From the NCBI RefSeq assembly GCF_032154225.1, contig NZ_JALDYF010000017.1, positions 23,394 through 87,393 of the forward strand: a stretch of DNA of 64,000 bases, read 5' to 3'. Positions 1 through 64,000 of this stretch are shown in pieces (positions within the stretch are counted from its first letter, which is position 1; each line of letters opens with the position of its first letter). The notes under the pieces are model-generated. The model saw only the letters and a program-made list of their open reading frames with translations, was not told the DNA's origin and made no database searches. The position numbers and the translations under genes were made by a program. Origin of the DNA: Psychrobacillus sp. Lineage in GTDB: Bacteria > Bacillota > Bacilli > Bacillales_A > Planococcaceae.

Positions 1-1
1 A

Positions 2-391
2 TTTCTCAATCAATCTGGTCTCTTAAGATTGATCATAAAAGTAAGTGATGACCCATATGCTTCCCTATCATTTGATGACAAAACAAAAGAGCAAATGAGA
101 ATGATTACGAATAAAAACATGAATAATGACACTACCTTGAATGAAATGAAAAATATTTCTTCTAATTTTAAAGGAGCTCAGCATTTAACATTTCCAAAAA
201 ACCTCCCTATTATTCTCTTTATACAAGAGAATAATGTAGATTTTGAAGACTGGACACCATTGCATGAAGGGCAAATCAAAGATTCTATACATGGGAAAGT
301 GATGGCACTTGAAGGAGGGCATTATCTACACCATACAAAATCAAAAGAAATCGCTGAAAGTTTCAGAGAATTTATGAAAGAAATTAAATAA
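2..391 (+). CDS. alpha/beta-hydrolase-like protein, C-terminal part (5' end outside window)
   Basis: The frame stays open to the window edge upstream of the listed ORF. The C-terminal EGGHYLHH motif resembles the catalytic-His region of alpha/beta hydrolases. A hairpin terminator follows. Confidence 0.4.
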   Translation, partial: FLNQSGLLRLIIKVSDDPYASLSFDDKTKEQMRMITNKNMNNDTTLNEMKNISSNFKGAQHLTFPKNLPIILFIQENNVDFEDWTPLHEGQIKDSIHGKVMALEGGHYLHHTKSKEIAESFREFMKEIK

Positions 392-428
392 GTGCACTGA
401 AAAGTTCTACTCACTTTCTGGTAAATGT

Positions 429-456
429 AAAAAACCGCCCTTTAGGACGGTTTTTT
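429..456 (+). terminator. rho-independent terminator
   Basis: aaaaccgccctttaggacggtttttt forms a GC stem followed by a T-run. Confidence 0.6.
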
Positions 457-559
457 CACTTTTTGTTCGTTTGAAATGCACGGGCTTTTTTAGGATAGAT
501 TTAGTTTTTATAAAAAAGAATGTTCCATCTTTATTATCTAAGGAAAATTCCATGCAGAA

Positions 560-972
560 TCATCCATTAATTGAATCCATTAACTGGAAGAAGTATTCAG
601 GTTTATGAGTCTTATTTAGGTTATACCATGAATCCAATGTATCTGGTGCAAATACATCTAATTTTTTCATTACTTCCATCGCAAATTCTAGAGGAGCTAC
701 TCCTGATGCAGTAACCAAATTTTCATCAGCTACTGCAAGGCCTATCTCATAAAATGCTTCATCAAGGGTAATAGCTGGTTTTATACTCAGCCCCCCATTG
801 TAGTAATAATTTCTTTAGTATTTCCTACTGTAACTAATTTTAAAGGCTCTAAATTTTTTTTGAAATATCTTCCTGAGTTTAGTTCAGCAATTAAATATCC
901 GTATTCCCAGTCTGACATTGTATTAAATACATAAAGATAAACTTTTCCTGGTTGCATCCAATAACACCCCAA
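560..972 (-). pseudogene. DJ-1/PfpI-like (class I glutamine amidotransferase-like) gene, frameshifted
   Basis: ORF 787..972 ends just after a G6 run (C6 on + strand, about 791-796). The reading continues in another frame (LSIKPAITLDEAFYEIGLAVADENLVTASGVAPLEF...) to a stop at 560-562. Confidence 0.55.
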
Positions 973-1032
973 TTACATTTGATACAGCCTATTGTAATAT
1001 AACTTCCCTGACAGCTAACGTCAGTGAAGTTA

Positions 1033-1995
1033 TCATATTTGATGAAATTGAATTAATTCCGACAGAACTTCAATGTATCTTTTCTTAAGACTTATTGGCT
1101 CAATAATTTGAATAGATTTATTGTACGGTAAAAGTAAGTGAGGTACATACGTATGTATTATATCTTTTTCAAGAAGGAATACTGCTTGATCTGAATTCCG
1201 TTCCTGTAGGTAATTCGCTAAAAACCAGTGTTGACAAACATCATCCAACGCACTTTTATTTCCTTTAATAACTAAGGAAATAATTCCTTCCTCATCTTCC
1301 ATAGTGGGGAGAAGATTTTTCAAAAAAAGGTCCTGCGCCGAAAATTTTTCTATCCGTTTAAATTTATTTCCAGTTAGCATTAGACTTTCAATTCGCTCCA
1401 CTCTAAAACTGCGTATATCATTCCTAAGATGACAAAACCCAATCACATACCACTTATTATTCCAATAAATAATTCTGTATGGATCAACCACTCTATACTT
1501 TGATTGTTCTTCTCCACTTTTATAGTATCGAATTTTTACAGAGCATCCGTCAGCTGTGGCCCGCTCCAACTCCTTCAAGAATGGTCCCAGCGAAAGTGAT
1601 CCCATTCGACTTATCACTTCAAGACTGGCCAAATGTTGGTTTACCTTTTTTCCCTGCTCTTTGTTACAGTATTTGCTTAACTTTGAAACAGCCCTATTTA
1701 GTGCTTCTCCTCCATAATATCCTGCTTCTTCTGCAAAAACAGCAGCATGAAATAGTGATGTTTGCTCCTCAAAATCAAAAAAAAGAGGGGCTTCAATAAA
1801 ATTATTCAATAAAGTATATCCACCGTTATGTCCTGCGTCTGAAATTATTGGTACACCACTTATTGAAAGTGTATCAATATAACGATACACAGTCCTTATA
1901 TTCATCTCTAACTTTTCAGAAATTTGTTTCGCAGTAATTTTTTCACCTGAACTAAGCATCCATAAAATCGCTAGCATATTGTCAATTTTCGGCAT
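1033..1995 (-). CDS. HTH + WYL-domain transcriptional regulator (YafY-like)
   Basis: N-terminal ITAKQISEKLEMNIRTVYRYIDTL wHTH. Central YRVVDPYRIIYWNNKWYVIGFCHLRNDIRSFRVERI WYL-type motif. Confidence 0.75.
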   Translation of the reverse strand: MPKIDNMLAILWMLSSGEKITAKQISEKLEMNIRTVYRYIDTLSISGVPIISDAGHNGGYTLLNNFIEAPLFFDFEEQTSLFHAAVFAEEAGYYGGEALNRAVSKLSKYCNKEQGKKVNQHLASLEVISRMGSLSLGPFLKELERATADGCSVKIRYYKSGEEQSKYRVVDPYRIIYWNNKWYVIGFCHLRNDIRSFRVERIESLMLTGNKFKRIEKFSAQDLFLKNLLPTMEDEEGIISLVIKGNKSALDDVCQHWFLANYLQERNSDQAVFLLEKDIIHTYVPHLLLPYNKSIQIIEPISLKKRYIEVLSELIQFHQI

Positions 1996-2200
1996 ATTAA
2001 ACCGCCCCTATAAAGGATTTATTGTCTATTGAATCGTCAACAGACCTTTTATTCTTTAGTTAATTTCCTCTGGTCCATATTGCCACCAACCATCAAAACC
2101 TCTATATTCATACTTTAAAAATCCTAGGGGATCTACTACTTCATGTATATCTAAAATAACAACGACTTTTGTCGGTTCACTAATATTAAAATAAGCTATA

Positions 2201-2533
2201 CTATCCTCTTTTTTTTCCACCATTTTCAATGTAATAGTTCAAATATAAACTTATATCACTTCCTTTTATTTCTTTGCTGTTTCCTGTTATTTTTGCAGTT
2301 CCCCCAGGTTCTAGACTTTTTACTGTTCCTACCTCTGTAGAGTTGCTATATAGAAACTTGAGATCAGGTAGCGCTTTATTACTTAAGTTATTTACCTCAA
2401 TAGTAACTCCTGAATCATATTTTCTATATTCTCCTTGTACTTTCATTTCGAGAAAGTAAAAAAATAAATATATAGTTATTAGGAAGAAAAATACCGCTAG
2501 AGATATAAAAATAAATATTTTGAGTTTCTTCAT
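2201..2533 (-). CDS. small membrane-anchored hypothetical protein
   Basis: The probable start is the internal MKKLKIFIFISLAVFFFLITIYLFFYF, which contains one TM helix. No recognisable domain. Confidence 0.4.
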   Translation of the reverse strand: MKKLKIFIFISLAVFFFLITIYLFFYFLEMKVQGEYRKYDSGVTIEVNNLSNKALPDLKFLYSNSTEVGTVKSLEPGGTAKITGNSKEIKGSDISLYLNYYIENGGKKRG

Positions 2534-2568
2534 TAAAAAAGCCCCTTCCAGCGCTGGCACAAAAAGTT

Positions 2569-3276
2569 TTAACACCTTACATGCCTGCGTTTAAAACCAA
2601 TCCTTCCTCTATCGACTTCCTTTTGAATACTTTCGTAAGCGTTTAGGAAACCGCTTTTTTTCTCTTCCTTTTTGACTTCTACTATACCTATTGCCTTTGC
2701 AGTTTCGACTGCCTTTTCATGGAGCGGTAAATAAGAAGTCCCCACAGTGTATACAAAATTATTCATAGCGGATTTCGCTCGTTCTGGCGAATCATGAATC
2801 GTATTTTGTACCATATCAAGCATATTGGAAATCTTACTTTCTGAAAACTCAACGTCTTTCCGATTCCCTAAAAGCCAACAGTAACAACTCCAGCCCGCTG
2901 ACATTCTCAGCTCTTCTCCGCTTGCAATCCATTTATCACCAACTTCTTGTGCAATATCTGACTCCGATAACGTTACGGCCACTACATAATCGGACAGCAT
3001 ATAAAAATACGCTGCATCAATCCAACGGTCATAATCTGACTCCGTCATAGCTTTTGGGTCTGCAATAATGCCTGCAAAGTACATCGCATCGTAGTTACCT
3101 GTGGCATAAAGCTCTTCAGCTAAAGGCTGATTAATTTTTATTTTTTTAAAGATTGGTTTCATTGCACCTGTAGCCACACCAAAAAGTGGCTCATGCGCAC
3201 CATTGGATATATACATTTTTTTACTTCGTTCCTTGCCAAGCTCTTCAAGCTCCTGCATAACCATTTCTAAATTCAT
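2569..3276 (-). CDS. DNA alkylation repair-like (HEAT-repeat) protein
   Basis: Sequence pattern (GAHEPLFGV..MKPIFKKIK..ELYATGNYDAMYFAGIIADPKAMT) recalled from proteins usually annotated as DNA alkylation repair protein. Family assignment is from memory only. Confidence 0.45.
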   Translation of the reverse strand: MNLEMVMQELEELGKERSKKMYISNGAHEPLFGVATGAMKPIFKKIKINQPLAEELYATGNYDAMYFAGIIADPKAMTESDYDRWIDAAYFYMLSDYVVAVTLSESDIAQEVGDKWIASGEELRMSAGWSCYCWLLGNRKDVEFSESKISNMLDMVQNTIHDSPERAKSAMNNFVYTVGTSYLPLHEKAVETAKAIGIVEVKKEEKKSGFLNAYESIQKEVDRGRIGFKRRHVRC

Positions 3277-3348
3277 CGATTAGCACTTCCTTCTTTTTGG
3301 ATTTTTCCTCTTAATGTTTTACTTCAACATTAAGAAAACTAACGTTTT

Positions 3349-4386
3349 TTAAGACATAAGGGATTTATATATTTCTCCTATAATCCCCTCCATTTGATGA
3401 ACACCTAACTCTGCATTTGTCATTATGACTGCGCCTTTCTCTAAATTTGGAAAAGCCACCATCATACATTGAAAGCCTACTCCCCAACCTAATGATGTGA
3501 TTTCAAGTTCTTTTTCCGAACCCTCTAAAAACACACCAAGACCAGTCCACTCCTTTCCTAACTGAGGTGTAATCATTTCTTTTGCTAAATTTGCAGAAAT
3601 TCCAATCCTACTTTTCCCTTTTAGTGCGTTCATTAATTCAATGACCAACTGAGCTAGATCTAAAGAAGTTGTCCAAAGTCCAGAAGCAGCTGGGTAGGGA
3701 TATATAGGATATTTTCCTTCTACTAAATCTCCGTGTTTGTTATGACCACAAGAGAAATCATCTTTTTTCGTTTCTGAGGTTATTGTATCTAATGTGCTGT
3801 TTTCCATATTTAATGGTTTAAATATTCGTTCGTGCATAACCTGCCTAAACGGTTTTTCCGTGACGTCTTCTACTAGTTGCTGAATGATACAAAATCCTGC
3901 ATCTGAATAGTGAAATTCACTATCAGGTTCATACTTCACTTCAATTGGGTATTTACAATAAGATGTTTTCCCATTTAATAATTCAACCATTGAGGGTATG
4001 CCTAACAGCGAATTAAGATCAGTGAAGCTATTTTCTGGGTCTATAATTCCAGATTGATGACTAAGTAGGTTTCGTAGTGTAATTCTTTTATTTTTCGTTA
4101 ATTTATTATCAGGTACTTTCCACGATACAAGCCTTTCGTTTACATCCTCATCTAAATCAAGAAGACCTTGTTCCGTTAATTCCACAACTAGCATTCCAGT
4201 TAAGAATTTACTGATAGAACAAGCACTAAAACTAGAATTTCTATTTACATTTTTAGTGCTTCCTGTCTCTAACAAACCATCGTTTACTGTATTTTTTATT
4301 TGACCCTTTTCAATTAATGTAACACTTAAACCCGGCACTTTATAATGCTCCATACGCGCTTTAATGTTTATATTCTTCAATTCCAT
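3349..4386 (-). CDS. serine hydrolase, beta-lactamase/PBP4*-like family
   Basis: SxxK motif (CSISKF). Start placed at MELKNINIKARMEHYKVPGL, preceded by AGGAGG. Confidence 0.7.
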   Translation of the reverse strand: MELKNINIKARMEHYKVPGLSVTLIEKGQIKNTVNDGLLETGSTKNVNRNSSFSACSISKFLTGMLVVELTEQGLLDLDEDVNERLVSWKVPDNKLTKNKRITLRNLLSHQSGIIDPENSFTDLNSLLGIPSMVELLNGKTSYCKYPIEVKYEPDSEFHYSDAGFCIIQQLVEDVTEKPFRQVMHERIFKPLNMENSTLDTITSETKKDDFSCGHNKHGDLVEGKYPIYPYPAASGLWTTSLDLAQLVIELMNALKGKSRIGISANLAKEMITPQLGKEWTGLGVFLEGSEKELEITSLGWGVGFQCMMVAFPNLEKGAVIMTNAELGVHQMEGIIGEIYKSLMS

Positions 4387-4468
4387 ATTAATCCTCCTAT
4401 TCAAGTTTCCATAAGAGTACATTAACACGAACACACGTTCCTTGTATATATTTGGAGAGGTAATAATT

Positions 4469-4928
4469 TCATATTGCGCCCTTACAGAACTTTTTCAAAA
4501 TAACCATATGTTTTAGTTGTTCTCCGTTTTCAAAAATAGGATGGTCATAATTTTCAGTGAAAAAATTTTCTATTTGATGAGAGATAACAAAGCCACAAGA
4601 TTTACAAAAAGGAATTGTTAAAGGACTGTCACCAGTTCCTACATACATCGTATGTCCTTTGCTTTGATAATGTTTAAAAATATATTGGACCATTTTCTTG
4701 CCATAACCTTTTCCTTGATATAAAGGATCAGTGGCAAGGTTTTTTATTTCAAAATTGCCTTCTCCTTCATCAGTTACGACACATACTACTTTAACTCAAC
4801 CATCATCCAAAACGTACATTTCTCCTCTATTCAAGTAAAGATCGATCATACTTTCCTGTTCATCTGCAGGTAACAACAATTCTAAAAACTGTTTCTTTTT
4901 ATCAATAAGTTTGCCTTATAATAATCAT
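4469..4928 (-). pseudogene. GNAT-family N-acetyltransferase, disrupted
   Basis: The upstream frame reads DKKKQFLELLLPADEQESMIDLYLNRGEMYVLDDG-TGA-VKVVCVVTDEGEGNFEIKNLATDPLYQGKGYGKKMVQYIF, with the in-frame stop at 4796-4798. There is also a frame break near the N-terminus (MIIIRQTY*). Confidence 0.6.
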
Positions 4929-5096
4929 TTTTAACTCCTTAAAATGCCCTTTTGTTAACTGTTTAAACACTCTTTTTTATTATACAAAAGAAACAGGAAA
5001 AGATGTTTTTAAACAAATTATTCGCTATACTATGCGTTGCGTAGTATGATGTATCAACAAGTACTACTATTGGAACTTCTAGCAAAGGGTGATGAT

Positions 5097-5414
5097 ATGG
5101 ATATACAATTAAAACGTGGATTGCTTGAAGTTTGCGTGTTAACCGTTCTTGCAAAAGAGGACTCATATGGATACAAAATAGTTAAAGATTTATCGGAACA
5201 TATTGAGATTGCGGAATCCACACTATATCCAATTTTAAAGCGGTTGGAGGCTCAGGATTGTGTTTCAGTTTATATGGTTGAACACAATAGCCGATTGCGA
5301 AAGTATTACAAAATAAAGCAACAAGGTAAAGAAAAAATTCATGACTTTCTAAATGATTGGGAGTCTGTTTTAGCACTACATAAATTTGTAAAGGAGGGAG
5401 CAGAATATGAATAA
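5097..5414 (+). CDS. PadR-family transcriptional regulator
   Basis: MDIQLKRGLLEVCVLTVLAKEDSYGYKIVKDL...LYPILKRLE is a canonical PadR wHTH. It is the first gene of a PadR-DUF1700-DUF4097 type operon. Confidence 0.8.
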   Translation: MDIQLKRGLLEVCVLTVLAKEDSYGYKIVKDLSEHIEIAESTLYPILKRLEAQDCVSVYMVEHNSRLRKYYKIKQQGKEKIHDFLNDWESVLALHKFVKEGAEYE

Positions 5415-5979
5415 ATCAGAATTCTTGGCAGAACTCGCCACTAAACTTAATGCACTACCTCAAAGTGAAATGAACAAATCTCTTGCGTATTACTCAGAAA
5501 TAATTGACGATCGTATGGAAGATGGAATGAGTGAAGTAGATGCGGTATGTGGCCTTGGAAACGTTGAAGAAATTGCACAAGAAGAAATGATTGAAGCTAC
5601 ACCTCTACCTAAGCTCATAATTCCTAGTCGACCACTTTCTAAATTAGAAATTGTACTCTTATTTATCTGTTCACCATTAATCATTACTTTATTGGCACTA
5701 ATATTGGCATTTTATGCGACTGTTTGGTTAGTGATTATCTCGTTATTTTTGCTCGATTTTTCCTTTGCCTTGGCAGGTGTAGCTGGAATTATTGCTTCGA
5801 TCGTTGATTTCCGTAGTAATATTCCAATTAGTTTACTTATGTTTATTTGCAGTTTGATTTCTATTGGTATTGGTATAGTTGCATTTAAACCAATTAAAAT
5901 CGTTTCTAATAAAATATTGGGACTGACTACATGGGTTGTTAAAAATATCAAATTAAAATTAATAAGAAAGAGGTTATAA
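5407..5979 (+). CDS. DUF1700-like membrane protein
   Basis: N-terminal MNKSEFLAELATKLNALPQSEMNKSLAYYSEII pattern followed by C-terminal TM helices. The start overlaps the padR stop. Confidence 0.65.
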   Translation: MNKSEFLAELATKLNALPQSEMNKSLAYYSEIIDDRMEDGMSEVDAVCGLGNVEEIAQEEMIEATPLPKLIIPSRPLSKLEIVLLFICSPLIITLLALILAFYATVWLVIISLFLLDFSFALAGVAGIIASIVDFRSNIPISLLMFICSLISIGIGIVAFKPIKIVSNKILGLTTWVVKNIKLKLIRKRL

Positions 5980-5982
5980 TTT

Positions 5983-6780
5983 ATGAAAAATACTTTTAAG
6001 AAAGCTGCCGCTGTTTGTGTTACTCTTGGCTTAGTATTCTTTATTTCCGCTTGTGCCACGCAAAAAGAGTCAATTTCTTACGAAGAGAAAAGTTATTCGA
6101 TAGACGCGGACAAGGTTACGCAAATATCTCTGTCTGATAGAGATCGTAAGGTTGAACTGGTAGAATCAATGGACAGTAAGATTCATATTACTTATTTTGA
6201 GAGTGATAAGGAATCCTATGAAGTTAATATTACCGAAGAAAACGAATTAGTAATGAAATTGGTTACTGACAAGGATTGGAAAGACTATGTGGGGCTGGAC
6301 ACAGATAAAGCTTATCGCTTAGTACAGATAGCTGTTCCAAGTGGTATTTCTAGCGGGGTAAACATAATTACATCTAAAGCTAATATTATTCTATCTGATG
6401 TAAACATTGATGGTTCGGTTGAAGCAACAACTTCAGACGGTAGTATAGAAATTACTAATGCTTCGGTTAGCGATAATTTGAAACTGAAAAACAAAAATGA
6501 TGATATTATTTTGTCCGGTGTAAATGCAGTAGGTTCCATCGATGCAACCATTTCAAATGGTAATATAGAAGTGACAAAAGTTGCGGTGGACAAGGCACTT
6601 AAATTGAAAACAAAAAATGGAGATATTACTGGAACTATTATAGGCTCATATGATGCATTTAATATTACTAGCGATGCTTCCAAAGGTAAAAATAATCTGC
6701 CCGAAAATAAAAGCAGTGGTGATAAGACGTTAGAAGTCAGCGCAAATAATGGTGATATAAATCTCGAATTTGTGGATTAA
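5983..6780 (+). CDS. lipoprotein with DUF4097-like repetitive beta-solenoid domain
   Basis: Lipobox FISAC. Repeated S/T-DG-SIE-I/V-T-N units (GSVEATTSDGSIEITNASV, GSIDATISNGNIEVTKVAV, NGDITGTI, NGDINLEF). Confidence 0.65.
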   Translation: MKNTFKKAAAVCVTLGLVFFISACATQKESISYEEKSYSIDADKVTQISLSDRDRKVELVESMDSKIHITYFESDKESYEVNITEENELVMKLVTDKDWKDYVGLDTDKAYRLVQIAVPSGISSGVNIITSKANIILSDVNIDGSVEATTSDGSIEITNASVSDNLKLKNKNDDIILSGVNAVGSIDATISNGNIEVTKVAVDKALKLKTKNGDITGTIIGSYDAFNITSDASKGKNNLPENKSSGDKTLEVSANNGDINLEFVD

Positions 6781-6812
6781 TCGTTTACAGTGAGTTTTGA
6801 GATAAATAAATT

Positions 6813-6850
6813 ACCCCCTTTGTATAACTATATCCAAAGGGGGTATTTAT
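6813..6850 (+). terminator. rho-independent terminator
   Basis: accccctttg ... caaagggggt forms a 10-bp stem followed by a T-rich tract. Confidence 0.7.
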
Positions 6851-6980
6851 TCGCAACTTTTTATAAATGGTACGACTCTTCTACAAATCTACAACAATTA
6901 GGGCTTTAAAATAAACATGGTTAAAATTTTGATTAATAGAATCGAATAAGAACATAATACTTGACTATACAAAAGATTAT

Positions 6981-7760
6981 TTAGTTACCGCCCCAAAATC
7001 CATATTCATATTTAGAAAAGTCTATCTTATGATTCAAGAATTTTTGAATGAATACAGCTTGCTTATTAGTTATTTCAAATGAACCAATTACCGGATGGTC
7101 TTTTGATAGATTAAATATTTTACGAAATTCATCTATATGAATATCAGTAATTTCCTCCTCACCTACAACCAATTTATGCTCATCTTTTTGTTCATTCCAT
7201 TGAACCGTTCTAGTTGTTTCTTCCTCAGAGAAATAATATGGTGACTTTGTTTCCTCTACGAATAGTCCACTTTCGTTTGCAAATTTTATGGATGATGGAC
7301 ACTTTGTACTTGAACCAATATACATATAATAATCCCAACCAAAATCTACAAAAAATGCACCTTTTGAATACAACTGGCAGCTTACAAAATTCCTTAAAAT
7401 CATTTTGCAAATAATACGAATTTCATTTTCATTCAGCTCTTTGTCTTCCTGTAAATCCATTTCATCAAATTCTGTTTCATACAAGATGGAAACCTTATCT
7501 TCCTTGGAAACATCCATTTTAGTTAATTGTAAAATTCTCAAAGAACTAAGTCCATATTCACTTAAAAAAGTCATTACGGTATTTACATAGGCCGTCTCAA
7601 CACCGAGATATTCAACTAAAGTGAATTCTTTTCCATCTATTACTTTTCCAATTTCAGAAGGACACGTCCACTCTTTTTGTAGGGTGTAGTATCCATCTTC
7701 ATCTCTGAAAGCAGGGTTGTATTTCGTTATTCTCCACTGATAATTTATTAGATTTGACAT
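6981..7760 (-). CDS. hypothetical protein
   Basis: Long ORF with a coherent protein-like sequence and no domain I recognise. The start is uncertain (TTG 7781 or ATG 7760). Confidence 0.5.
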   Translation of the reverse strand: MSNLINYQWRITKYNPAFRDEDGYYTLQKEWTCPSEIGKVIDGKEFTLVEYLGVETAYVNTVMTFLSEYGLSSLRILQLTKMDVSKEDKVSILYETEFDEMDLQEDKELNENEIRIICKMILRNFVSCQLYSKGAFFVDFGWDYYMYIGSSTKCPSSIKFANESGLFVEETKSPYYFSEEETTRTVQWNEQKDEHKLVVGEEEITDIHIDEFRKIFNLSKDHPVIGSFEITNKQAVFIQKFLNHKIDFSKYEYGFWGGN

Positions 7761-8093
7761 TGTACTAGAGCATCCTCCCAAACAAAACTGCGACTTAATA
7801 ATCTACTAACTAAAAAGAGACCAAAAAATATAAGTTATTTTTGGTCTTGGATTAAGTATAAGAAAAATACTTTATCGGTAAAATTGTCCACTAATTCGTG
7901 AAATTATCGATATTACCAGCGTCGTGTGCCCTCATATCCCTTTTTATATCTTCCAATTCCTGCATTTCTTTTTGGCTTCTCACCGGCTTCTTATTGCTTT
8001 TTTCTTCACGCATTTCTAACAATACGCTTAATGCTACTAATATCACCACTATAGCTACAAGAAATACCCAAATCAGCTTCCACTCCCCCTTTT

Positions 8094-8142
8094 AATGTGC
8101 TTGTTAATACATTATACGGTTCTTACTGAAATTAGTTTCACA
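8094..8142. repeat. 49-bp direct repeat, copy 1 (flanks DUF1801 gene)
   Basis: 46/49 identical to 8669..8717 (aatgtgcttgttaata.attata.ggttcttact.aaattagtttcaca). Confidence 0.85.
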
Positions 8143-8211
8143 TCGAGTAGCTCCTGACCTGTACGTTCTGCGGTGCAATTAACCTGGCATTAAACACTAA
8201 TCGCCCATTTT

Positions 8212-8583
8212 TTATTTCCGCCAAAAAGTTGGGCAGCCTGCCTTATCCAAAATATTAAACTCAATCATTTTTTCAAGTAATGAAAAATCAACTGGACCGT
8301 CCCATGGGATACGTACCAACTGCTTGGTGTGATCATAACCCGCCTGCACAATTTCTTCTGTAAAATGAATAATTCCCGCATTTTCAGGGGCAACAGCCAA
8401 ATGTTTTTTAGAAATGCTAAAACCTATAATATATGTTTCGTGATCGGTAAACATAGGCTGATTCCACGCAATTTTTGGTTTTAAGTTTGGAAATTCCCTA
8501 GTAACCCAAGACAAAACTTCTTTCGTTCGTTCCATATGTTGTGGATTATCAATTTGCGATAAATATTCTGCAAAAGCTTCCAT
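8212..8583 (-). CDS. DUF1801 (YdhG-like) domain protein
   Basis: Pattern KIAWNQPMFTDHETYIIGFSISKKHLAVAPE, family recalled by eye. Confidence 0.55.
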   Translation of the reverse strand: MEAFAEYLSQIDNPQHMERTKEVLSWVTREFPNLKPKIAWNQPMFTDHETYIIGFSISKKHLAVAPENAGIIHFTEEIVQAGYDHTKQLVRIPWDGPVDFSLLEKMIEFNILDKAGCPTFWRK

Positions 8584-8668
8584 GTCATTCTCCCCTAAGG
8601 TAAAGTTTATTTTAATACGATGTAAATTTTAGTGCCATAATTTACGGCGCAAGGCACCCAAACTATTC

Positions 8669-8717
8669 AATGTGCTTGTTAATATATTATAAGGTTCTTA
8701 CTAAAATTAGTTTCACA
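8669..8717. repeat. 49-bp direct repeat, copy 2
   Basis: See 8094..8142. Confidence 0.85.
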
Positions 8718-8739
8718 AATGCGGTGACTGGCACGCAAA

Positions 8740-9249
8740 CTAATCCTCCCAATAAAAAATAGCATCCTTGACTAAATAATTTCTAGGTTCACTATATATC
8801 GTTGAAATTTTCGTTGAAAAAGACAAAGGTTGATTCACTTTTTCAGCCTCTAACAGTTCATAATCAAACTCTTTTAAAACTTGTTTCAATTCTCTTTCAA
8901 TTGTTTGGAATTTCTCACTTAAATTTAATAGATTTGGACCTCCAAGTAAAGAACAATATGCCCCACCAACTACTTCATTCGTTTCAATACGAATTGTTTT
9001 ATTCCTGCCATCTTCGCCAATGATTGCTACAGGCGCTAAACGACAAATATCAATAATAAACCCCTTCTGCCTTTACCGTTCTCTGACCGTGCTTCTCTTC
9101 TACGACTACAACATCTTCTTTTTGATAACAAAAAAATTCAACAAAAGATGCATATCCACTGCCAAAATGATTCCACTCTGCTTCACATTCCAAATTACGA
9201 ATACGATTTCCCCTTCAATTAAGTCTTGTAATTGTTCATTAGAAAACAT
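8740..9249 (-). pseudogene. hypothetical gene broken by at least two frameshifts
   Basis: GGAGG RBS plus ATG at 9249 (MFSNEQLQDLIEGE...). The reading continues in a second frame (NLECEAEWNHFGSGYASFVEFFCYQKEDVVVVEEKHGQRTVKAEGVYY*). It then continues in a third frame (ICRLAPVAIIGEDGRNKTIRIETNEVVGGAY...AIFYWED*). Confidence 0.5.
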
Positions 9250-9360
9250 ACAGAGCCTCCCCTTTTATCTTTTATTTTAGTAGCTAGTTAAGTCAAAAGT
9301 ACTTCGGAAAATCCAAAGTGGATGTTTTAATTGGAAACTAATTGAGAAGCTAATTTTGGA

Positions 9361-9441
9361 TTATATCAAATAATAGTAAACTGACCCGAATATTACTACA
9401 CAGACAACAATAATCAAGTAAAGCATCTTTCTGTTTCTCAT
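9361..9441 (-). CDS. possible 26-aa hydrophobic peptide
   Basis: AAGGAG, then 8 nt, then ATG. Translation MRNRKMLYLIIVVCVVIFGSVYYYLI. Below the ORF-track cutoff. Confidence 0.3.
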   Translation of the reverse strand: MRNRKMLYLIIVVCVVIFGSVYYYLI

Positions 9442-9476
9442 AAACTTTTCTCCTTACAGCTTTCTTGATTTTGTTT

Positions 9477-9605
9477 TCAATTTACGGTGCCAGGTACCCA
9501 CACTATTTGCAACTTATCAATTAATATATTAAACAAAAATACAAAAACGAGAACAATTGTAAAAGATCCGATAAAATTCTTAGAGTAAACCTGTTGTATA
9601 TCCAT
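9477..9605 (-). CDS. possible 42-aa membrane peptide
   Basis: AAAGAGG RBS. Translation MDIQQVYSKNFIGSFTIVLVFVFLFNILIDKLQIVWVPGTVN. The 3' end lies inside a thrice-repeated intergenic module. Confidence 0.3.
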   Translation of the reverse strand: MDIQQVYSKNFIGSFTIVLVFVFLFNILIDKLQIVWVPGTVN

Positions 9606-9654
9606 ACCTATACCTCTTTCTGTTTATATTTCTATTTACAGGCACCCAAACTAT

Positions 9655-11166
9655 TCAATTTAAAAATGGAATAATCTCTACTATTTTTGATGCAATATTC
9701 GAAAGAAACACCTGATCATGTTCTACAAACAAAAGTGTAGGTTTATATTCCAATATCATTGTTTCTATTTGCTTTTGATTGAACACATCTAAATAATTTA
9801 AAGGCTCATCCCAAATGTATAATTCAGCAGGTATTCCTAGCGACTTTGCAAATTCTACTTTTTTCTTCTGACCGTTACTTATATATTCAATAGGCACATT
9901 AAATACATCTCGTTCAAATCCTAGAATTCTAAGGTTGTTCAACAAATGAGTGTAATCCAAATTATTTCCAACAGCGAAATCCTTTAACGAGCCACCATTG
10001 TCCTCGTGATTTTGTCGAACAATACTTTTCATCACACCTAGAGGGAGAAAAAGCTCTCCACTTACTACTCCTGAGAAAGATTGCTGGATTAAATAATTCA
10101 ATAATGCTGTTTTGCCACTGCCATTTGGTCCAACTAGTGCTACTTGCTCACCTTGATAGATGTCAAATGTGACAGGTTGAAAAAGCAACTTGTCTCCATA
10201 GCCTAATGATAAATTTTTAATGCGTAATACCGGGTCTCGATGGCTAAAAATGCAATTTGCTGTAAGAGCACTTACGTTTTCAATATCTTTTAGTAGCTTC
10301 ATTTTATCTTCAATTTTTGACTGCATTCGTTTTTCTATCACTTTTGATTTTTTCATCATTCGAGCTGCTCGTGCATTAGCAAATGCATCATCTCCGGAAT
10401 CTTTTTCTCGCTGATGTGCCCAGTCTGCCTTTTCTTTTGATGTTTGTTTCAACCGATCAATTTCTGCTTTTAAGCTACTATTTTGTTCTAGCTCGTACTG
10501 ATCTCTTAACTCTTTTTGCTTTTCATACGTTGTAAAATTCCCTTTAAATAAATTTATCCGACTCTTTTCAATAACTAAAATATGATCCACTACTCCATCT
10601 ATAAAGTTTCGGTCATGACTTACAACAATATAGCCTTTCTTTTTCTTCAAATATTCCGATACGATATTTCTAGAGCTTATATCAAGATGATTTGTCGGTT
10701 CATCTAAAAGTAGAAATCTTGATTCTTCACAAAAAAGCGCTGCCAATAAAACCTTCGTCTGTTCACCGCCTGACAGTTGCTCAAATGGTCTCCACAAAAT
10801 CTCTTTATCCAAAGATAATAATTGACATTCTCGCTCTAGCTTCCACAACTCAACTGGCATTATTTCTTCCAATGCATAATAAGTTAAGTTTTCTTTATTC
10901 GAAATATGTTGTGGAAAATAAACAAAATCTACATTTCCGATTATTTCACCTTCATAAGCATATTTCTGCATAAGTAAGTTTAATAATGTTGTTTTCCCAC
11001 GACCATTTCTTCCGATTAAACCAAGTCGCCATTTAGCATCTATGTTCAAATGAACATGTTGAAATATCGGTTCATTCAGATAATCAAACCCAAAACTCAA
11101 ATCCCTAATCTCTATGTGCATACAATCATTCCAATCTATTTGGTTTGAATGTATTCGCATCAACAT
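9655..11166 (-). CDS. ABC-F family ATPase (two ABC domains plus charged linker; ARE/ribosome-protection-like)
   Basis: Two Walker A motifs (GRNGRGKTT, GPNGSGKTA), two signatures (LSGGEQ, ISNGQKK) and a long K/E/R-rich inter-domain linker. The start is placed after the leader terminator (MLMRIHSN...). Confidence 0.75.
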   Translation of the reverse strand: MLMRIHSNQIDWNDCMHIEIRDLSFGFDYLNEPIFQHVHLNIDAKWRLGLIGRNGRGKTTLLNLLMQKYAYEGEIIGNVDFVYFPQHISNKENLTYYALEEIMPVELWKLERECQLLSLDKEILWRPFEQLSGGEQTKVLLAALFCEESRFLLLDEPTNHLDISSRNIVSEYLKKKKGYIVVSHDRNFIDGVVDHILVIEKSRINLFKGNFTTYEKQKELRDQYELEQNSSLKAEIDRLKQTSKEKADWAHQREKDSGDDAFANARAARMMKKSKVIEKRMQSKIEDKMKLLKDIENVSALTANCIFSHRDPVLRIKNLSLGYGDKLLFQPVTFDIYQGEQVALVGPNGSGKTALLNYLIQQSFSGVVSGELFLPLGVMKSIVRQNHEDNGGSLKDFAVGNNLDYTHLLNNLRILGFERDVFNVPIEYISNGQKKKVEFAKSLGIPAELYIWDEPLNYLDVFNQKQIETMILEYKPTLLFVEHDQVFLSNIASKIVEIIPFLN

Positions 11167-11168
11167 AT

Positions 11169-11202
11169 AAAAAATCCCTCTGAATATTACGTCAGAAGGA
11201 TT
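11169..11202 (-). promoter_or_regulatory. leader terminator/attenuator hairpin sequestering the ABC-F RBS
   Basis: The minus strand reads aatccttctga-cgtaatat-tcagagggatt, then a T-run, then ATG. The AGAGGGA SD is part of the 3' stem. About 250 nt of leader lies upstream. Confidence 0.5.
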
Positions 11203-11491
11203 AGATTTATTCATTATCAAACAAGCCTAGGAATAGGCAATGTTACAAGTATAATAAATGGACAGACTAATCCTATTTTAAGTGAAAATGCGTATACATT
11301 TTACGTGTAAAATAGAATTATTTGCTCATGTTCCACCCATCATCCCTTCAAATATATTACAATTATCATAGCACTAATATTTGAATTTCCAATCATTTAT
11401 TGATTAAAAAACTACCAAATAACATGATGTAAAACTCGGTTATTGATGATAAGGTAAATATATACCACATCATCCGAAGGAGCCTATACAT

Positions 11492-12415
11492 ATGAAAAAC
11501 TTCGCAGACATATTGATTGAACACAGTGTTAGAAAAAATACAGCTTTAGTAGTTGGATTAGATCCTGATATCGCGTATTTCCCAGATTTTTTATTAAATA
11601 AGGATACACAAACAACAGAAGAAATATGTAATGCCATAGTAAACTTTAACAAGTTTGTTATTGATGAAGTTTGTGATCATGTAGTTGCGGTAAAGCCCCA
11701 GCTTGCTTACTACGAAGTATACGGTAGTGCAGGAATTAAAGCTTTAGAAGAAACAATTCAGTACGCTCGTTCAAAAAACGTGATTGTCATTAACGATGCA
11801 AAAAGAGGAGATATCGGTTCCACTTCCAAAGCATATGCACAAGCATTTTTAAGCAATGGACCTATGTCAGGTGATATGGTCACTGTAAATCCATTCTTAG
11901 GAAGTGACGGCTACACCCCTTTTATTGAAGTTGCACAAGAAAACAATAAAGGGCTATTTTTGTTACTAAAAACATCCAATCCTTCTTCATTCGAAATTCA
12001 GGATTTAAAGCTACAAAATGGAGAAATCCTATACATGCAAATGGCTCAAGACATAAGTGTTCTAGCGGCAGCAACTAAAGGCGAAAATAACTACTCATTT
12101 ATCGGCGCCGTCGTAGGAGCAACCTATCCATCAGATGCAAAAAAGATAAGAGAACTGTTACCACACTCCATCTTTTTAGTTCCTGGGTTAGGAGCACAAG
12201 GGGGACAAGCAGAAGATTTGGCTGTCTTCTTCGATGAAAAAGGTCTAGGAGCTGTTATCTCTTCATCCAGAGGAATTACATATAGCTATTGTTCTAATAA
12301 AAGCGATGAAAACTGGAGAAACATTTCAAAAGAACAAATGACTAAATCTATTGCAAATGCAACCATTACAGCAAAAGACCAGATCAATGAAGTTCGATTT
12401 CGCACGAACGCTTAA
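11492..12415 (+). CDS. pyrF: orotidine-5'-phosphate decarboxylase, type 2
   Basis: VGLDPD, KPQLAYYE and NDAKRGDIGSTS motifs at a type-2 length (307 aa). GAAGGAG RBS. Confidence 0.75.
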   Translation: MKNFADILIEHSVRKNTALVVGLDPDIAYFPDFLLNKDTQTTEEICNAIVNFNKFVIDEVCDHVVAVKPQLAYYEVYGSAGIKALEETIQYARSKNVIVINDAKRGDIGSTSKAYAQAFLSNGPMSGDMVTVNPFLGSDGYTPFIEVAQENNKGLFLLLKTSNPSSFEIQDLKLQNGEILYMQMAQDISVLAAATKGENNYSFIGAVVGATYPSDAKKIRELLPHSIFLVPGLGAQGGQAEDLAVFFDEKGLGAVISSSRGITYSYCSNKSDENWRNISKEQMTKSIANATITAKDQINEVRFRTNA

Positions 12416-12520
12416 TATTGTTGAACATCATGGGTTGCTTAGGCAACTCTTTTTTTAATAAAATTTTATGAGTCAATATCAATTCGAGGCTCGTCTAATT
12501 TATGAAAGGAGGGGAAATGA

Positions 12521-13069
12521 GTGATAGATCTTGAAGGAGATTATTCAGAAGTTTCCTCAGATATGATTCTAGATCAACTGATGGAAGACTATGCAACCGA
12601 TTTAAAAAGAATTGCTTTCTTATATGTAAATGATATATCCGAATGTGAGGATATTATTCAAGAAGTCTATATATCCTGCTATCAAAAGTTATCTAGCTTC
12701 CGACATGAATCTAGCTATAAGACCTGGTTAATTCGTATTACTATTAATAAATGCAAGGATTATAAAAAACGTTGGAGCATAAAAAAACTGATTTATACAC
12801 CGATTATTTCATCTATTTTCACAGCACCATCTGCTGAAGAACAATTTATTAATGAACAGACTTCAAGAACTATGATAGAGCAAATAGCCAATTTACCAAC
12901 AAAATATAAAGAGGTACTCATCCTTTATTATTATCAGCAAATGAGTATGACTGAAATTAGTGAAATCCTCCATGTAAATATTAATACGATTAAATCCAGA
13001 TTACTTCGTGGAAAGAAAATTCTTCAAAACAAATTGGAAAGGAGTAATGCTTATGGACCAGTTCGATAA
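12521..13069 (+). CDS. ECF-type RNA polymerase sigma factor
   Basis: Region 2 (EDIIQEVYISCYQKLSSFRHESSYKTWLIRITINKCKDY) and region 4 (MSMTEISEILHVNINTIKSRLLRGKKIL). Confidence 0.8.
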   Translation: MIDLEGDYSEVSSDMILDQLMEDYATDLKRIAFLYVNDISECEDIIQEVYISCYQKLSSFRHESSYKTWLIRITINKCKDYKKRWSIKKLIYTPIISSIFTAPSAEEQFINEQTSRTMIEQIANLPTKYKEVLILYYYQQMSMTEISEILHVNINTIKSRLLRGKKILQNKLERSNAYGPVR

Positions 13070-13856
13070 ACATGTGAAAGAAGAGGTACAGGGATACTTG
13101 AATAAACATGTACACTTTTCACCAGAAGAAAGTCAGCAAATTCGGAGAAAAGTAGCAAATAAACGTGCAACAAAAAAGATTGACCGAGTGTATTACACCG
13201 TTTTGGCTTCCGCAATTGCTTTGTTTATCATACTAAGCTTACCGTTATTAAAAACTTTAAACTTTAATAGTAGCTCCCAATCCAATTACTCTGCTGTGGC
13301 AGAAAATGAAACAGAGGGCTATAATTCTTTAGATAATATAGTGAATGGGAAGGCCAATAACAGTAGTCGGAAAATGTTTTCTAATGAAGCAATAAATGAT
13401 TTACAACTATCTATAACTAACAATCCAGAAAAGTATAAACTGAAGAAAGCTAGTTTAAATTACTGGTCAAAAAGCGGTGAATACAATGATTCCGCTTCTT
13501 CAAAGGAAATTACCTTAGCCTTAAGTTTTCAAAGTGAACATAATTCTTACTTCACACAAATTTTTAAAGGTGAAGTTAACCTTGAAGACAACCATGATGT
13601 AATTGAAAAAGTAGGGAACTGTAGTCTCATTCCAGCCTCTGAAACATCTAGTGACATGCAAGAAAATAAATACATCATAGCTGTTTCGGAAATATTAATT
13701 AATGATGAAAAGTATACAATAATTGTTCAAACTTATGATCTTCATAATGATATTGATGCCAATCCTTATTCTAAAACCAATATTCTAGATTTCTTAGAAT
13801 CTTTACAACCAGAATTAGCAGTACAGAATTTATTAGAGATAATTCCCGAAGACTAG
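13053..13856 (+). CDS. putative anti-sigma factor (single-pass membrane protein)
   Basis: Overlaps the sigma gene stop. Short cytoplasmic N-terminus, one TM helix (VYYTVLASAIALFIILSLPLL) and an extracytoplasmic domain. Confidence 0.55.
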   Translation: MDQFDKHVKEEVQGYLNKHVHFSPEESQQIRRKVANKRATKKIDRVYYTVLASAIALFIILSLPLLKTLNFNSSSQSNYSAVAENETEGYNSLDNIVNGKANNSSRKMFSNEAINDLQLSITNNPEKYKLKKASLNYWSKSGEYNDSASSKEITLALSFQSEHNSYFTQIFKGEVNLEDNHDVIEKVGNCSLIPASETSSDMQENKYIIAVSEILINDEKYTIIVQTYDLHNDIDANPYSKTNILDFLESLQPELAVQNLLEIIPED

Positions 13857-13890
13857 AATATATTTTTTGATATAAAATAGGATAAATACT

Positions 13891-13921
13891 AAAAAACTCG
13901 CTGCTGTAGGCGAGTTTTTTC
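13891..13921 (+). terminator. rho-independent terminator
   Basis: aaaaaactcgc-tgctgtag-gcgagtttttt. Confidence 0.7.
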
Positions 13922-13998
13922 ATTTTAGAATTTAATTGTTTAGGAATTACTTAGAAGCTACTGAACAACCCAATATTGCCTGTACCTAAAAGGTTTTT

Positions 13999-14229
13999 TT
14001 GCCTCTCTTGTCGAATAAAGATGCAAAGAGAAAAAGACAAACAATCTCAAAATATAGACTTGGATGGCTTGGCCTTATTCAAGCACGTTTAAAGAAGACG
14101 GGTGAGACCGTCATTGCCCTTCAATTCCTAATCATGAACATAGAAAAGATCCCTCGGGACTCTTTTTTGCCTATTTTCCAAAAGTGGATTCAACATGGAT
14201 TATCTGATCTACAATACAGGGTTGCGTAA
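13999..14229 (+). pseudogene. possible IS transposase C-terminal remnant
   Basis: The tail ...GETVIALQFLIMNIEKI resembles the conserved C-terminal helix of DDE (IS4/IS5/IS1182-type) transposases. No intact upstream ORF. Weak call. Confidence 0.25.
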
Positions 14230-14312
14230 AAAGAGTTGTTCAGTACTCCCTAATTAAAGAGTGTTTTATACGAGTCTCATATCGCTAGGTCAGTTCATAC
14301 ACAGCCTTTTTC

Positions 14313-14855
14313 CTATATTTCCTCTTTTTGAATATGGTTAATTAATCTCTCAAAATACTGTATTGAAGAGTTTATTCTATAGTTTGCATAATCCCCAATA
14401 AAGTCTGCTAATACTTCTTGCCCTGGTTCCATAAAATGTCGTCTCTCATATTTTGACATCTTGTCCCAAGTCTTTTTTATCTCGTATACTTTTTTTTCTA
14501 GTATACTGATGACTTTATCACGCTCCACATATTTCATATTTGCTAAACCAATGACCATATTCCCGATTGTATCTGCATTTTCAAAGAGTTTATAAATCTT
14601 TTTCGGTAAGACTTCTCGGCCTTTTTCAGTGATTGCAAATACTTGCTTATCTGGACGATGCTCTTCTTTAATGATTTCTTTTGCCTCAATGAACCCTTGC
14701 TTCGCCAATGCCTCAAAATGGTAATATAACTTGCTTTCAGTTAGGCCATTTATCGTATCAAGTGGCTGTAACTCTGAGATTTGTTTTTTTAGTTTATAAG
14801 GGTAATTATTTTCTTCCATAAGCTTAGTCAGAATGAAAATTTGAATTGCCATCAT
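14313..14855 (-). CDS. PadR-family transcriptional regulator (long form)
   Basis: IFILTKLMEENNYPYKLKKQI...KLYYHFEALAKQGFIEAKE wHTH plus a C-terminal helical domain. Confidence 0.7.
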   Translation of the reverse strand: MMAIQIFILTKLMEENNYPYKLKKQISELQPLDTINGLTESKLYYHFEALAKQGFIEAKEIIKEEHRPDKQVFAITEKGREVLPKKIYKLFENADTIGNMVIGLANMKYVERDKVISILEKKVYEIKKTWDKMSKYERRHFMEPGQEVLADFIGDYANYRINSSIQYFERLINHIQKEEI

Positions 14856-14918
14856 TTCAGCTCCTTAGGCAAATATTAGCTCTATTGTATCAAAACTAAT
14901 CATTTACTTCAGCACAAT

Positions 14919-16079
14919 TTAAACTTTTACAGATTCTCTCGAATCCTCTACTGGCAATGGCTTGTGTAAGATCCAAACGATAACAATGTTAATTAACATC
15001 GCTACTAAACCAACCAGAGCTAACCCTAACAAATAAGGGCTTACACTTGTACTACCAAAAATATTCGCAAAGTAAGCTTGCACCGAATAATACATCGGTG
15101 TAATATGGCTCGCCCACTCATAAGGTGCATACATCATATCTCGTGAAATCGTTGCCCCATTAGCAAGCGTTTGAACTAATAAAATTGGGATATTTAAGAT
15201 CATACCTGCTTCACCAATTAAGAATACTACAATTGCTGTGAAGTTAAAGCATACCCAATAGTTCAGAATTTGTTGTCCCCAAATTTGAAAGAATAAATCT
15301 CCGCTTAAATCATTAATACCAAATGCTATACCCGTTGAAGCTAAACCTGCAATAACACCAATGAGGACTGCTGTTAATTGTACATAAATGAATAAACGTG
15401 TTTTCGTAGCTTTCCCGCGGTTTACTTTAAACGCACCAACTAATTGCATCGCTCCAATCATCGCCCCTACATATAAGGCCATAGTTAAGAACATTGGTAA
15501 CATATTGTTATGCATGCCATCTGGAATGTCATTAATTGTAACAACATTACCTACATAACTGTTTTCAATCAAATCTGCCATTTCTTTTGATCGCTCTTTA
15601 GGTACATTAAAGTTCATTAAAATACCTTGTGCTGTTTGTTGTGAGAATTGCCCACTTAATTGATCGTTAATTTGAGAAACAACTTGTGTCATAGAAGATG
15701 ATACAACTGTAGCTCCTGCTTCATTTAGAGTGAAATCTATACTTGATGATACATCACTATTTTGTAAATCAGCTGAAAATGTTTCTGGAATATGGATAAC
15801 TAATGCTAATTCGTTATCTTCTAAATCTTCTAAAGCCGCTTTATTCGAAATGTTTGTATTTATTTTCTCAAATGGGAGTTGTTCTATTAAGCTCTCTGTA
15901 ATTTGAGCTCCAGATTCTCCTATATCATCATTAATAATGGCAATCGGTAATTGATCAATATTCCCAGGAATTGCTGTATAACCTGACAAAAAGATTCCTA
16001 ACATACACACTGCATAAAAAACACCCATAAATATAGAACCTATGGCACCTTTACTCTTCAAAAACTCTGTAAATTTCAT
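14919..16079 (-). CDS. YhgE/Pip-domain (ABC-2 type) membrane protein
   Basis: N-terminal TM helix, a large extracytoplasmic loop, then about 5 C-terminal TM helices. PIAIINDDIG motif. Confidence 0.65.
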   Translation of the reverse strand: MKFTEFLKSKGAIGSIFMGVFYAVCMLGIFLSGYTAIPGNIDQLPIAIINDDIGESGAQITESLIEQLPFEKINTNISNKAALEDLEDNELALVIHIPETFSADLQNSDVSSSIDFTLNEAGATVVSSSMTQVVSQINDQLSGQFSQQTAQGILMNFNVPKERSKEMADLIENSYVGNVVTINDIPDGMHNNMLPMFLTMALYVGAMIGAMQLVGAFKVNRGKATKTRLFIYVQLTAVLIGVIAGLASTGIAFGINDLSGDLFFQIWGQQILNYWVCFNFTAIVVFLIGEAGMILNIPILLVQTLANGATISRDMMYAPYEWASHITPMYYSVQAYFANIFGSTSVSPYLLGLALVGLVAMLINIVIVWILHKPLPVEDSRESVKV

Positions 16080-16398
16080 ATATTAATTCCTTTCTAAACA
16101 TCTATTCGTTAATTCATTCATAATTAAGTTAAAGTACTTTAATTAAACCACTTTAAATAAACTATGTTATGTATCTTATAAAATTTAAGATTCAATTGCA
16201 AACAAAAAAGTATAGTATGGCCAATTCTGTTTTTATTTTTTGTCCAAATTATGAATAAGAGAGGATCGTTACAAACCCTTAAGTGATATAAACTTATAAA
16301 AAAATAACAGCATACCTCCTATAAATGAGGTATGCCGTTATTAAGCTTATATAACAATTGAGAACAGTTAACAAAGTTGCTTGATGTCGCATAATTTA

Positions 16399-16587
16399 TT
16401 AGTTAAAGGAAAAAATGGTTGATGTGATCACAACTAGCCTGCAAAATTTCTTAGGAGAATGAATAATCCCTACATATTCAGGAGCAACAACCAAATGTTT
16501 TTTTAGCAATGCTAAAACCAATAATATATGTGTCGTAATTAGTAAAAATCCATACCGTTCTCTCCTACAATATATTATAAACACCAA
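16399..16587 (-). pseudogene. remnant of a DUF1801 paralog
   Basis: ...KKHLVVAPEYVGIIHSPKKF and the underlying DNA align with the 8212..8583 gene. Truncated at both ends. Confidence 0.6.
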
Positions 16588-16620
16588 TTTAATGTGTAAA
16601 AGAGTGTAGAAATAATACGC

Positions 16621-17560
16621 TCAGTTACACTTGATTATAAATTGCAGTGAATACTCAACAACTGCAATCACAAGTCCAAGAGCCGCACCTAATTCTCCGA
16701 AGAATTCTAACCCGTAGTCATAAAAAATCGTCGTACAAATAATCGACTGCATTAAATAATTTGTTAACGACAAGCGACAAAGTGATCCCAGTCTAATAAT
16801 GCTTTACCTACTAAGCCTACAGGAATAAGCAAAGACACTCGTTTTAACAGATTTACTTTTTCTCCAATGTCCTTAAAGAAATCTACTTTAGCAGCAGCCA
16901 TCCCCATCAGTACTAAAAGACCCATAGCGAAAAATGAAATAATAGCCATGAATCCAAGTACAATTGGCAATCCAATTATCACAAAGATTATAGAGAGGTC
17001 TTCCGATATACCAACACGTTGCTTCACAACCTCTAAAGATGTACCATTCTTAAGAACATCCAATGTTGCCTTCATATCTGTAAAAACCATCTCCAGAAAA
17101 TCTGTTTTCACTAATAAAAATGGCGTTGTACAAAGTGTTAAAACTACCGCGCATATGAGCATTGTTTTCTCCTTACGCTTTATAAACAATATTAAAATAA
17201 GTAGCCCATAGCCATATAATAATAAAATATAGCCATCCCAAACAAGGGTAATATGTAAACCACCTAATATCACTAAGCCAAATGCGCGTCTCCATAAAGG
17301 ACCTCTTGTATTCAATTCACGTTTTTCCAATGCACGTACAAATAAAATAATGCCATAACCAAATAAAAACCCAAAATCGGGATAAATGATCCTTCTACAA
17401 ATATTTTAGTAAAATAATATGCTATCTTATCCCACCAAGTATCTGGTTGAATTGCTTCTAGTGTGGCATTACCATATTGAAAGTACAGCATATTAGCTAT
17501 TAATATACCAAGAAATGAAAATCCTCTAAGTGCATCTAATATTTCAATTCTTTTCTTCAT
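16621..17560 (-). pseudogene. decayed paralog of the DUF418 membrane protein gene
   Basis: Pieces 17312..17560 and 16764..17330, plus a C-terminal remnant, align with the intact 19208..20365 copy. There is a frame break after about residue 65 and an internal deletion after ...DHFV. Confidence 0.8.
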
Positions 17561-17716
17561 CGTGTACTTCCTCTTGCTAAATGAAGGAATTAAACCCTCA
17601 CTTCTTTAATTTACACCTAAATTACCATAAAACCTAAAAACAACTTGGTAGAATAAGGATATTATACCAAGTTGTTTTATCAAGTTTTGTTTTGAGGATT
17701 TAAATAAGTTATATTT

Positions 17717-18541
17717 TCAGTATGATTTCCCTTGTAAAAAGGTTCCATTTCTATAACTATCAAATGCTTCATTGATTTCTTCTTCAGTATTCATTACAAA
17801 TGGACCGCTTGCAACAATCGGCTGTTTAATCGGTTTCCCTGAAAAAATGAGAAACTTTGTTTTTTCAGTTGAGGAAAGAGAGATTATGTCGGCAGACTCA
17901 TTTTGTTCAAAGTGCACGACATCAAATGTATTAATCTGCTGTCCGCTTACGTTAGCCTTTCCTTCTAGCATATATAAATAACTATTGTAGCCAGCTGGAA
18001 TCGGGAAATCATAACTTGCATTATCTTCAAGTGAAACTACAGCATAAAGGAATGGCGTAAATAGTTTTAATGGTGATGCAACACCACTTACTTCACCTGC
18101 ATACACTTCAATCTTGCCACCTTCAATAGGAAGAACGGGTACTTCTCTATGTGGTAAATCTACATATTGACCAGATGCCTTTTTGTCTTCACTTGATAAG
18201 TTTACCCACAGTTGCAATACTCGAACTTCTTCACCTGGCTTTGGATTTTCATTATGAATAATGCCGCTCCCTGCAGTCATAATTTGAAAATCTCCTTCGT
18301 ATAATCTTCTACCACCGCCCGTCTCGCTATCAAAATGTTCTAAATTCCCCTCAAGTACATACGTCACAGTCTGAATACCCTTATGCGGATGATCAGCAAA
18401 TGTGTTATGTACAAATTTATCGTCAGCTAAAATAATGAAGGGATCATTATCCATTAAATCGCGAGTCTGCACCACATAGCGTAAATGGCGACCCTCACCT
18501 TGTTGTAGCGGAATAGCTTGTACGGTACGAATAGCTAACAT
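17717..18541 (-). CDS. pirin-family protein
   Basis: HPHKGIQTVTYVLEGNLEHFDS...GSGIIHNE cupin motifs. Start at MLAIRTV after GAGGAG. Confidence 0.85.
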   Translation of the reverse strand: MLAIRTVQAIPLQQGEGRHLRYVVQTRDLMDNDPFIILADDKFVHNTFADHPHKGIQTVTYVLEGNLEHFDSETGGGRRLYEGDFQIMTAGSGIIHNENPKPGEEVRVLQLWVNLSSEDKKASGQYVDLPHREVPVLPIEGGKIEVYAGEVSGVASPLKLFTPFLYAVVSLEDNASYDFPIPAGYNSYLYMLEGKANVSGQQINTFDVVHFEQNESADIISLSSTEKTKFLIFSGKPIKQPIVASGPFVMNTEEEINEAFDSYRNGTFLQGKSY

Positions 18542-18695
18542 AATATAGACACTCCTCATTATTTTAATAGTTTTTATACATCAATCTAATTTAGATTTTA
18601 GCATTTTATATCTTACTAACAAAAACATGGGCTCGCTTATTATGATAATAAGCGAGCCCATGTAAGTTATACAATTATTCACAGTGCTAGGAAGC

Positions 18696-19136
18696 CTAAC
18701 CCCTATAAACACTTTCGCATGATCCAGCTGCTGGTTCATAAAAACAATGTTGTTTATATTGGCCAGAAAAAGGTTGACCGTACCATGTTGGAGGGCATGG
18801 AGCATATGGATTAAAGTACCAAAGTGCATATTTCGCAGGGTGGTCTCTCCAATGATCCAACGCCTTTTTTGCTAATTTTTTTTCAACAGATCTCGCTCTT
18901 TCATAAAATAAATTACCTTTCTGAACAGCTTCAAAAGAATAATTTCCTCCTTGTACCTGAAAAATGACATCTTCGATTGTTCTTACATCTTGAAAGTCTA
19001 AACAATCTGCATTAGCACGGTTAACAATTACATTTCCAACATATAACATTCCTTGCTGCCCTTCAGCTTCGGCTTCTGCCCTCATCATCCTTGCCATTAA
19101 GTCAACGTCCGAACTTTTGTATTTTACTCTTGGCAT
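18696..19136 (-). CDS. cwlJ: spore cortex-lytic cell wall hydrolase CwlJ-like (Hydrolase_2 domain)
   Basis: SSDVDLMARMMRAEAEAEGQQGMLYVGNVIVNR...FEAV...WYFNP...CPPTWYGQPF...HCFY closely parallels B. subtilis CwlJ. Confidence 0.8.
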   Translation of the reverse strand: MPRVKYKSSDVDLMARMMRAEAEAEGQQGMLYVGNVIVNRANADCLDFQDVRTIEDVIFQVQGGNYSFEAVQKGNLFYERARSVEKKLAKKALDHWRDHPAKYALWYFNPYAPCPPTWYGQPFSGQYKQHCFYEPAAGSCESVYRG

Positions 19137-19207
19137 TTATTCACCCCAACAATATTATATGAAGAAAGCGTACAAAAATGACCTAATTACGGTGCCAGTA
19201 ACCCAAA

Positions 19208-20365
19208 CTATTCCGAATTATGTTCGTTCCTGGCACCAAAGTTTTTTCTATATACAAACTTTCGAAGCGCCCATTCTACTGGACCCATCGAAAAACGTTG
19301 TCCATACCAATTTGCCAGTAACAATTGCAGCGAATACACAACAACTGCAATCACAAGTCCAAGGGCAACACCTAATTCTCCAAAGAAGCCTAAACCGTAG
19401 CCATAAAAAATTGTCGTACAAATAATCGACTGCATTAAATAATTTGTTAACGACAAGCGACCAAGATTTACGAACGCTTGCGAGATTTTGTTTTCTTTCA
19501 CGGAAATAAAAACTAACGTAAAGGCTGCGATATAACCTATCGCTAACATATATGTCCCCACAGAATAAAGTAATTCCCCGACAAAATGATCCATGTCTAA
19601 TAATGCTTTGCATAATAAGCCTACAGGAATAAGCAATGAAAGTCGTTTTAACAGATCCATTTTTTCTCCAATGCGTTTAAAGAAATCTACTTTAGCAGCA
19701 GCCATCCCTAACAATACTAGCGGACCCATAGCAAAAAACGAAAAAATAGCCATGAATCCAAGCATTATTGGTAATACAATTACCATAAAGATTATAGATA
19801 GATCATCCGATATGCTAACACGTTGCTTCACAACCTCTAAATATGTACCATTCTTAAGAACATCCACCGTTTCCTTCATATCTGTTAAAATTATCGCCAG
19901 AAAATCTGTTTTCACTAATAAAATTGGCATCATACAAAGTGTCAAAACCACCGCCCATATGAGCATCGTTTTTACCTTACGTTTTATAAACAACATGAAA
20001 ATAAGTAGCCCAGAGCCATATGATAATAAAATATCACCATCCCAAACAAAGGTAATATGTAAACAACCTAATATTACTAAGCCAATTGCACGTCTCCACA
20101 AGGGACCTCTTGTACTCAATTCACGATTTTCCAATGAACGTGCAAATAAAATAATGCCATAACCAAATAAAAAGCCGAAAATCGGAACAAATGACCCTTC
20201 TACAAATATTTTGGTGAAATAATATGCCACCTTATCCCACCATATATCTGGTTGAACTGCATCCAACGAGACAAAATCATATTGAAAATACAGCATATTA
20301 GCTATTAAAATACCAAGCAACGAAAATCCTCTAAGTGCATCTAATATGTCAATTCTTTTCTTCAT
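19208..20365 (-). CDS. DUF418 (YeiB-like) polytopic membrane protein
   Basis: MKKRIDILDALRGFSLLGILIANMLYF N-terminus, many TM helices, and C-terminal GPVEWALRKFVY. Confidence 0.7.
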   Translation of the reverse strand: MKKRIDILDALRGFSLLGILIANMLYFQYDFVSLDAVQPDIWWDKVAYYFTKIFVEGSFVPIFGFLFGYGIILFARSLENRELSTRGPLWRRAIGLVILGCLHITFVWDGDILLSYGSGLLIFMLFIKRKVKTMLIWAVVLTLCMMPILLVKTDFLAIILTDMKETVDVLKNGTYLEVVKQRVSISDDLSIIFMVIVLPIMLGFMAIFSFFAMGPLVLLGMAAAKVDFFKRIGEKMDLLKRLSLLIPVGLLCKALLDMDHFVGELLYSVGTYMLAIGYIAAFTLVFISVKENKISQAFVNLGRLSLTNYLMQSIICTTIFYGYGLGFFGELGVALGLVIAVVVYSLQLLLANWYGQRFSMGPVEWALRKFVYRKNFGARNEHNSE

Positions 20366-21079
20366 CGTGTACCCCCTCTTGCTAAATGAAGGGATTAAAC
20401 CCTCACTTCTTTAGTTTATAATTAAATTTCCATAAAACCCAAAAACAACCTGATAGAATAAGAGTATTCTACCAGGTTGTTTTTATCAAGTTTTATTGAA
20501 GCTTTGAAATAAAGCTTCATCACAACTATCTCAAAACCCATATTCTACGATAAATAAAAAGAATTGGTCCGAGATTTTTCCTATACAACTTGTCCAGTTA
20601 CATTATAGTTGGTAACCACATGTTTCTCGTACTATTGTGGTTTTAACTTTATAATACGAAGTAATTTTATATTGATGATTAATTATTTCGGAAAGTGAAT
20701 AATCAAATATGTCACCTGTTTGATGAGTAAGAAAGATATGTTGTTAAAAAATCGCGCCCGTTTGCAGTATAAAGTTCCTGAAAGTGAAGCCCCAACACAT
20801 CAATAATTATCCAGCATTAAGCCTATTGAGATTTCAGTTCAATCTGAGCACGACTAAAGAATTTCTCTAATGAAATGTGTACAAACGTTCCTTCCTTTTT
20901 ATCTAATATATAAAAACGTCTATTTTATGTGCAACTAGAATAAAATGGTTATTTCCAGACAACTAAAAACTTTCATATGTGTAAGGCTACTGAAACTTAT
21001 TCCGATGGTATGAAGATGAGAATTTGATATCATTTATCAAGTATTAAAAAAACAAATAAAAAGAAAATGGAGGAAAATC

Positions 21080-21292
21080 ATGAAGAAACACATATTGGCT
21101 GTGACATCTGTAATTATAGGTTTACTTTGTTTGATCATTTCTAATATTATTGGAGCAAAAGTTGAACCAGATGGCACTTTGACAGAACCATTCTTTTTAC
21201 TGCCCATTGGTTATCTATTCATTTTTAGTGGTTTTATTTTATTAATAACAAGCATTATCAAAAAATCAATAAGAACCGTAAATCCGAATTAA
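21080..21292 (+). CDS. small two-TM membrane protein
   Basis: GGAGG RBS, two hydrophobic helices, and a terminator hairpin at about 21303-21335. Confidence 0.55.
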   Translation: MKKHILAVTSVIIGLLCLIISNIIGAKVEPDGTLTEPFFLLPIGYLFIFSGFILLITSIIKKSIRTVNPN

Positions 21293-21994
21293 AAGGTAAG
21301 ATAGTAAGCGACCAACTCTTGAGAAGGTCGCTTTACTACCTTAGACTAAAATACCTCACTGCTTCAACAGAAAAGGCGTAATTTCATGAGATTCTGCGAA
21401 GGGATCTCACAACTATAAAATCCCCTTTTAAATGTAAATTTAAACTAGTAATATTTTCTTCGCAAATGTCGTAAATTATATTATATTTCACTTTAATTCC
21501 CCTAATTTCCTAGCAAGTGACAATAATGCACTCTACACATAGTACCAAATTACTTCTCTAAATGGATTCTTACTGTCCATAATTCCAAGAGCGATTGCTT
21601 CTTGACGAGCTTTTCCTATTTCAATTGCAAGACTAGCCGACCCTACATAAAAAGATAAATTTTAAATAATCTCTCTCTGTAACCCCCTCTCTTTCTTGCT
21701 TCTATATTCGACTGAATATTTACCACATCTTCTCTGTACAAATCTCCACTGATTTATCTTTTGCTTATCATAAATGTATAGCCTAATCCACATAATCCTA
21801 GAAACAGAAACCATCGTGAGGGCGGTAAAGTGTCTTAAATATAAGTTGTTGTTTATTGGTTATTTATACAATTTAGTCTCTTGACGATCGTACCTTTTCA
21901 TTAAGTATGGACTATTTGAATACGCCAAAGCCTTCGTTAATTTATCTTTAATTGCGAGTTTACCCTAAAACTGTACCCACAATGGGTCTGCAGT

Positions 21995-23128
21995 TCAAGT
22001 TTGAACTTTTTCATCATTATATATATTATTTTTTTCCGAATTTTTGATTTTACGTAATTTCGCAATAAAAAGTAATAGTAAGGGCAGAAAAATTGCAAAT
22101 ACTGATATATACAATGGCCAAGTCTCCTGATTGTATTTATCTGAGTGCACTATATTAGGATGGACAATTTGAGAAAGTGCACTTGTAATCATCCCTAGAG
22201 GTAGAATTAACGGCCTGTGATCTTTGATTTTAAATATTTGTCCTAAAGCCTTTACAGTTGCGTAAAAATAAATAAATGCTCTTACAAAAATTGTGACCAT
22301 CCACATAAAAGCCATAATAATTTCAATGCGTTGCAAGAAATCACCAATTGAAATTCCTTGAGCTAAAGTATAAGTAGGGAAAATTCTTAATGAAGTACTC
22401 GTTACTCCTAATACTAAAATAGATAATGCAATAATAATAGTTATAATTAATCCTCCTACTAGTGTGCCAATATATAATCCTTTTTGACCTGATTTAAGCA
22501 CATTTATAGCAGATGGAAAAATCATTAATAATACAACTAATGGAAATGAAAATAAACCCATGAAATGTATAACGCTGTATAGAAATGGTTGTGTTGAGAC
22601 TTCTAGGACTGGTTGTATATGTTTAATATCTATTTGTGGAGATACAAATAAGACAAAGATAATAAATATTAACAAAAAAACAGGAAATAGTATCTCTAAT
22701 GTACGCGCAAAAACCTCTAGTCCTAAATATGTTGCAAAAAGGATAACAAGGTTAAACAATACTGCGAATACAACTGAAGGCGTCTCTGGCATTACTTCTG
22801 TCTGTAGAAAATTACCAATAAAATATAGTAATTCCCCTGACGATAGCAATGTTAAGATCACAAATCCAATAGAAGCAAGTTTACCTATAAAACTCCCTAA
22901 GATTTTTTCTGTAACCTCTACAAAAGACAATGTAGACATCTTTTTCCCTAAAGTGATAAATAACTTTATTAATAGTAAGCTTAATAGCATACCTATAATA
23001 GCTACTATCCAGGCATCCTGTTTTACTTCTAGTGCTATGCTTGCTGGAATAATTAAGATACCTGTCCCTACAGTATAAAGAATTACAATTATTGTGAATT
23101 GACGTGAACTTATTAATTCTTTTTCCAT
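21995..23128 (-). CDS. spore germinant receptor B subunit (GerAB/GerKB family permease)
   Basis: ISSRQFTIIVILYTVGTGILIIP N-terminus, about 10 TM helices, in an operon with A and C subunits. Confidence 0.8.
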   Translation of the reverse strand: MEKELISSRQFTIIVILYTVGTGILIIPASIALEVKQDAWIVAIIGMLLSLLLIKLFITLGKKMSTLSFVEVTEKILGSFIGKLASIGFVILTLLSSGELLYFIGNFLQTEVMPETPSVVFAVLFNLVILFATYLGLEVFARTLEILFPVFLLIFIIFVLFVSPQIDIKHIQPVLEVSTQPFLYSVIHFMGLFSFPLVVLLMIFPSAINVLKSGQKGLYIGTLVGGLIITIIIALSILVLGVTSTSLRIFPTYTLAQGISIGDFLQRIEIIMAFMWMVTIFVRAFIYFYATVKALGQIFKIKDHRPLILPLGMITSALSQIVHPNIVHSDKYNQETWPLYISVFAIFLPLLLLFIAKLRKIKNSEKNNIYNDEKVQT

Positions 23129-23152
23129 ATTTCATCCTCTTTTTGGAGTTTT

Positions 23153-23392
23153 TTATTTCAATAATGTTGTTTTTAAAAAGTCACTAACTGGTTGAAAAAT
23201 ATACATTATTGCATCCAACGGGCTAACAATAAGAGCATCTAAACCTACAGCAATGTTTAAAGATATCCCAAATACTAATACAATCGAAAACGTCCAAATT
23301 AGTTTAGTGCCCCCTTGCTTTAATTTTGGTAGTTCTATTAAAACTATTAAAAATGCAATAATTAATACACATAAAGTGATGAACATTTTCAA
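23153..23392 (-). CDS. small membrane protein within the ger operon
   Basis: 79 aa with 3 hydrophobic helices, tightly packed between the C and B subunit genes. Confidence 0.45.
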   Translation of the reverse strand: MKMFITLCVLIIAFLIVLIELPKLKQGGTKLIWTFSIVLVFGISLNIAVGLDALIVSPLDAIMYIFQPVSDFLKTTLLK

Positions 23393-23393
23393 A

Positions 23394-24581
23394 TTACTCC
23401 CTTAATTTTGAGTTTTGCAAAGTTCCTAATCCCTGTGTTTTTACATTAACCTTAACATTTACCTCTATTTCAGGATAAATGGTTTCCCAAGCACCCTTTA
23501 TTTCCTTCCACTCTTTAGGATCAGCTCGGTGGATTGCTTCACCGAAACCAAGTACATCTGCTTTGTAATTTTTTTGAATTGTATTCAGCACCTGTTTTAT
23601 ATTCTTTTCAATTAATTCTTCCGTCTGATTATCAATCCATTCAATAGTCTTTGTTTCGGTTAAATCAATATCACATTTGACCTCAGCAACATTTTGAACA
23701 ACATCAATGCTAACATTTATGATAGGTTTGCCGTCGTTTGTAAGTCCTTTTATTTTAGTTTTTGACTGAGTTACTTCCGTAGACAACTGGCCTTCTGATG
23801 GACATGAGATAATTTCAATTGTAGATTTAATTTTATTGTTTAGATAATTAAAACTTTTACTTTCATATTCATTGAGATAGCCTAATAGTTTGTCTTCTTG
23901 AAAAATAGCTAGCCCAGTAAACTTTAATATTACTGGGGTTTCTATTCTTTCAACGTTTGTCGGATCAATCCCTAATCTTTTATCTCCGTTAATTTCTATT
24001 GCTGATAGAACATAATACTGGCCTTTAGCACTTAACTTTGTAAGTAATTCTTCAATACCAACTTCTAAAGTGGAACCCCACGCTTCTTGCATAGCTTTTA
24101 AAGAATTCAACATTTTATTTGCAGGAATTTTTTCTATAGGAGTTAATACATTTAATACATCTTTTGCAGTTGCTTGCTGAGATACGATAAAAGTAAAATC
24201 ATTACGTATCTCTTGATCTCTTGCTAGAAAATCAACGGTATCTTTTAATCCGTTACTTGCCAATTCTTCTCCAATAACAATCAGTTGTAAATGTGCAAAA
24301 TATAGCTTTCTTGGAGATGATGCTAATATTTTTCTAACAGCTTCAAAAACGGTTTTTCCTTTAGCATGATAAGTGACAACTGGTGCTTGTCCATCTGCAG
24401 ATTGTTTGGACGAAATTTGACTAGGATTAATTACTTGTACAGAAATGGCGTATTCACCATCAATTAAGTCTATACCTAGTGCTGCAACAAGCGCTAATTC
24501 ATTTAACTCCCGTTTACTCCAACATCCGCTTAAAATTTGAATCAAAAAGATGATTAAAATAACAGTTATTATTTTTTTCAT
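23394..24581 (-). CDS. spore germinant receptor C subunit lipoprotein (Ger(x)C family)
   Basis: Lipobox LSGCWSKRELNELALVAALGID, typical of GerAC-type proteins. Confidence 0.85.
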   Translation of the reverse strand: MKKIITVILIIFLIQILSGCWSKRELNELALVAALGIDLIDGEYAISVQVINPSQISSKQSADGQAPVVTYHAKGKTVFEAVRKILASSPRKLYFAHLQLIVIGEELASNGLKDTVDFLARDQEIRNDFTFIVSQQATAKDVLNVLTPIEKIPANKMLNSLKAMQEAWGSTLEVGIEELLTKLSAKGQYYVLSAIEINGDKRLGIDPTNVERIETPVILKFTGLAIFQEDKLLGYLNEYESKSFNYLNNKIKSTIEIISCPSEGQLSTEVTQSKTKIKGLTNDGKPIINVSIDVVQNVAEVKCDIDLTETKTIEWIDNQTEELIEKNIKQVLNTIQKNYKADVLGFGEAIHRADPKEWKEIKGAWETIYPEIEVNVKVNVKTQGLGTLQNSKLRE

Positions 24582-24603
24582 ATAGATACCTCATTTTTAA
24601 CAG

Positions 24604-26154
24604 TTATTGAGCATGTCTTTTTTTATTTGTTAAATGTTTTTGTCCTCTCACATTATTTATTTGACTGATTAATCGTGGACGAGTTAACAAAGATCCACGA
24701 GGAAATAAAAGGAGCGCATCTTTTTGATCCTCTGGAATTAACGGTGCGAAAGGACTCATATAAGGGACGCCAAAGGAGCGCAAACTACATAAATGCAGGA
24801 CAAGAAACATTAGTCCTATAAATACACCAAATAAACCAAACATAGCAGCTAATATCATTAGTGGAAATCGTAAAATACGTATTGAATTAGATAAACCATA
24901 TGCCGGAAAAAGAAAGCTACAAATTGCTGTTAGTGCTACAATAATGACCATTGCTGCTGAAACAATACCTGCTTCGACAGCAGCCTGCCCAACTATCAAT
25001 GTACCTACAATTGAAATGGCTGGCCCAATCATTCTTGGCATCCGAAGTCCAGCTTCTCTTAGCACCTCAAATGCAACCTCCATAATCAGTGCCTCAATAA
25101 ATGCTGGAAATGGTACACCTTCACGCTGTGCATAAATACTAATGAGTAGCGCTGTTGGTATCATCTCATGATGAAAAGTTGTGAGTGAAATATAGAGAGC
25201 AGGTGCAACTAAAGCAAGGCTTATCCCTAAAAACCTAATGATGCGAATAAACGAACTGACAATAGCATTTTGGTAGTAATCTTCTGCAGATTGCAAAAAA
25301 GAAGTAAATAGTGCAGGGACAATTAAAACAAAAGGGGTACCATCTACTAAAATAGCGATTTTGCCTTCTAATAATTCTCCTGCAATAACATCAGGACGTT
25401 CTGAATTATAAACTGTAGGGAATAATGAAAATCCTGTGTCTTGAATCATTTGCTCGATGTAGCCACTTTCCAAAATGCCATCAATGTCAATGAGATCTAA
25501 TCGATCAAATACTTCTTGAACAATCTTCTCATTTGCTATGCCATTGATATACATAACTGCTATATCTGTTTGTGTCACTTCACCAACTATTCGCGACTTT
25601 ACCCAAAGATTTGGACTTTTAATCTTACGTCGAATTAAAGCAGTATTGGTACGCAAAGTCTCCGTAAAAGATTCCCTTGGTCCTCTAATAACAGATTCCG
25701 TTGCAGGTTCTGTAATTGCTCTGTCTTTAGAACTTTTTGTACTTGTGGCAATTCCTTTTGCTAGGCCATCTAGCAATATTATGGTATCCCCGTTTAAAAC
25801 AGCACTATACAAGGAGGTGAAATCTCCTATATCTTTAACATGACCAACCGTTAGACAGTAATCTTTTAAATATTGATTTATTTCAAATATTGTCGTTTCA
25901 GGTGTCTCCTTTAAGTCTGATATAAGAGGTTCTACGATAAAGTCTGAAATGGCCGTACTATCTGCTAAACCGTCAGTGTGAATAATTGCAATAGACCGTT
26001 TCTTTAACTTTCCAATTAAAGTCTCCCGTATAATAATGTCATTACTGTTTCCAAAAGCTTCTTTTATGGTAATAAGACTTTTTGACAGTGATGTGTTTAG
26101 AAGTATTTTTTGAACATCCTGCTGAGGTGTATTATTACTCTCTAAATCATTCAC
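24604..26154 (-). CDS. spore germinant receptor A subunit (GerA family)
   Basis: SERPDVIAGELLEGKIAILVDGTPFVLIVPALF and the C-terminal TM block are typical of GerAA-type proteins. Confidence 0.85.
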   Translation of the reverse strand: MNDLESNNTPQQDVQKILLNTSLSKSLITIKEAFGNSNDIIIRETLIGKLKKRSIAIIHTDGLADSTAISDFIVEPLISDLKETPETTIFEINQYLKDYCLTVGHVKDIGDFTSLYSAVLNGDTIILLDGLAKGIATSTKSSKDRAITEPATESVIRGPRESFTETLRTNTALIRRKIKSPNLWVKSRIVGEVTQTDIAVMYINGIANEKIVQEVFDRLDLIDIDGILESGYIEQMIQDTGFSLFPTVYNSERPDVIAGELLEGKIAILVDGTPFVLIVPALFTSFLQSAEDYYQNAIVSSFIRIIRFLGISLALVAPALYISLTTFHHEMIPTALLISIYAQREGVPFPAFIEALIMEVAFEVLREAGLRMPRMIGPAISIVGTLIVGQAAVEAGIVSAAMVIIVALTAICSFLFPAYGLSNSIRILRFPLMILAAMFGLFGVFIGLMFLVLHLCSLRSFGVPYMSPFAPLIPEDQKDALLLFPRGSLLTRPRLISQINNVRGQKHLTNKKRHAQ

Positions 26155-26592
26155 TCTAGTTTCCTCCTCCGTAAGTTTCTTAAACTATTAAGAGGATGTA
26201 CAATTATATAAGAAACTAAACATAATATTTATTTAAGAGGAAAAAGTCTTTCATTATATTGATAGTATTGCAAGAAGGACTGTTAAAACTGAATAAAATA
26301 TTTCAGATATATTCAAGAATGGTTATTTGTAGAGGCTGTTTGGGGATTAGATAAATAAAAATTTACTAATTATAAGTAGTCGTTCAATAAGTTCGACGTG
26401 AGATTGAGGTTATTTAGATCACACGTGAATAATTCAAGTTTATAATTAATTCATGGAAAAGAAACAGGTGTCTTCCAATTGAAGATGCCTGTTTAACGTG
26501 TTAAAGTACGTGATATTTAATGATTAAACTACTGATTTTGAAACAAGCAGAAAATGAAACCAAATATTTTTTGAAATAGGATTGACTTTTCA

Positions 26593-26638
26593 TTCTGCAA
26601 ATGTAGAATGAAAATATATAAATTCTACAAATGTAGAA
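26593..26638 (+). promoter_or_regulatory. two BlaI/MecI-type operator palindromes
   Basis: TTCTGCA-AA-TGTAGAA (26593-26608) and TTCTACA-AA-TGTAGAA (26623-26638) have TACA/TGTA cores and sit 30 bp apart, just upstream of the blaI-like gene. Confidence 0.6.
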
Positions 26639-26654
26639 TGAAAGGAGGAACACG

Positions 26655-27038
26655 ATGAAAAGATTACCAGATTCAGAGTTGGAAATCATGTTAATTATTT
26701 GGGAGGCAAATGAGGGGGTAACACGCAGCTATATCCAAGAGCAACTAGAAGGATCCAAAGTCCTTGCACCTACAACGATTCTTTCATTTCTTTCAAGATT
26801 AACAACGAAAGGGTTTTTGAGGATTGAAAAAGAGGGGAAAACCAATCTTTACTACCACCTTGTCAGTCAAGAAAACTATGCAAACAAGGAAAGTAAGAAG
26901 ATCTTGGAGAGATTCTTTGGGAATTCCGTGAAAGATTTTGTTGTTCAATTGAATGATAGTAAGGCTGTAGATGAAGAAGAAATTCAAGAATTAAGAGAGT
27001 TTCTAGACAGCTTATCCACGGAGAATCAAAAACAATGA
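26655..27038 (+). CDS. BlaI/MecI/CopY-family transcriptional repressor
   Basis: LPDSELEIMLIIWEANEGVTRSYI...TTILSFLSRLTTKGFL wHTH. Overlaps the downstream M56 gene. Confidence 0.8.
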   Translation: MKRLPDSELEIMLIIWEANEGVTRSYIQEQLEGSKVLAPTTILSFLSRLTTKGFLRIEKEGKTNLYYHLVSQENYANKESKKILERFFGNSVKDFVVQLNDSKAVDEEEIQELREFLDSLSTENQKQ

Positions 27039-28648
27039 TTCAAAAAATGTTTGTGAATATGTTGGAGGTATCCATAATTGTCTCAGCTATCATTTTAGCC
27101 GTCTGCATATTATCACCACTTTTGGATAAAAAGTATATTGCTAAATGGAAGTATATTGTATGGCTCGGAATAACAGTTCGTCTATTAGTTCCGATACCGA
27201 TTACATTTCCAGATGCTCCTATACAAATTGACCCTGCACAAGTCATACAAAAGTCCAGTAACTGGCAAGCGAATTTATTCTCAAACCAGCTAATGAATGA
27301 GGAATTCACAACGGGAAGCGTAGTTGCAAAACAGGATAGTTTCTTTTCAGATCTATCAGTGTTCAACGCAGCAGTTGGAATTTGGCTAGTTGGAACTGTT
27401 GTATTTTCTGTGTACCACTTATTCGGCTATTTTAATTTTACGAGAAACAGTAAACGGTGGTCATTGGCGCGGACTCCAGATCAAGAAAAATTGTTTGCCC
27501 AAGTAAAGGCTGAAATGGGGATACAGAGAAATGTCTCATTACGCCGTTCAAAGATCGTGAAAAGTCCGATGATGTATGGAATTATTCACCCAACAGTAAT
27601 TATCCCGCATACTGAGTACTCGGAAACGGATTTATACTTAATTTTAAAGCATGAATTGACACACTATAAACGACACGATATTGAATTAAAATTCGTATTG
27701 TTTTTAGTAAGGTCGTTCTATTGGTTTAATCCGTTTGTACACCTAATGTCAAAGAAATTCAATGAGACCATTGAGCTGATTTGTGACGAGTATGTAATAA
27801 GAGGAAAAGATAGTAGTTATAAAAAAAGATATATGGAAACCATTTTACATTCAGTTGAGCAACAAACAGGTAGATCGAGCATCTTCACATCAAATTATAG
27901 TGGGGGGTTAAAAGTAGTGAAAAAAAGATTTCAGAACATCTCATTTAATGGAAGTAAAAAGAAAGGCATTGTCGCATTGGCAGCATTTACAATTGTTTGC
28001 GTAGCATCAAGTTCTCTCGTAGTATTCGGAGCTAGTGCAGGGGATGGGAATGCGAAAAAAGTGATTGAAGAAACTCAAACAACTCCTCATAAAGAAGTCA
28101 TGGACTCGATGTCCGGAGTAGTTGGAACACAAGTTCCATCAGAAAAAATTGTCGGTGTTCTGGCAGAATCGGAGCGGAATACGAAGTTAGAAAAAATAAT
28201 TATCGAATACTTCGAAATTCCATTGGAATACTTGAAAACGACGAAATACTACTATAACTACGTAGATTTAGATGAGGATGGGAAAGACGAAATCCTTACC
28301 GTTGTAATGGGACCTTATTCAAGTGGATCTGGAGGAAGTACTGCACTATATGTAACAAAAACTGATAGCGGTGATCTGCTAGTGAACCAGGCACTTACGC
28401 TCATTCAAACTCCAGTTATTATAAGTGATAACGTCACAAACGGATACAAGGAAATCGTAGTGATGAATAGCGGCGGTGGAGCGTCTGGAAACTATATTAC
28501 GCTTACTGTAAGCGAAGGAAAGTATAACAGTGTAAATGATGGTACTCCAATCGATGGGTTAGAAGGTATTTCCGGAAAGGCAATCATTAACAATGATATA
28601 GCGAAAGAAATGGAAGAAGGCAAAGCATTGTACCTGCAAGACAAGTAA
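27035..28648 (+). CDS. BlaR1/MecR1-like M56 metallopeptidase membrane sensor with non-PBP C-terminal domain
   Basis: HELTHYKRHD zinc motif after 3-4 TM helices. The C-terminal roughly 200 aa has no SxxK transpeptidase motif. Confidence 0.7.
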   Translation: MIQKMFVNMLEVSIIVSAIILAVCILSPLLDKKYIAKWKYIVWLGITVRLLVPIPITFPDAPIQIDPAQVIQKSSNWQANLFSNQLMNEEFTTGSVVAKQDSFFSDLSVFNAAVGIWLVGTVVFSVYHLFGYFNFTRNSKRWSLARTPDQEKLFAQVKAEMGIQRNVSLRRSKIVKSPMMYGIIHPTVIIPHTEYSETDLYLILKHELTHYKRHDIELKFVLFLVRSFYWFNPFVHLMSKKFNETIELICDEYVIRGKDSSYKKRYMETILHSVEQQTGRSSIFTSNYSGGLKVVKKRFQNISFNGSKKKGIVALAAFTIVCVASSSLVVFGASAGDGNAKKVIEETQTTPHKEVMDSMSGVVGTQVPSEKIVGVLAESERNTKLEKIIIEYFEIPLEYLKTTKYYYNYVDLDEDGKDEILTVVMGPYSSGSGGSTALYVTKTDSGDLLVNQALTLIQTPVIISDNVTNGYKEIVVMNSGGGASGNYITLTVSEGKYNSVNDGTPIDGLEGISGKAIINNDIAKEMEEGKALYLQDK

Positions 28649-28900
28649 CTATATTGGTGAATTTCATAATTCTCTGCTTGTTACACGAGAAGGTCACATT
28701 TGAGCTCCCTTTGGTTATTTTGAGTCATGTTTTAATATGTGATGCATAATACTTCACTTACTATTTTCTATCAGCAGCAGATATCTGAAACTGTCTGCTG
28801 CTGCCCTTACCCTAACTGAGAGTCACTTTACTTACATAAGAACACTACCTATACTTTCATACTTGACGTTCATACAACATGACAGGAGGATTAGTTTCGC

Positions 28901-29752
28901 ATGAAAACACCAAAATTTGAAACTCGGAAAAAAAGAAAAAGATTAAAAATGCGCTATTTAGTCATTCTGTTCGTCTTTCTCTTTGCTGCTGGATTTTTTG
29001 TGGGAAAAACACATTCTGCTTCTGTACCCCCAAGCACGCCTGAACCAACGGAAAAAGGTGATATCCTCATTCCTAAACTCGGGCCACCGATTGCTATAGA
29101 TCCTGTTGTAGAAGAACCCATTACAGAAGAGAAGTCGGAAGGAAAGGTCGTCTATTTAACATTCGATGATGGTCCAAGCGAGTTAACCGGCCAATTTCTA
29201 GATACCTTGAGTGAAACTGATGTATTAGCCACGTTCTTTATGCAAGGAAGCAATTTAAAGAAAGAACACCTTCAAGAAAATGTGAAACGGGCTGTAAAAG
29301 AAGGCCATTACGTCGGTGGCCATAGCATGACGCACAATTTCAAAAGCTTATATAGTGACCGTCAATTCGTCCCCGAGATGAAAGAAACACTTGCCTTGAT
29401 AAATGAAATTACAGGTACGAATCCTCATTTAGTGCGCCCCCCTTATGGATCTGCACCCGGTTTGAAAAACGAGAAAATTCGACATCAACTTGCAGAAGCA
29501 GGGATAAAGGTTTGGGATTGGACCATCGATTCGAATGATTGGAAGCTACCTGGAAATCCTACTCAAATCATCGAAAACATAAATCGTGGTACAACTACCG
29601 ATCGAGAAATCGTACTGATGCACGAAAAACCGCAAACCTTGGCGGCACTACCAGAAATCATTCAATTCTACAGGGAGCAAGGATTCGAATTCGCCGTCTA
29701 TAACGATGTACATCACTTTGTTCTCAATTTCCAGAACGACGTTGACCTTTAA
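28901..29752 (+). CDS. polysaccharide deacetylase (NodB homology domain), membrane anchored
   Basis: VYLTFDDGPSE, HSMTH and RPPYG motifs with an N-terminal TM anchor. Confidence 0.85.
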   Translation: MKTPKFETRKKRKRLKMRYLVILFVFLFAAGFFVGKTHSASVPPSTPEPTEKGDILIPKLGPPIAIDPVVEEPITEEKSEGKVVYLTFDDGPSELTGQFLDTLSETDVLATFFMQGSNLKKEHLQENVKRAVKEGHYVGGHSMTHNFKSLYSDRQFVPEMKETLALINEITGTNPHLVRPPYGSAPGLKNEKIRHQLAEAGIKVWDWTIDSNDWKLPGNPTQIIENINRGTTTDREIVLMHEKPQTLAALPEIIQFYREQGFEFAVYNDVHHFVLNFQNDVDL

Positions 29753-30330
29753 ACGTTTATTGGTTAACCCTTAGTGATTGGACATCCTACTATAAAAGCA
29801 GAAGTTTACAAATGGAAGCCACTGAAAAAGACCATTCAAATCAAATTAAAATAAGGCGATGTTGATTCACTCTTCAGGCGGACGCTTCTTACCTCAAGTC
29901 CAGGAGTTTTTTATCTTGTACGTTTAAATCACTGGTTACTTTATTAACACCACTTCAAAGAGTATTTTTAGATAGAGACCCCATTTGATTAGCATCTCTA
30001 GCAACAATGCAATATATGGATTCATTTTCATATGGAATACGGGAAATATCCCAACATGTATGAACCTCCTTTATTAATTAAAATCTTTATTTATCAGAAT
30101 AATAATAAAAAGTATTCAAGAGAAAGACACTCTTAAATACGATTTACGCAACTTCCGAAGTTAGTATACACCTTTATTGTTATTTCACAGTTTTTTGTAA
30201 GTTTGAATAAAGTTTAAGTAAAAATATTGGCCCCCCCCTATTTAGCAGCTAAAGAAAAGAAACCACTTTGAAAAAGATTGATCAAAGTGGTTTCTTTTTT
30301 TATCAACGAGTTTGCTGTTGATTGGATACT

Positions 30331-30807
30331 TTATTTGACTTCCTCAGCCAGCTCCAAAATAATTCCTTCTGGCCCACGAACGAAGCATAATTTATAAGCA
30401 TTTTCGTAGTTTTGTATCTCACCAATAAGTTCTGCACCCTTCTTTGTCAATTTCGTAACTAGGGCTTCAATATCTTCAACAGCAAAAGCAATATGCTGGA
30501 CACTCTGAGTATTTGCTAAAGGACCCTGTATGCCATTTCCATCTGATGTCGTGTGAAATTTTACTAGTTCTATATTTGTGTCACCGTCCGCAGTTCGCAA
30601 CATTACTATTTCTATATTTGCATCACCATCTATTGCAACTTCCTCTTTAACGTCTTGAATCCCTATTAACGGCTTCATCCGCTCTACCCACTCGCCTTCC
30701 ACTTTTCCTTCCCCCAGCATTTCAAGACCAAAATCAAGAAAAAATGCTTTCACGGAAGGAAGATCATTGACGATTATACCCACATGATCTATTCGACGAA
30801 TTTTCAT
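30331..30807 (-). CDS. VOC/glyoxalase-family protein
   Basis: Start at MKIRRIDHVGIIVNDL after AAGGTGG. Second half-domain QHIAFAVEDIEA...GPEGIILEL. Confidence 0.75.
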   Translation of the reverse strand: MKIRRIDHVGIIVNDLPSVKAFFLDFGLEMLGEGKVEGEWVERMKPLIGIQDVKEEVAIDGDANIEIVMLRTADGDTNIELVKFHTTSDGNGIQGPLANTQSVQHIAFAVEDIEALVTKLTKKGAELIGEIQNYENAYKLCFVRGPEGIILELAEEVK

Positions 30808-30971
30808 ATCACATACCACCTTTTTCCTAATTTTATCACATATGTCTGCTAAAAATTGATTAATGGTTTTTCCTTCATTATAAAAATGCCCCTTTAGATA
30901 TAAAATATCCAAAGGGGGAAACATTGCAATTTTATTTCAACTACCTCGCAAACCCATAATTTACGATAAAT

Positions 30972-31018
30972 AAAGAGAATCCGTTTTGAAAAATGTTTGA
31001 TCAAAATGGATTCTTTTT
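30972..31018 (-). terminator. probable original glmS terminator, now separated from glmS by the transposon
   Basis: gaatccgttttga...tcaaaatggattc forms a 13-bp stem with T-rich flanks, about 80 nt beyond the left TSD. Confidence 0.55.
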
Positions 31019-31091
31019 CAGCAGATTTAAGTTTGGTGCATATTTTGATTAAACTTTTTTACAAATGATCAATCTTTATTTCAAAACCACA

Positions 31092-31096
31092 ACACA
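31092..31096. repeat. target-site duplication ACACA (left copy)
   Basis: Identical 5-mer immediately outside both transposon termini. Confidence 0.8.
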
Positions 31097-31232
31097 TGTC
31101 TTCAGACAACTTAGTCGTGACGTAAAAGTCTACAAACAGTTATTCTTACGTTGCTTTATATTTTTTTAATACAACTAAATCGTGACCTAAATTTTCAGAT
31201 GACTAGTTTGGTAAGACAACTACTCGTGACGT
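31097..31232 (+). repeat. transposon left end with three dispersed TnsB-type sites
   Basis: agACAACTtAGTCGTGACGT (31104-31123), atACAACTaAaTCGTGACcT (31169-31188) and agACAACTacTCGTGACGT (31214-31232). Confidence 0.8.
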
Positions 31233-31464
31233 AAATATTATCAATTATAAGTTTCTCTTTAAAATGTTTAAAAAGCAAGCCCTTACCAATTCCAATATAT
31301 GTTAAGATATAGTTAGTTTTTTAACATTAGCTACTTATAGAAATGCTTAATTATTGTACAACGACAAAAGTATGTACAAAAAGACCAAGAAATTATTTAC
31401 ATTGATAACGGAGAGCTGTACTTGTAGCTTTTCGTAAGTATTTACTAAAGGAGAGAACAGAAAA

Positions 31465-32052
31465 ATGGAGTTAATAGGATTAAAACCTTTATATAGTAGT
31501 ATGATTATGCAAAATTTAAAGCGAACAAAATTCAGTGTTACTATAAATAATGCTATTTTTGAGCTTATATACTTTATTGATTCAGTTCCCCATACTTTAG
31601 CAATCGGGGTACGCAATGAAAATCTCTTCTTTATGGTTGAAGTGAAAAAAGGCTTTATCATCAATCCTTATCTGGGGAAAAAGTTCGGGTTGATCTATAA
31701 AATTTTAGGTTTATCACCAAACGGAGCATCTTCTTTTAGTCCAAAAAACTTTTACGATGAGATAAACAAAGGTATTCCATCTACTACAAGTCCAAAAAAT
31801 ACCCCTAAACCTTATGACATCGCCGCTTATAGACCAAAAGTTGAGGAATCACATAAAATTTATTTCTGCGGTTGGTTAGACAACAACGTGCGCAATGAAA
31901 AAGTTCGGCCCAAAAATCTTATTAAAACTCAACAATGGTTAGATCAAGAAGCCTATGAGATGTGTAAAAAATATAATATAAGCAGTTGTTGGTCGCCACA
32001 TAAATCAAAGGAAAAATCCATTACAAAACCTACTAGTATATTAAAAAAATGA
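31465..32052 (+). CDS. hypothetical cargo protein (195 aa)
   Basis: AAAGGAGAG RBS 9 nt before the ATG. Own terminator hairpin at about 32119-32147. No domain recognised. Confidence 0.5.
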   Translation: MELIGLKPLYSSMIMQNLKRTKFSVTINNAIFELIYFIDSVPHTLAIGVRNENLFFMVEVKKGFIINPYLGKKFGLIYKILGLSPNGASSFSPKNFYDEINKGIPSTTSPKNTPKPYDIAAYRPKVEESHKIYFCGWLDNNVRNEKVRPKNLIKTQQWLDQEAYEMCKKYNISSCWSPHKSKEKSITKPTSILKK

Positions 32053-32350
32053 TGTTTAATTAAGATGGATGTTAATTTTTTCAAAAGAAATATTTCAAAT
32101 AAAAATTAGGATAAAATGAATGCTTGAATCAAGCCTGATTTTTTTGGGTCTTTTCACTGAATTTCTCTTTTTACAAAGTACATTTTTTGTCTTAGGTATG
32201 TAATATACTTGCTTTCCTGTATTAAAAGAAGGACAAAAAAGTGTCTACATCGACAATGAAGAATTGTATTTACAGCTACTCTCTTGTACATACTTTCCTG
32301 TCCTTTTACAATTATTTGATATTAGAAAACAGTGGAGGTTGGTTTGAACA

Positions 32351-34057
32351 ATGAAGTTATTGAATATGAGATTGCTTAACTATAAAAGCATTGAGGACTC
32401 TGGAGTAATAGATCTAAGTAATGGAATAAATATCTTTTCAGGAAAAAATAACTCTGGAAAAACTGCATTAATTGAGTCCCTATATTATATTGCAAATATG
32501 GAAGTAAAAGATTTGTTACCAAGCTTTTCGAATAAAACAAACTTGTATTTAGAAATATCCATTGATGAAATAGATATAAACCTTCTTAATAAAGGAACTG
32601 CCCCGGAGTACTTTATTGGTGATGCAAAAAAATTAAAAATTAATATTTCTTTTATTAATGATACTATGAGTGACTCATGTATAAATACAGTGGATGTTCT
32701 TTATGAGGACAATTATGTTCCCCTATATAAAAATAGAAGTAATGAAAAGGAAGGTAGAGCTGGTTATATTTTTAATAATAAAACGGGTGGGACTACAAAC
32801 TTTGGCGGTAGACCGCAAGCTATTGATAATTTTATGAGTCTTTTAAAAGACAGATTAGTTTTTATAAATGGCGCAAGATACGTTCCAAAAGAAGACCCAG
32901 CTAATGTTCATACTAATTTAAGTATTGATGGAACTAATCTAAATGCATTTTTGTTTACTTTACATAATAATAATGAACAAGCTTTCGATGAGATCATAGA
33001 TATGTTTAAAATAATATTTAATGATATTACCTCTATTAGTACTCCAATAGAAGGAGGTAATACATATATTAGTCTATATTTTGAAGGGAATCTTCAACCT
33101 ATTCCTTTATCTAATTGTGGAAGTGGATTTACTCATGTCCTAATAATATTATGTGTACTTTTTACCAAGGAAAGTAGAATAATTTTATACGATGAACCTC
33201 ATGTATTTTTACATCCATCAGCAGAAAAAGCGATATATGATCTTATATCTGCCAAGAAAAATAATCAATATTTATTAACAACACATTCGCCATTACTAAT
33301 TAATTATCCATTTTCTAAAAATATTTATCTTGTACAAAAGAAAATGGGGAAAAGTATTTATACAAAATTAGATAATATACAGGAAATATTATCTGATATT
33401 GGGCTAAATAATAGTGATTTTGCTTTAGCAGATAGAGTTATATTCGTTGAAGGAGAAACAGAAGAAGCAGTAATCCCATTAATTTTAGAACACTTTGGAT
33501 TTAAGCAGATTGGATATAATTATAGAATATTAAAAATGAATGGCACAGGGAATGAATTTAGCAAAAAGTCTGCAATGACAAGAAATAAAGAAAAATTAGA
33601 TTTAGTTTTAGGGGGTATAAATACAAGTCCTATACCCTACAGGATTTTAATTGATTCTGATGAGAAACCTGAAGGTAAGATTCTTGAAATCAAAGAGAAA
33701 TATGAAGATAATGTTGTAATTCTTGAGAGAAGAGAAATCGAAAATTATTTTCTCGATTGTCCAAAAGAATTATCTCTAATAATAAATAATGAGGCTGGCA
33801 GTGATACTAATCATGAGGATATTGAGCACTTCATAAATCAAACTTTCTTAGATACAGATAATAAAAAAATTTTCCCTAGAGAAGAAACTAATCCATTTAA
33901 AAATTCAGTGGGAAGTGAAGTCTTAGAACGATTGTTTTCTAACTATGATTTAACATATAACAAAATAATACATGGAACTCAACTAACAAAATTGATATTA
34001 GAAGAACAACCAGTAAAGCTAAAATTTTTGATTGATGAATTAGGAGATTTTATATGA
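32351..34057 (+). CDS. stand-alone OLD-family nuclease (ABC-type ATPase + Toprim)
   Basis: Walker A GKNNSGKTAL, Walker B ILYDEPHVFLHP, H-loop TTHSP. The Toprim region has VIFVEGETEEAVIP, ILIDSDEKP and EIENYF. No adjacent helicase. Confidence 0.7.
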   Translation: MKLLNMRLLNYKSIEDSGVIDLSNGINIFSGKNNSGKTALIESLYYIANMEVKDLLPSFSNKTNLYLEISIDEIDINLLNKGTAPEYFIGDAKKLKINISFINDTMSDSCINTVDVLYEDNYVPLYKNRSNEKEGRAGYIFNNKTGGTTNFGGRPQAIDNFMSLLKDRLVFINGARYVPKEDPANVHTNLSIDGTNLNAFLFTLHNNNEQAFDEIIDMFKIIFNDITSISTPIEGGNTYISLYFEGNLQPIPLSNCGSGFTHVLIILCVLFTKESRIILYDEPHVFLHPSAEKAIYDLISAKKNNQYLLTTHSPLLINYPFSKNIYLVQKKMGKSIYTKLDNIQEILSDIGLNNSDFALADRVIFVEGETEEAVIPLILEHFGFKQIGYNYRILKMNGTGNEFSKKSAMTRNKEKLDLVLGGINTSPIPYRILIDSDEKPEGKILEIKEKYEDNVVILERREIENYFLDCPKELSLIINNEAGSDTNHEDIEHFINQTFLDTDNKKIFPREETNPFKNSVGSEVLERLFSNYDLTYNKIIHGTQLTKLILEEQPVKLKFLIDELGDFI

Positions 34058-34065
34058 TATTTTTA

Positions 34066-34098
34066 CCCCGTCCTGGAAACAGAACGGGGTTTAATTTG
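34066..34098 (+). terminator. terminator between convergent OLD and recombinase genes
   Basis: accccgt-cctggaaacaga-acggggt followed by T-rich sequence. Confidence 0.6.
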
Positions 34099-34174
34099 TA
34101 AAAAGTCTCTCAACATTATTTTTAATTCCTACATGTACTGAAAACTATTTACATGATTTAATTAAGAATAATAT

Positions 34175-35305
34175 TCAGATATATCTTCCAAATGATTCAG
34201 AGTTCCATTTAAAAATAGGATGACTTTCTATCGGGAAAATCTTCTCCATGTAATTACATGTCGTTCTAATACTATCGTGCCCCAATAAACGATGGATTTC
34301 ATATATGTCCCTATTATTTATCATAGAAATAATAGCAAAAGTATGACGAAACGTTTGTGGGCCAAGCACTATATTATCATGAGACAATAACGGTAAACCC
34401 GATCGTTTAAATTCTTTTGATAAAAACTGTGATAAATAAGACGGGGAGTATCCTTTTCCAGTAGCTGTGATAAACAAAGGAGATTCTGGATCAGCTACAT
34501 CTAAATCTTTTAAGTCACGTTCTTTCCTAAATATGAGGAGACTGTTGTATGCTTTTTCTTTTAAAGGTACTTGTCTTTGTTTATTTCCTCGTCCTATTAT
34601 TTGGAGATAGTACCCTTTTTCTTTTAAATTGTACTTCAAATCTTTGACTCTTAATCTACAAAATTCTCCACTCTGTAAGCCCGTTGCTATTAATACATGA
34701 ATAATACTGAATGTTACATAATTATTTGTTTCTCTGAAATAATCCATGAGTTGAACCACTTCATATGGTCCAAATTCACGGTTTGTCTTATTTTTTTGGC
34801 TGCCATCAATATATAAAGCATTGTGAATCGAATTATCTATATAATTATTATCATACAGGAACGACAAAAAGCTCTTAATAATACTGACTTTGCGTTCTAG
34901 CGTTGCGGTTGAGTATTTCCCTTTCCTTTTAACATAAGGACTGTTTGTAGCTAACCATTCTTGATATTTTCTTAAGTCGATAGTGGTTAGTGTCTTCATA
35001 AGGGACCTATCTACTACTGCATCTATATCAAATTCAAAAGCTTGTCCATAGCTAATCAAATGTTCGACAAAGAGAACCAACTCGTCTTTGTATATTTTAA
35101 TAGTTCGATCGCCCCTTTGTATTTTTGATTTATATAAATAGACTTGTATCATTTCTATATCATCGAGGGCTTGAGAGGTTTTAGATGCGTTAATTTCTAC
35201 TAAACTCAACTTCTTATCAAGTAAAGAGAGATCAGTTATATTCTTCACTTTAATGTTCCATTCGTTTAAAAGGATTCGACTCTTCTTATGCGATTCCATA
35301 TACAT
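34175..35305 (-). CDS. tyrosine-recombinase-fold protein with substituted catalytic positions
   Basis: Retains GRGNKQRQVPL, FRHTFA, LLGHDSIRTT and NYM (Tyr). It reads ATGLQSGE where TGLR (Arg I) is expected, and PQTFRH where HxxR is expected. Confidence 0.7.
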   Translation of the reverse strand: MYMESHKKSRILLNEWNIKVKNITDLSLLDKKLSLVEINASKTSQALDDIEMIQVYLYKSKIQRGDRTIKIYKDELVLFVEHLISYGQAFEFDIDAVVDRSLMKTLTTIDLRKYQEWLATNSPYVKRKGKYSTATLERKVSIIKSFLSFLYDNNYIDNSIHNALYIDGSQKNKTNREFGPYEVVQLMDYFRETNNYVTFSIIHVLIATGLQSGEFCRLRVKDLKYNLKEKGYYLQIIGRGNKQRQVPLKEKAYNSLLIFRKERDLKDLDVADPESPLFITATGKGYSPSYLSQFLSKEFKRSGLPLLSHDNIVLGPQTFRHTFAIISMINNRDIYEIHRLLGHDSIRTTCNYMEKIFPIESHPIFKWNSESFGRYI

Positions 35306-35383
35306 GAATTACACCTCACATAATTTTACTACTAGTACTTTCAAATATTAGGACATACAATTCTACTAGTATTTATATAGATT

Positions 35384-36328
35384 TCACACAAGTAATTCAA
35401 CCAAAAGAGAGCTGGCTATTTCTCTCTTTGGAGTCCTTTTATTATATATAAGCATTCCCGATAAGGAGTTAAAAAAGAAATTTATCAAAACTAAAGTTTC
35501 AATGGGTGTCATAATATTACTAAAAAACAACGGTCTTTCTGAAATTTCTCTAAATAAGGCTGTATTATATCCTGATAACTCCAAAAACTCTATTCCATAA
35601 AATTCAACGATCTCCTTTTTAAGTTTTTTTACATCTATTTCTGAACCTATCACAAAACCCTTTTCAACAAACAGACGATAAAAGTCTTGCGATTGAATAC
35701 TGTTATAAAGATTTAATTTTACCCTATTAAGATAAAAACTTTGTTTAGCAAACAGTTTTACATAAAACATTGTTTTTTTAGTTAACGGTTCAAAAGAAAC
35801 TTCATTTAGTTCATTCATAGCAATAGTTTTAAAACCAATTTTATGATTGGGTATATCTATTCGATCTAAAGGTATTTTATGTTCTAAACAAATGAATAGG
35901 GTAGGTAATTGATGTGATAGTCTCCAAAAAGATTCCCCTAGGGTCTTGAAATCTTTTTGAGTGCAAACTGGACAATATTTTAGATACTTGTTTTCAGAAA
36001 AAATTTTGTCAACTACGTAAGCTTCAGCTTTACCAGTACCTTTCGTCAAATACAGGGACAGCCCACCGCTAATATTTGGAGATATAAAGTTTGAAATATA
36101 ATTACACATTGAATGAAAATTTAAGAAGTACTCTATATCAGGTGCATCGAAATACTTTAGTTCATCAATAAGATATTGAATATTCTTAGGAAGAAAAGGG
36201 TTCATTTCAGTTAAATGAAGTTCGTCAATCGTTTTATTCTCATTTTTATTTAAACTTCGTTCATGATATCTTGTGTAAACACTATATAATAACTCATCAT
36301 CTTGAATAACTGGAAAGAATGTAAGCAT
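35384..36328 (-). CDS. tniQ: short TniQ-family protein (truncated TnsD paralog)
   Basis: MLTFFPVIQDDELLYSVYTRY, zinc-finger YCPVCTQKD...ICLEHKIPL and FYGIEFLEL parallel the TnsD N-terminal half. AGAGGTGG RBS. Lacks the roughly 270-aa TnsD C-terminus. Confidence 0.75.
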   Translation of the reverse strand: MLTFFPVIQDDELLYSVYTRYHERSLNKNENKTIDELHLTEMNPFLPKNIQYLIDELKYFDAPDIEYFLNFHSMCNYISNFISPNISGGLSLYLTKGTGKAEAYVVDKIFSENKYLKYCPVCTQKDFKTLGESFWRLSHQLPTLFICLEHKIPLDRIDIPNHKIGFKTIAMNELNEVSFEPLTKKTMFYVKLFAKQSFYLNRVKLNLYNSIQSQDFYRLFVEKGFVIGSEIDVKKLKKEIVEFYGIEFLELSGYNTALFREISERPLFFSNIMTPIETLVLINFFFNSLSGMLIYNKRTPKREIASSLLVELLV

Positions 36329-36338
36329 ATAACCACCT

Positions 36339-38087
36339 CTAATGATTAAAATGATTTTTCTTTTTCCATTCATTAAGCCTTTCCTGATATTGAAATTTAG
36401 TCTCAACTATCAAGAGGATAAATTCTTTTGTTAAGGGTAGTTTGTCTATCTTTTTCTCTATTAGGGACAACTTATCGATTGCTATCGCGATGTGTCGTTT
36501 CGTTAATCGAACAGGTTTATCATTTATATCTAGAGTTATTAAGTAGTTTTTTATTTGTTCTAAAATCTCTAAGTCTCTCTCATTCCAGTTAACCCTTTGA
36601 TTATTTAAATGTGCTCTTTTCAATTGAGCAGGGGAGTTATTATCTAACCACGCTTTATCATTTCTATATAACCAAGTGTAGACTTTTTTATTTGAATTTC
36701 TGAGTTCTGTTTTGGAACAAGTAGGATTTGCTTCTTTATTTGTTATCCAAATAGAACGGTAATCATGAACCATTGAGGATTTTTCCACATGTATTTTAGG
36801 ATTAAGTTCATTTTTTTGCATTTTGTAATATTTAATAACTGTCCCCACATCTACATTTAGTAATATAGCAGCTTTGCGATAACTGATTTTTTCTGTATCA
36901 ATATACTCAATTAGTTTTTTCTTCCATACCTCACCGAAATTTCTAATGTATCTGTATCTAAACTTATCTTCTGGACCACAATCAGGACCAAGTCGCTTAT
37001 ACTGAAATTCACATAGACATGTAAAAGTCCCAAGTGGTTTCCCAGTATCAGTACATCTCTCTATTTTAAGATTTGTGACAATCATTTTTTTATAATGTTC
37101 AGCAGCAGGATTAAGACAAGGGTAGGGACCTTTACCAAAAGGTCCTTCATAATTTTCCTGCTTAAATGACTCAATTTCTTTTCCCAAAAAGTTTAATAAC
37201 AACAAATGTCTTACTGGATGAAATGAAATTCTATGCTTGCGAGTAATAGTTCTCAACCAACACGATTCTTTATTTTTGGGAACCGATTGGAAGAAACTTA
37301 AAAATTCAATACCATAAAAAGAGACAAACTTTCTATATAAATCTGCTTGTCTCACCCTTCCATTGATTGTGATTAAATCTTTCTTTCTTAGTAATTCTCT
37401 GTACATCGATACTAATTGCGTAATGTCAAAGCTTAATTCATCATCCAATAGTTTTTTACTTTCAATGGCAACCTTACTTATCTGATTAATTTTGCCACTA
37501 GATATAGTACCTTTAATACACTGATTTAAAGGGGTAGGGATACAATTTTCCTTACTAGGTGAAATCAGTTTTGAATTTTTATTTCTATATAAAACTGAAC
37601 TTAAATGTAGTAAACACTTATGATCGATACAAACTAAAACACTCGGGAGCTGATGCGAAGTCCGCCAGTATGATTCGCCAAGCTTTTTTAAATCGTATTC
37701 TAAACAAGAAGGACAATATTTAAAGAACTTAGATTCTCTTACAGTACTTGCTACCTGCCCAATCGACATGTGTATATTCTTCTTTTTGGCTTTACTTATT
37801 TCTTTCATTACTACTTCTTTTTGAGTCTTTATTAGGAGATTCGTGAAGTAATAAAAAGGCGTATGTTTGTAAATTAAGGTCTCCAAACTTTTATATTCAA
37901 AGACTTCAAGTTGTTCAACCAACACTTCTAGATTTGAAGGGAAGTCGGGTGTTAATTTGGATCTTTTACCTTGAAAACACTTTTCAAGAGTATTTCTAAT
38001 ACTAATGCTTGAACCTTTAGTAAAATATCTGGCGCAAAGACTGTATATTAACTCATCATCGTATGGCTTTGGAAACCAACCAAGCAA
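36339..38087 (-). CDS. tnsD: TnsD-like target selector (TniQ domain plus C-terminal DNA-binding region)
   Basis: MLGWFPKPYDDELIYSLCARY, YCPSCLEYD...CIDHKCLL, and a C-terminal HTH-like ISYRKAAILLNVDVGTVIKY. The element sits at glmS. Confidence 0.8.
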   Translation of the reverse strand: MLGWFPKPYDDELIYSLCARYFTKGSSISIRNTLEKCFQGKRSKLTPDFPSNLEVLVEQLEVFEYKSLETLIYKHTPFYYFTNLLIKTQKEVVMKEISKAKKKNIHMSIGQVASTVRESKFFKYCPSCLEYDLKKLGESYWRTSHQLPSVLVCIDHKCLLHLSSVLYRNKNSKLISPSKENCIPTPLNQCIKGTISSGKINQISKVAIESKKLLDDELSFDITQLVSMYRELLRKKDLITINGRVRQADLYRKFVSFYGIEFLSFFQSVPKNKESCWLRTITRKHRISFHPVRHLLLLNFLGKEIESFKQENYEGPFGKGPYPCLNPAAEHYKKMIVTNLKIERCTDTGKPLGTFTCLCEFQYKRLGPDCGPEDKFRYRYIRNFGEVWKKKLIEYIDTEKISYRKAAILLNVDVGTVIKYYKMQKNELNPKIHVEKSSMVHDYRSIWITNKEANPTCSKTELRNSNKKVYTWLYRNDKAWLDNNSPAQLKRAHLNNQRVNWNERDLEILEQIKNYLITLDINDKPVRLTKRHIAIAIDKLSLIEKKIDKLPLTKEFILLIVETKFQYQERLNEWKKKNHFNH

Positions 38088-38099
38088 TATAATCCCACC

Positions 38100-39734
38100 C
38101 TAAAATAGTTTATTATCCAAGAGTGGGGCTATTATTAATCCTTTTCCTACTAAGGAATCGTGAGCTGATTTCCTCTCTTTCCTACCATTATCAACAATTT
38201 TAAGAATTATATTCGATGAACGCTTATTTTTAGAATTATTATCAATTGCTTTTTTAGATGCCATACGTTCATTAATAAGAGTTAAAGCTGCCTGGACTGC
38301 CTCTTGTGGTGTGATTTCCTTATTTTCCTTAATAATTTTTTTTGCTGTCATTTCTGCCAACTTATCATTTATATCAAGATTCATTAATGTGAGAGTTACT
38401 ATTTGCAGAACAGACAAATCTTTTTGTTGCCTTTTTTCCGCTATTTTCTCTTTCTCTTTGCTTATCCTTTCTCTCATATTTATTGGGGTTTCTCTTTGCA
38501 AAAGAAAATCTTCAATATCAAAAGGGGTTATATCATCATATCTTACGATATCCTCTAATCTTCCTTCTCTTAAAGCCTTTAGCATAGGTTGCAGCATTTT
38601 CAAATATTTTTCGCCAACTATTTTTATCATGTTAGGAGAAATTTTATCATATCCTTCCTCCATTGCATAAGACTGTGCCAACATAAATAATTTAACTGCA
38701 ATATCTACTATTCCTTGGCTTTGATCATGAATTAATTCCATCCATTCTTTCGTTAACTCAACTTTCTCCTTAGTCCATTGATATGTCCACATTCTACTAA
38801 GTAAGACTTCCCAATTATCATCCATCTTCATTTGTTCCCAGATTAACTCACCATGGCCACCAGCTCTCCTAGCTTGTCGAAAATTAACTTGGAGTAATCG
38901 CTTTGCTTTAGTCGTCCCGATCAACACTATCGGAATTCCTATTTCATTTACTAAGGTAACCAAAAAATTCATCATACTACTTGAAACTTCCGACTTTGCT
39001 GTTAACATATGCTGAATCTCATCAATAACTAATACCCCTAGACAATGTGCCCTAGCTAATTGTCCTATATATATAATTAGATAACTTAATGATTCTCGTT
39101 TGTGACCCTGTTTAAAATAGTTTGTCCCTAAAGCCTCATCAATCTTTGTAATAAAATCTAAACATAACGTTTTTGGAGATCCATCATTTGGGCAGTTTAG
39201 TTTTAACCATGGTATCTGCATTATATTTAATGGGTATTTATGAATTATGACTTTAGGATAGAGAGATAGTATCCTCTCAATCGCTGATGATTTCCCCATT
39301 CCAGAAAAACCGATTATAGATAAGCTTGAAGCTGTTTTTCGAATGTCTGGTGGGAGTCCTATTGGTTCTTTTTTTTCTAATCTTCGATGCATTTCAATTA
39401 AGGTTTCAGCATGTGATTTGTTTTGAGGATTTCTATACATATACCCACTTCTTAATAATCCTGAAAAACGTGCTTCTAACGTCAATGTTTGTTCCAGTGG
39501 TTGATAAAATCGAGTTAGTCTCAAAAGTGCATGGTAACGATACTGGACGGATAGATTATTTTCTCTTTTGTCATATTCTGGGAGATAGCGTAGTTGTTCA
39601 TAAGCCTCATCAACAGAAAGCATAGGAGGAAGTGCTTCGATTAAGGGATTTCCCCGATAGTCTGGATTATCTTGTTCGGTATATTCCGCACTAATTGCAT
39701 ATTCTCCGTTTTCTAATTTAATTAGCTTTTTCAT
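38100..39734 (-). CDS. tnsC: TnsC-like AAA+ ATPase
   Basis: Walker A GFSGMGKSS and Walker B VLVIDEIQHM. The ATG overlaps the tnsB stop (ATGA). Confidence 0.85.
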   Translation of the reverse strand: MKKLIKLENGEYAISAEYTEQDNPDYRGNPLIEALPPMLSVDEAYEQLRYLPEYDKRENNLSVQYRYHALLRLTRFYQPLEQTLTLEARFSGLLRSGYMYRNPQNKSHAETLIEMHRRLEKKEPIGLPPDIRKTASSLSIIGFSGMGKSSAIERILSLYPKVIIHKYPLNIMQIPWLKLNCPNDGSPKTLCLDFITKIDEALGTNYFKQGHKRESLSYLIIYIGQLARAHCLGVLVIDEIQHMLTAKSEVSSSMMNFLVTLVNEIGIPIVLIGTTKAKRLLQVNFRQARRAGGHGELIWEQMKMDDNWEVLLSRMWTYQWTKEKVELTKEWMELIHDQSQGIVDIAVKLFMLAQSYAMEEGYDKISPNMIKIVGEKYLKMLQPMLKALREGRLEDIVRYDDITPFDIEDFLLQRETPINMRERISKEKEKIAEKRQQKDLSVLQIVTLTLMNLDINDKLAEMTAKKIIKENKEITPQEAVQAALTLINERMASKKAIDNNSKNKRSSNIILKIVDNGRKERKSAHDSLVGKGLIIAPLLDNKLF

Positions 39735-41881
39735 TTATCATTTCTTCCTTCGTTTGCAAATAATTGTTTAATTGATATTATAGATGAATTCTTCTCGTTA
39801 TTATTTTCAACTTGTATTATGGCACTAATCTTTTTTTGATTATTAATTTGTAAGTTAAATCCTTCTTCCTCACTTCTTTGAACTCGCTCTTCTCGTCTAT
39901 TATCCTTTATATTTTTCGTTCTTTTGGACTTACTTAGCGTTTTGTCCAACTTTTCCTCTTTGTTCTTATTTGCAGCTTTTACAATACTCTCGATATCAGA
40001 GTAAAAATTAAGTTCATTTTCTAATCGACTATGTTCAGTGTCTTTCATATCGTTATTTTCAAATTCTAATAGTTGATCAATTTCTTCGATAGTCTTATCC
40101 TTATATCTCACTTGATGATCTAAAAGAGTGCACGGAATAAAAAGATCCTCATCATTGGAATGTAAATAAATAACATTCAAATCTCTTGGATCATATGAAA
40201 ATTCTACCTTCCAACTTCCATCTCTCCTTGCTTTAGAAAACCATTGTTCATCGATCGCTCTAGGAGTGGTATAATACATTTTTTTATATCTAATTCCTTT
40301 TTCAGAGATAGTCACTTTATCTCGGGGTAATAAATAAAACTTTATTTTGTCGATATCATGTTTTTTAAGTTTGCCTGCAGCATTCTTTATTCCCCATTCC
40401 CAAAGCTTGATTGGTATAGGTTGGACGTTATCTTTTATTTGTTGCTCATTTCTAACATATTCTTTCATATAAAAATTATTGTTATAAAAAAGAATAAAAT
40501 TAATTAAGATTTGTGTGTATTCTTCGATATTAAGGCTTGCTTCTAGCCGATAATCTTTTGCTCCTCTCTCACCATGATCTTTGTGTACATAGCCAGGTAG
40601 AAACGGTTTGATTTTTTCTTGTGAAGTATCGAATAGTTTTTCAACTATCCCTTTCCAGTCCGGGCGATAGGGAGGGGTATTACTAATGTTAGGACCTAAT
40701 CCTTCAATCAAATGATCAACCCCGTGACTGGCTAATTCACCTCTATCACCAATGAAGTTATTTGGTAAATGCATAGACGGCCAAATATCTGTTGATATAT
40801 TTATCCCAAACTTTTTACAGTATTCTTTTTTGTCCATACAGGCATTTACTATTGCACTCATCATAGCTTTCCAAGAGGCATTTTCTAAACCCACGTAAAG
40901 ACCTACTATTAGATGTGTATACACATCTACGATGAAATAAGTGGTAGGTCGTCCGACAATCCAATTTGGGTTGAATCGATTGACTAAATATACGTTGCCC
41001 GGTGTTGCATCAATCTGATAAATATCTCCTGGTCCCTCTGTTTCCGCCGTAGAAGATCCTAATACGGCTCTATGGTTTTGTTCAAATTTCTTTAGACCTT
41101 CCCGTGCTATGGTGACTTTATCGTTTTTGTATTCTTTATTAAACCAGTAATAAAATTGCGTTTGAGAAGGTCTCTCTTCCTCCGGTTTAAGCACCAACCT
41201 TTCATTATTTGACTCGTCGAAGTATTTAAATTTTGTATAATAATCTCGGATCATCATCTTATAGGCAAAAATTAAAGATGGCTTTTTTAAGTTTAAGTAA
41301 TACTTTTTTACGGATTTAGAAAACTGTTCCTTTATTTCTGCAGTTATTATGATTCCCTTGACTCCATTCTTGTTAGGTCTTCCTGTTTTTTTCTTATATT
41401 CTTTGTCTGTATTTGTAAAATTAAAGTCTGGAAAAACTGAATCTTTCACCATTCCTCTTTGCCAATACTTTCTTATATTTTTATAAAAGGTATTTTTGGA
41501 TTTAATGTTATGCTTAATCATCGCTTCTTCAATTAATTTATAGCGATGACTCTTCTTGTAAATATCCGGTTCAATTCTTACTAAGTCTTTAATTATCATC
41601 CAAGTTTTATCTCTATGTTGAATATCTTTTTCTGTTGGCGACCTTTTTAATGCTACATTCTCATCTACTCGCAAGGTATATATTGCTGAATTGATTTGTT
41701 CTTCTATCTCCTTAGTAGTCATAATAAAAGGACTAGCATTAATAGCGGTAATATCTATTACATATGCAATTACATAACCACTATCAATCCATAAAATTCT
41801 ATATGCTTTATCTGTATCAACTTCTACAATGAGTTCATTAACTGATAGAGCTACCATAATTTTTGTTAACACTCCTTTCAT
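39731..41881 (-). CDS. tnsB: TnsB-like DDE transposase
   Basis: rve-type core: IYQIDATPGNVYLV, IGDRGELAS, and a downstream E. 716 aa. Start approximate. Confidence 0.85.
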   Translation of the reverse strand: MKGVLTKIMVALSVNELIVEVDTDKAYRILWIDSGYVIAYVIDITAINASPFIMTTKEIEEQINSAIYTLRVDENVALKRSPTEKDIQHRDKTWMIIKDLVRIEPDIYKKSHRYKLIEEAMIKHNIKSKNTFYKNIRKYWQRGMVKDSVFPDFNFTNTDKEYKKKTGRPNKNGVKGIIITAEIKEQFSKSVKKYYLNLKKPSLIFAYKMMIRDYYTKFKYFDESNNERLVLKPEEERPSQTQFYYWFNKEYKNDKVTIAREGLKKFEQNHRAVLGSSTAETEGPGDIYQIDATPGNVYLVNRFNPNWIVGRPTTYFIVDVYTHLIVGLYVGLENASWKAMMSAIVNACMDKKEYCKKFGINISTDIWPSMHLPNNFIGDRGELASHGVDHLIEGLGPNISNTPPYRPDWKGIVEKLFDTSQEKIKPFLPGYVHKDHGERGAKDYRLEASLNIEEYTQILINFILFYNNNFYMKEYVRNEQQIKDNVQPIPIKLWEWGIKNAAGKLKKHDIDKIKFYLLPRDKVTISEKGIRYKKMYYTTPRAIDEQWFSKARRDGSWKVEFSYDPRDLNVIYLHSNDEDLFIPCTLLDHQVRYKDKTIEEIDQLLEFENNDMKDTEHSRLENELNFYSDIESIVKAANKNKEEKLDKTLSKSKRTKNIKDNRREERVQRSEEEGFNLQINNQKKISAIIQVENNNEKNSSIISIKQLFANEGRNDK

Positions 41882-42746
41882 TAAAAATTATATCTGTCAG
41901 GTTTGTGTCATGGGGCTTTATTGGTTTTTCCATGTCGTATGTTTCAATATACTGGCGAGCATACAAATGTCTCATGTAATAAATACTCGAACCATCCTCG
42001 AGATTGTATAAAGAATCGAATTCACTACAACATGTAATTAACTGCTTTGTCGGATTCAACTTCAGCTCTCTGTATAAATAATCTAAGAAATGCAAACTCA
42101 TTTCTTCCTCTTGATTATTTTCAAGATAGTAATATACATGGATATATTTCATATTTTTTACAAATTGAGTCGACATGACCTTTTCATCAATTACAGACCA
42201 TTCTATATCCCTGTCTACCCAATATTGTCTTTCTATTTCTAGTTTCTCAAGGACACGAGGGTCTTCTAACTCACTACTAGGTTTTATAGAACGCGCAATT
42301 TGTATAATCTTATTGTCCACTCGGCTCGTTATAAGAAAATCAGTGGTCATAACAATATGTGTTTGAGTTGTAGTTTCAATGGAATGCTTAATGCCTTTAT
42401 CAGAAGCTATTTTTAGGGTATCCTCACGCTCAAGCGGAAATTGCTCTCTTATATCTATCACTTTTTTACTCCATTCCAAGTAATAAAAATAAGATAGTTC
42501 TAAATCAGATAGAAAATGATGTATTCTATTGGTTTTCCAACCCCTTGGCCGATGTGATCTACCTCTACTTGGCACCTCATTAATTTTCAGCCACGGTTGG
42601 TAATGATTTAATTCACCAGAACCTCTACCTTCCTTATAAAACCTAGCAATTTTTTCTTCTGTCCATGTATATTTATTTACTGACAAAATATCACCACCAA
42701 TCGACTTCTTTTCACTATTAATAACAAATATTCTGTCTATTTTCAA
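41838..42746 (-). CDS. tnsA: TnsA-like endonuclease
   Basis: GRGSGELNHYQPWLKINEVPSRGRSHR...HFLSDLELSYFYYLEW...IREQFPL matches the TnsA N-terminal catalytic pattern. The start is uncertain (TTG 42746, or TTG 42686 after GGTGGTGA). Confidence 0.8.
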   Translation of the reverse strand: MKIDRIFVINSEKKSIGGDILSVNKYTWTEEKIARFYKEGRGSGELNHYQPWLKINEVPSRGRSHRPRGWKTNRIHHFLSDLELSYFYYLEWSKKVIDIREQFPLEREDTLKIASDKGIKHSIETTTQTHIVMTTDFLITSRVDNKIIQIARSIKPSSELEDPRVLEKLEIERQYWVDRDIEWSVIDEKVMSTQFVKNMKYIHVYYYLENNQEEEMSLHFLDYLYRELKLNPTKQLITCCSEFDSLYNLEDGSSIYYMRHLYARQYIETYDMEKPIKPHDTNLTDIIFNERSVNKNYGSSIS

Positions 42747-43260
42747 GTGACAGGCAATTTAAAATCGTTTTTTGTGAAAATATTTGTAAATGTTGAATTG
42801 GATAGGTAAGTTCTAAATATTTATATAATCAGATAGTTGGTTTTTAAAAGTTTCCGTTTACTCGCAATGTTCTTTTCATGTCTCTGTTAATATCCAGGTA
42901 ATTCCGGCACTATTTCCTATACCTAATATCATTTTAGAATTTTTATCAACATATAAAACATTCCCCCACCATCATGATTAATGTTGGTGGGGGAGATGTT
43001 TTCGTATAACAACCAAGGCTGTGAAGGTACATGGAGGAATAAGGATTATCGGTCATTATTCTTCAAGAAGGTAAAGAAACTAATATAAATAGATATCTCG
43101 AGTTTAATGAAATTTAGATTAATACCACATTTATTAAGCGGATTTTTCTGGTGTCATCCCAGATTCTTATTTCCTTTATAGGAAAGTATTGTATACTCTT
43201 TATAATAACATTTAAATATAGTTCCAATTTATCAATATAGTTTATTAAGGAGGAAATATT

Positions 43261-45378
43261 TTGTACCTAAAGACTATCAGTTTAACAAATTTCCGGCAAT
43301 TTTCTGTAAAGGAAGATGAAACTCCAGGAATTACGGTCCAGTTTAGTCCTAAATTCAATGTAATTGTCGGAGAAAACGACTCTGGGAAAACTGCTATCAT
43401 TGATGCAATAAGATACCTTTTGGGAAGTATAAGTAATGATTTTGAAAAAATAAAGCAAGAAGATTTCTTTTGTTATGCAAAAGATAAATATACCGATAAT
43501 TTTTATATTGAAGGTACCTTTACATCGCTATCAGATAAAGAAGCTGGTCTATTTCTAGAGTGGCTCTCTTTCGATGAAAATGGGGACTATGAACTGAGAG
43601 TTTCTCTAAAAGTTGAGAGAAAAAGAAATGATAACGGTCAAGAGTATATTGATCAGAGAATTCAAGCTGGAGAAAAAAATTTCGAGTTTCGTTTAAGTAG
43701 TAAGGCTCGTGATTTATTGAAAACTACATATTTAAAACCCCTAAGAGACGCAGATACCGAATTAAAACCTGGAATTCGTTCTAGGCTGGCACAAATCTTA
43801 AAAGTCCATCCAGCCTTTAAAAAAGAATCTAGTGAAACCAATCACAGCTTAGAACAAATAATGCAAGAAGCAAATGATAAAGTCGAGGGATTTTTTAAAG
43901 AAGATTATGTTGAAGACCATTCTCTAGTATCTGATATTGAAAGTTTACTAAGTGATTTTTATGACAATAAAGATCAAAATAAGGCAAAAACTAATTTTTC
44001 AGTATCATCAACTGATCTATCTTCTATATTAAGAAAATTAAGTATCAATACTGAAGATGTTAATTTGGGATTAGGTAATATGAATCTATTGTTCATAGCA
44101 ACTGAACTTTTACTACTGAACGACTATGTAGAAAGCAGTGAGTTAGTAGGTCCCCATATCACATTGATAGAAGAGATAGAAGCCCACTTACATACACAAG
44201 CACAAATTAGATTAATTAAGTATTTGGAAGAAGAATTAGAATCAAATTCACAAAGAGCAGGTCAATTCATTTTAACCTCTCATAGCACAAATTTGGTATC
44301 TTCTATAGACCCTAAAAATATTATTTTTATACAGGGTAATGTAGCCTATCCCATGAGAAGAGAATTTTCCGAACTTGAAGATAACGATTTTGAGTTTCTA
44401 GAAAGATTCTTGGATGCTACGAAAAGTAATCTATTTTTTGCTAAAGGTGTGATATTTGTAGAAGGTGATTCAGAAATGTTGCTGATACCAGCTCTTGCTA
44501 ACTTTATTGGGTACCCACTGCATAAGTATGGAATATCTCTAGTTAATGTAAGAGGAACATCTTTTGAAAGATATATTAAGCTGTTTTCAAGATCAACTTT
44601 GTGGAAAGAATCCATGAAACTACCAAGTATCACGACTCCAATAGCAATTATTACAGACATAGATGTTAAGCCTTGGGTTTATTATGAGCAAGAAGAAAAA
44701 AACAAAGCAATTTATTCAATTTTGAACGAAGAAGAATTGGATGAATTATTGACCATTTGCAATATATCAAGAGAAAAAATAATTGAAGAAAACATTGGAA
44801 ACGAATATTCCACACTAAAAAAATTAGCAAACGACTTCAAATTTGAAATAAGTAGTCAGAATACTGACTACTTAGAAAAAATAGCAAAGAAAGAAATCAC
44901 TCCGGAGTATATTAATGCTTGTTCAAGAGATAAGTTTAGACAAATTGAGGATAAATATGAAAAGTATGATGCAAATTTGAAATTATGTATAGCCCCCCAA
45001 TGGACTTTGGAATACTGTCTTGCTTTAAGTTCACTTGCACCTATATTGTTAGAGGCTGTCCAAGAAATTCGCTACAAGAAGCCTTATGAAGGTAAACAGT
45101 ATGAAGTGTTCCAAAGTTTAATGAGTGAATTTGATAAAGGGACTCTTGAAACAGAAAAAATAGCATATGAGATTTTTAAACCTATAAATAACAAATTGGT
45201 TTCAAAAGCTGAAGTTGCACAGACACTAGCTGTTAAGTTAAATAATTTAACCAAGGAAGAGGTTAAACATATGGAATGGAAGGAAAAAATCAATTGCGAT
45301 GAAAATCTGAAATACCTTATTAATGCAATAAAACACACTTCAAGTATTATTGGAAGTGAGTCGAATGAAGATGAGTGA
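43261..45378 (+). CDS. OLD-family ATPase-Toprim nuclease, GajA-like (class 2, helicase-linked)
   Basis: Walker A GENDSGKTA, LKPLRDA, IEEIEAHLH and TSHS. The Toprim region has VIFVEGDSEMLLIP and ITDIDV. AAGGAGG RBS plus a TTG start. Confidence 0.75.
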   Translation: MYLKTISLTNFRQFSVKEDETPGITVQFSPKFNVIVGENDSGKTAIIDAIRYLLGSISNDFEKIKQEDFFCYAKDKYTDNFYIEGTFTSLSDKEAGLFLEWLSFDENGDYELRVSLKVERKRNDNGQEYIDQRIQAGEKNFEFRLSSKARDLLKTTYLKPLRDADTELKPGIRSRLAQILKVHPAFKKESSETNHSLEQIMQEANDKVEGFFKEDYVEDHSLVSDIESLLSDFYDNKDQNKAKTNFSVSSTDLSSILRKLSINTEDVNLGLGNMNLLFIATELLLLNDYVESSELVGPHITLIEEIEAHLHTQAQIRLIKYLEEELESNSQRAGQFILTSHSTNLVSSIDPKNIIFIQGNVAYPMRREFSELEDNDFEFLERFLDATKSNLFFAKGVIFVEGDSEMLLIPALANFIGYPLHKYGISLVNVRGTSFERYIKLFSRSTLWKESMKLPSITTPIAIITDIDVKPWVYYEQEEKNKAIYSILNEEELDELLTICNISREKIIEENIGNEYSTLKKLANDFKFEISSQNTDYLEKIAKKEITPEYINACSRDKFRQIEDKYEKYDANLKLCIAPQWTLEYCLALSSLAPILLEAVQEIRYKKPYEGKQYEVFQSLMSEFDKGTLETEKIAYEIFKPINNKLVSKAEVAQTLAVKLNNLTKEEVKHMEWKEKINCDENLKYLINAIKHTSSIIGSESNEDE

Positions 45379-47239
45379 GAAGTGCTTAGCGGATATAACG
45401 CCTTTAATTTTACCAAACGGCTGTTCATTTTTCCCTCAACAAGTAAACGCAATAGAAGTCGCTGGCTCTGCCAATATAGTTGCTGGCCCTGGTTCAGGTA
45501 AAACCACTGTTCTAATTGCAAAATGTGCGCTGTTACTCTCTAAACAAAAGAGCACAGATAGAGGTATTTGTCTCATAACGCATACAAATGTAGCTGTTGA
45601 TGAAATAAAAATGGGGCTAAAAAAAATTGGAATCAATGATGTTTCATATCCGAATTTTATTGGTACCATACAAGAATTTTTTAACAGTTTTTTTACGAGA
45701 AAGGCTTTCTACTTAGTTCACAAAGACAAACATTTTAGAGTGATTGATGATGAAGAATACAAAAAAAAGTTTGGCGCTTTATTCGATAAAAAAAAGCCTG
45801 ATTGGTATACTTACCCGACTCCGAACATAACAAGAGCACTTCCAAAACTAATAATAAATGATGACTACTCTTACACGATTATAAGTCAAGCAAACCAAAG
45901 TTATAGATCTGAATTTAACGAGTGTCTGAAAATGTTATTTAATTGGGGTTTAGTAAATAACGAACAATGTTTGGAGCTCTCTAAATGGTATATAGAAAAA
46001 AATCAAGAGAAAATAATTAGTTCTATTAAACACAGATTCGAATATTTACTTTTGGATGAAGCCCAGGACACAAGTGAATTGCAGTATAATCTATTAAAAA
46101 AGCTTTTTTCTTCTCCAGATATCGTTTTTCAAAAGTTCGGTGATCCATACCAATCCTTATATAGTATTTTTGATGGCAATAGGGATGCTTGGAAGCCAAG
46201 TGAGGAATTTGAAAGTTGCGGTTTATCCTATGAAGAAATTTCGGAGACTTCTCGTTTTGGCTCAAGTATTTCAGAATTAGTTAAAAATATTTGTATAGAA
46301 AAATATGACACTTTTACTTCTTTAAATTTGGTTGATTCGTTCAATCCACACTATATAATTTATGAGAGCGAAAATGATTTACTTGAACAATATAAATCAC
46401 TAATTAATTACTGTACTCTTCAATCTACCGAGTATTCGAAATCTCGAAAGAAAGATGCTATAATATCCGCTTTCCATGAAGATTTGAGTAGTATTTTTAC
46501 TTCATATAATAAGCCTACTACTAAAGTTAGAAATATTGAAAGTATTGTAAGGAAATGCTACAACTTTTTTATTGACCTATTGTCTAAAGAATTGGATTTA
46601 TCTTCTGATGATCTAATGAAAAAAGTTGAAGAGGAGCTTATTTATAAAGTGATTCTCAGTAAATGTGTTAAAGAAATTAATTCCGAAAATTTTATTGGGG
46701 ATTTTATAATTTGGGATTTAGAAAGGATTATCCAAAAAATAACTGGTATTGAAGATGCGTGCTTTAAGAATATTGATGCTGAAGCACAAATAAAATATCT
46801 ATATCACACAATTGTCAATACAAAAACAGAAAAGCAGCTTGAAACCACTGAAACTGAGAATCTAAATTTCAGTATTGGAACAATTCATTCAGCTAAGGGT
46901 GAGACCCACAGATCAACTATGTTGGTATTGAATACTGTCTTCAAAGATCGTACAATGAAACCAACTTATAGAATGATCGACTTATTAAAAGAATATTTAG
47001 TAGGCAAATACTCGGATCCCTATTCAGTAAAAGAGGACTTAAAAAGAGATGAAATGATAAAAAGTTTAAAACTTGCCTATGTTGCATTGAGCCGCCCAAC
47101 CCATTTAGCAGTAATTGCAATACCAAATGAAATGATTTTCGGTCAAGAAGAACTAATTACTGAATTAAATGACAGTGGCTGGAAAAGTTTAGAATCTTAC
47201 AAGAATGAAATTTTAGAGGATCTTATGACATCAGGCTGA
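45365..47239 (+). CDS. UvrD/Rep-like SF1 helicase, GajB-like
   Basis: AGPGSGKTTVL, LLLDEAQDTS and TIHSAKGETHRSTM motifs. The start overlaps the upstream stop. Confidence 0.75.
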   Translation: MKMSEKCLADITPLILPNGCSFFPQQVNAIEVAGSANIVAGPGSGKTTVLIAKCALLLSKQKSTDRGICLITHTNVAVDEIKMGLKKIGINDVSYPNFIGTIQEFFNSFFTRKAFYLVHKDKHFRVIDDEEYKKKFGALFDKKKPDWYTYPTPNITRALPKLIINDDYSYTIISQANQSYRSEFNECLKMLFNWGLVNNEQCLELSKWYIEKNQEKIISSIKHRFEYLLLDEAQDTSELQYNLLKKLFSSPDIVFQKFGDPYQSLYSIFDGNRDAWKPSEEFESCGLSYEEISETSRFGSSISELVKNICIEKYDTFTSLNLVDSFNPHYIIYESENDLLEQYKSLINYCTLQSTEYSKSRKKDAIISAFHEDLSSIFTSYNKPTTKVRNIESIVRKCYNFFIDLLSKELDLSSDDLMKKVEEELIYKVILSKCVKEINSENFIGDFIIWDLERIIQKITGIEDACFKNIDAEAQIKYLYHTIVNTKTEKQLETTETENLNFSIGTIHSAKGETHRSTMLVLNTVFKDRTMKPTYRMIDLLKEYLVGKYSDPYSVKEDLKRDEMIKSLKLAYVALSRPTHLAVIAIPNEMIFGQEELITELNDSGWKSLESYKNEILEDLMTSG

Positions 47240-47365
47240 TTTCCCCAACTGATCAACGCGAATATTGATTTTACCGAATGAAAGCTTCTGGAAATCTGTG
47301 CTTGAAGAAATATCGTGAAAATGTATTAACTAGTAATAATATGATTCCAATATGGAGGTTTATCT

Positions 47366-47827
47366 ATGAGCAAAAAAATAATTGAGCAAATGAAGAGATG
47401 GCCACGCAATTTGAGTACATCACAGGGAGGAGGGTTATCTACTTCCCAATATGGAGGGATGTCTACCTCCCAATACGGAGGCATGTCTACCTCTCAATAC
47501 GGAGGCATGTCTACCTCCCAATACGGCGGCATGTCTACCTCCCAATATGGAGGTCTTTCTACCTCCCAATATGGGGGTCTTTCTACCGCACAATATGGAG
47601 GTCTGTCCACTGCTCAATACGGTGGTCTGTCCACTGCTCAATATGGGGGCTTATCGACATCCCAAGGAGGAGGTATGTCTACCTCTTCAGGTAATGTATA
47701 CATGAGTAATATTCCACCTTGGCCAGTATTTGTAAGAGAGCTTGAGGAAAGAGGATATAATAATGAGGCTAATTTAATTCGGAGACATTTACCTGAGTTC
47801 CTTTGGCCAGAAAACTTCTTCAAATAA
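47366..47827 (+). CDS. tandem octapeptide-repeat protein (G-[LM]-S-T-[SA]-Q-Y-G x12) with short unique termini
   Basis: GGAGG 7 nt before the ATG. Repeat-unit differences are almost all synonymous. A terminator follows at 47907. Confidence 0.65.
47408..47695 (+). repeat. 12 tandem 24-bp coding repeats
   Basis: Units such as ggcatgtctacctcccaatacgga, contiguous with no spacers. Confidence 0.9.
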
Positions 47828-47906
47828 TTCCATCTAATACAAGTATCTACTCATGTTGAAAATCATTAAGCAAGAGGGACACGATAGTTAAAAAACACAC
47901 ATTGAT

Positions 47907-47937
47907 GAGCAGGTGCTACGTAGCCTGCTCTTTTTTA
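47907..47937 (+). terminator. rho-independent terminator
   Basis: gagcagg-tgctacgtag-cctgctc followed by tttttt. Confidence 0.75.
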
Positions 47938-48216
47938 TTAAACTAACGCAGCAGTTTAGTTTAAAAAGGAGAAGCACACTCTTTTGTTGAATAGAAATAA
48001 AGCACCTTTCTTTAATGAAAGGTATTGATTAAGAGGATTAATTTGTTCAATAGAATATTGGGAACGGAATATGGATGGAGAGTGATTTAAATGGGAATCG
48101 GTAATTTGGCACAAAAAGGAGTTGTAGTTATTTTTGTCGAAGTGTAGATGAAGATTAGTAATAAAAAGAAAAACAGAAAATTAGATAGTCGAGTTTAACT
48201 AAACTGGGAGAAAGTA

Positions 48217-49116
48217 GTGAATTATAATATGACTAGTAAAAATTCTATTTTTAAAAAACCTTACAACCTTATAGATAATGCTCCAAAAGTTATTGCATGG
48301 GAAGATTACGAAAGAAATTTACTTAAAGATTATGAGATCCTATTAAAAGAACATGGAGACGAAGAAGATGTTTTTCAAGAATTTTTTGAGAAAAACCCAT
48401 CACTATTACCAGGAGCTTTTGGAATTTATGGTGAATCTGGTCATGCTCCATATAATAATGCTTTAATTACTCAACCATTACTTCAAGGTTTAACAACTAA
48501 AATACCTGATTTTTTGTGGATTGCTTCAGATAGTGGAACAATTTATCCAATTTTTATAGAGATAGAAAAACCTAATAAAAAATGGTTTAGAAACGATGGA
48601 CAACCAACAGCAGAATTTACTCAAGCTCAAACTCAACTTAGTGATTGGAAAATGTGGTATTCAAATCCTAATCACCAAAGTCTTTTTTATCAGTATTACG
48701 ACATAGATGGGGAAATAGCGAGGGGGAAAGCGATTAAGCCACAATTTGTTTTAATTTACGGGTCTAGAAGTGAATTTAGTGGGAAACCTGATTTAAATCA
48801 AAAAAGATCGCAATTAGTGCGAGAAAATGAAATATATATGACCTTTGATAGATTAACACCTAATATCAAAGCAAGAAATACCATTACTTGTAAAGTGAAA
48901 AATAGGAATTATGTTGCTAAATTTGTTCCACCAACATTTAGATTAGGGCCTGTATTTGCTGAGGAATTAAGTAAAATAGATAATAATGAAGAAGCTATTA
49001 ATAATTCTCAAATAGATGATATTCGAAAAGAATTTCTTATTTCCAGACTTAAATATTGGATGGATTTTGGCAAAAGACAACCAAGAGGATTGAGAAATTC
49101 AGGAGATTGGGAATAA
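48217..49116 (+). CDS. Shedu-like PD-(D/E)xK nuclease (DUF4263-type domain)
   Basis: FQEFFEKNPSLLPG, IPDFLW...IFIEIEKP (D...ExK), QLSDW, PQFVLIYGSRSEF and IYMTFDRL follow the order I recall for SduA C-terminal domains. GTG start after GGGAG. Confidence 0.6.
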   Translation: MNYNMTSKNSIFKKPYNLIDNAPKVIAWEDYERNLLKDYEILLKEHGDEEDVFQEFFEKNPSLLPGAFGIYGESGHAPYNNALITQPLLQGLTTKIPDFLWIASDSGTIYPIFIEIEKPNKKWFRNDGQPTAEFTQAQTQLSDWKMWYSNPNHQSLFYQYYDIDGEIARGKAIKPQFVLIYGSRSEFSGKPDLNQKRSQLVRENEIYMTFDRLTPNIKARNTITCKVKNRNYVAKFVPPTFRLGPVFAEELSKIDNNEEAINNSQIDDIRKEFLISRLKYWMDFGKRQPRGLRNSGDWE

Positions 49117-49173
49117 ACCTTTTGTTATTCGAAGTAAGGCTGCGTTTTGTTAAAAATTCTCCTAACCAAAAAA

Positions 49174-49211
49174 ACAGCAGTTCCCAAGTATATTGGAGCT
49201 GCTGATTTTTT
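49174..49211 (+). terminator. rho-independent terminator
   Basis: cagcag...ctgctg stem followed by attttttat. Confidence 0.55.
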
Positions 49212-49332
49212 ATATTATCGGATTAAAGGCTTAGTAATTGTAAAGCGGCATTTTCCTGAAGCTACTCCTAAAAAAGGAAAGAAAAAACGCTCAGAGAAAT
49301 ATTCTCTAAGCGTTTTTTCATGTTATTTAAAA

Positions 49333-49551
49333 TTAGAATGTTAATTCGTTATATTCAATCCACTTTTCTTTTTCGCGCTCTACCGCTCGGTTTTGCCATT
49401 CAAACCATACATATGCACATTCACTACAATGACTTTCTACACCACTATTATTGTGCATATCTCTACAGGTAAATAAGGTCTTTTTACGACAGTTGTAGCA
49501 ATAAATTACTTTTTCATCACTTCTTATTATCAAAATTATCGTTCCCTCCAT
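49333..49551 (-). CDS. small zinc-ribbon protein
   Basis: CYNC...18 aa...CSEC forms a four-Cys pattern. A hairpin terminator at 49282-49319 lies downstream. Alternative TTG start at 49533. Confidence 0.5.
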   Translation of the reverse strand: MEGTIILIIRSDEKVIYCYNCRKKTLFTCRDMHNNSGVESHCSECAYVWFEWQNRAVEREKEKWIEYNELTF

Positions 49552-49733
49552 TATACAATATTTATTGTCTATTACTTGGCTACTTATACTTTAAACAAAT
49601 AATTTAATAAATATATTGGATAGTTAATAACTTTGATGAAGGAATCATTCTTAAAGGTGTTTTAATGTTCTATATCTTTTTTGAACAACTTAATCATCTC
49701 CACACTTTTTTTATAAATATCAATAGACAAATG

Positions 49734-49766
49734 AAAAAAACTGGTTAGTTAATCTAACCAGTTTTT
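49734..49766. terminator. bidirectional terminator just inside the right end
   Basis: aaaaaaa-ctggttag-ttaat-ctaaccag-ttttt. Confidence 0.7.
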
Positions 49767-49853
49767 ACGTCACGTTTGAGTTGTTCACGTCACGACTAAG
49801 TTGTATACGTCACGCTTGAGTTATTTACGTCACGATTGAGTTGTATGCAAACA
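49767..49853 (+). repeat. transposon right end: four contiguous 20-bp TnsB-type sites plus terminal GCAAACA
   Basis: ACGTCACGtTTGAGTTGTTc, ACGTCACGacTAAGTTGTat, ACGTCACGcTTGAGTTaTTt and ACGTCACGaTTGAGTTGTat with an exact 20-bp period. Confidence 0.85.
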
Positions 49854-49858
49854 ACACA
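49854..49858. repeat. target-site duplication ACACA (right copy)
   Basis: Same 5-mer as 31092-31096. It sits 21-25 nt after the glmS stop codon. Confidence 0.8.
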
Positions 49859-49878
49859 GTCCATATCTTACAATTCTA

Positions 49879-51681
49879 TTATTCAACCGTAACCGATTTA
49901 GCTAAATTCCTAGGCTTATCAACGTCACAGTCTCTATGCAATGCTGCGTAATAGCTTATTAGTTGCAATGATACTACGGATACTAATGGAGAGAATAGCT
50001 CATGTACTTTTGGAAGTACGAAGCGGTCTCCTTCTTCATCGAAGCCTTCCATTGAAATAATGCATGGGTTTGCACCACGTGCTACTACTTCTTTTACGTT
50101 CCCGCGAATGTTCAGGCTAACTGCTTTTTGTGTTGCTAAAGCGAAGATTGGAGTACCGTCTTCGATTAGCGCAATTGTTCCGTGTTTTAATTCGCCTCCA
50201 GCAAATCCTTCTGCTTGGATGTACGAGATTTCTTTTAGTTTTAAAGCACCTTCAAGACTTACATAGAAGTCGATGTTGCGTCCAATGAAGAATGCATTGC
50301 GTGTTGTTGCTAAAAACTCTTTCGCGATCTGCTCCATCTCTTCTTTTGAATCGACAATCGCTTGCACTGCGTTTGCAGCAATACCTAGCTCTTTTACAAC
50401 ATCCATGTCTAATGTTTTACCTTGAGATTGTGCATATACAGAAGCTGTCACCATTAATACCGCAATTTGTGCTACATATGCTTTTGTGGATGCCACTGCA
50501 ATTTCAGGTCCTGCGTGCAATAAAAGCGTATGGTCTGCTTCACGAGAAAGTGTTGATCCTGGCACATTTGTCATTGTGATCGTTGGGTACCCTTTTTCTT
50601 TTATTTTCACGAGTACTTGTCTGCTGTCCGCTGTTTCACCTGATTGTGTGATGAACAGAAATAATGGTTTCTTTGATAGCAGTGGCATGTTGTAGCCAAA
50701 TTCACTTGAAATATGCACCTCTACTGGGATGCCTGCGATTTTTTCGAAATATTCTTTCCCGATTAACCCTGCATGATAACTTGTTCCTGCCGCAATAATG
50801 TATAGACGATCTGCGTCGTGCAATGCGTTTAAAATAGCTGGTTCAATCGAAAGTTCACCTTGTTCATTTTGGTATGCTTGAATGATTTTACGGATAACAG
50901 CTGGCTGTTCGTCCATTTCTTTCAGCATATAGTGTGGATACGTTCCTTTTTCGATATCGCTCATATCAAGCTCTGCTTTGTATGCTTCGCGCTCTACGAT
51001 AGAGCCATCTAGTTTTTGGATTTCCACTGCATCCTTGCGCACAATAACGACTTCTTGGTCATGAAGTTCTACATATTGCTCTGTTACTTGAAGCATTGCC
51101 ATTGCATCAGATGCTACTACGTTAAAGCCTTCACCAAGTCCTACAAGTAATGGTGATTTATTTTTCGCCACATAAATAGTGTTCGCATCTTCTTTATCTA
51201 GAAGTGCAAGTGCATATGATCCATGAATAAGATGCAATGTTTTTCGAAGTGCATCTACTGTAGATAAGCCTTCAGATGAAAACTTCTCGATTAATTGTAC
51301 AATCACTTCTGTATCTGTATCAGAAGTCATTTCTATATTTGATAAATATGCTTTTTTCATTAAATGATAGTTTTCGATTACGCCGTTATGCACAAGCGTG
51401 AAACGTTTTGTTGTACTTTGATGTGGGTGAGCATTTAGTTGGTTTGGTACACCGTGTGTTGCCCAGCGTGTATGACCAATTCCAAGTTGTGCGTCTACAT
51501 CTTCATCTACGACATCACGTAAGTCGGCGATTCGACCTTTTTCTTTAAAAACGACAACTCCTTCTTCATTTAACACAGCAATTCCCGCCGAATCGTATCC
51601 ACGGTACTCTAATTTTTCTAATCCTTTTAATAATATTTCCTTAACGTCTGCTTCTCCAATATATCCTACAATTCCACACAT
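49879..51681 (-). CDS. glmS: glutamine--fructose-6-phosphate aminotransferase
   Basis: [10 protein letters not shown]-terminal nucleophile, two SIS domains, and C-terminal ...[11 protein letters not shown]. Confidence 0.97.
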
Positions 51682-51747
51682 TTTCTATTCCTCCGTTTAC
51701 ATTCAAGTCAAAATAAGCGTCCTATTTTTGCATAGGCGCTTTTTTAG

Positions 51748-51914
51748 ATAAGAATGCCTTCTTTTCCCCTCTGTCACCCGATCACTCGAATGGTTTCTGA
51801 AAAAGAATTACAACCGGGCAAATACGGTCGGGAGGCATCCGCCGAATTTTCGATAACCTCCACCTCGTCTGCTGAAGATACATTTCCGTCCAATTTCTTC
51901 AGCTCTGGCGCTAT
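51748..51914 (-). ncRNA. glmS leader: glmS ribozyme/riboswitch
   Basis: The minus strand reads A|GCGCCAGAGCUGAAG...GACGAGGUGGAGGUUAUCGAAAAUUCGGCGGAUGCCUCCCGACC...GGGUGACAGAGGGGAAAAGAAGGCAU. This matches my memory of the B. cereus/anthracis glmS ribozyme core. Confidence 0.85.
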
Positions 51915-52004
51915 AATTGTTTTCCTCATTTTTACGCGCGCTCATTTCCCTCCATTTCTACGCGGCTAGCTTGAGAGGTTAGACTTCTCAAAGGCAGCAT
52001 ATCC

Positions 52005-52033
52005 ATCATACTTTTTCTGTAATTTTGTGTCAA
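52005..52033 (-). promoter_or_regulatory. sigma-A type promoter for glmS leader
   Basis: TTGACA, 17 bp spacer, TATGAT on the minus strand, about 85 nt upstream of the ribozyme. Confidence 0.55.
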
Positions 52034-52125
52034 TAAAAAACATCTGAAGTTATGATGAATATTCTATTTTATGATAATGATAGATTATATGTGTAGGTTG
52101 GTACATAATCTATCCTTTTGGTTGA

Positions 52126-52193
52126 GATAGATCGATTTTTTGTAGAGATCGATCGATTCGACCGATTGTGCCCACTATTCAACCGATTCAACC
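52126..52193 (+). repeat. array of ATTC(G/A)ACCGATT-type boxes
   Basis: ATTCGACCGATT (52156) and ATTCAACCGATT (52177) sit 21 bp apart, with degenerate AGATCGATT copies. The same boxes occur at 61992-62045. Confidence 0.7.
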
Positions 52194-52239
52194 TTCCCCC
52201 ACGCAAAGTACCACGAACGCTAGGTCCGTGGTTCTTCAT

Positions 52240-52767
52240 CTATCCAGTAATTGCTCCAAAAATTAAAGCTAAAACAATAACAAACGCAGGATGGACTTTG
52301 AACTTTTCTAATAGCAATAAACTTGCAACCATTAGAAATATCGTACTACCTAGTCCAATGCCAGCTACAGATTCTTGCGCAAATTGGATCGTCATAAATG
52401 CTAGTAAAATAGCAATTACAGGGCGAATCAGCCGCGTGAGGTTTTTTACTTCTGGCGCATCTTTGTATTTCATTAAGACTGCCATCATCCCAATCATCAT
52501 AATAAGCGACGGGGCTACTGTTGCGAACAATGCGACAATTGATCCCAAAATGCCTGCTTCCTCGTACCCGATGTATCCGGCCATTTTCGTAGCGATTGGG
52601 CCTGGTAAAGAGTTCCCGATTGCGACTACTTCACTAAATTCTTGTGTATTCATCCAGCCGTACTTTCCGACAACTTCATGCTCGATTAGTGGTATAGAAG
52701 ACGGACCTCCGCCATAGCCTAGAATTCCTGGTATAAAAAATGCGATAAATAGTTGCCAATAAATCAT
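52240..52767 (-). CDS. chromate transporter family protein (half-size, second of pair)
   Basis: Start at MIYWQLFIAFFIPGILGYGGGPSSIPLIEHEVV. The CHR-family GGGPS motif is present. B. subtilis ywrA/ywrB-like arrangement. Confidence 0.75.
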   Translation of the reverse strand: MIYWQLFIAFFIPGILGYGGGPSSIPLIEHEVVGKYGWMNTQEFSEVVAIGNSLPGPIATKMAGYIGYEEAGILGSIVALFATVAPSLIMMIGMMAVLMKYKDAPEVKNLTRLIRPVIAILLAFMTIQFAQESVAGIGLGSTIFLMVASLLLLEKFKVHPAFVIVLALIFGAITG

Positions 52768-53327
52768 TCCTTTTTCCTCCTCTTCAACAAAGGTAAAAAG
52801 ACAATGATAATGCATCCTAAAATGACGATAGCAGGATGAATATGTAGTACTTCCATTAGTACAGCTGATAAAGCTAATAGTAAAAGTGCTTTTAACCAAC
52901 CAAAAGATTCGCTAGATTTTTTAATAAAGTCATATGTTAATACGCCAAGCATTACCGCTACTACAGGTACAACGGCAGCTGACATATTTTGTACCCACGG
53001 TATATCCTTATATGCTTGGATCAAACCTAAAAATAGAAGCATTAGCAATACAGTTGGAACGATCGATACGATAATAGCATTTATACAACCCCAAAAACCA
53101 GCAACACGATAACCGATGTAACCAGCCATTTTCGTGCCAATTGGTCCTGGCATTGTATTTGCTAGAGCAAGCGTATCTCCAAACTCTTCCTCATCCATCC
53201 ATTTGTATTTTTTCACAACTTCCAAATGAACAAGCGGGATTGATGAAGGTCCTCCACCAAATCCCAACATACCTACGCGAAAGAAAGCTAAGCCAATATT
53301 TCGGTGAAGAACACGCTTCGGGTGCAC
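52764..53327 (-). CDS. chromate transporter family protein (half-size, first of pair)
   Basis: FFRVGMLGFGGGPSSIPLVHLEVV. The start is uncertain (GTG 53327 after AAGGA, or TTG 53360). Confidence 0.7.
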   Translation of the reverse strand: MHPKRVLHRNIGLAFFRVGMLGFGGGPSSIPLVHLEVVKKYKWMDEEEFGDTLALANTMPGPIGTKMAGYIGYRVAGFWGCINAIIVSIVPTVLLMLLFLGLIQAYKDIPWVQNMSAAVVPVVAVMLGVLTYDFIKKSSESFGWLKALLLLALSAVLMEVLHIHPAIVILGCIIIVFLPLLKRRKKE

Positions 53328-53353
53328 GTTGGTGTCCTTCGAGGTTAGACGTT

Positions 53354-54958
53354 CTACCAAGCTGCAATTGCTCCGTCCGTTCGAGACTCTGTACCACCTT
53401 GGAGAACACCCGTTTCTGGATTTCTCCAGATTATTTGCCCACGCCCGAAGCTACCTGTATCCGCAGTGACATGAATATCATGACCTTTTCTTATTAAGCT
53501 TTGTACAAGATAGTTCGGGAATTCCGGCTCTACATGAACAGTTTTCCCTTTTATCCATTGCCATCTTGGCATATCAAGATTTGCTTGAGGGTTCAATAAA
53601 TAGTCCACTGTATTGCTGACAACTTGGAAATGTCCCTGTGGCTGCATATAGCCGCCCATTACTCCAAACGGTCCAACTGCATGACCATCTTTCGTTAAAA
53701 AGCCTGGAATAATCGTATGGTAAGTACGTTTCCCTGGTTTCAGCGTGTTTGGATGTGACTCATCTAGGGAAAAATCATGCCCACGATTCTGCAAACCAAT
53801 TCCTGTTCCTGGCACCACGATACCGGATCCAAAGCCCATATAGTTACTTTGAATATACGAAATCATATTTCCTTCCTCATCAGCTGCAGCTAAATACACT
53901 GTGCCTCCTTTTGGAAGTTCATACGGTTCCGGATTACTTGCACATTCACCAATTACTTTTGCACGTTTCTCTGCGTATTCGTCAGACAATAAATATTCTG
54001 TGCTTACTGGCATAAACTCAGGTTCTGTAATGAAAGATTGACCATCTGTGAATGCAAGTTTCATCGCTTCGATTTGCTCATGAATGGTATGTGCACTTTG
54101 CCATTCTGGTTTAGAAAGTTGCTCAAAAACATTCAATGCCATAAGAGCTACCATACCCTGACCATTTGGTGGTATTTCCCATACGTCATAGCCACGATAA
54201 TTTGCAGACACAGGGTTTACCCATTCAGGTTTATACGTTGTTAAATCCTCTTTCGATAAATAACCATCGTGTTTTTTCATGAAAGCATCTATTTTATCCG
54301 CAATTTCACCTTCATAAAAATCACGAGCATTCGTTTCTCCAATAGCACGCAATGTTTTAGCATGACCTGGTGATGACCAAACTTCTCCTATTTCAGGTGC
54401 TCTTCCGTTTGGAGCAAATGTTTCAAACCAAGCGGAAAACTCTTCTGAAGTGAAAGTTTCTTTGAATTTATTAAATGCAGATTTCCAATACTTACCGAGG
54501 ATTGGAGTTAACGGATAACCTTCTTCTGCATAGCGAATCGCTGGAATGAGCACGTCTTTAAGTGGAAGCTTGCCGAATTTCTCTGACAATGCTGCCCATG
54601 CCGCTGGAACACCTGGTACAGTAACTGGTATCACACCGTGTACAGGCATTTTTTCATGTCCTTTTTCTCTAATCGCTTCTGCAGAAATCGACTTTGGTGC
54701 TGGTCCTGATGCATTTAAACCATGTATTTGGTCTTTTGTCCAAATAAGTGCAAAGGCGTCTCCGCCAATTCCGTTAGATGTGGGTTCTACCACTGTAAGT
54801 GCCGCTGCAGTTGCAATTGCTGCATCAATGGCATTTCCGCCTTTTTGCAGAATTTCTAATCCAGCTTGTGCTGCCAGTGGTTGCGATGTTGCAACCATGC
54901 CTTTTTTAGCAAAAACAGTATGACGTTTTGCTGCAAATGGGTGGTTTAAGTAATCCAT
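53354..54958 (-). CDS. gamma-glutamyltransferase-family protein (no signal peptide; YwrD-like)
   Basis: KGMVATSQPLAAQAGLEILQKGGNAIDAAIA...NGIGGD and the GGTVYL nucleophile region. Confidence 0.85.
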   Translation of the reverse strand: MDYLNHPFAAKRHTVFAKKGMVATSQPLAAQAGLEILQKGGNAIDAAIATAAALTVVEPTSNGIGGDAFALIWTKDQIHGLNASGPAPKSISAEAIREKGHEKMPVHGVIPVTVPGVPAAWAALSEKFGKLPLKDVLIPAIRYAEEGYPLTPILGKYWKSAFNKFKETFTSEEFSAWFETFAPNGRAPEIGEVWSSPGHAKTLRAIGETNARDFYEGEIADKIDAFMKKHDGYLSKEDLTTYKPEWVNPVSANYRGYDVWEIPPNGQGMVALMALNVFEQLSKPEWQSAHTIHEQIEAMKLAFTDGQSFITEPEFMPVSTEYLLSDEYAEKRAKVIGECASNPEPYELPKGGTVYLAAADEEGNMISYIQSNYMGFGSGIVVPGTGIGLQNRGHDFSLDESHPNTLKPGKRTYHTIIPGFLTKDGHAVGPFGVMGGYMQPQGHFQVVSNTVDYLLNPQANLDMPRWQWIKGKTVHVEPEFPNYLVQSLIRKGHDIHVTADTGSFGRGQIIWRNPETGVLQGGTESRTDGAIAAW

Positions 54959-54988
54959 GATGATCCCCCTCTAATTCTTATTAATGTT

Positions 54989-55990
54989 TTATATTTTCGT
55001 ACCTGCAAAGTGACATGCTGCAAAATGTCCTTCTTCAATTTGCTCCCATGCCGGCTTTTGACTTTTACAAATATCTTGTACAATCGGACATCTCGTATGA
55101 AATGGACAGCCTGTTGGTGGATTTGCCGGATTAGGTAAATCTCCTTGTAGGCGAATTCGTTTTTTATTGGCATGAACAGATGGTCTTGGAATTGCCGATA
55201 AAAGTGCCTGTGTATACGGATGGATTGGATTTGCAAATAGATCTTTCACTGTCCCTAACTCCACTGTGTTACCTAAGTACATTACTAGCACACGATCACA
55301 GAAATAACGAACTACACCAAGATCATGTGAAATAAACAAATACGATAAATTATACTTTTCTTGCAATGTTTTTAGTAGTTTTAGAACTTGTGCTTGTACT
55401 GATACATCTAGGGCAGAAACCGCTTCATCACAAATAACAAATGAAGGATTTAACGCTATTGCCCGGGCAATACCGATACGTTGTCTTTGCCCACCACTAA
55501 ATTCATGAGGGTAACGATCAAAATGCTCTTCTTTTAATCCCACTTCTTGCAACAAATCAATTACTGCTGAACGTTTTTCTTTTGCAGACATATTTGTGTG
55601 CATCGTAAAAACTTCCTCAAGTGCATTTCCGATTCGTTGTCTAGGATCTAAAGAAGCAAATGGATCTTGAAAAATCATTTGCATTTCTTTCACAAACTTC
55701 AACTTTTCTTTACGTTTTAAGTTTTGGATTTCCTCGTCACGGAAGTAAATTTTTCCTTCCGTTAACTCTTCAAGCCCTAAAATTGCACGTCCAAGTGTCG
55801 ACTTACCACAGCCCGATTCTCCTACAACCCCTAAACTTTCACCTTCAAATAAATGAAGGGAAACATCTTCGACAGCTTTTACATGTCCTTGAACACGTTT
55901 TAATACGCCACCTTTAATAGGAAAATACTTTTTAACACCTTTTAATTCGAGGAGAATTTTCGGATCAGCTTTTGGCAATTGATTGACCAT
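54989..55990 (-). CDS. peptide ABC transporter ATP-binding protein (OppF/DppF-like)
   Basis: GESGCGKST, SGGQRQR, and a C-terminal oligopeptide-type extension with Cys residues. GAGGAGG RBS. Confidence 0.85.
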   Translation of the reverse strand: MVNQLPKADPKILLELKGVKKYFPIKGGVLKRVQGHVKAVEDVSLHLFEGESLGVVGESGCGKSTLGRAILGLEELTEGKIYFRDEEIQNLKRKEKLKFVKEMQMIFQDPFASLDPRQRIGNALEEVFTMHTNMSAKEKRSAVIDLLQEVGLKEEHFDRYPHEFSGGQRQRIGIARAIALNPSFVICDEAVSALDVSVQAQVLKLLKTLQEKYNLSYLFISHDLGVVRYFCDRVLVMYLGNTVELGTVKDLFANPIHPYTQALLSAIPRPSVHANKKRIRLQGDLPNPANPPTGCPFHTRCPIVQDICKSQKPAWEQIEEGHFAACHFAGTKI

Positions 55991-56972
55991 GGTTAACATC
56001 CTCCTCTGCATGTAACCAACAACTTACGATATGTTCTTGGCCTAAATCAAATACTGGTGGTGCTTCTTCACGACATTTATCCGTAGCAAATTTACAGCGT
56101 GGATGAAATCTACATCCTTGAATTTGTTCTTGTAAGCTTGGAAGAGAACCGGCTATTGGCTCTAATACAAAATCCGGGTCGTCTACGTTTGGCACTGAGT
56201 TTAGTAGTCCAATTGTGTAAGGATGTTTTGGATGATCAAAAATCTCCGCAACTGGTCCTTCTTCAATTTTCTTTCCAGCATACATGACCATTACTCGGTC
56301 TGCTACTTCAGCTACAACACCCATATCATGCGTAATTAACATTACTCCCATATTAAGCTTTTCTTTTAATTCATTGATCAAATCGAGAATTTGAGCTTGG
56401 ATCGTTACATCAAGTGCAGTTGTTGGTTCATCCGCAATTAGCAATCCCGGATGACAAGCAAGAGCAATTGCAATCATGACACGTTGCCTCATCCCACCAC
56501 TTAGTTCGTGTGGATACTGATTCATACGTTTTTCAGGGTACGGGATTCCTACCTGCTCCAACAATTCAATTCCTTGTTTAGTCGCTTCGCTTTTACTTAA
56601 CCTATGGTGTAGAAGTAACGGTTCACGCAATTGATACCCTACTGTTAAAACTGGGTTTAAAGCAGTCATCGGTTCTTGAAAAATCATTGAAATTTTAGTT
56701 CCACGCATTTTTCTAATTTCTTCATGAGGTAAGTTATGAATGGCTTGCCCTTCATACTTCACTTCTCCACTTGCAATCTTTCCATTGCTCGGAAGTAAGC
56801 CAATGACCGATAGAGACGTTATACTTTTACCGCAGCCCGATTCTCCAACGATACATAATGTCTCTCCTTTCGCAATCGAAAAGGAGACATCTCGCACAGC
56901 TTGGACTGTTCCATCTGCTGTGCGAAATTCAGTTACTAAATTATTCACTTCAAGTAATGTCTCCTGCATCAT
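55965..56972 (-). CDS. peptide ABC transporter ATP-binding protein (OppD/DppD-like)
   Basis: GESGCGKSIT, LSGGMRQR and LLIADEPTTALD. Confidence 0.85.
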   Translation of the reverse strand: MMQETLLEVNNLVTEFRTADGTVQAVRDVSFSIAKGETLCIVGESGCGKSITSLSVIGLLPSNGKIASGEVKYEGQAIHNLPHEEIRKMRGTKISMIFQEPMTALNPVLTVGYQLREPLLLHHRLSKSEATKQGIELLEQVGIPYPEKRMNQYPHELSGGMRQRVMIAIALACHPGLLIADEPTTALDVTIQAQILDLINELKEKLNMGVMLITHDMGVVAEVADRVMVMYAGKKIEEGPVAEIFDHPKHPYTIGLLNSVPNVDDPDFVLEPIAGSLPSLQEQIQGCRFHPRCKFATDKCREEAPPVFDLGQEHIVSCWLHAEEDVNHGQSIAKS

Positions 56973-56977
56973 CTAAC

Positions 56978-58531
56978 CTACTCTCCAATAACGTTTTTTA
57001 AGTACCATTTGCCGTTTGGATCTAATTCTAGACCTTTATACGCTTTGTCTAATGCTGCTGTAACAATTCCGTGATACATAACGACAACTGCATTTTCTTC
57101 AATCATCATTTTATTTGCTTGATCTAATAATTCTAGACGTTTAGCTTGGTCTGTTGTTGTGCGAGACTGTACAACTAACTCATCAAAAGCTGGGTTGCTA
57201 TATTGTGCACGGTTAGAAGAGCCAACATTATCGCTGTGGAAGTTTGGATATAATAACTCAGATCCATCTCCCGTTACATTCGACCAGCTTAAGAATGTAA
57301 GGTCATACTCACCTTGACGAGCTGTATCTAAAAACGTCGCCCACTCCATTGATTCGATTTCTACTTTAAATCCAGCTTCTGTTAATTGTGCTTGTGTAAT
57401 TTCAGCCATCAAAATAAAGTTCGCTCTATTTGCTGTTAGTAATTTAATCGTACGATCACCATAGCCATTTTTCGCTACTAATTCTTTTGCTTTTTCTAAA
57501 TCATACACAGTACCTGCTTTGTCTGCTGATGAATCATATCCAAATACTTTCGGACCAATAACGCTATCACTACGAACGCCAAGTCCATTTAATTTTGAAA
57601 CAAATGCATCACGGTCCATCGCCGCTGCAACTGCTTCACGGAACTCAGGATCTTGATTCGTTTCTCTTAGATGGTTAAATGCTAAGTAATACACTGGTGA
57701 ACCTTCGATTTCTTCAATGTTAATCGTATCAATAGATTCTAGTCGCTTAATTTGTTCTGTTGGTAAATTGTCAATAAATTGCACTTCACCTGTTTGAAGC
57801 ATAGATATTGCCGTTGAGATTTCAGGAACTACTTTAAAAACTACTTTCTTAACTGCTGGTGCTCCATCCCAATATTCTTCATTCGCTTCTAAAGCAATTT
57901 GGTCGCCTGGTGTCCAACTAACAAACTTGAATGGGCCAGTTCCTACTGGATCTTTCATTAAATCTTGTTTTTGATCAGCTGTTGGGCTTACAATTGCTGC
58001 ATTTGAATGCGATAAAGATGCTAAAAATGCACCGTAAGGATATTTTGTTTTGATTTCTACTGTGTTTTCATCAAGTACGTTAATAACATCAACTGGCTCC
58101 ATTAAAGAGGCACGAGGTGCTGCAGTTGCTGGATCACGTAGTTTATCAAATGTGTACTTTACTGCTTCTGCGTTAAAAGGCGTTCCATCATGAAACTTAA
58201 TACCTTCTTTTAGTTTAATAACCCATGTATTTTCATCTGGGTTTTCAAATGACTCTGCTAATTTAGGTTCAAATTCCATCGTTTCTACATTACGTGTAAA
58301 TAATTGCTCATACACTTGTTCCGTTACATTCGCTGATGGTGAATCATTCATTAAAATTGGTGATAATCCAACTGCATCTGAAGTAGATGCGTAAGTGAAT
58401 ATTTTATCACTTGCTGTACTTCCGCCTTTATCTGTTTCTTTTGGTGCTGAAGCTGATTCTCCATTTGAACATGCTGCTGTTAATACTAGTAATGCACTGA
58501 ATAGTATCGCTAACCAAAATTTCTTTTTCAT
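56978..58531 (-). CDS. peptide ABC transporter substrate-binding lipoprotein (family 5)
   Basis: Lipobox LTAACSNG, with SBP_bac_5-like length and motifs. Confidence 0.85.
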   Translation of the reverse strand: MKKKFWLAILFSALLVLTAACSNGESASAPKETDKGGSTASDKIFTYASTSDAVGLSPILMNDSPSANVTEQVYEQLFTRNVETMEFEPKLAESFENPDENTWVIKLKEGIKFHDGTPFNAEAVKYTFDKLRDPATAAPRASLMEPVDVINVLDENTVEIKTKYPYGAFLASLSHSNAAIVSPTADQKQDLMKDPVGTGPFKFVSWTPGDQIALEANEEYWDGAPAVKKVVFKVVPEISTAISMLQTGEVQFIDNLPTEQIKRLESIDTINIEEIEGSPVYYLAFNHLRETNQDPEFREAVAAAMDRDAFVSKLNGLGVRSDSVIGPKVFGYDSSADKAGTVYDLEKAKELVAKNGYGDRTIKLLTANRANFILMAEITQAQLTEAGFKVEIESMEWATFLDTARQGEYDLTFLSWSNVTGDGSELLYPNFHSDNVGSSNRAQYSNPAFDELVVQSRTTTDQAKRLELLDQANKMMIEENAVVVMYHGIVTAALDKAYKGLELDPNGKWYLKNVIGE

Positions 58532-58551
58532 TTTCGTTCCCCCTGTTTGTT

Positions 58552-59448
58552 TTAATGAATATCCATGTTTGGATCTAATGCATCTCTTAATCCATCTCCT
58601 ACTACGTTAAAAGCAAAAACCGTTAACATAATTGCAATACCTGGAATAATCGTTAAATGCGGAGATGTCCACATAAAGTTTTGCCCTTGTGAAATCATCG
58701 CACCCCATTCTGGTGATGGTGGTTGTGCACCTAATCCTAAATAACTTAGTGAAGCGGTAGATAATATCGCAGTTCCCATTCTCATCGTCGCAAATACAAT
58801 AATTGGTGCTGTTGCATTCGGTAATATATGTCGAATCATTATGCGAAGGTCTGATGCTCCTAGTGATTTTAACGCCATAATATACTCTTTTTGCTTAATC
58901 GACAAAACCGAGCCTCGAACAATACGCGCACAACTTGGAATGGACCAAATACTAATTGCAATTGCTACATTTATAAGACTAGTACCTAAAATCGCAATGA
59001 TTAACATCGCCAATAAAATACCTGGAAATGAAAACAGTAAGTCTACAATCCGCATAATAATTCCATCTAGCTTCTTATAATAACCACCTAACAATCCAAG
59101 TACGATACCTCCGATAAGTCCAAGTGAAACTGCAGTAAACCCTACAAGTAATGAAATCCTTGCACCGTGTACAATTCGTGACCATACATCTCGTCCGTAG
59201 TTATCAGTGCCTAGCCAGTGACCTTCTGAAAACATTGGCAATTCACTTGCAACTAGGTTTTGCTTTATCGGATCGTGCGTTGCAATAAGTGGTGCAAACA
59301 CCGCCATCCCAATCTGACAAAGGATTATGATAATACCTATGACTGCCAGCTTGTTTTTCAAAAGTCGTTTTAATGTTGTGACGTAGTTTTTTTCTTTTTT
59401 TCTCTTCACAGATGTTTTGACATCCGTTACTAAAACCGTGTTCGTCAT
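58552..59448 (-). CDS. peptide ABC transporter permease (OppC/DppC-like)
   Basis: Start at MTNTVLV after GGAAGGAGG. EAA-like loop SLGASDLRIMIRHILPN. Confidence 0.8.
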   Translation of the reverse strand: MTNTVLVTDVKTSVKRKKEKNYVTTLKRLLKNKLAVIGIIIILCQIGMAVFAPLIATHDPIKQNLVASELPMFSEGHWLGTDNYGRDVWSRIVHGARISLLVGFTAVSLGLIGGIVLGLLGGYYKKLDGIIMRIVDLLFSFPGILLAMLIIAILGTSLINVAIAISIWSIPSCARIVRGSVLSIKQKEYIMALKSLGASDLRIMIRHILPNATAPIIVFATMRMGTAILSTASLSYLGLGAQPPSPEWGAMISQGQNFMWTSPHLTIIPGIAIMLTVFAFNVVGDGLRDALDPNMDIH

Positions 59449-59464
59449 AAGGAACCTCCTTCCA

Positions 59465-60406
59465 TCAGTCGTAGCTAATTCGTGGATCAATAAATGTGTA
59501 GATTATATCTACAAGTAAGTTAACAACTACAAACAATGTCGCTACTAGTAACACGGAAGCTTGAACCATTGGGAAATCCCTCATTGCAATTGCATCGACC
59601 ATTAGTCGACCTACCCCATTTATCGCAAAAACTTTTTCTGTAATAATCGTTCCACCAAGTAAAGCACCAAAGTTTAAACCAATGACTGTAATAACTGGAA
59701 TCATCGCATTTTTTAATGTATGTACCCATATTACCGTGCCTTCTTTTACCCCTTTGGCTCTAGCCGTTCTTACATAGTCAGCTTTAATCACTTCTAAAAT
59801 GGATGATCTTGTCATTCGAGCAATCATTGCAGCTGAGCCTGTTCCAAGAGTAATTGCCGGAAGTATTAATTGTTTAAAGCCCTCTGTTGTATAAAAGGGA
59901 GCTGATAACCCTCCGACTGGAAGCCATTGCAAATTGACGGAAAAGATTAAAATAAGTATCGCTCCTAACCAGAAGTTAGGAATTGAAATTCCTGCGAGTG
60001 CAAAAGTTGTCGATGTTACATCTAACCAGGAATTATGTTTCAAAGCTGATATTAATCCAGCTATTATTCCGATAATTATTGCCACAACCATACTTGCAAT
60101 TGCGAGCTTTAATGTATTTGGAAAACGTATAGCAATAGCTTCAGATACAGATTGTTTCGACTGATACGAATAGCCAAAATCTCCTTGTACCGCATTTTTC
60201 ACATATCGACCATATTGAACGAGGAAAGGATCATTCAAACCTAAGTTGTCTCGAATGGCTTCTAAATCCGATTCCGTCGCAGTAGGTCCACCGACCATAG
60301 TTGCTGGATCCCCCGGGGCTATGTACATCGATGAAAAGACAAGAAATGAAATACCAAGTAATAAAAATACAAGTTGTACGCCCCTTCGTACGATTAAAGC
60401 AATCAT
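59465..60406 (-). CDS. peptide ABC transporter permease (OppB/DppB-like)
   Basis: Start at MIALIVRRGVQLVFLLLGISFLVF. YVRTARAKG motif. Confidence 0.8.
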   Translation of the reverse strand: MIALIVRRGVQLVFLLLGISFLVFSSMYIAPGDPATMVGGPTATESDLEAIRDNLGLNDPFLVQYGRYVKNAVQGDFGYSYQSKQSVSEAIAIRFPNTLKLAIASMVVAIIIGIIAGLISALKHNSWLDVTSTTFALAGISIPNFWLGAILILIFSVNLQWLPVGGLSAPFYTTEGFKQLILPAITLGTGSAAMIARMTRSSILEVIKADYVRTARAKGVKEGTVIWVHTLKNAMIPVITVIGLNFGALLGGTIITEKVFAINGVGRLMVDAIAMRDFPMVQASVLLVATLFVVVNLLVDIIYTFIDPRISYD

Positions 60407-60454
60407 AATTTCCCCCACTTCCTTTCGAATGTTAACTATTTTTTCGTTTTTGGT

Positions 60455-60470
60455 TAACAAACGTTTGTTA
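60455..60470. promoter_or_regulatory. perfect 16-bp palindrome upstream of the peptide transporter operon
   Basis: TAACAAAC|GTTTGTTA lies 49-64 bp upstream of the first permease start codon. Confidence 0.4.
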
Positions 60471-60775
60471 TTTGTTAATTGTGATTATAAAACAATTAAA
60501 TACAAAAAGCTACATGAATATTCAAATTAATTTATATTTTTTGATTTTCATTACATTTAGAATATTTTAAATCCATTATCAATTACGTTTTGCATATAAA
60601 ATGACCATTTTTTATACACTTTGTCCATATTCATCCTATAATTACTGAAACCGTTTTCAATCACTTCGAGTATAGAAGTAAATAAAATAAAAAAACCGGG
60701 CAAAATGACGCCCGATTCTTTAAAGGTAAAACATTTTAACGACACAATTTCCGGCTCGCTCCAGGCTTCACATTA

Positions 60776-60863
60776 GTCCATACGATGAACGGTTAAATTT
60801 TTAAAGCTTGTTGGAATTGGCTGCGCCGCTTCCAACAAGCTTTTTCATCGGTCATCGTATGGC
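60776..60863. repeat. long imperfect hairpin element
   Basis: Perfect 14-bp inner stem aaagcttgttggaa/ttccaacaagcttt (60803-60816/60830-60843), plus outer arms ccatacgatgaacgg / cggtcatcgtatgg. Confidence 0.6.
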
Positions 60864-61081
60864 AAATGTTCACCTTCCGCTCGCCAGAAACTTCAGAGCC
60901 AAGTAGTTAAATACTTTTGGCAAAAGAAGAAGCAAGTAACATTCTATATCTTTTGAAACCGCCAAAGATGCAATTTTGGCGGTTCTTGTATGTTTTTACA
61001 AAGTGACACTTCTACATTTGAACAGAAAGTGGAGAAGTAGATGACAAATTTACTTTGTACAAAAATTGTTGGTCTATTTAT

Positions 61082-61336
61082 AACTAGAAGTGTTGATGAA
61101 TTTCTTCTCTTCTTATATAAAATGGCTTAAGTAGAAGGTGCATGAATACATTTCCATATGCAGGAAGGATGTAGTGAAAAGCGGCGACACCAGTGGGAAA
61201 AGCGCGAGTTGAAAACCCTGGACTGAGTGGAGCGAAACTTTGTTTTGCGACTAGTAACCGCAGGAGCACAGGAAGCGGCTGAAGCCGTGCCCCACGGTAC
61301 GCGTCCGCTTGTAACGAAATCCACTCCCTATCCTTT
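61082..61336. repeat. GC-rich structured intergenic element, possibly a B. cereus-group bcr-type repeat/MITE
   Basis: Bounded by TTTAT at 61077-61081 and 61337-61341. Much higher GC than the surroundings, with nested stems (aagcgg...ccgctt, ccgtg-cccc-acgg, gagtgga...tccactc). Confidence 0.4.
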
Positions 61337-61346
61337 TTTATTCTTT

Positions 61347-61385
61347 CAAAAAAACCAAGACATTCTCTTATGGAATGTCTTGGTT
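61347..61385 (-). terminator. terminator of the Lrp/AsnC gene
   Basis: accaagacattc / gaatgtcttggt forms a 12-bp stem followed by a T-run on the minus strand. Confidence 0.75.
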
Positions 61386-61394
61386 TCTCTATTT

Positions 61395-61844
61395 TTATAA
61401 CTTTAAGCCGCTTCTGCTTTTAAATCTTCTTAGCAAAATGTGACTCTCTACTCTAGTAATACCTTCCAATGCATAAAGCTCTTCATTGATAAACTTTTCC
61501 AGACTTACAAAATCATCTACCAGCACATGCATATGTAAGGTTGATGGTCCGGTCATTTGGTAACAACTTGAGACACTCGGATTATTCGAGAGTTTTTCAG
61601 CAACTTCAACAAGTGAAGATGGCTCACAATCTACTTCGAAAAAACCTGAAACCCCTTTTCCAACCTTTTCCGAATTAATAACAACAGTAAATCTCTCAAT
61701 TACTCCATCCTCTTGTAATTGATGCACACGCTCTCGAACAGCAACCCTTGATAAGTTTAGCTCTTTGCCAATATCCACATAAGACAAACGTCCATTCGCG
61801 GTTAATAGCTCTAAGATACGTCTATCAGTAGCATCTAGCCTCAT
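61395..61844 (-). CDS. Lrp/AsnC-family transcriptional regulator
   Basis: MRLDATDRRILELLTANGRLSYVDIGKELNLSRVAVRERVHQLQEDGVI HTH plus a C-terminal RAM-type domain. Confidence 0.85.
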   Translation of the reverse strand: MRLDATDRRILELLTANGRLSYVDIGKELNLSRVAVRERVHQLQEDGVIERFTVVINSEKVGKGVSGFFEVDCEPSSLVEVAEKLSNNPSVSSCYQMTGPSTLHMHVLVDDFVSLEKFINEELYALEGITRVESHILLRRFKSRSGLKL

Positions 61845-61991
61845 ACAAATTACACCCACTTTCTCCCATGTAATGATATTATACGAGATACTCTTTCATA
61901 TGGGAAGTACATTTAATAATTTGCCGACAATATGTAATCAATTTAATCGGAATATCCCCGATAGTAAGGTTTACATAAATTAATTTATAAA

Positions 61992-62045
61992 AATCGACCG
62001 ATTATTCATGGGATTCAACCGATTTCCCCAGCTATTCGACCGATT
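61992..62045 (+). repeat. three ATTC(G/A)ACCGATT boxes at exact 21-bp spacing
   Basis: aATCGACCGATT (61992), ATTCAACCGATT (62013) and ATTCGACCGATT (62034). Confidence 0.75.
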
Positions 62046-62059
62046 CTACTTTTCTCCAA

Positions 62060-62087
62060 CAAAAAAACACCATGAGTCCATGGTGTT
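62060..62087 (-). terminator. glmM terminator
   Basis: acaccatg-agtc-catggtgt followed by a T7 run on the minus strand. Confidence 0.8.
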
Positions 62088-62102
62088 TTCGCTTCACTTA
62101 TT

Positions 62103-63455
62103 TTATTCAACTAAGCCCATTTCTGCTCTTACTACGTCAGCAATGCGATTCACATAGTTTTCGCAATCTTCTTCTGTAACTGCTTCTACCATGACACGCA
62201 CAAGTGGCTCTGTACCAGAAGGGCGCACAAGCACACGGCCATTGCCAGCCATTTCTGCTTCTACTTCACTAATCATTGCAGCTACTTTATCATTTTGCGT
62301 TACGCCATTTTTATCTGTAACGCGGATATTAACTAGTCTTTGTGGGAAAATGGTCATTTCAGATGCTAGTTCTGAAAGTTTTTTCCCAGTAATTTTCATA
62401 ATATTTACTAGTTGTAAACCTGTTAATAAGCCATCGCCAGTCGTATTATAGTCTAAGAATACGATATGTCCTGACTGTTCTCCACCTAGGTTAAAGCCAT
62501 TCTTTTTCATCTCTTCTACCACATAACGATCACCAACTGCTGTTTTCACGCTTGTCATTGCATGCTCTTCTAACGCTTTATAGAAGCCCATGTTACTCAT
62601 AACAGTCGAAACAACCGTATTATTGTTTAAACGACCTTCTGCGTTTAGATGCTTTGCACAAATATACATAATTTGGTCTCCATCTACGATCGTTCCCTTT
62701 TCATCTACTGCGATTAAGCGGTCTCCATCTCCATCAAATGCTAGTCCGACGTTTGCACCTTTTTCCAATACAAATTTCGCTAACCCTTCTGGATGTGTCG
62801 AGCCCACGCCTTCATTAATATTTAAACCATTTGGTGAAGCTCCCATTGTCGACAAGTCTGCTTCTAAATCTGCAAATAAATGTGTCGCAAGAGATGATGT
62901 TGCTCCATTTGCACAGTCTAATGCAACATGGATTCCATCGAATTCTTCATCAATTGATTGTTTCAAATACTGAATATATTTTTGTCCACCTTCAAAATAA
63001 TCTGATACAGTTCCAACGCCTGCTCCTGTTGGACGTGGAAGCTCATCTACAGCAGCGTCTAATAGCTGCTCAAATTCCGCTTCTTGTTCGTCTGAAAGTT
63101 TAAACCCATCCGAGCCAAAAAACTTAATCCCGTTATCAGCTACTGGATTATGAGATGCTGAAATCATCACACCTGCTTCTGCACTCATCACTCTTGTTAA
63201 ATAAGATACCCCTGGAGTACTAATAACACCAAGACGCATTACTTCCACACCAACAGAAAGAAGTCCTGCTACAAGAGCACCTTCTAGCATATGACCAGAT
63301 ATGCGTGTATCGCGACCAATTATAACTTTCGCACGATTTTCAGCATCCTTTGTTAAAATATACCCACCAACACGACCTAATTTGAATGCAAGCTCTGGTG
63401 TTAACTCTGAGTTTGCAACACCTCTAACACCGTCTGTACCAAAATATTTACCCAT
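62103..63455 (-). CDS. glmM: phosphoglucosamine mutase
   Basis: [15 protein letters not shown], active-site SASHNP and GDGDR motifs. Confidence 0.95.
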
Positions 63456-63493
63456 TCTTATCTTCTCTCCTTAAAAGCCAGTTGTACTTTACA

Positions 63494-64000
63494 TTAAGCT
63501 TCTTTTATCGTTAGTTTCACTTCGGACTTAGACATTTCCAATTCTACGTCTGTGATGACATTCATTTTTATCGGAAATGTTTTTTCACCTATAGTAGCAT
63601 CATTTGCATCTACATATAGAGCAATATCGCTCGTTTTAATCTTATCTAATGCTTCTGGTGTTCCTTTTGCTATTACTGTCACAATGCCATCTGTAGATGT
63701 TTCAAATTCACTTATTAGTTGCTCTGGGAGATTCCTTACTTCGACCGATATTTGATCAAATGTTTTCGTACTAAGACCTGAAACAGATTCTTCATCTATA
63801 TCTGGTTCTTCAATAGGTGCAGGTGTCACATCCCCAATCACTTTTAACTTGTCTAAGGACATTTTCGTTACACCTTCCGGAAGTACTAGCTTCGTCTCAA
63901 ACTCACCTGACTGCTCTAGCTTACTCACGTCAACCTCTACATTTAGCTGCTCCATTTTATCTAGTATTATGCGGGGACCAAATAGACGAATCTTTTCGAC
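63494..64000 (-). CDS. cdaR: CdaR/YbbR-domain regulator of diadenylate cyclase, C-terminal part (5' end outside window)
   Basis: Repeated YbbR-like beta-rich segments immediately upstream of glmM, as in the Bacillus cdaA-cdaR-glmM operon. The frame continues to the window edge. Confidence 0.7.
   Translation of the reverse strand, partial: VEKIRLFGPRIILDKMEQLNVEVDVSKLEQSGEFETKLVLPEGVTKMSLDKLKVIGDVTPAPIEEPDIDEESVSGLSTKTFDQISVEVRNLPEQLISEFETSTDGIVTVIAKGTPEALDKIKTSDIALYVDANDATIGEKTFPIKMNVITDVELEMSKSEVKLTIKEA

What the first reader, a model, noticed from the sequence alone, without database searches (positions are those of the whole stretch)
34175..36328. Candidate second target-selection module: truncated TniQ paralog plus a tyrosine-recombinase-like protein lacking the first catalytic Arg
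Directly after tnsD sits a 314-aa TniQ protein. It parallels only the N-terminal half of TnsD (same N-terminal motif, zinc finger and FYGIEFL block) and lacks the TnsD C-terminal DNA-binding part. After a 78-nt gap, on the same strand, comes a 376-aa tyrosine-recombinase-fold protein. It reads ATGLQSGE where the conserved TGLR (Arg I) is expected, and PQTFRH where HxxR is usual. It keeps the Lys, the second Arg, His and Tyr. Short TniQ proteins act as adaptors to separate DNA-recognition modules in CRISPR-associated Tn7 relatives. A catalytically inactive tyrosine recombinase (TnsF) has been described as a Tn7-family target selector. No cas genes or CRISPR array are present here. A TniQ-plus-degenerate-recombinase pathway to a second, unknown attachment site is therefore plausible, and I do not know of it being described for Bacillus elements.
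Basis: partly seen in the sequence, partly recalled or inferred. Interest (0 to 1): 0.7.

Follow-up and report, generated by a model that had tools for sequence, protein, structure and literature searches.

The report
Tn7-like transposon's recruited degenerate recombinase
A Tn7-like transposon next to glmS in a Psychrobacillus genome carries, after its normal target-finding gene tnsD, a shortened TniQ adaptor and a plasmid-derived tyrosine recombinase with two catalytic residues lost, which is probably a second, independently evolved protein-guided targeting module like TniQ-TnsF of Tn6022, although its target site has not been found.

Summary
An 18,757-bp Tn7-like element (31097-49853) lies 25 nt downstream of glmS and is flanked by a 5-bp duplication (ACACA). 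Its operon reads tnsA-tnsB-tnsC-tnsD, then a 314-aa TniQ-only protein and a 376-aa Xer-like tyrosine recombinase ("Yrec").

- **Catalytic residues.** Yrec has Gln at Arg-I (Q211) and Gln at His-II (Q317). It keeps K242, R320, H343 and Y352.
- **Where Yrec comes from.** It belongs to a discrete Bacillales family found mostly on large plasmids. Those members keep the full catalytic set and have a conserved 11-7-11 inverted repeat just upstream of the gene. None of the 19 loci checked has Tn7 genes nearby.
- **The Tn7-linked copies.** Four known copies follow a short TniQ. They form one clade, all carry catalytic-site substitutions, and are under purifying selection (dN/dS 0.17-0.33).
- **Sister elements.** Elements without Yrec have a full-length ~495-aa second TnsD in place of the short TniQ.

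This fits a TniQ-plus-accessory-selector pathway analogous to TniQ-TnsF of Tn6022, but of independent origin and different architecture.

Two things weaken the case. Every relative whose insertion site could be inferred is also at the glmS site. No TniQ2-Yrec interaction could be tested.

Verdict: partly supported, a new variant of a known kind.

The parts
31097..31250 (.). Left end of the Tn7-like element. The terminus reads TGTCTTCAGACAACT..., followed by about three TnsB-type repeats (ACAACTnAnnCGTGACGTA). The 5-bp target duplication ACACA lies at 31092-31096.
   Evidence: the sequence was read directly
31465..32052 (+). Cargo gene encoding a DUF6037 protein.
32351..34057 (+). Cargo gene encoding an OLD-family ATPase/TOPRIM protein (568 aa), convergent with the recombinase gene. 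It is conserved in 3 of the 4 elements that carry the recombinase.
34175..35305 (-). Yrec: a 376-aa Xer-like tyrosine-recombinase-fold protein with Q211 at Arg-I and Q317 at His-II. K242, R320, H343 and Y352 are kept. Proposed DNA-recognition subunit of the second pathway.
35306..35383 (-). 78-nt intergenic gap containing the ribosome-binding site GAGGTG. No terminator was detected. One promoter-like match is present, no more than chance predicts.
35384..36328 (-). TniQ2: a 314-aa protein with only a TniQ domain (CPxC...CxxH zinc finger, FYGIEFL block). It ends just before the GPFPCLN motif where the TnsD C-terminal region begins. Its tail PKRE..SLL[VA]ELL is conserved. Proposed adaptor to TnsC.
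36339..38087 (-). TnsD (582 aa, TniQ plus TnsD domains), the glmS-site selector.
38100..39734 (-). TnsC, an AAA+ regulator.
39731..41881 (-). TnsB transposase.
41838..42746 (-). TnsA endonuclease. The likely start gives 282 aa (41838-42686). The Tn7 TnsA catalytic E, D and K residues are conserved.
43261..49116 (+). Defence cargo block lying between tnsA and the right end: Gabija GajA and GajB, an ALTTAQ-repeat protein, and Shedu SduA.
49333..49551 (-). 72-aa zinc-ribbon ORF. It is conserved directly upstream of tnsA in L087 and probably L094.
49764..49853 (.). Right end: four 20-nt TnsB-type repeats (TTTACGTCACGnTTGAGTTGT), terminus ...ATGCAAACA. The 5-bp duplication ACACA lies at 49854-49858.
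49879..51681 (-). glmS (600 aa). Its stop codon is 25 nt from the right end, so this is the attTn7-type home site.

Best explanation
The window holds an 18.8-kb cut-and-paste Tn7-like transposon at the glmS attachment site, with two target-selection modules.

**Module 1** is the ordinary TnsD, which placed this copy at glmS.

**Module 2** is TniQ2 plus Yrec.
- Yrec descends from plasmid-borne Xer-like recombinases that act on an adjacent 11-7-11 core site.
- After capture by the transposon it kept the two-domain DNA-clamping fold, but it was no longer held to its ancestral constraints, the catalytic pocket included.
- In parallel, the second TnsD paralogue lost its ~190-aa C-terminal DNA-binding region. 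It became a short TniQ with a conserved C-terminal tail.

**Proposed mechanism**
1. Yrec binds, and probably bends, a specific inverted-repeat site. This is inferred. The site is most plausibly a recombinase core site on plasmids, which would give the element a horizontal-transfer pathway in place of the absent TnsE.
2. TniQ2 docks on Yrec and nucleates TnsC. This is inferred by analogy with TniQ-TnsF and with TniQ bound to Cas effectors.
3. TnsC recruits TnsA and TnsB, which insert the element with a 5-bp duplication. This is established for the Tn7 family, and a 5-bp duplication is seen here.

**Shown here:** the anatomy, the clade-restricted substitutions, purifying selection, the tie between the short TniQ and Yrec, and the plasmid origin with a conserved adjacent site.

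**Not shown:** DNA binding, a TniQ2-Yrec contact, or any insertion made by this pathway.
For: **Element bounds and home site.** Terminal repeats, the ACACA duplication and a position 25 nt after glmS.

**Operon position.** TniQ2 starts 10 nt after the tnsD stop. Yrec follows 78 nt later on the same strand, with no terminator between them.

**Conserved order.** The order tnsABCD-tniQ2-Yrec is kept in L081, L080 and L087, at 57-86% protein identity.

**Short TniQ goes with Yrec.**
- All 4 short TniQ2 genes with known context are followed by Yrec.
- The related second TnsD genes in Yrec-less elements retain the TnsD C-terminal domain and are not followed by one: ~495 aa in L088 and L094, 408 aa as called in L089, 550 aa in L095.
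- TniQ2 aligns colinearly with the N-terminal ~300 aa of that second TnsD (43% identity) and stops before GPFPCLN.
- Its profile matches the TniQ domain within the solved Tn7 TnsD(1-318) chain, 8glu.

**Catalytic positions.**
- The hexads are QKQRHY, QRQRHY, KKLRNY and RKHRNY in the four Tn7-linked proteins.
- 70 of 71 other family members read RKHRHY.
- R..HRHY holds in 29 of 30 more distant representatives.

**No Tn7 genes near intact relatives.** This holds for the 19 loci checked.

**Clade.** The Tn7-linked copies form one clade in a neighbour-joining tree, with bootstrap 55/100 for all four and 88/100 for three.

**Selection.** dN/dS is 0.17-0.33 overall and below 0.5 in each domain, similar to TnsD at 0.21-0.23.

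**Fold.** The full CB plus CAT fold is predicted.

**Native system.** Relatives occur on 587 Bacillaceae plasmid records. A conserved 11-7-11 site lies 100-290 bp upstream of the gene in most of the 13 loci where it was found.

**No need for a resolvase.** The TnsA catalytic residues are intact.

**Precedent.** TniQ plus TnsF of Tn6022 has been shown experimentally (PMC10293859, PMC11014353).
Against: - **No copy at a second site.** The L flanks of L080 (z 5.8) and L094 (z 10.3) align in register with the window's glmS-side flank. L087 does so more weakly (z 2.6). No plasmid, phage or metagenome copy was found.
- **No interaction evidence.** The TniQ2 monomer model is poor, with pLDDT 54.
- **Catalytic changes are not specially enriched.** 4 of 6 catalytic columns changed, against 30 of 68 other near-invariant columns (Fisher p = 0.26).
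- **Some catalytic residues are kept.** Tyr and Arg-II are invariant, and the L087 protein (RKHRNY) might still be active.
- **The sample is small.** Four or five elements trace to a single evolutionary event, so the co-occurrence is one observation, not several.
- **The native core site was not found** in the window or next to any Tn7-linked copy. The cognate site is therefore unknown.
Confidence: 0.5

Rival explanations
1. Yrec is retained cargo or an accessory DNA-binding factor with no role in target choice. It could be a regulator, or a factor that interferes with plasmid recombination sites. TniQ2 would then be a truncated second TnsD that survives as a regulator or decoy for TnsC.
For: - All copies whose site can be inferred are at the glmS site.
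- Yrec has its own ribosome-binding site after a 78-127-nt gap.
- Cargo genes such as the OLD ATPase are conserved among three of the four elements to the same degree.
- Tyrosine recombinases are enriched among the cargo of Tn7-like transposons generally (PMC8649781).
- The substitutions are a broad shift rather than a specific loss of catalysis.
Against: - The truncation of the second TnsD goes with the presence of Yrec.
- Both genes are under purifying selection, at levels like TnsD.
- They lie between tnsD and the cargo, on the operon strand.
- TniQ2 has a conserved C-terminal tail.
- Yrec has no PADLOC defence-model hit.
Confidence: 0.27
2. Yrec is still a working site-specific recombinase of the element. 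It would be a TnsR-type cointegrate or tandem-array resolvase, or an invertase or excisase, acting on a site inside or beside the transposon.
For: - Tyr, Arg-II, Lys and His-III are kept in the window protein.
- The L087 protein has only His-III changed to Asn.
- Tyrosine resolvases occur in other Tn7-like clades (PMC8649781).
Against: - Arg-I is Gln, Gln or Lys, and His-II is Gln, Gln or Leu, in 3 of the 4 proteins.
- From general knowledge of the family, Arg-I substitutions abolish cleavage in lambda Int, Cre and XerD.
- TnsA is catalytically intact, so cointegrates are not expected.
- Resolvases are typical of clades that lack tnsA (PMC8649781).
- No copy of the family's 11-7-11 core site occurs in the window at up to 3 mismatches, nor in L080, L081 or L087.
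Confidence: 0.1
3. The recombinase gene belongs to a separately bounded nested mobile element or integrated plasmid fragment, or it is a decaying relic of one.
For: - Its relatives are plasmid or island genes.
- The catalytic residues are degenerate.
Against: - No flanking repeats and no core site were found around the gene.
- The junctions with tniQ2 are the same in four elements that have diverged to 57-78% identity in these two proteins.
- The ORF is intact, with dN/dS of 0.17-0.33.
Confidence: 0.05

Closest known systems
TniQ + TnsF target-selection module of Tn6022-family Tn7-like transposons (Faure et al. 2023, PMC10293859; NAR 2024 study of Acinetobacter baumannii resistance islands, PMC11014353)
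   Same: - A short TniQ without the TnsD C-terminal region is followed in the operon by a protein derived from a tyrosine recombinase whose catalytic site is compromised.
- The element is otherwise a TnsABC transposon.
- Active relatives of the recruited protein exist outside Tn7 elements. Tsy TnsF plays that part for Tn6022, and the plasmid recombinases do so here.
   Different: - **Architecture.** TnsF is ~480-500 aa with an N-terminal multi-zinc-finger region, two CB domains and only a partial CAT domain without the catalytic chamber. Yrec is 376 aa with two cysteines, one CB domain and a complete CAT domain that keeps Tyr, Arg-II, Lys and His-III.
- **Host and other selectors.** The host is Bacillota rather than Proteobacteria. 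Here the module coexists with a full TnsD, whereas Tn6022 has TnsE.
- **Target.** TnsF targets comM. The target here is unknown.
- **Origin.** It appears independent. Yrec's nearest relatives are plasmid Xer-like recombinases. Direct sequence comparison with TnsF was not done.
Dual TniQ-TnsD Tn7-like elements (998 loci in Faure et al. 2023)
   Same: One long TnsD is paired with one markedly shorter TniQ. That paper proposed that the short one works through an unidentified partner.
   Different: Here a specific, conserved candidate partner lies immediately downstream. Sister elements show the earlier state, with a full-length ~495-aa second TnsD and no partner.
Single-recombinase Xer-type systems with the site next to the gene (XerS/difSL, XerH/difH) and plasmid multimer-resolution recombinases such as Cre/loxP
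   Same: - The native relatives of Yrec have the Xer-like fold and the full catalytic hexad.
- A conserved inverted repeat with 11-bp arms and a 7-bp spacer lies 100-290 bp upstream of the gene in most loci checked.
- The structural matches are XerA, XerH, Tn1549 Int, Cre and lambda Int.
   Different: - NCBIfam XerC and XerD scores (103 and 90 bits) are far below the cutoffs (335 and 330).
- The family has a ~100-aa helical N-terminal extension.
- A divergent double-HTH_17 protein is its usual neighbour.
- The function of the native system has not been tested.
- The window protein lacks Arg-I and His-II and has no adjacent site.
TnsR tyrosine/serine resolvases of tnsA-less Tn7-like transposons (Benler et al. 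2021, PMC8649781)
   Same: A tyrosine-recombinase-family gene lies inside a Tn7-like element.
   Different: Those recombinases occur where tnsA is missing and are presumed to be catalytically active cointegrate resolvases. Here TnsA is intact, the recombinase is catalytically compromised, and it is tied to a truncated TniQ.

Membership tests
Tyrosine recombinase superfamily (Pfam PF00589 Phage_integrase) | Catalytic-domain sequence and fold, with an N-terminal core-binding domain | tested here: met
   - PF00589 scores 64.9 bits against a cutoff of 27.1.
- The AlphaFold2 model (pLDDT 80.7) matches XerA, XerH, Tn1549 Int, Cre and lambda Int at probability 1.00 over 312-387 alignment columns.
- The SAM-like N-terminal domain is below the Pfam cutoff (18.6 versus 22.3 bits).
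Tyrosine recombinase superfamily (active enzyme) | Catalytic hexad R-K-H-R-H/W-Y | tested here: not met
   The window protein has Q211 at Arg-I and Q317 at His-II, and keeps K242, R320, H343 and Y352. The other three Tn7-linked copies read QRQRHY, KKLRNY and RKHRNY.
XerC / XerD equivalogs (NCBIfam TIGR02224, TIGR02225) | Score above the curated equivalog cutoff | tested here: not met
   103.5 bits against a cutoff of 335, and 90.1 bits against 330.
TnsF (Tn6022 accessory target selector) | Gene directly downstream of a short TniQ in the tns operon of a Tn7-like element | tested here: met
TnsF (Tn6022 accessory target selector) | ~480-500 aa protein with an N-terminal zinc-finger region, tandem CB domains and a partial CAT domain lacking the catalytic chamber (PMC10293859) | tested here: not met
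   Yrec is 376 aa with only two cysteines (C216 and C350). It has a single CB domain and a full CAT domain with Tyr retained.
TnsF (Tn6022 accessory target selector) | Binds TniQ, binds the attachment site, and is required for targeted transposition | not testable with these tools
TnsF (Tn6022 accessory target selector) | Sequence homology to Tn6022 TnsF | not tested
The NCBIfam and Pfam hits are generic integrase or Xer models only.
TniQ family (PF06527), short adaptor type | TniQ domain with its zinc finger present and the TnsD C-terminal domain (PF15978) absent | tested here: met
   - PF06527 scores 48.4 bits and PF15978 has no hit.
- PADLOC models TniQ_IB and TniQ match.
- The profile hits Tn7 TnsD(1-318), 8glu, over the TniQ domain.
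- The protein ends before the GPFPCLN motif.
Tn7-like transposon | TnsA, TnsB and TnsC plus a TniQ/TnsD selector; terminal inverted repeats with several TnsB-type repeats; a 5-bp target duplication; a defined attachment site | tested here: met
   The ends are at 31097 and 49853, the duplication is ACACA, and the right end is 25 nt from the glmS stop.
TnsR-type resolvase of Tn7-like elements | Active recombinase with a res site in the element, typically in elements that lack tnsA | tested here: not met
   - TnsA is intact.
- Arg-I and His-II are lost.
- No family core site occurs in the window.

The most novel reading that the evidence does not exclude
A Tn7-like transposon of Bacillota has independently domesticated a plasmid-type Xer-like recombinase, caught at an intermediate stage in which the full fold, Tyr and Arg-II are kept but Arg-I and His-II are lost. 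The recombinase would act as a TniQ-dependent target selector that homes to recombinase core sites on plasmids. This would functionally replace TnsE as the horizontal-transfer pathway.
Probability: 0.3. Interest if true: 0.8.

Novelty: new variant of a known kind. Interest (0 to 1): 0.62.

Why it matters
**A second recruitment.** If TniQ2 plus Yrec is a working selector, it is a second, independent recruitment of a tyrosine recombinase by Tn7-like elements. That would show the TniQ "hub" captures site-specific DNA binders repeatedly, not only Cas effectors and TnsF.

**All stages are visible.** The ancestor is a plasmid recombinase with an adjacent 11-7-11 site. The pre-recruitment transposon has a full-length second TnsD. 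The recruited forms have one to three catalytic substitutions. This makes the domestication pathway proposed by Faure et al. directly testable.

**Possible applications.** A compact, protein-guided insertion system whose specificity comes from a Cre/Xer-like fold could be re-targeted using the directed-evolution methods already developed for Cre-like recombinases.

**A possible link to plasmid maintenance.** It would also tie transposon spread to plasmid maintenance sites, if the target proves to be plasmid-borne.

Tried and rejected
- **Complex prediction.** No interaction evidence was obtained.
- **TniQ2 monomer model.** pLDDT was 54 from a 10-sequence alignment, so it was not used for fold search.
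- **Right end of L080 (CP012601).** No TnsB-type repeats occur within 2.6 kb upstream of tnsA. I tried to walk further using a neighbouring hydrolase. That used the last homology search, and the exact protein was not admissible for look-up. The hydrolase is 96% identical to B. cereus-group proteins, so it is probably cargo.
- **Flank synteny.** tblastx and blastn between the flanks of L080 and L081 and the window gave only short repeated elements. The in-register junction alignment was what proved informative.
- **Copies on other replicons.**
  - Megablast of the two genes against plasmids found nothing.
  - tblastn against phages found nothing.
  - TnsC relatives on plasmids are at most 51% identical, and the two Bacillus examples inspected lack Yrec.
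  - An end-pattern scan and a Yrec scan of viral contigs found nothing.
  - A metagenome scan found only elements without Yrec.
- **Catalytic enrichment test.** Substitutions are not enriched at catalytic positions relative to other near-invariant columns (p = 0.26). I dropped the claim of a specific relaxation of catalysis in favour of a broad functional shift.
- **Defence-system reading.** Yrec has no PADLOC hit, and the L087 element lacks the OLD gene.
- **Exhaustive profile search.** At 50% clustering it found no further representative of the Tn7-linked clade.
- **Literature.** I found no paper describing this module in Bacillota.
Full report
**1. What is in the sequence**

The finding's coordinates hold two ORFs on the minus strand. 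One is a 314-aa protein at 35384..36328. Its ATG lies 10 nt after the tnsD stop and is preceded by AGGTGG. After a 78-nt gap comes a 376-aa protein at 34175..35305.

Pfam places the first in TniQ only (PF06527, 48.4 bits, residues 4-154), with no TnsD C-terminal domain. The upstream 582-aa protein has both TniQ and TnsD domains. The second protein matches Phage_integrase (64.9 bits). NCBIfam XerC and XerD scores are far below the equivalog cutoffs.

**2. The element around it**

Upstream on the same strand are tnsD, tnsC, tnsB and tnsA. Four 20-nt direct repeats (TTTACGTCACGnTTGAGTTGT) end at 49853, which is 25 nt from the stop codon of glmS (49879..51681). Inverted copies start at 31097. Both termini are flanked by ACACA (31092-31096 and 49854-49858).

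The element is therefore a bounded 18,757-bp Tn7-like transposon at an attTn7-type site.

- TnsA aligns with Tn7 TnsA (1f1z) and keeps the catalytic E, D and K residues, so cut-and-paste transposition is expected.
- The cargo is a DUF6037 gene, an OLD-family ATPase, Gabija, an ALTTAQ-repeat protein and Shedu.
- There is no CRISPR array and no cas gene.
- The source names of the identical proteins give the host as Psychrobacillus.

**3. The catalytic substitutions**

HMMER alignments to four solved chains (a fused chain of 9i5v, XerA 5hxy, XerD 1a0p, XerH 5jjv) all place ATGLQ against the xTGxR motif. They also place PQTFRH against PHxxRH.

| Catalytic position | Window protein |
|---|---|
| Arg-I | Q211 |
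| Lys | K242 |
| His-II | Q317 |
| Arg-II | R320 |
| His-III | H343 |
| Tyr | Y352 |

R217 and R219, just downstream of the Arg-I motif, also occur in relatives that keep Arg-I, so they are not a displaced catalytic Arg. An AlphaFold2 model (pLDDT 80.7) has the complete two-domain fold. It matches XerA, XerH, Tn1549 Int, Cre and lambda Int over 312-387 alignment columns.

**4. The family and its two contexts**

The protein belongs to a discrete family in Bacillales. Scores run from 226 to 565 bits and then drop to 62 bits for generic XerD.

*Members outside Tn7 elements*
- Sixteen species-representative loci with 33-50% identical members have no TnsA, TnsB, TnsC, TnsD or TniQ within the up to 10 kb of flanking DNA available on each side.
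- Three further loci show plasmid or island contexts.
- tblastn finds relatives on 587 plasmid records, mostly Bacillus and Priestia, and none in phages.
- In 13 distinct native loci a conserved inverted repeat, A[AC][AC]TAAA[CT]AAA-N7-TTT[GT]TTTA[GT][GT]T, lies upstream of the gene. In most it is 100-290 bp upstream. In pSSII-1 (L090) it is about 2 kb upstream.
- Where the upstream neighbour was examined (L082, L083, L091), it is a divergent protein with HTH_17 domains.
- This is the layout of a site-specific recombinase with its core site beside it. I infer plasmid multimer resolution or a similar role. This has not been tested.

*Members inside Tn7-like elements*
- The closest relatives are P0002 (73% identical) and P0003 (64%). 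Both sit in the same tnsA-B-C-D-tniQ2-Yrec order, in Psychrobacillus sp. NPDC093180 (L081) and Bacillus sp. FJAT-22090 (L080).
- A fourth element, L087, was found through its TniQ2 (58% identical).

| Protein | Catalytic hexad |
|---|---|
| Window | QKQRHY |
| L081 (P0002) | QRQRHY |
| L080 (P0003) | KKLRNY |
| L087 | RKHRNY |
| 70 of 71 other family members | RKHRHY |

In addition, 29 of 30 more distant 50%-cluster representatives keep Arg-I, His-II, Arg-II, His-III and Tyr. The four Tn7-linked proteins form one clade in a neighbour-joining tree. Bootstrap support is modest: 55/100 for all four and 88/100 for three.

**5. Selection**

Pairwise dN/dS for Yrec is 0.17-0.33 and stays below 0.5 in each of its three regions. 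The values are 0.25-0.33 for TniQ2, 0.21-0.23 for TnsD and 0.10-0.18 for TnsA, TnsB and TnsC. The gene is maintained and is not decaying.

The substitutions are not concentrated on the catalytic residues. Four of six catalytic columns changed (9 of 24 cells). Among other columns at least 97% conserved in the native family, 30 of 68 changed (63 of 272 cells). Fisher's test gives p = 0.26.

The fair description is a broad shift of constraints after capture, which includes the normally untouchable catalytic residues.

**6. TniQ2**

Only five short versions (314-329 aa) are known. The next relatives (43% identity, colinear over ~300 aa) are ~495-aa TnsD-family proteins.

- These occupy the same position after tnsD in sister elements that lack the recombinase: L088, L094 and, with 408 aa as called, L089.
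- The more distant L095 has a 550-aa version and also lacks the recombinase.
- TniQ2 ends exactly before the GPFPCLN motif that opens the TnsD C-terminal region. In its place it has a conserved tail, PKRE..SLL[VA]ELL.
- It is 25% identical to the co-resident TnsD, so it is not a recent copy of that gene.
- The family profile matches the TniQ domain (residues 4-158) of the solved Tn7 TnsD(1-318) chain, 8glu.

Gain of the recombinase and loss of the second selector's own DNA-binding region therefore go together. This traces to a single evolutionary event.

**7. Comparison with what is known**

Faure et al. 2023 (PMC10293859) and the 2024 NAR study of Acinetobacter baumannii resistance islands (PMC11014353) showed that Tn6022 uses a short TniQ plus TnsF to target comM.

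- TnsF is a ~480-500-aa protein with N-terminal zinc fingers, two CB domains and a partial, pocket-less CAT domain.
- An active TnsF homologue serves the non-Tn7 element Tsy.
- Faure et al. also counted 998 dual TniQ-TnsD loci and proposed that the short partner works through an unknown selector.

The present module works like that scheme but fails the architectural definition of TnsF. Yrec is 376 aa, has two cysteines and has a full CAT domain with Tyr. Its nearest relatives are plasmid Xer-like recombinases, so the recruitment looks independent.

Benler et al. 2021 (PMC8649781) describe tyrosine "TnsR" resolvases mainly in clades that lack tnsA. That reading fits poorly here. TnsA is intact, Arg-I is lost, and the family's core site is absent from the window and from L080, L081 and L087.

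I found no paper describing this module in Bacillota.

**8. What weakens the interpretation**

I could not find a copy at a second site.

- The sequence just outside the left end of L080 aligns in register from the junction with the window's glmS-side flank (z 5.8, 0 of 300 shuffles reached the score).
- The Yrec-less sister L094 does the same (z 10.3). L087 does so weakly (z 2.6).
- L081 and L089 abut a different sequence that carries a tandem ACATTAnnGTTnnTAAC motif of unknown meaning.
- The right ends of L080, L081 and L087 lie outside the DNA I could fetch.
- No related element with this module turned up in plasmid, phage, viral or metagenome collections.

With only three or four chromosomal copies this is weak negative evidence. 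Chromosomal Tn7 copies are also expected at the home site.

No TniQ2-Yrec contact could be assessed.

**9. Verdict**

The best explanation (confidence about 0.5) is a second, TniQ-dependent target-selection module. Its DNA-recognition subunit is an independently recruited, partly degenerate, plasmid-type Xer-like recombinase. Its target is unknown, and a plasmid recombination site is the most attractive guess.

The main rival (about 0.27) is a retained accessory DNA-binding protein with no role in targeting, next to a truncated second TnsD. An active resolvase (about 0.1) and a nested element or relic (about 0.05) are disfavoured.

I rate it a new variant of a known kind, with interest 0.62.

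Noticed in passing
window 43261-49116: A defence block lies between tnsA and the right end: Gabija GajA and GajB, an ALTTAQ-repeat protein with 24-nt repeats, and Shedu SduA. In L087 (and probably L094) a small ORF sits directly upstream of tnsA instead. The L087 ORF is homologous to window 49349-49518. The block therefore looks like an insertion into a cargo bay near the right end.
   Followed up: partly
window 49333-49551 (-): A 72-aa CxxC...CxxC zinc-ribbon ORF lies next to the right end. L087:1-170 is 85% identical to it at the DNA level. It has no Pfam hit and its function is unknown.
   Followed up: partly
L001, L002, L004-L007, L012, L013, L015, L084, L090, L091 (upstream of the recombinase genes): A conserved 11-7-11 inverted repeat, A[AC][AC]TAAA[CT]AAA-N7-TTT[GT]TTTA[GT][GT]T, lies upstream of the intact plasmid or island recombinases. 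It is 100-290 bp upstream in most loci. In the loci examined it sits between the gene and a divergent protein with HTH_17 domains. It is probably their core recombination site. I could not find this recombinase system described.
   Followed up: partly
L080:17213-17249; L081:13276-13312 and 15495-15511; L089:12504-12520; window 20600-20616: A 17-nt motif, ACATTAnnGTTnnTAAC, occurs just outside the transposon left ends in three relatives, as a tandem pair in L080 and L081. It also occurs once in the window, 10.5 kb from the element. It could be an operator or the end of another element that shares this hotspot. It remains unexplained.
   Followed up: partly
L080:830-2600; L089; window 47938-47970: Repeated units of ~100-150 bp, each ending in a hairpin, separate small ORFs upstream of tnsA in L080. 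Short matches recur elsewhere. They look like REP- or MITE-type repeats.
   Followed up: no
window 20517-20564 and 30938-30980: A ~45-nt direct repeat (CAACTAnCTCnnAAACCCATAnTnTACGATAAATAAAnAGAAT) lies upstream of two minus-strand genes 10.4 kb apart. One copy is immediately outside the transposon's left end.
   Followed up: no
L092, L093 (B. cereus-group megaplasmids): Tn7-like elements with TnsC 49-50% identical to the window's are common on B. cereus-group plasmids. They carry an arsenic-resistance operon upstream of tnsA and a single TnsD, with no recombinase.
   Followed up: partly
L087:9315-10487 (-): In this relative the convergent gene after the recombinase encodes a 390-aa protein with Sigma70_r4 and TnsA-like N-terminal endonuclease domains, in place of the OLD ATPase.
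   Followed up: no
P0226 (protein only): A distant 351-aa family representative has a degenerate catalytic pattern, KDARHF. It may be another inactivated homologue. Its genomic context could not be looked up.
   Followed up: no
L095: A metagenomic relative (TnsB 69% identical) has tnsD encoded divergently from tnsA. After tnsC it has a 550-aa second TnsD and then an OLD-family ATPase on the same strand. OLD ATPases recur next to the selector genes in this lineage.
   Followed up: partly

What the first reader, a model, noticed from the sequence alone, without database searches (positions are those of the whole stretch)
47366..47827. Protein built from 12 tandem G-[LM]-S-T-[SA]-Q-Y-G octapeptides, embedded between Gabija-like and Shedu-like genes
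Residues 15-110 of this 153-aa ORF are 12 contiguous 8-aa units, 9 of which carry the SQYGG core. A 14-aa basic N-terminus and a 43-aa unique C-terminus ([39 protein letters not shown]) flank the repeat. The 24-bp DNA units differ mostly at synonymous third positions (Gly gga/ggg/ggc/ggt, Leu tta/ctt/ctg, Tyr tat/tac, Ser tct/tcc/tcg). This points to selection on the peptide rather than a DNA-level repeat. The frame has a good SD (GGAGG, 7 nt) and its own terminator. I saw no terminator in the 127-nt gap after the helicase gene, so it could be a third gene of that operon. The S/T/Y/Q/G composition with [S/Q]-Y-G-G motifs resembles eukaryotic low-complexity (FUS-like or CTD-like) domains, which are multivalent and phosphorylatable. 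I know of no defense-system component like this. Possible roles such as decoy substrate, sensor, scaffold or condensate former are speculation.
Basis: partly seen in the sequence, partly recalled or inferred. Interest (0 to 1): 0.8.

Follow-up and report, generated by a model that had tools for sequence, protein, structure and literature searches.

The report
Fixed 12-unit glycine-repeat defence-island protein
This is a real, highly conserved small gene of unknown function found across nearly all bacterial phyla, almost always among anti-phage and mobile-element genes; it stands alone rather than belonging to Gabija or Shedu, and its 12 octapeptide repeats look like a fixed-length folded domain, not a floppy low-complexity tail.

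Summary
ORF 47366-47827 (+) encodes 153 aa with 12 in-frame octapeptides, a GGAGG Shine-Dalgarno 7 nt upstream and its own terminator. It matches Pfam PF20080 ("ALTTAQ repeat"), an already catalogued family. I found no paper on it, and public sources call it "hypothetical protein". Relatives occur in at least 151 species genomes and 510 metagenome stretches. Gene GC3 tracks host GC (r=0.89) while the peptide stays nearly fixed, which means strong purifying selection.

It has no constant neighbour. True Gabija is adjacent in 5 of about 140 loci and Shedu only here. Neighbours are a changing set of defence and mobile-element genes. In this window the gene is cargo of an 18.8-kb Tn7-like transposon at attTn7.

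The FUS-like reading is not supported. In a sample selected on the C-terminus alone, 88% of complete genes have exactly 12 units. Unit-specific L/M/A residues are conserved across phyla, GG-[LM]-S-T is invariant, and Tyr is dispensable. Secreted relatives carry a Cys pair at the base of the array. One in-register AlphaFold2 model is confident (pLDDT 90.5), non-alpha/non-beta, and has no structural analogue.

Best reading: a standalone, non-enzymatic binding protein acting in phage or mobile-element conflict. That function is inferred, not shown.

The parts
47354..47358 (+). Shine-Dalgarno GGAGG, 7 nt upstream of the ATG
   Evidence: Read directly from the sequence. The 20 nt at 47347-47366 also resemble a repeat unit (family D2).
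47366..47827 (+). CDS of the 153-aa repeat protein, a member of Pfam PF20080 (ALTTAQ_rpt)
   Evidence: ORF list and translation. Pfam hit E=1.6e-16, 60.1 bits against a 26.4-bit cut-off. Full-length homologs in many phyla.
47399..47410 (+). N-terminal anchor W12-P13-R14-N15, invariant in the family
   Evidence: Invariant columns in alignments A4 and A5. Both AF2 runs pair residues 12-13 with 113-114 in a beta-bridge. Secreted relatives have a Cys just before this motif.
47411..47698 (+). Array of 12 octapeptide units (residues 16-111) with first-residue pattern LLMMMMLLLLLM
   Evidence: TRF. Unit parsing. 12 units in 66/75 genes selected on the C-terminus. Position statistics on 122 unique arrays.
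47699..47824 (+). C-terminal domain (residues 112-153): Y-x-SNIPPWP, then two AF2-predicted helices (119-128 and 132-141, both runs; a short third helix only in the first run), ending LWPENFF
   Evidence: AF2 block-mean pLDDT 75-84 (first run) and 86-97 (second run) over residues 121-153. 60-86% identical across phyla. HMMER over 1.84 billion representatives finds it almost only in this architecture.
47907..47937 (+). Intrinsic terminator-like hairpin (GAGCAGGTGCTACGTAGCCTGCTC) plus T-run
   Evidence: Terminator scan.
43261..47239 (+). Gabija pair upstream: gajA 43261-45378 and gajB 45350-47239 (context, not a partner)
   Evidence: PADLOC GajA E=6e-210 and GajB E=1e-214; Pfam domains.
48217..49116 (+). 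Shedu sduA downstream (context, not a partner)
   Evidence: PADLOC SduA E=9e-132. Identical to WP_313894168.1, Psychrobacillus sp..
31097..49853 (.). Tn7-like transposon carrying the gene as cargo. Left end 31097-31126. tniQ/tnsD/tnsC/tnsB/tnsA at 35384-42746 (-). Right end has four ~20-nt TnsB-type repeats at 49764-49844 and terminates ...ACA at 49853, 26 bp from the glmS stop.
   Evidence: Repeat families D3, I3, I13 and I22. Tns Pfam hits. Left-side cargo annotation. glmS and its ribozyme.

Best explanation
The ORF is a standalone accessory gene that moves with defence islands and mobile elements. Here it is cargo of a Tn7-like transposon. It encodes a small non-enzymatic protein of the Pfam PF20080 family. 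Shown: it is a real gene under strong purifying selection in nearly all bacterial phyla, it has no obligatory gene partner, and its neighbours are predominantly anti-phage or mobile-element genes. Inferred from sequence statistics and one AF2 model: the 12 octapeptides form a fixed-length, compact, glycine-rich domain that is neither alpha nor beta. Its two ends are clamped together by the N-terminal WPRN strand and the small C-terminal helical domain. One residue per unit (L/M/A) occupies a unit-specific place, probably the core. Positions 4-5 of every unit form a uniform, lineage-specific surface stripe. Proposed mechanism (inference): the protein binds a repetitive or multivalent target through that periodic surface and acts stoichiometrically as a blocker, decoy or sensor in phage or mobile-element conflict, independently of Gabija and Shedu. 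My step-wise probabilities: real conserved gene 0.99; independent of Gabija/Shedu 0.85; folded rather than disordered array 0.65; role in phage/MGE conflict 0.5; periodic-ligand binding 0.25.
For: Family and selection. There are 276 hits with identical architecture, at least 151 species genomes, 510 metagenome stretches and at least 1256 clusters in the wider superfamily. GC3 tracks flank GC with r=0.89 and slope 1.06 over 30-70% GC. Standalone status. All-vs-all clustering of neighbours in 172 loci finds no family in more than 9 loci. No conserved small ORF lies beside it. The window has its own SD and terminator, and on plasmid pAJ_068-3 the gene is transcribed divergently from its neighbours. 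Defence and MGE context. Pfam and PADLOC scans of the +-1 neighbours return TIR_2, CAP12-TIR, ThsB-TIR, bSEFIR, GajA/B, Old/AriA, HerA, SoFic, CapP, mad3, type I/II R-M, RVT_1, Abi_C, Schlafen, patatin, integrases and transposases, and this is replicated in an independent metagenome sample. By my reading, 11 of 12 fully annotated contexts hold defence or MGE genes within 8-10 kb. Carriers include a Tn7-like transposon, a plasmid and a few prophage-like contigs. Folded array. 12 units in 66/75 genes. Position 1 identity is 0.86 between proteins at the same unit index against 0.44 within a protein, and positions 4-5 show the reverse; S2, T3, G7 and G8 are invariant. Shorter alleles lose only central L-units. 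Secreted relatives have a signal peptide and a Cys pair flanking the array, matching the AF2 beta-bridge 12-13/113-114. The in-register AF2 model has pLDDT 90.5 and pTM 0.84.
Against: There is no functional evidence of any kind; the defence role rests on guilt by association. I could not compute a formal defence score against a genomic background. Some loci sit in mostly housekeeping DNA (L181; L093 apart from its Gabija pair). Only the best of five AF2 models is confident (90.5, 70.4, 44.6, 44.0, 41.8). A run with mixed repeat numbers gave pLDDT 50.6. AF2 is documented to over-predict confident structures for perfect repeats (PMC11795689). I could not inspect coordinates. Foldseek found no analogue, so the fold cannot be corroborated. 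The protein matches no PADLOC model.
Confidence: 0.45

Rival explanations
1. Disordered, FUS-like or prion-like low-complexity protein. It would work by multivalent Tyr/Gln contacts, forming condensates or serving as a phosphorylatable scaffold.
For: The S/T/Q/Y/G composition is seen directly. The first AF2 run left residues 15-84 below pLDDT 50. Three of five models in the second run also failed.
Against: Array length is fixed at 12 units. Unit-index-specific L/M/A residues are conserved across phyla, and four positions per unit are invariant. Family members exist without any Tyr (P0087 has 12 x STSSGGG; P0072 is mostly STALGGG). GPGGG-type and secreted, Cys-stapled relatives also exist. Disordered regions normally tolerate length and sequence drift.
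Confidence: 0.15
2. Accessory third subunit or regulator of the adjacent Gabija system (or of Shedu), co-transcribed with gajAB.
For: No terminator lies in the gajB-ORF gap. Gabija is adjacent in five independent loci, with GajA directly downstream on the same strand in L007, L009 and L093. OLD-family ATPases are the single most frequent neighbour family (9 loci).
Against: More than 95% of family members have no Gabija nearby. Gene order is not conserved: the gene lies after gajB here and before gajA elsewhere. The GajA proteins involved are only about 30-35% identical to the window's, and L093 gave no GajB tblastn match. Shedu is adjacent only in this window. Gabija and Shedu are described as complete without such a gene (established knowledge of these systems).
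Confidence: 0.07
3. Orphan immunity or inhibitor protein. It would be a small binder that neutralises a secreted or injected enzyme or toxin, with cytoplasmic and periplasmic versions matched to the compartment of the target.
For: The protein is small and non-enzymatic. Both cytoplasmic and signal-peptide versions exist. It sits in variable, integrase- and transposase-rich regions.
Against: No polymorphic-toxin, Rhs, CDI or T6SS genes appear among about 900 clustered neighbours or in the Pfam summaries.
Confidence: 0.1
4. Stress protein of the ice-binding, cryoprotective or hydrophilin type. The octapeptide array would present Ser/Thr/Tyr ladders as in ice-nucleation or antifreeze repeats.
For: The octapeptide period with S-T and Y-G resembles the INP octamer (my recollection of AGYGSTxT, not tested). 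Several hosts are psychrophiles: Psychrobacillus, Psychrobacter, Pseudomonas psychrophila, Polaromonas, Psychroserpens and Gelidibacter. Repeat-only tblastn hits fall on proteins annotated as ice nucleation protein.
Against: There is no Pfam ice-nucleation hit. The main clade has no signal peptide. Hosts also include mesophiles and gut bacteria: Muribaculaceae, Xanthomonas, Bradyrhizobium and Acinetobacter. The variable positions 4-6 change to L, R, N, D, G or P in other lineages. The genomic context is defence and MGE, not stress regulons.
Confidence: 0.05
5. Multi-core RiPP precursor. The N-terminus would be a leader, the 12 units repeated core peptides, and the C-terminus a recognition or follower sequence.
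For: The architecture is repeated cores between conserved ends. A radical-SAM gene lies about 4 kb away in L092, and a SPASM-domain gene about 7 kb away on the Paenibacillus plasmid.
Against: No maturase, protease or exporter recurs near the gene in 172 loci. There is no NCBIfam match to rSAM-associated Gly-rich precursors. The C-terminal domain is predicted folded and is the most conserved part.
Confidence: 0.03
6. The 24-bp array functions at the DNA or RNA level, as iterons or as a VIPR-like or CRISPR-like guide array, and the ORF is incidental.
For: It is a tandem DNA repeat inside a defence locus. VIPR systems use tandem-repeat RNAs (preprint 10.64898/2026.04.26.720920).
Against: The peptide is conserved while synonymous sites and GC3 drift with the host. 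The N- and C-terminal protein domains are conserved across phyla. VIPR arrays are described as alternating GGY/NN motifs (a 5-nt unit by my reading) partnered with a RAMP-related Vipr protein on phages; neither feature is present here.
Confidence: 0.01

Closest known systems
Pfam PF20080 'ALTTAQ repeat' family (uncharacterised)
   Same: The window protein scores 60.1 bits against a 26.4-bit gathering cut-off. Most full-length homologs carry the precomputed PF20080 label.
   Different: The Pfam entry models only the repeat. I found no paper naming it, and no functional name is given by any source. The WPRN anchor, the C-terminal helical domain, the fixed 12-unit length, the positional L/M/A code and the defence-island context are described here from my own analysis.
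Glycine-rich PPII / polyglycine-II bundle domains (snow-flea antifreeze protein, phage S16 gp38 adhesin tip, Obg N-domain)
   Same: These are compact, glycine-rich folds that DSSP scores as neither helix nor strand. The confident AF2 model of the array has the same character. An even number of short up-down segments would bring the array ends together, as predicted. This comparison rests on my own knowledge of those structures and on papers listed.
   Different: Those bundles have Gly at every third residue. The SQY-type unit G-G-[LM]-S-T-S-Q-Y does not, although the GPGGG-type relatives are closer. Foldseek found no match to any PDB entry. I could not inspect coordinates.
Single-gene or small accessory genes of defence islands found by guilt by association (the approach of Doron 2018 and Millman 2022)
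   Same: It is embedded among known defence systems in many unrelated genomes, and carried on transposons, plasmids and prophages.
   Different: It has no enzymatic, nucleotide-binding or membrane domain. It matches none of the 5027 PADLOC models. No phenotype is known.
Eukaryotic FUS-type low-complexity domains, the RNAPII CTD, and prion oligopeptide repeats (PrP PHGGGWGQ, Sup35 PQGGYQQYN)
   Same: Short G/S/Q/Y-rich tandem repeats, with an octapeptide period as in PrP (my own knowledge).
   Different: Here copy number, register and unit-specific residues are conserved across phyla, and Tyr is dispensable. That argues for a defined fold, not a sticker-spacer polymer.

Membership tests
Pfam PF20080 ALTTAQ_rpt | Score above the curated gathering threshold of the family HMM | tested here: met
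   60.1 bits against 26.4; E=1.6e-16; 3 matched stretches.
Pfam PF20080 ALTTAQ_rpt | Shares full-length architecture with proteins labelled PF20080 | tested here: met
   Alignments A1, A4 and A5 share the WPRN anchor, the octapeptides and the SNIPPWP...LWPENFF C-terminus.
Gabija system (GajA + GajB) | The component co-occurs consistently with GajA/GajB in a conserved operon | tested here: not met
   GajA+GajB is adjacent in 5 of about 140 loci with variable gene order. No PADLOC Gabija model matches the protein.
Shedu system (SduA) | The component co-occurs consistently with an SduA/DUF4263 gene | tested here: not met
   SduA_C occurs once among 66 downstream neighbours, and that one is the window itself. 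tblastn with the window SduA finds it only in copies of this locus.
FUS-like / prion-like low-complexity domain | Compositional bias to G/S/Q/Y with regularly spaced aromatic stickers | tested here: inconclusive
   The window protein has the bias. However, family members lack Tyr entirely (P0087, P0072), or place it at a different position in the unit (GGGLYTGP types).
FUS-like / prion-like low-complexity domain | Intrinsic disorder, meaning no conserved length, register or position-specific residues | tested here: not met
   12 units in 66/75 genes. Position 1 is unit-index specific, 0.86 against 0.44. One AF2 model reaches pLDDT 90.5, although the others are low.
Ice-nucleation / antifreeze repeat proteins | Match to the ice-nucleation octamer family, and secretion or outer-membrane display | tested here: not met
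   No such Pfam hit at E<=0.01. The main clade has no signal peptide (sequences). Ice binding itself is not testable with these tools.
PPII / polyglycine-II helical bundle domains | Gly at every third residue, and bundles of PPII helices in the structure | tested here: inconclusive
   The G-x-x periodicity is absent from the SQY-type unit (direct reading). AF2 gives a confident array that is neither helix nor strand.
RiPP precursor peptides | A conserved neighbouring maturase, protease or exporter | tested here: not met
   No recurrent neighbour family in 172 loci. No NCBIfam precursor model matches.
VIPR guide-RNA arrays | Non-coding array of alternating GGY/NN motifs (5-nt unit by my reading) partnered with a RAMP-related Vipr protein | tested here: not met
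   Here the period is 24 nt and the array is coding and conserved at protein level, with no RAMP neighbour.
Tn7-like transposon (the carrier element, not the gene) | TnsA, TnsB, TnsC and TnsD/TniQ genes; terminal TGT...ACA ends with multiple TnsB-site repeats; insertion just downstream of glmS | tested here: met
   Pfam hits to TnsA-like, Mu-transposase C-terminal, TniB/AAA_22, TnsD and TniQ. End repeats at 31097-31126 and 49764-49853. glmS stop at 49879 and the glmS ribozyme.

The most novel reading that the evidence does not exclude
The family is a previously unrecognised single-gene player in phage or mobile-element conflict. It would be built on a protein fold not yet seen in the PDB: a closed, fixed-length, 12-unit glycine-rich array with a lineage-specific periodic surface. 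It would act by stoichiometric binding, not by catalysis.
Probability: 0.3. Interest if true: 0.8.

Novelty: new member of a known kind. Interest (0 to 1): 0.6.

Why it matters
If the inference holds, this would be one of the most widely distributed uncharacterised genes in bacterial defence islands. It occurs in at least 151 species genomes across most bacterial phyla, including candidate phyla radiation lineages, plus one archaeal MAG. It is only about 150 aa, has no enzymatic domain, and may have a fold with no solved analogue. It is small and easy to clone, so a phage-challenge screen and a structure determination would settle it quickly. The repeat also shows an unusual evolutionary pattern. 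Within one array, one position keeps a unit-specific identity across phyla, while two others are uniform within each protein and differ between lineages. That makes it a natural system for studying how tandem repeats evolve under structural constraint. On the practical side, gene callers often truncate the gene to a ~50-aa fragment, so it is under-annotated.

Tried and rejected
1. Conserved partner. I clustered +-4/5 neighbours all-vs-all in 82 and then 172 loci. I ran Pfam and PADLOC on the +-1 neighbours and on an independent metagenome sample. I also searched for small ORFs. None of these revealed a partner.

2. HTH + Peptidase_M78 (+/- Fic) lies directly upstream in L180 and L181. phmmer against all neighbours shows it is only sporadic in the main clade.

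3. A ~383-aa upstream protein appeared in four loci. Three are the same organism, and it corresponds to the CAP12-type TIR hits.

4. Ribbon-helix-helix reading of the C-terminal domain. There were only insignificant NikR hits (E about 0.9) and no RHH family in a permissive Pfam scan.

5. Structural analogues. Foldseek against PDB and BFVD gave nothing below E=1. Profile searches of PDB sequences gave nothing.

6. NCBIfam and PHROGs gave no meaningful hit.

7. Phage GenBank records gave no match. Most plasmid hits were repeat-only matches to giant exoproteins.

8. A homology search with the C-terminus alone returned mostly ~50-aa truncated gene calls, so it did not give the unbiased repeat-number sample I wanted. 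The metagenome scan did.

9. VIPR-type RNA array was ruled out.

10. Literature searches by Pfam name and accession and by ten sequence motifs found nothing relevant.
Full report
OBSERVATION. ORF 47366-47827 (+) translates to a 153-aa protein. It has an 11-residue basic N-terminus, the motif W12-P13-R14-N15, and twelve contiguous octapeptides. These are [16 protein letters not shown], four [16 protein letters not shown], three [16 protein letters not shown] and MSTSSGNV. The tail is [42 protein letters not shown]. Tandem Repeats Finder reports a 24-nt period with 10.3 copies and 82% matches. GGAGG lies 7 nt upstream of the ATG. A GC-rich hairpin plus T-run follows at 47907-47930, and no terminator-like site lies in the 126-nt gap after gajB. 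Among units 2-11, pairwise codon differences are 148 synonymous against 54 non-synonymous. The description is accurate apart from details: six units are SQYGG and three are AQYGG.

IT IS A CATALOGUED BUT UNCHARACTERISED FAMILY. The protein hits Pfam PF20080 "ALTTAQ repeat" at 60.1 bits against a 26.4-bit cut-off. It has no PADLOC, NCBIfam or PHROGs match. Full-text searches for the Pfam name and accession and for ten diagnostic peptide strings found no relevant paper. Every public source name I saw is "hypothetical protein".

DISTRIBUTION AND SELECTION. A search of 5.8 billion proteins gave 276 hits with the same three-part architecture. A scan of one genome per species found 151 species encoding a relative. 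They span Pseudomonadota, Bacteroidota, Planctomycetota, Acidobacteriota, Cyanobacteria, Bacillota, Saccharibacteria, Omnitrophota and Riflebacteria, plus one archaeal MAG. A metagenome scan with a C-terminus-only profile found 510 occurrences. The C-terminal 46 aa are mostly 60-86% identical across these phyla. The gene's GC3 follows the GC of the flanking DNA with slope 1.06 and r=0.89 over hosts of 30-70% GC. So the DNA has adapted to each host while the peptide has been held nearly constant. That indicates strong purifying selection, not a recent sweep of one DNA segment.

HMMER over 1.84 billion representatives with the C-terminal 51 aa found only 61 representatives, almost all under 200 aa and with this architecture. 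A profile of divergent members shows a wider superfamily of at least 1256 clusters. These members use GPGGG-[LM]-[YS]-T units with the same WPR[ND] and SNIPPW anchors.

NO FIXED PARTNER, BUT A DEFENCE AND MOBILE-ELEMENT NEIGHBOURHOOD. I called ORFs in all loci and clustered the +-4/5 neighbours all-against-all. With 82 sources and then 172 loci, the largest neighbour family was OLD-type ATPases, in 9 loci. A large (~1,050-aa) neighbour family came next with 6 loci; I did not annotate it, but type I restriction R-subunit domains occur among the neighbours. True GajA+GajB pairs are adjacent in only five loci: L007, L009, L012, L093 and the window. Gene order varies, and the GajA proteins are only about 30-35% identical to the window's. 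SduA is adjacent only here. No conserved small ORF lies beside the gene.

Pfam and PADLOC scans of the immediate neighbours return a changing set of defence proteins. These include TIR_2, CAP12-TIR, bSEFIR, SoFic, GajA/B, Old/AriA, HerA, CapP, mad3, type I/II R-M, reverse transcriptase, Abi_C, BrnA, Schlafen and several PDC candidates, along with integrases, transposases and resolvases. An independent sample of 140 metagenomic neighbours gave the same picture, with no family present more than twice.

Fully annotated examples show the range:
- a TIR protein directly downstream (L001);
- a Cas9 island (L002);
- an HTH-RT-DUF4062 module, RelE/ParE and an MspI R-M system on Acinetobacter plasmid pAJ_068-3, where the gene is transcribed divergently from both neighbours;
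- TCAD9/S_4TM;
- type I R-M plus an AAA_15/21 ATPase;
- a Gabija pair inside otherwise housekeeping DNA;
- a dynamin-like GTPase cluster with NERD-UvrD, WYL and YoeB;
- integrase and transposase clusters;
- HTH-M78 (+/- Fic) directly upstream.

The gene is absent from 50,697 GenBank phage records. It is present on two plasmids. It is also on four IMG/VR contigs, some of whose ORFs match phage structural and replication families.

THE WINDOW'S ELEMENT. The host is a Psychrobacillus sp., since the SduA is identical to WP_313894168.1; a glmS ribozyme and a Bacillus sRNA are also present. Four tandem ~20-nt repeats (TTTACGTCACGnTTGAGTTGT) at 49764-49844 end in ...ACA at 49853, 26 bp from the glmS stop. 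An inverted copy beginning TGT lies at 31097-31126. Between these ends lie, in order: DUF6037; a second OLD-family ATPase; a tyrosine integrase; tniQ, tnsD, tnsC, tnsB and tnsA; gajA and gajB; the repeat gene; and sduA. The gene is therefore cargo of one 18.8-kb Tn7-like transposon at attTn7.

THE ARRAY BEHAVES LIKE A FOLDED DOMAIN. In the metagenome sample selected on the C-terminus alone, 66 of 75 complete genes have exactly 98 residues (12 units) between WPRN and SNIPPW. This sample may be enriched for the window's sub-clade. The first residue of each unit follows a pattern conserved across phyla: L-L-M-[A/M]-[L/M]-M-L-L-L-L-L-M. Shorter alleles (11, 10, 9 or 8 units) lack units only from the central L-run.

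On 122 distinct 12-unit arrays:
- position 1 is 0.86 identical between proteins at the same unit index, but only 0.44 between units within a protein;
- positions 4 and 5 show the reverse (0.90 and 0.95 within a protein, 0.50 and 0.71 between proteins), with lineage-specific types SQY, AQY, LQY, ALY and SLY, and GP, GV or LR in distant relatives;
- S2, T3, G7 and G8 are invariant;
- Tyr at position 6 is replaced by Gly specifically in units 1 and 11, and is absent altogether from some members (P0087, P0072).

Several divergent relatives carry signal peptides, together with a Cys just before WPR[ND] and another just before SNIPPW. This placement matches the beta-bridge between residues 12-13 and 113-114 predicted in both AF2 runs. 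It implies that the two ends of the array are clamped together.

AF2 with mixed repeat numbers left the array unmodelled, at mean pLDDT 50.6. With an in-register alignment of 27 twelve-unit sequences, the best model reached pLDDT 90.5 and pTM 0.84. In that model the array scores about 88-94 but is neither helix nor strand by DSSP. The five models disagree (90.5, 70.4, 44.6, 44.0, 41.8). AF2 is known to over-predict confident structures for perfect repeats (PMC11795689), and I could not inspect coordinates. Foldseek found no analogue in PDB or BFVD, and profile searches of PDB sequences found nothing. I therefore rate "folded, fixed-length glycine-rich domain" at about 0.65, resting more on the evolutionary statistics than on AF2.

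MECHANISM. Three things are shown: a conserved standalone gene, non-enzymatic by every domain search, that travels with defence islands and mobile elements. Two things are inferred. First, the array is a compact closed domain in which position 1 of each unit occupies a unit-specific place (probably the core) and positions 4-5 form a uniform periodic stripe that differs between lineages. Second, that surface binds a repetitive or multivalent target, so the protein acts stoichiometrically as a blocker, decoy or sensor in phage or mobile-element conflict, independently of Gabija and Shedu. The last step is speculative, at about 0.25.

RIVALS:
- FUS-like condensate former (0.15);
- orphan immunity or inhibitor protein (0.10);
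- Gabija or Shedu accessory subunit (0.07);
- cryoprotective or ice-binding protein (0.05);
- RiPP precursor (0.03);
- RNA- or DNA-level array such as VIPR (0.01).
Evidence for and against each is given in the rival section.

VERDICT. The gene is a member of an existing but functionally blank Pfam family. The Gabija/Shedu-component and FUS-like interpretations are not supported. What remains interesting is a pan-bacterial, defence-island-associated small protein with a fixed 12-unit glycine-rich array, an unusual positional code, no structural analogue and no known function. All of this is readily testable.

Noticed in passing
window 31097-49853: A complete Tn7-like transposon sits at attTn7, 26 bp downstream of glmS. 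Defence cargo lies on both sides of the tns genes, including between tnsA and the right end. It carries both a TnsD-like and a second TniQ-family gene, plus an internal tyrosine integrase (34175-35305, -).
   Followed up: partly
window 31465-34057: A second OLD-family ATPase (AAA_15/AAA_21 + TOPRIM, 32351-34057) is preceded by a DUF6037 gene (31465-32052) at the left end of the transposon. This may be another two-gene defence module. It was not classified further.
   Followed up: no
window 47347-47366 and 47411-47698: The 5' leader, including the SD, resembles a repeat unit (CCAATATGGAGGT...). Gly-Gly is mostly encoded GGA-GGN, so the mRNA carries several internal GGAGG Shine-Dalgarno-like motifs, some directly before Met codons. 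This may explain why gene callers start the gene at the last Met.
   Followed up: no
family-wide (P0179-P0259; e.g. P0200 Pseudomonas psychrophila against L014): Public annotations frequently truncate this gene to a ~50-aa product starting at the Met of the last unit. The window's exact 153-aa protein is missing from the 15-billion-protein collection, although Logan assembly contigs encode it.
   Followed up: partly
window 51750-51923 (-) and 11168-11361 (-): A glmS ribozyme lies upstream of glmS, and a Bacillus sRNA ncr1575 homolog is present (Rfam).
   Followed up: no
window 26655-28648: A BlaI/BlaR1-type (Penicillinase_R + Peptidase_M56) regulator pair lies just outside the transposon.
   Followed up: no
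window 49281-49319 and 49736-49766 (-): Two strong terminator-like hairpins lie on the minus strand between sduA and glmS, the second overlapping the start of the Tn7 right-end repeats. A 65-aa ORF at 49147-49344 has no Pfam hit.
   Followed up: no
L181 6618-8324; L180 6745-8381: In GPGGG-type relatives the gene directly follows an HTH + Peptidase_M78 gene, which is fused to Fic in L181 (M78-Fic gene ends at 8000, this gene starts at 8001). CapP-like and SoFic hits also occur among -1 neighbours of the main clade. This could point to a CapH/CapP-style regulator or to a Fic link with the Ser/Thr-rich array.
   Followed up: partly
plasmid hits H3-H20: The repeat region alone gives 40-49% tblastn matches to giant Gly/Thr-rich exoproteins of Rhizobium and Cereibacter plasmids, annotated as heme utilization protein, large exoprotein or ice nucleation protein. 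These are probably compositional matches, not homology.
   Followed up: no
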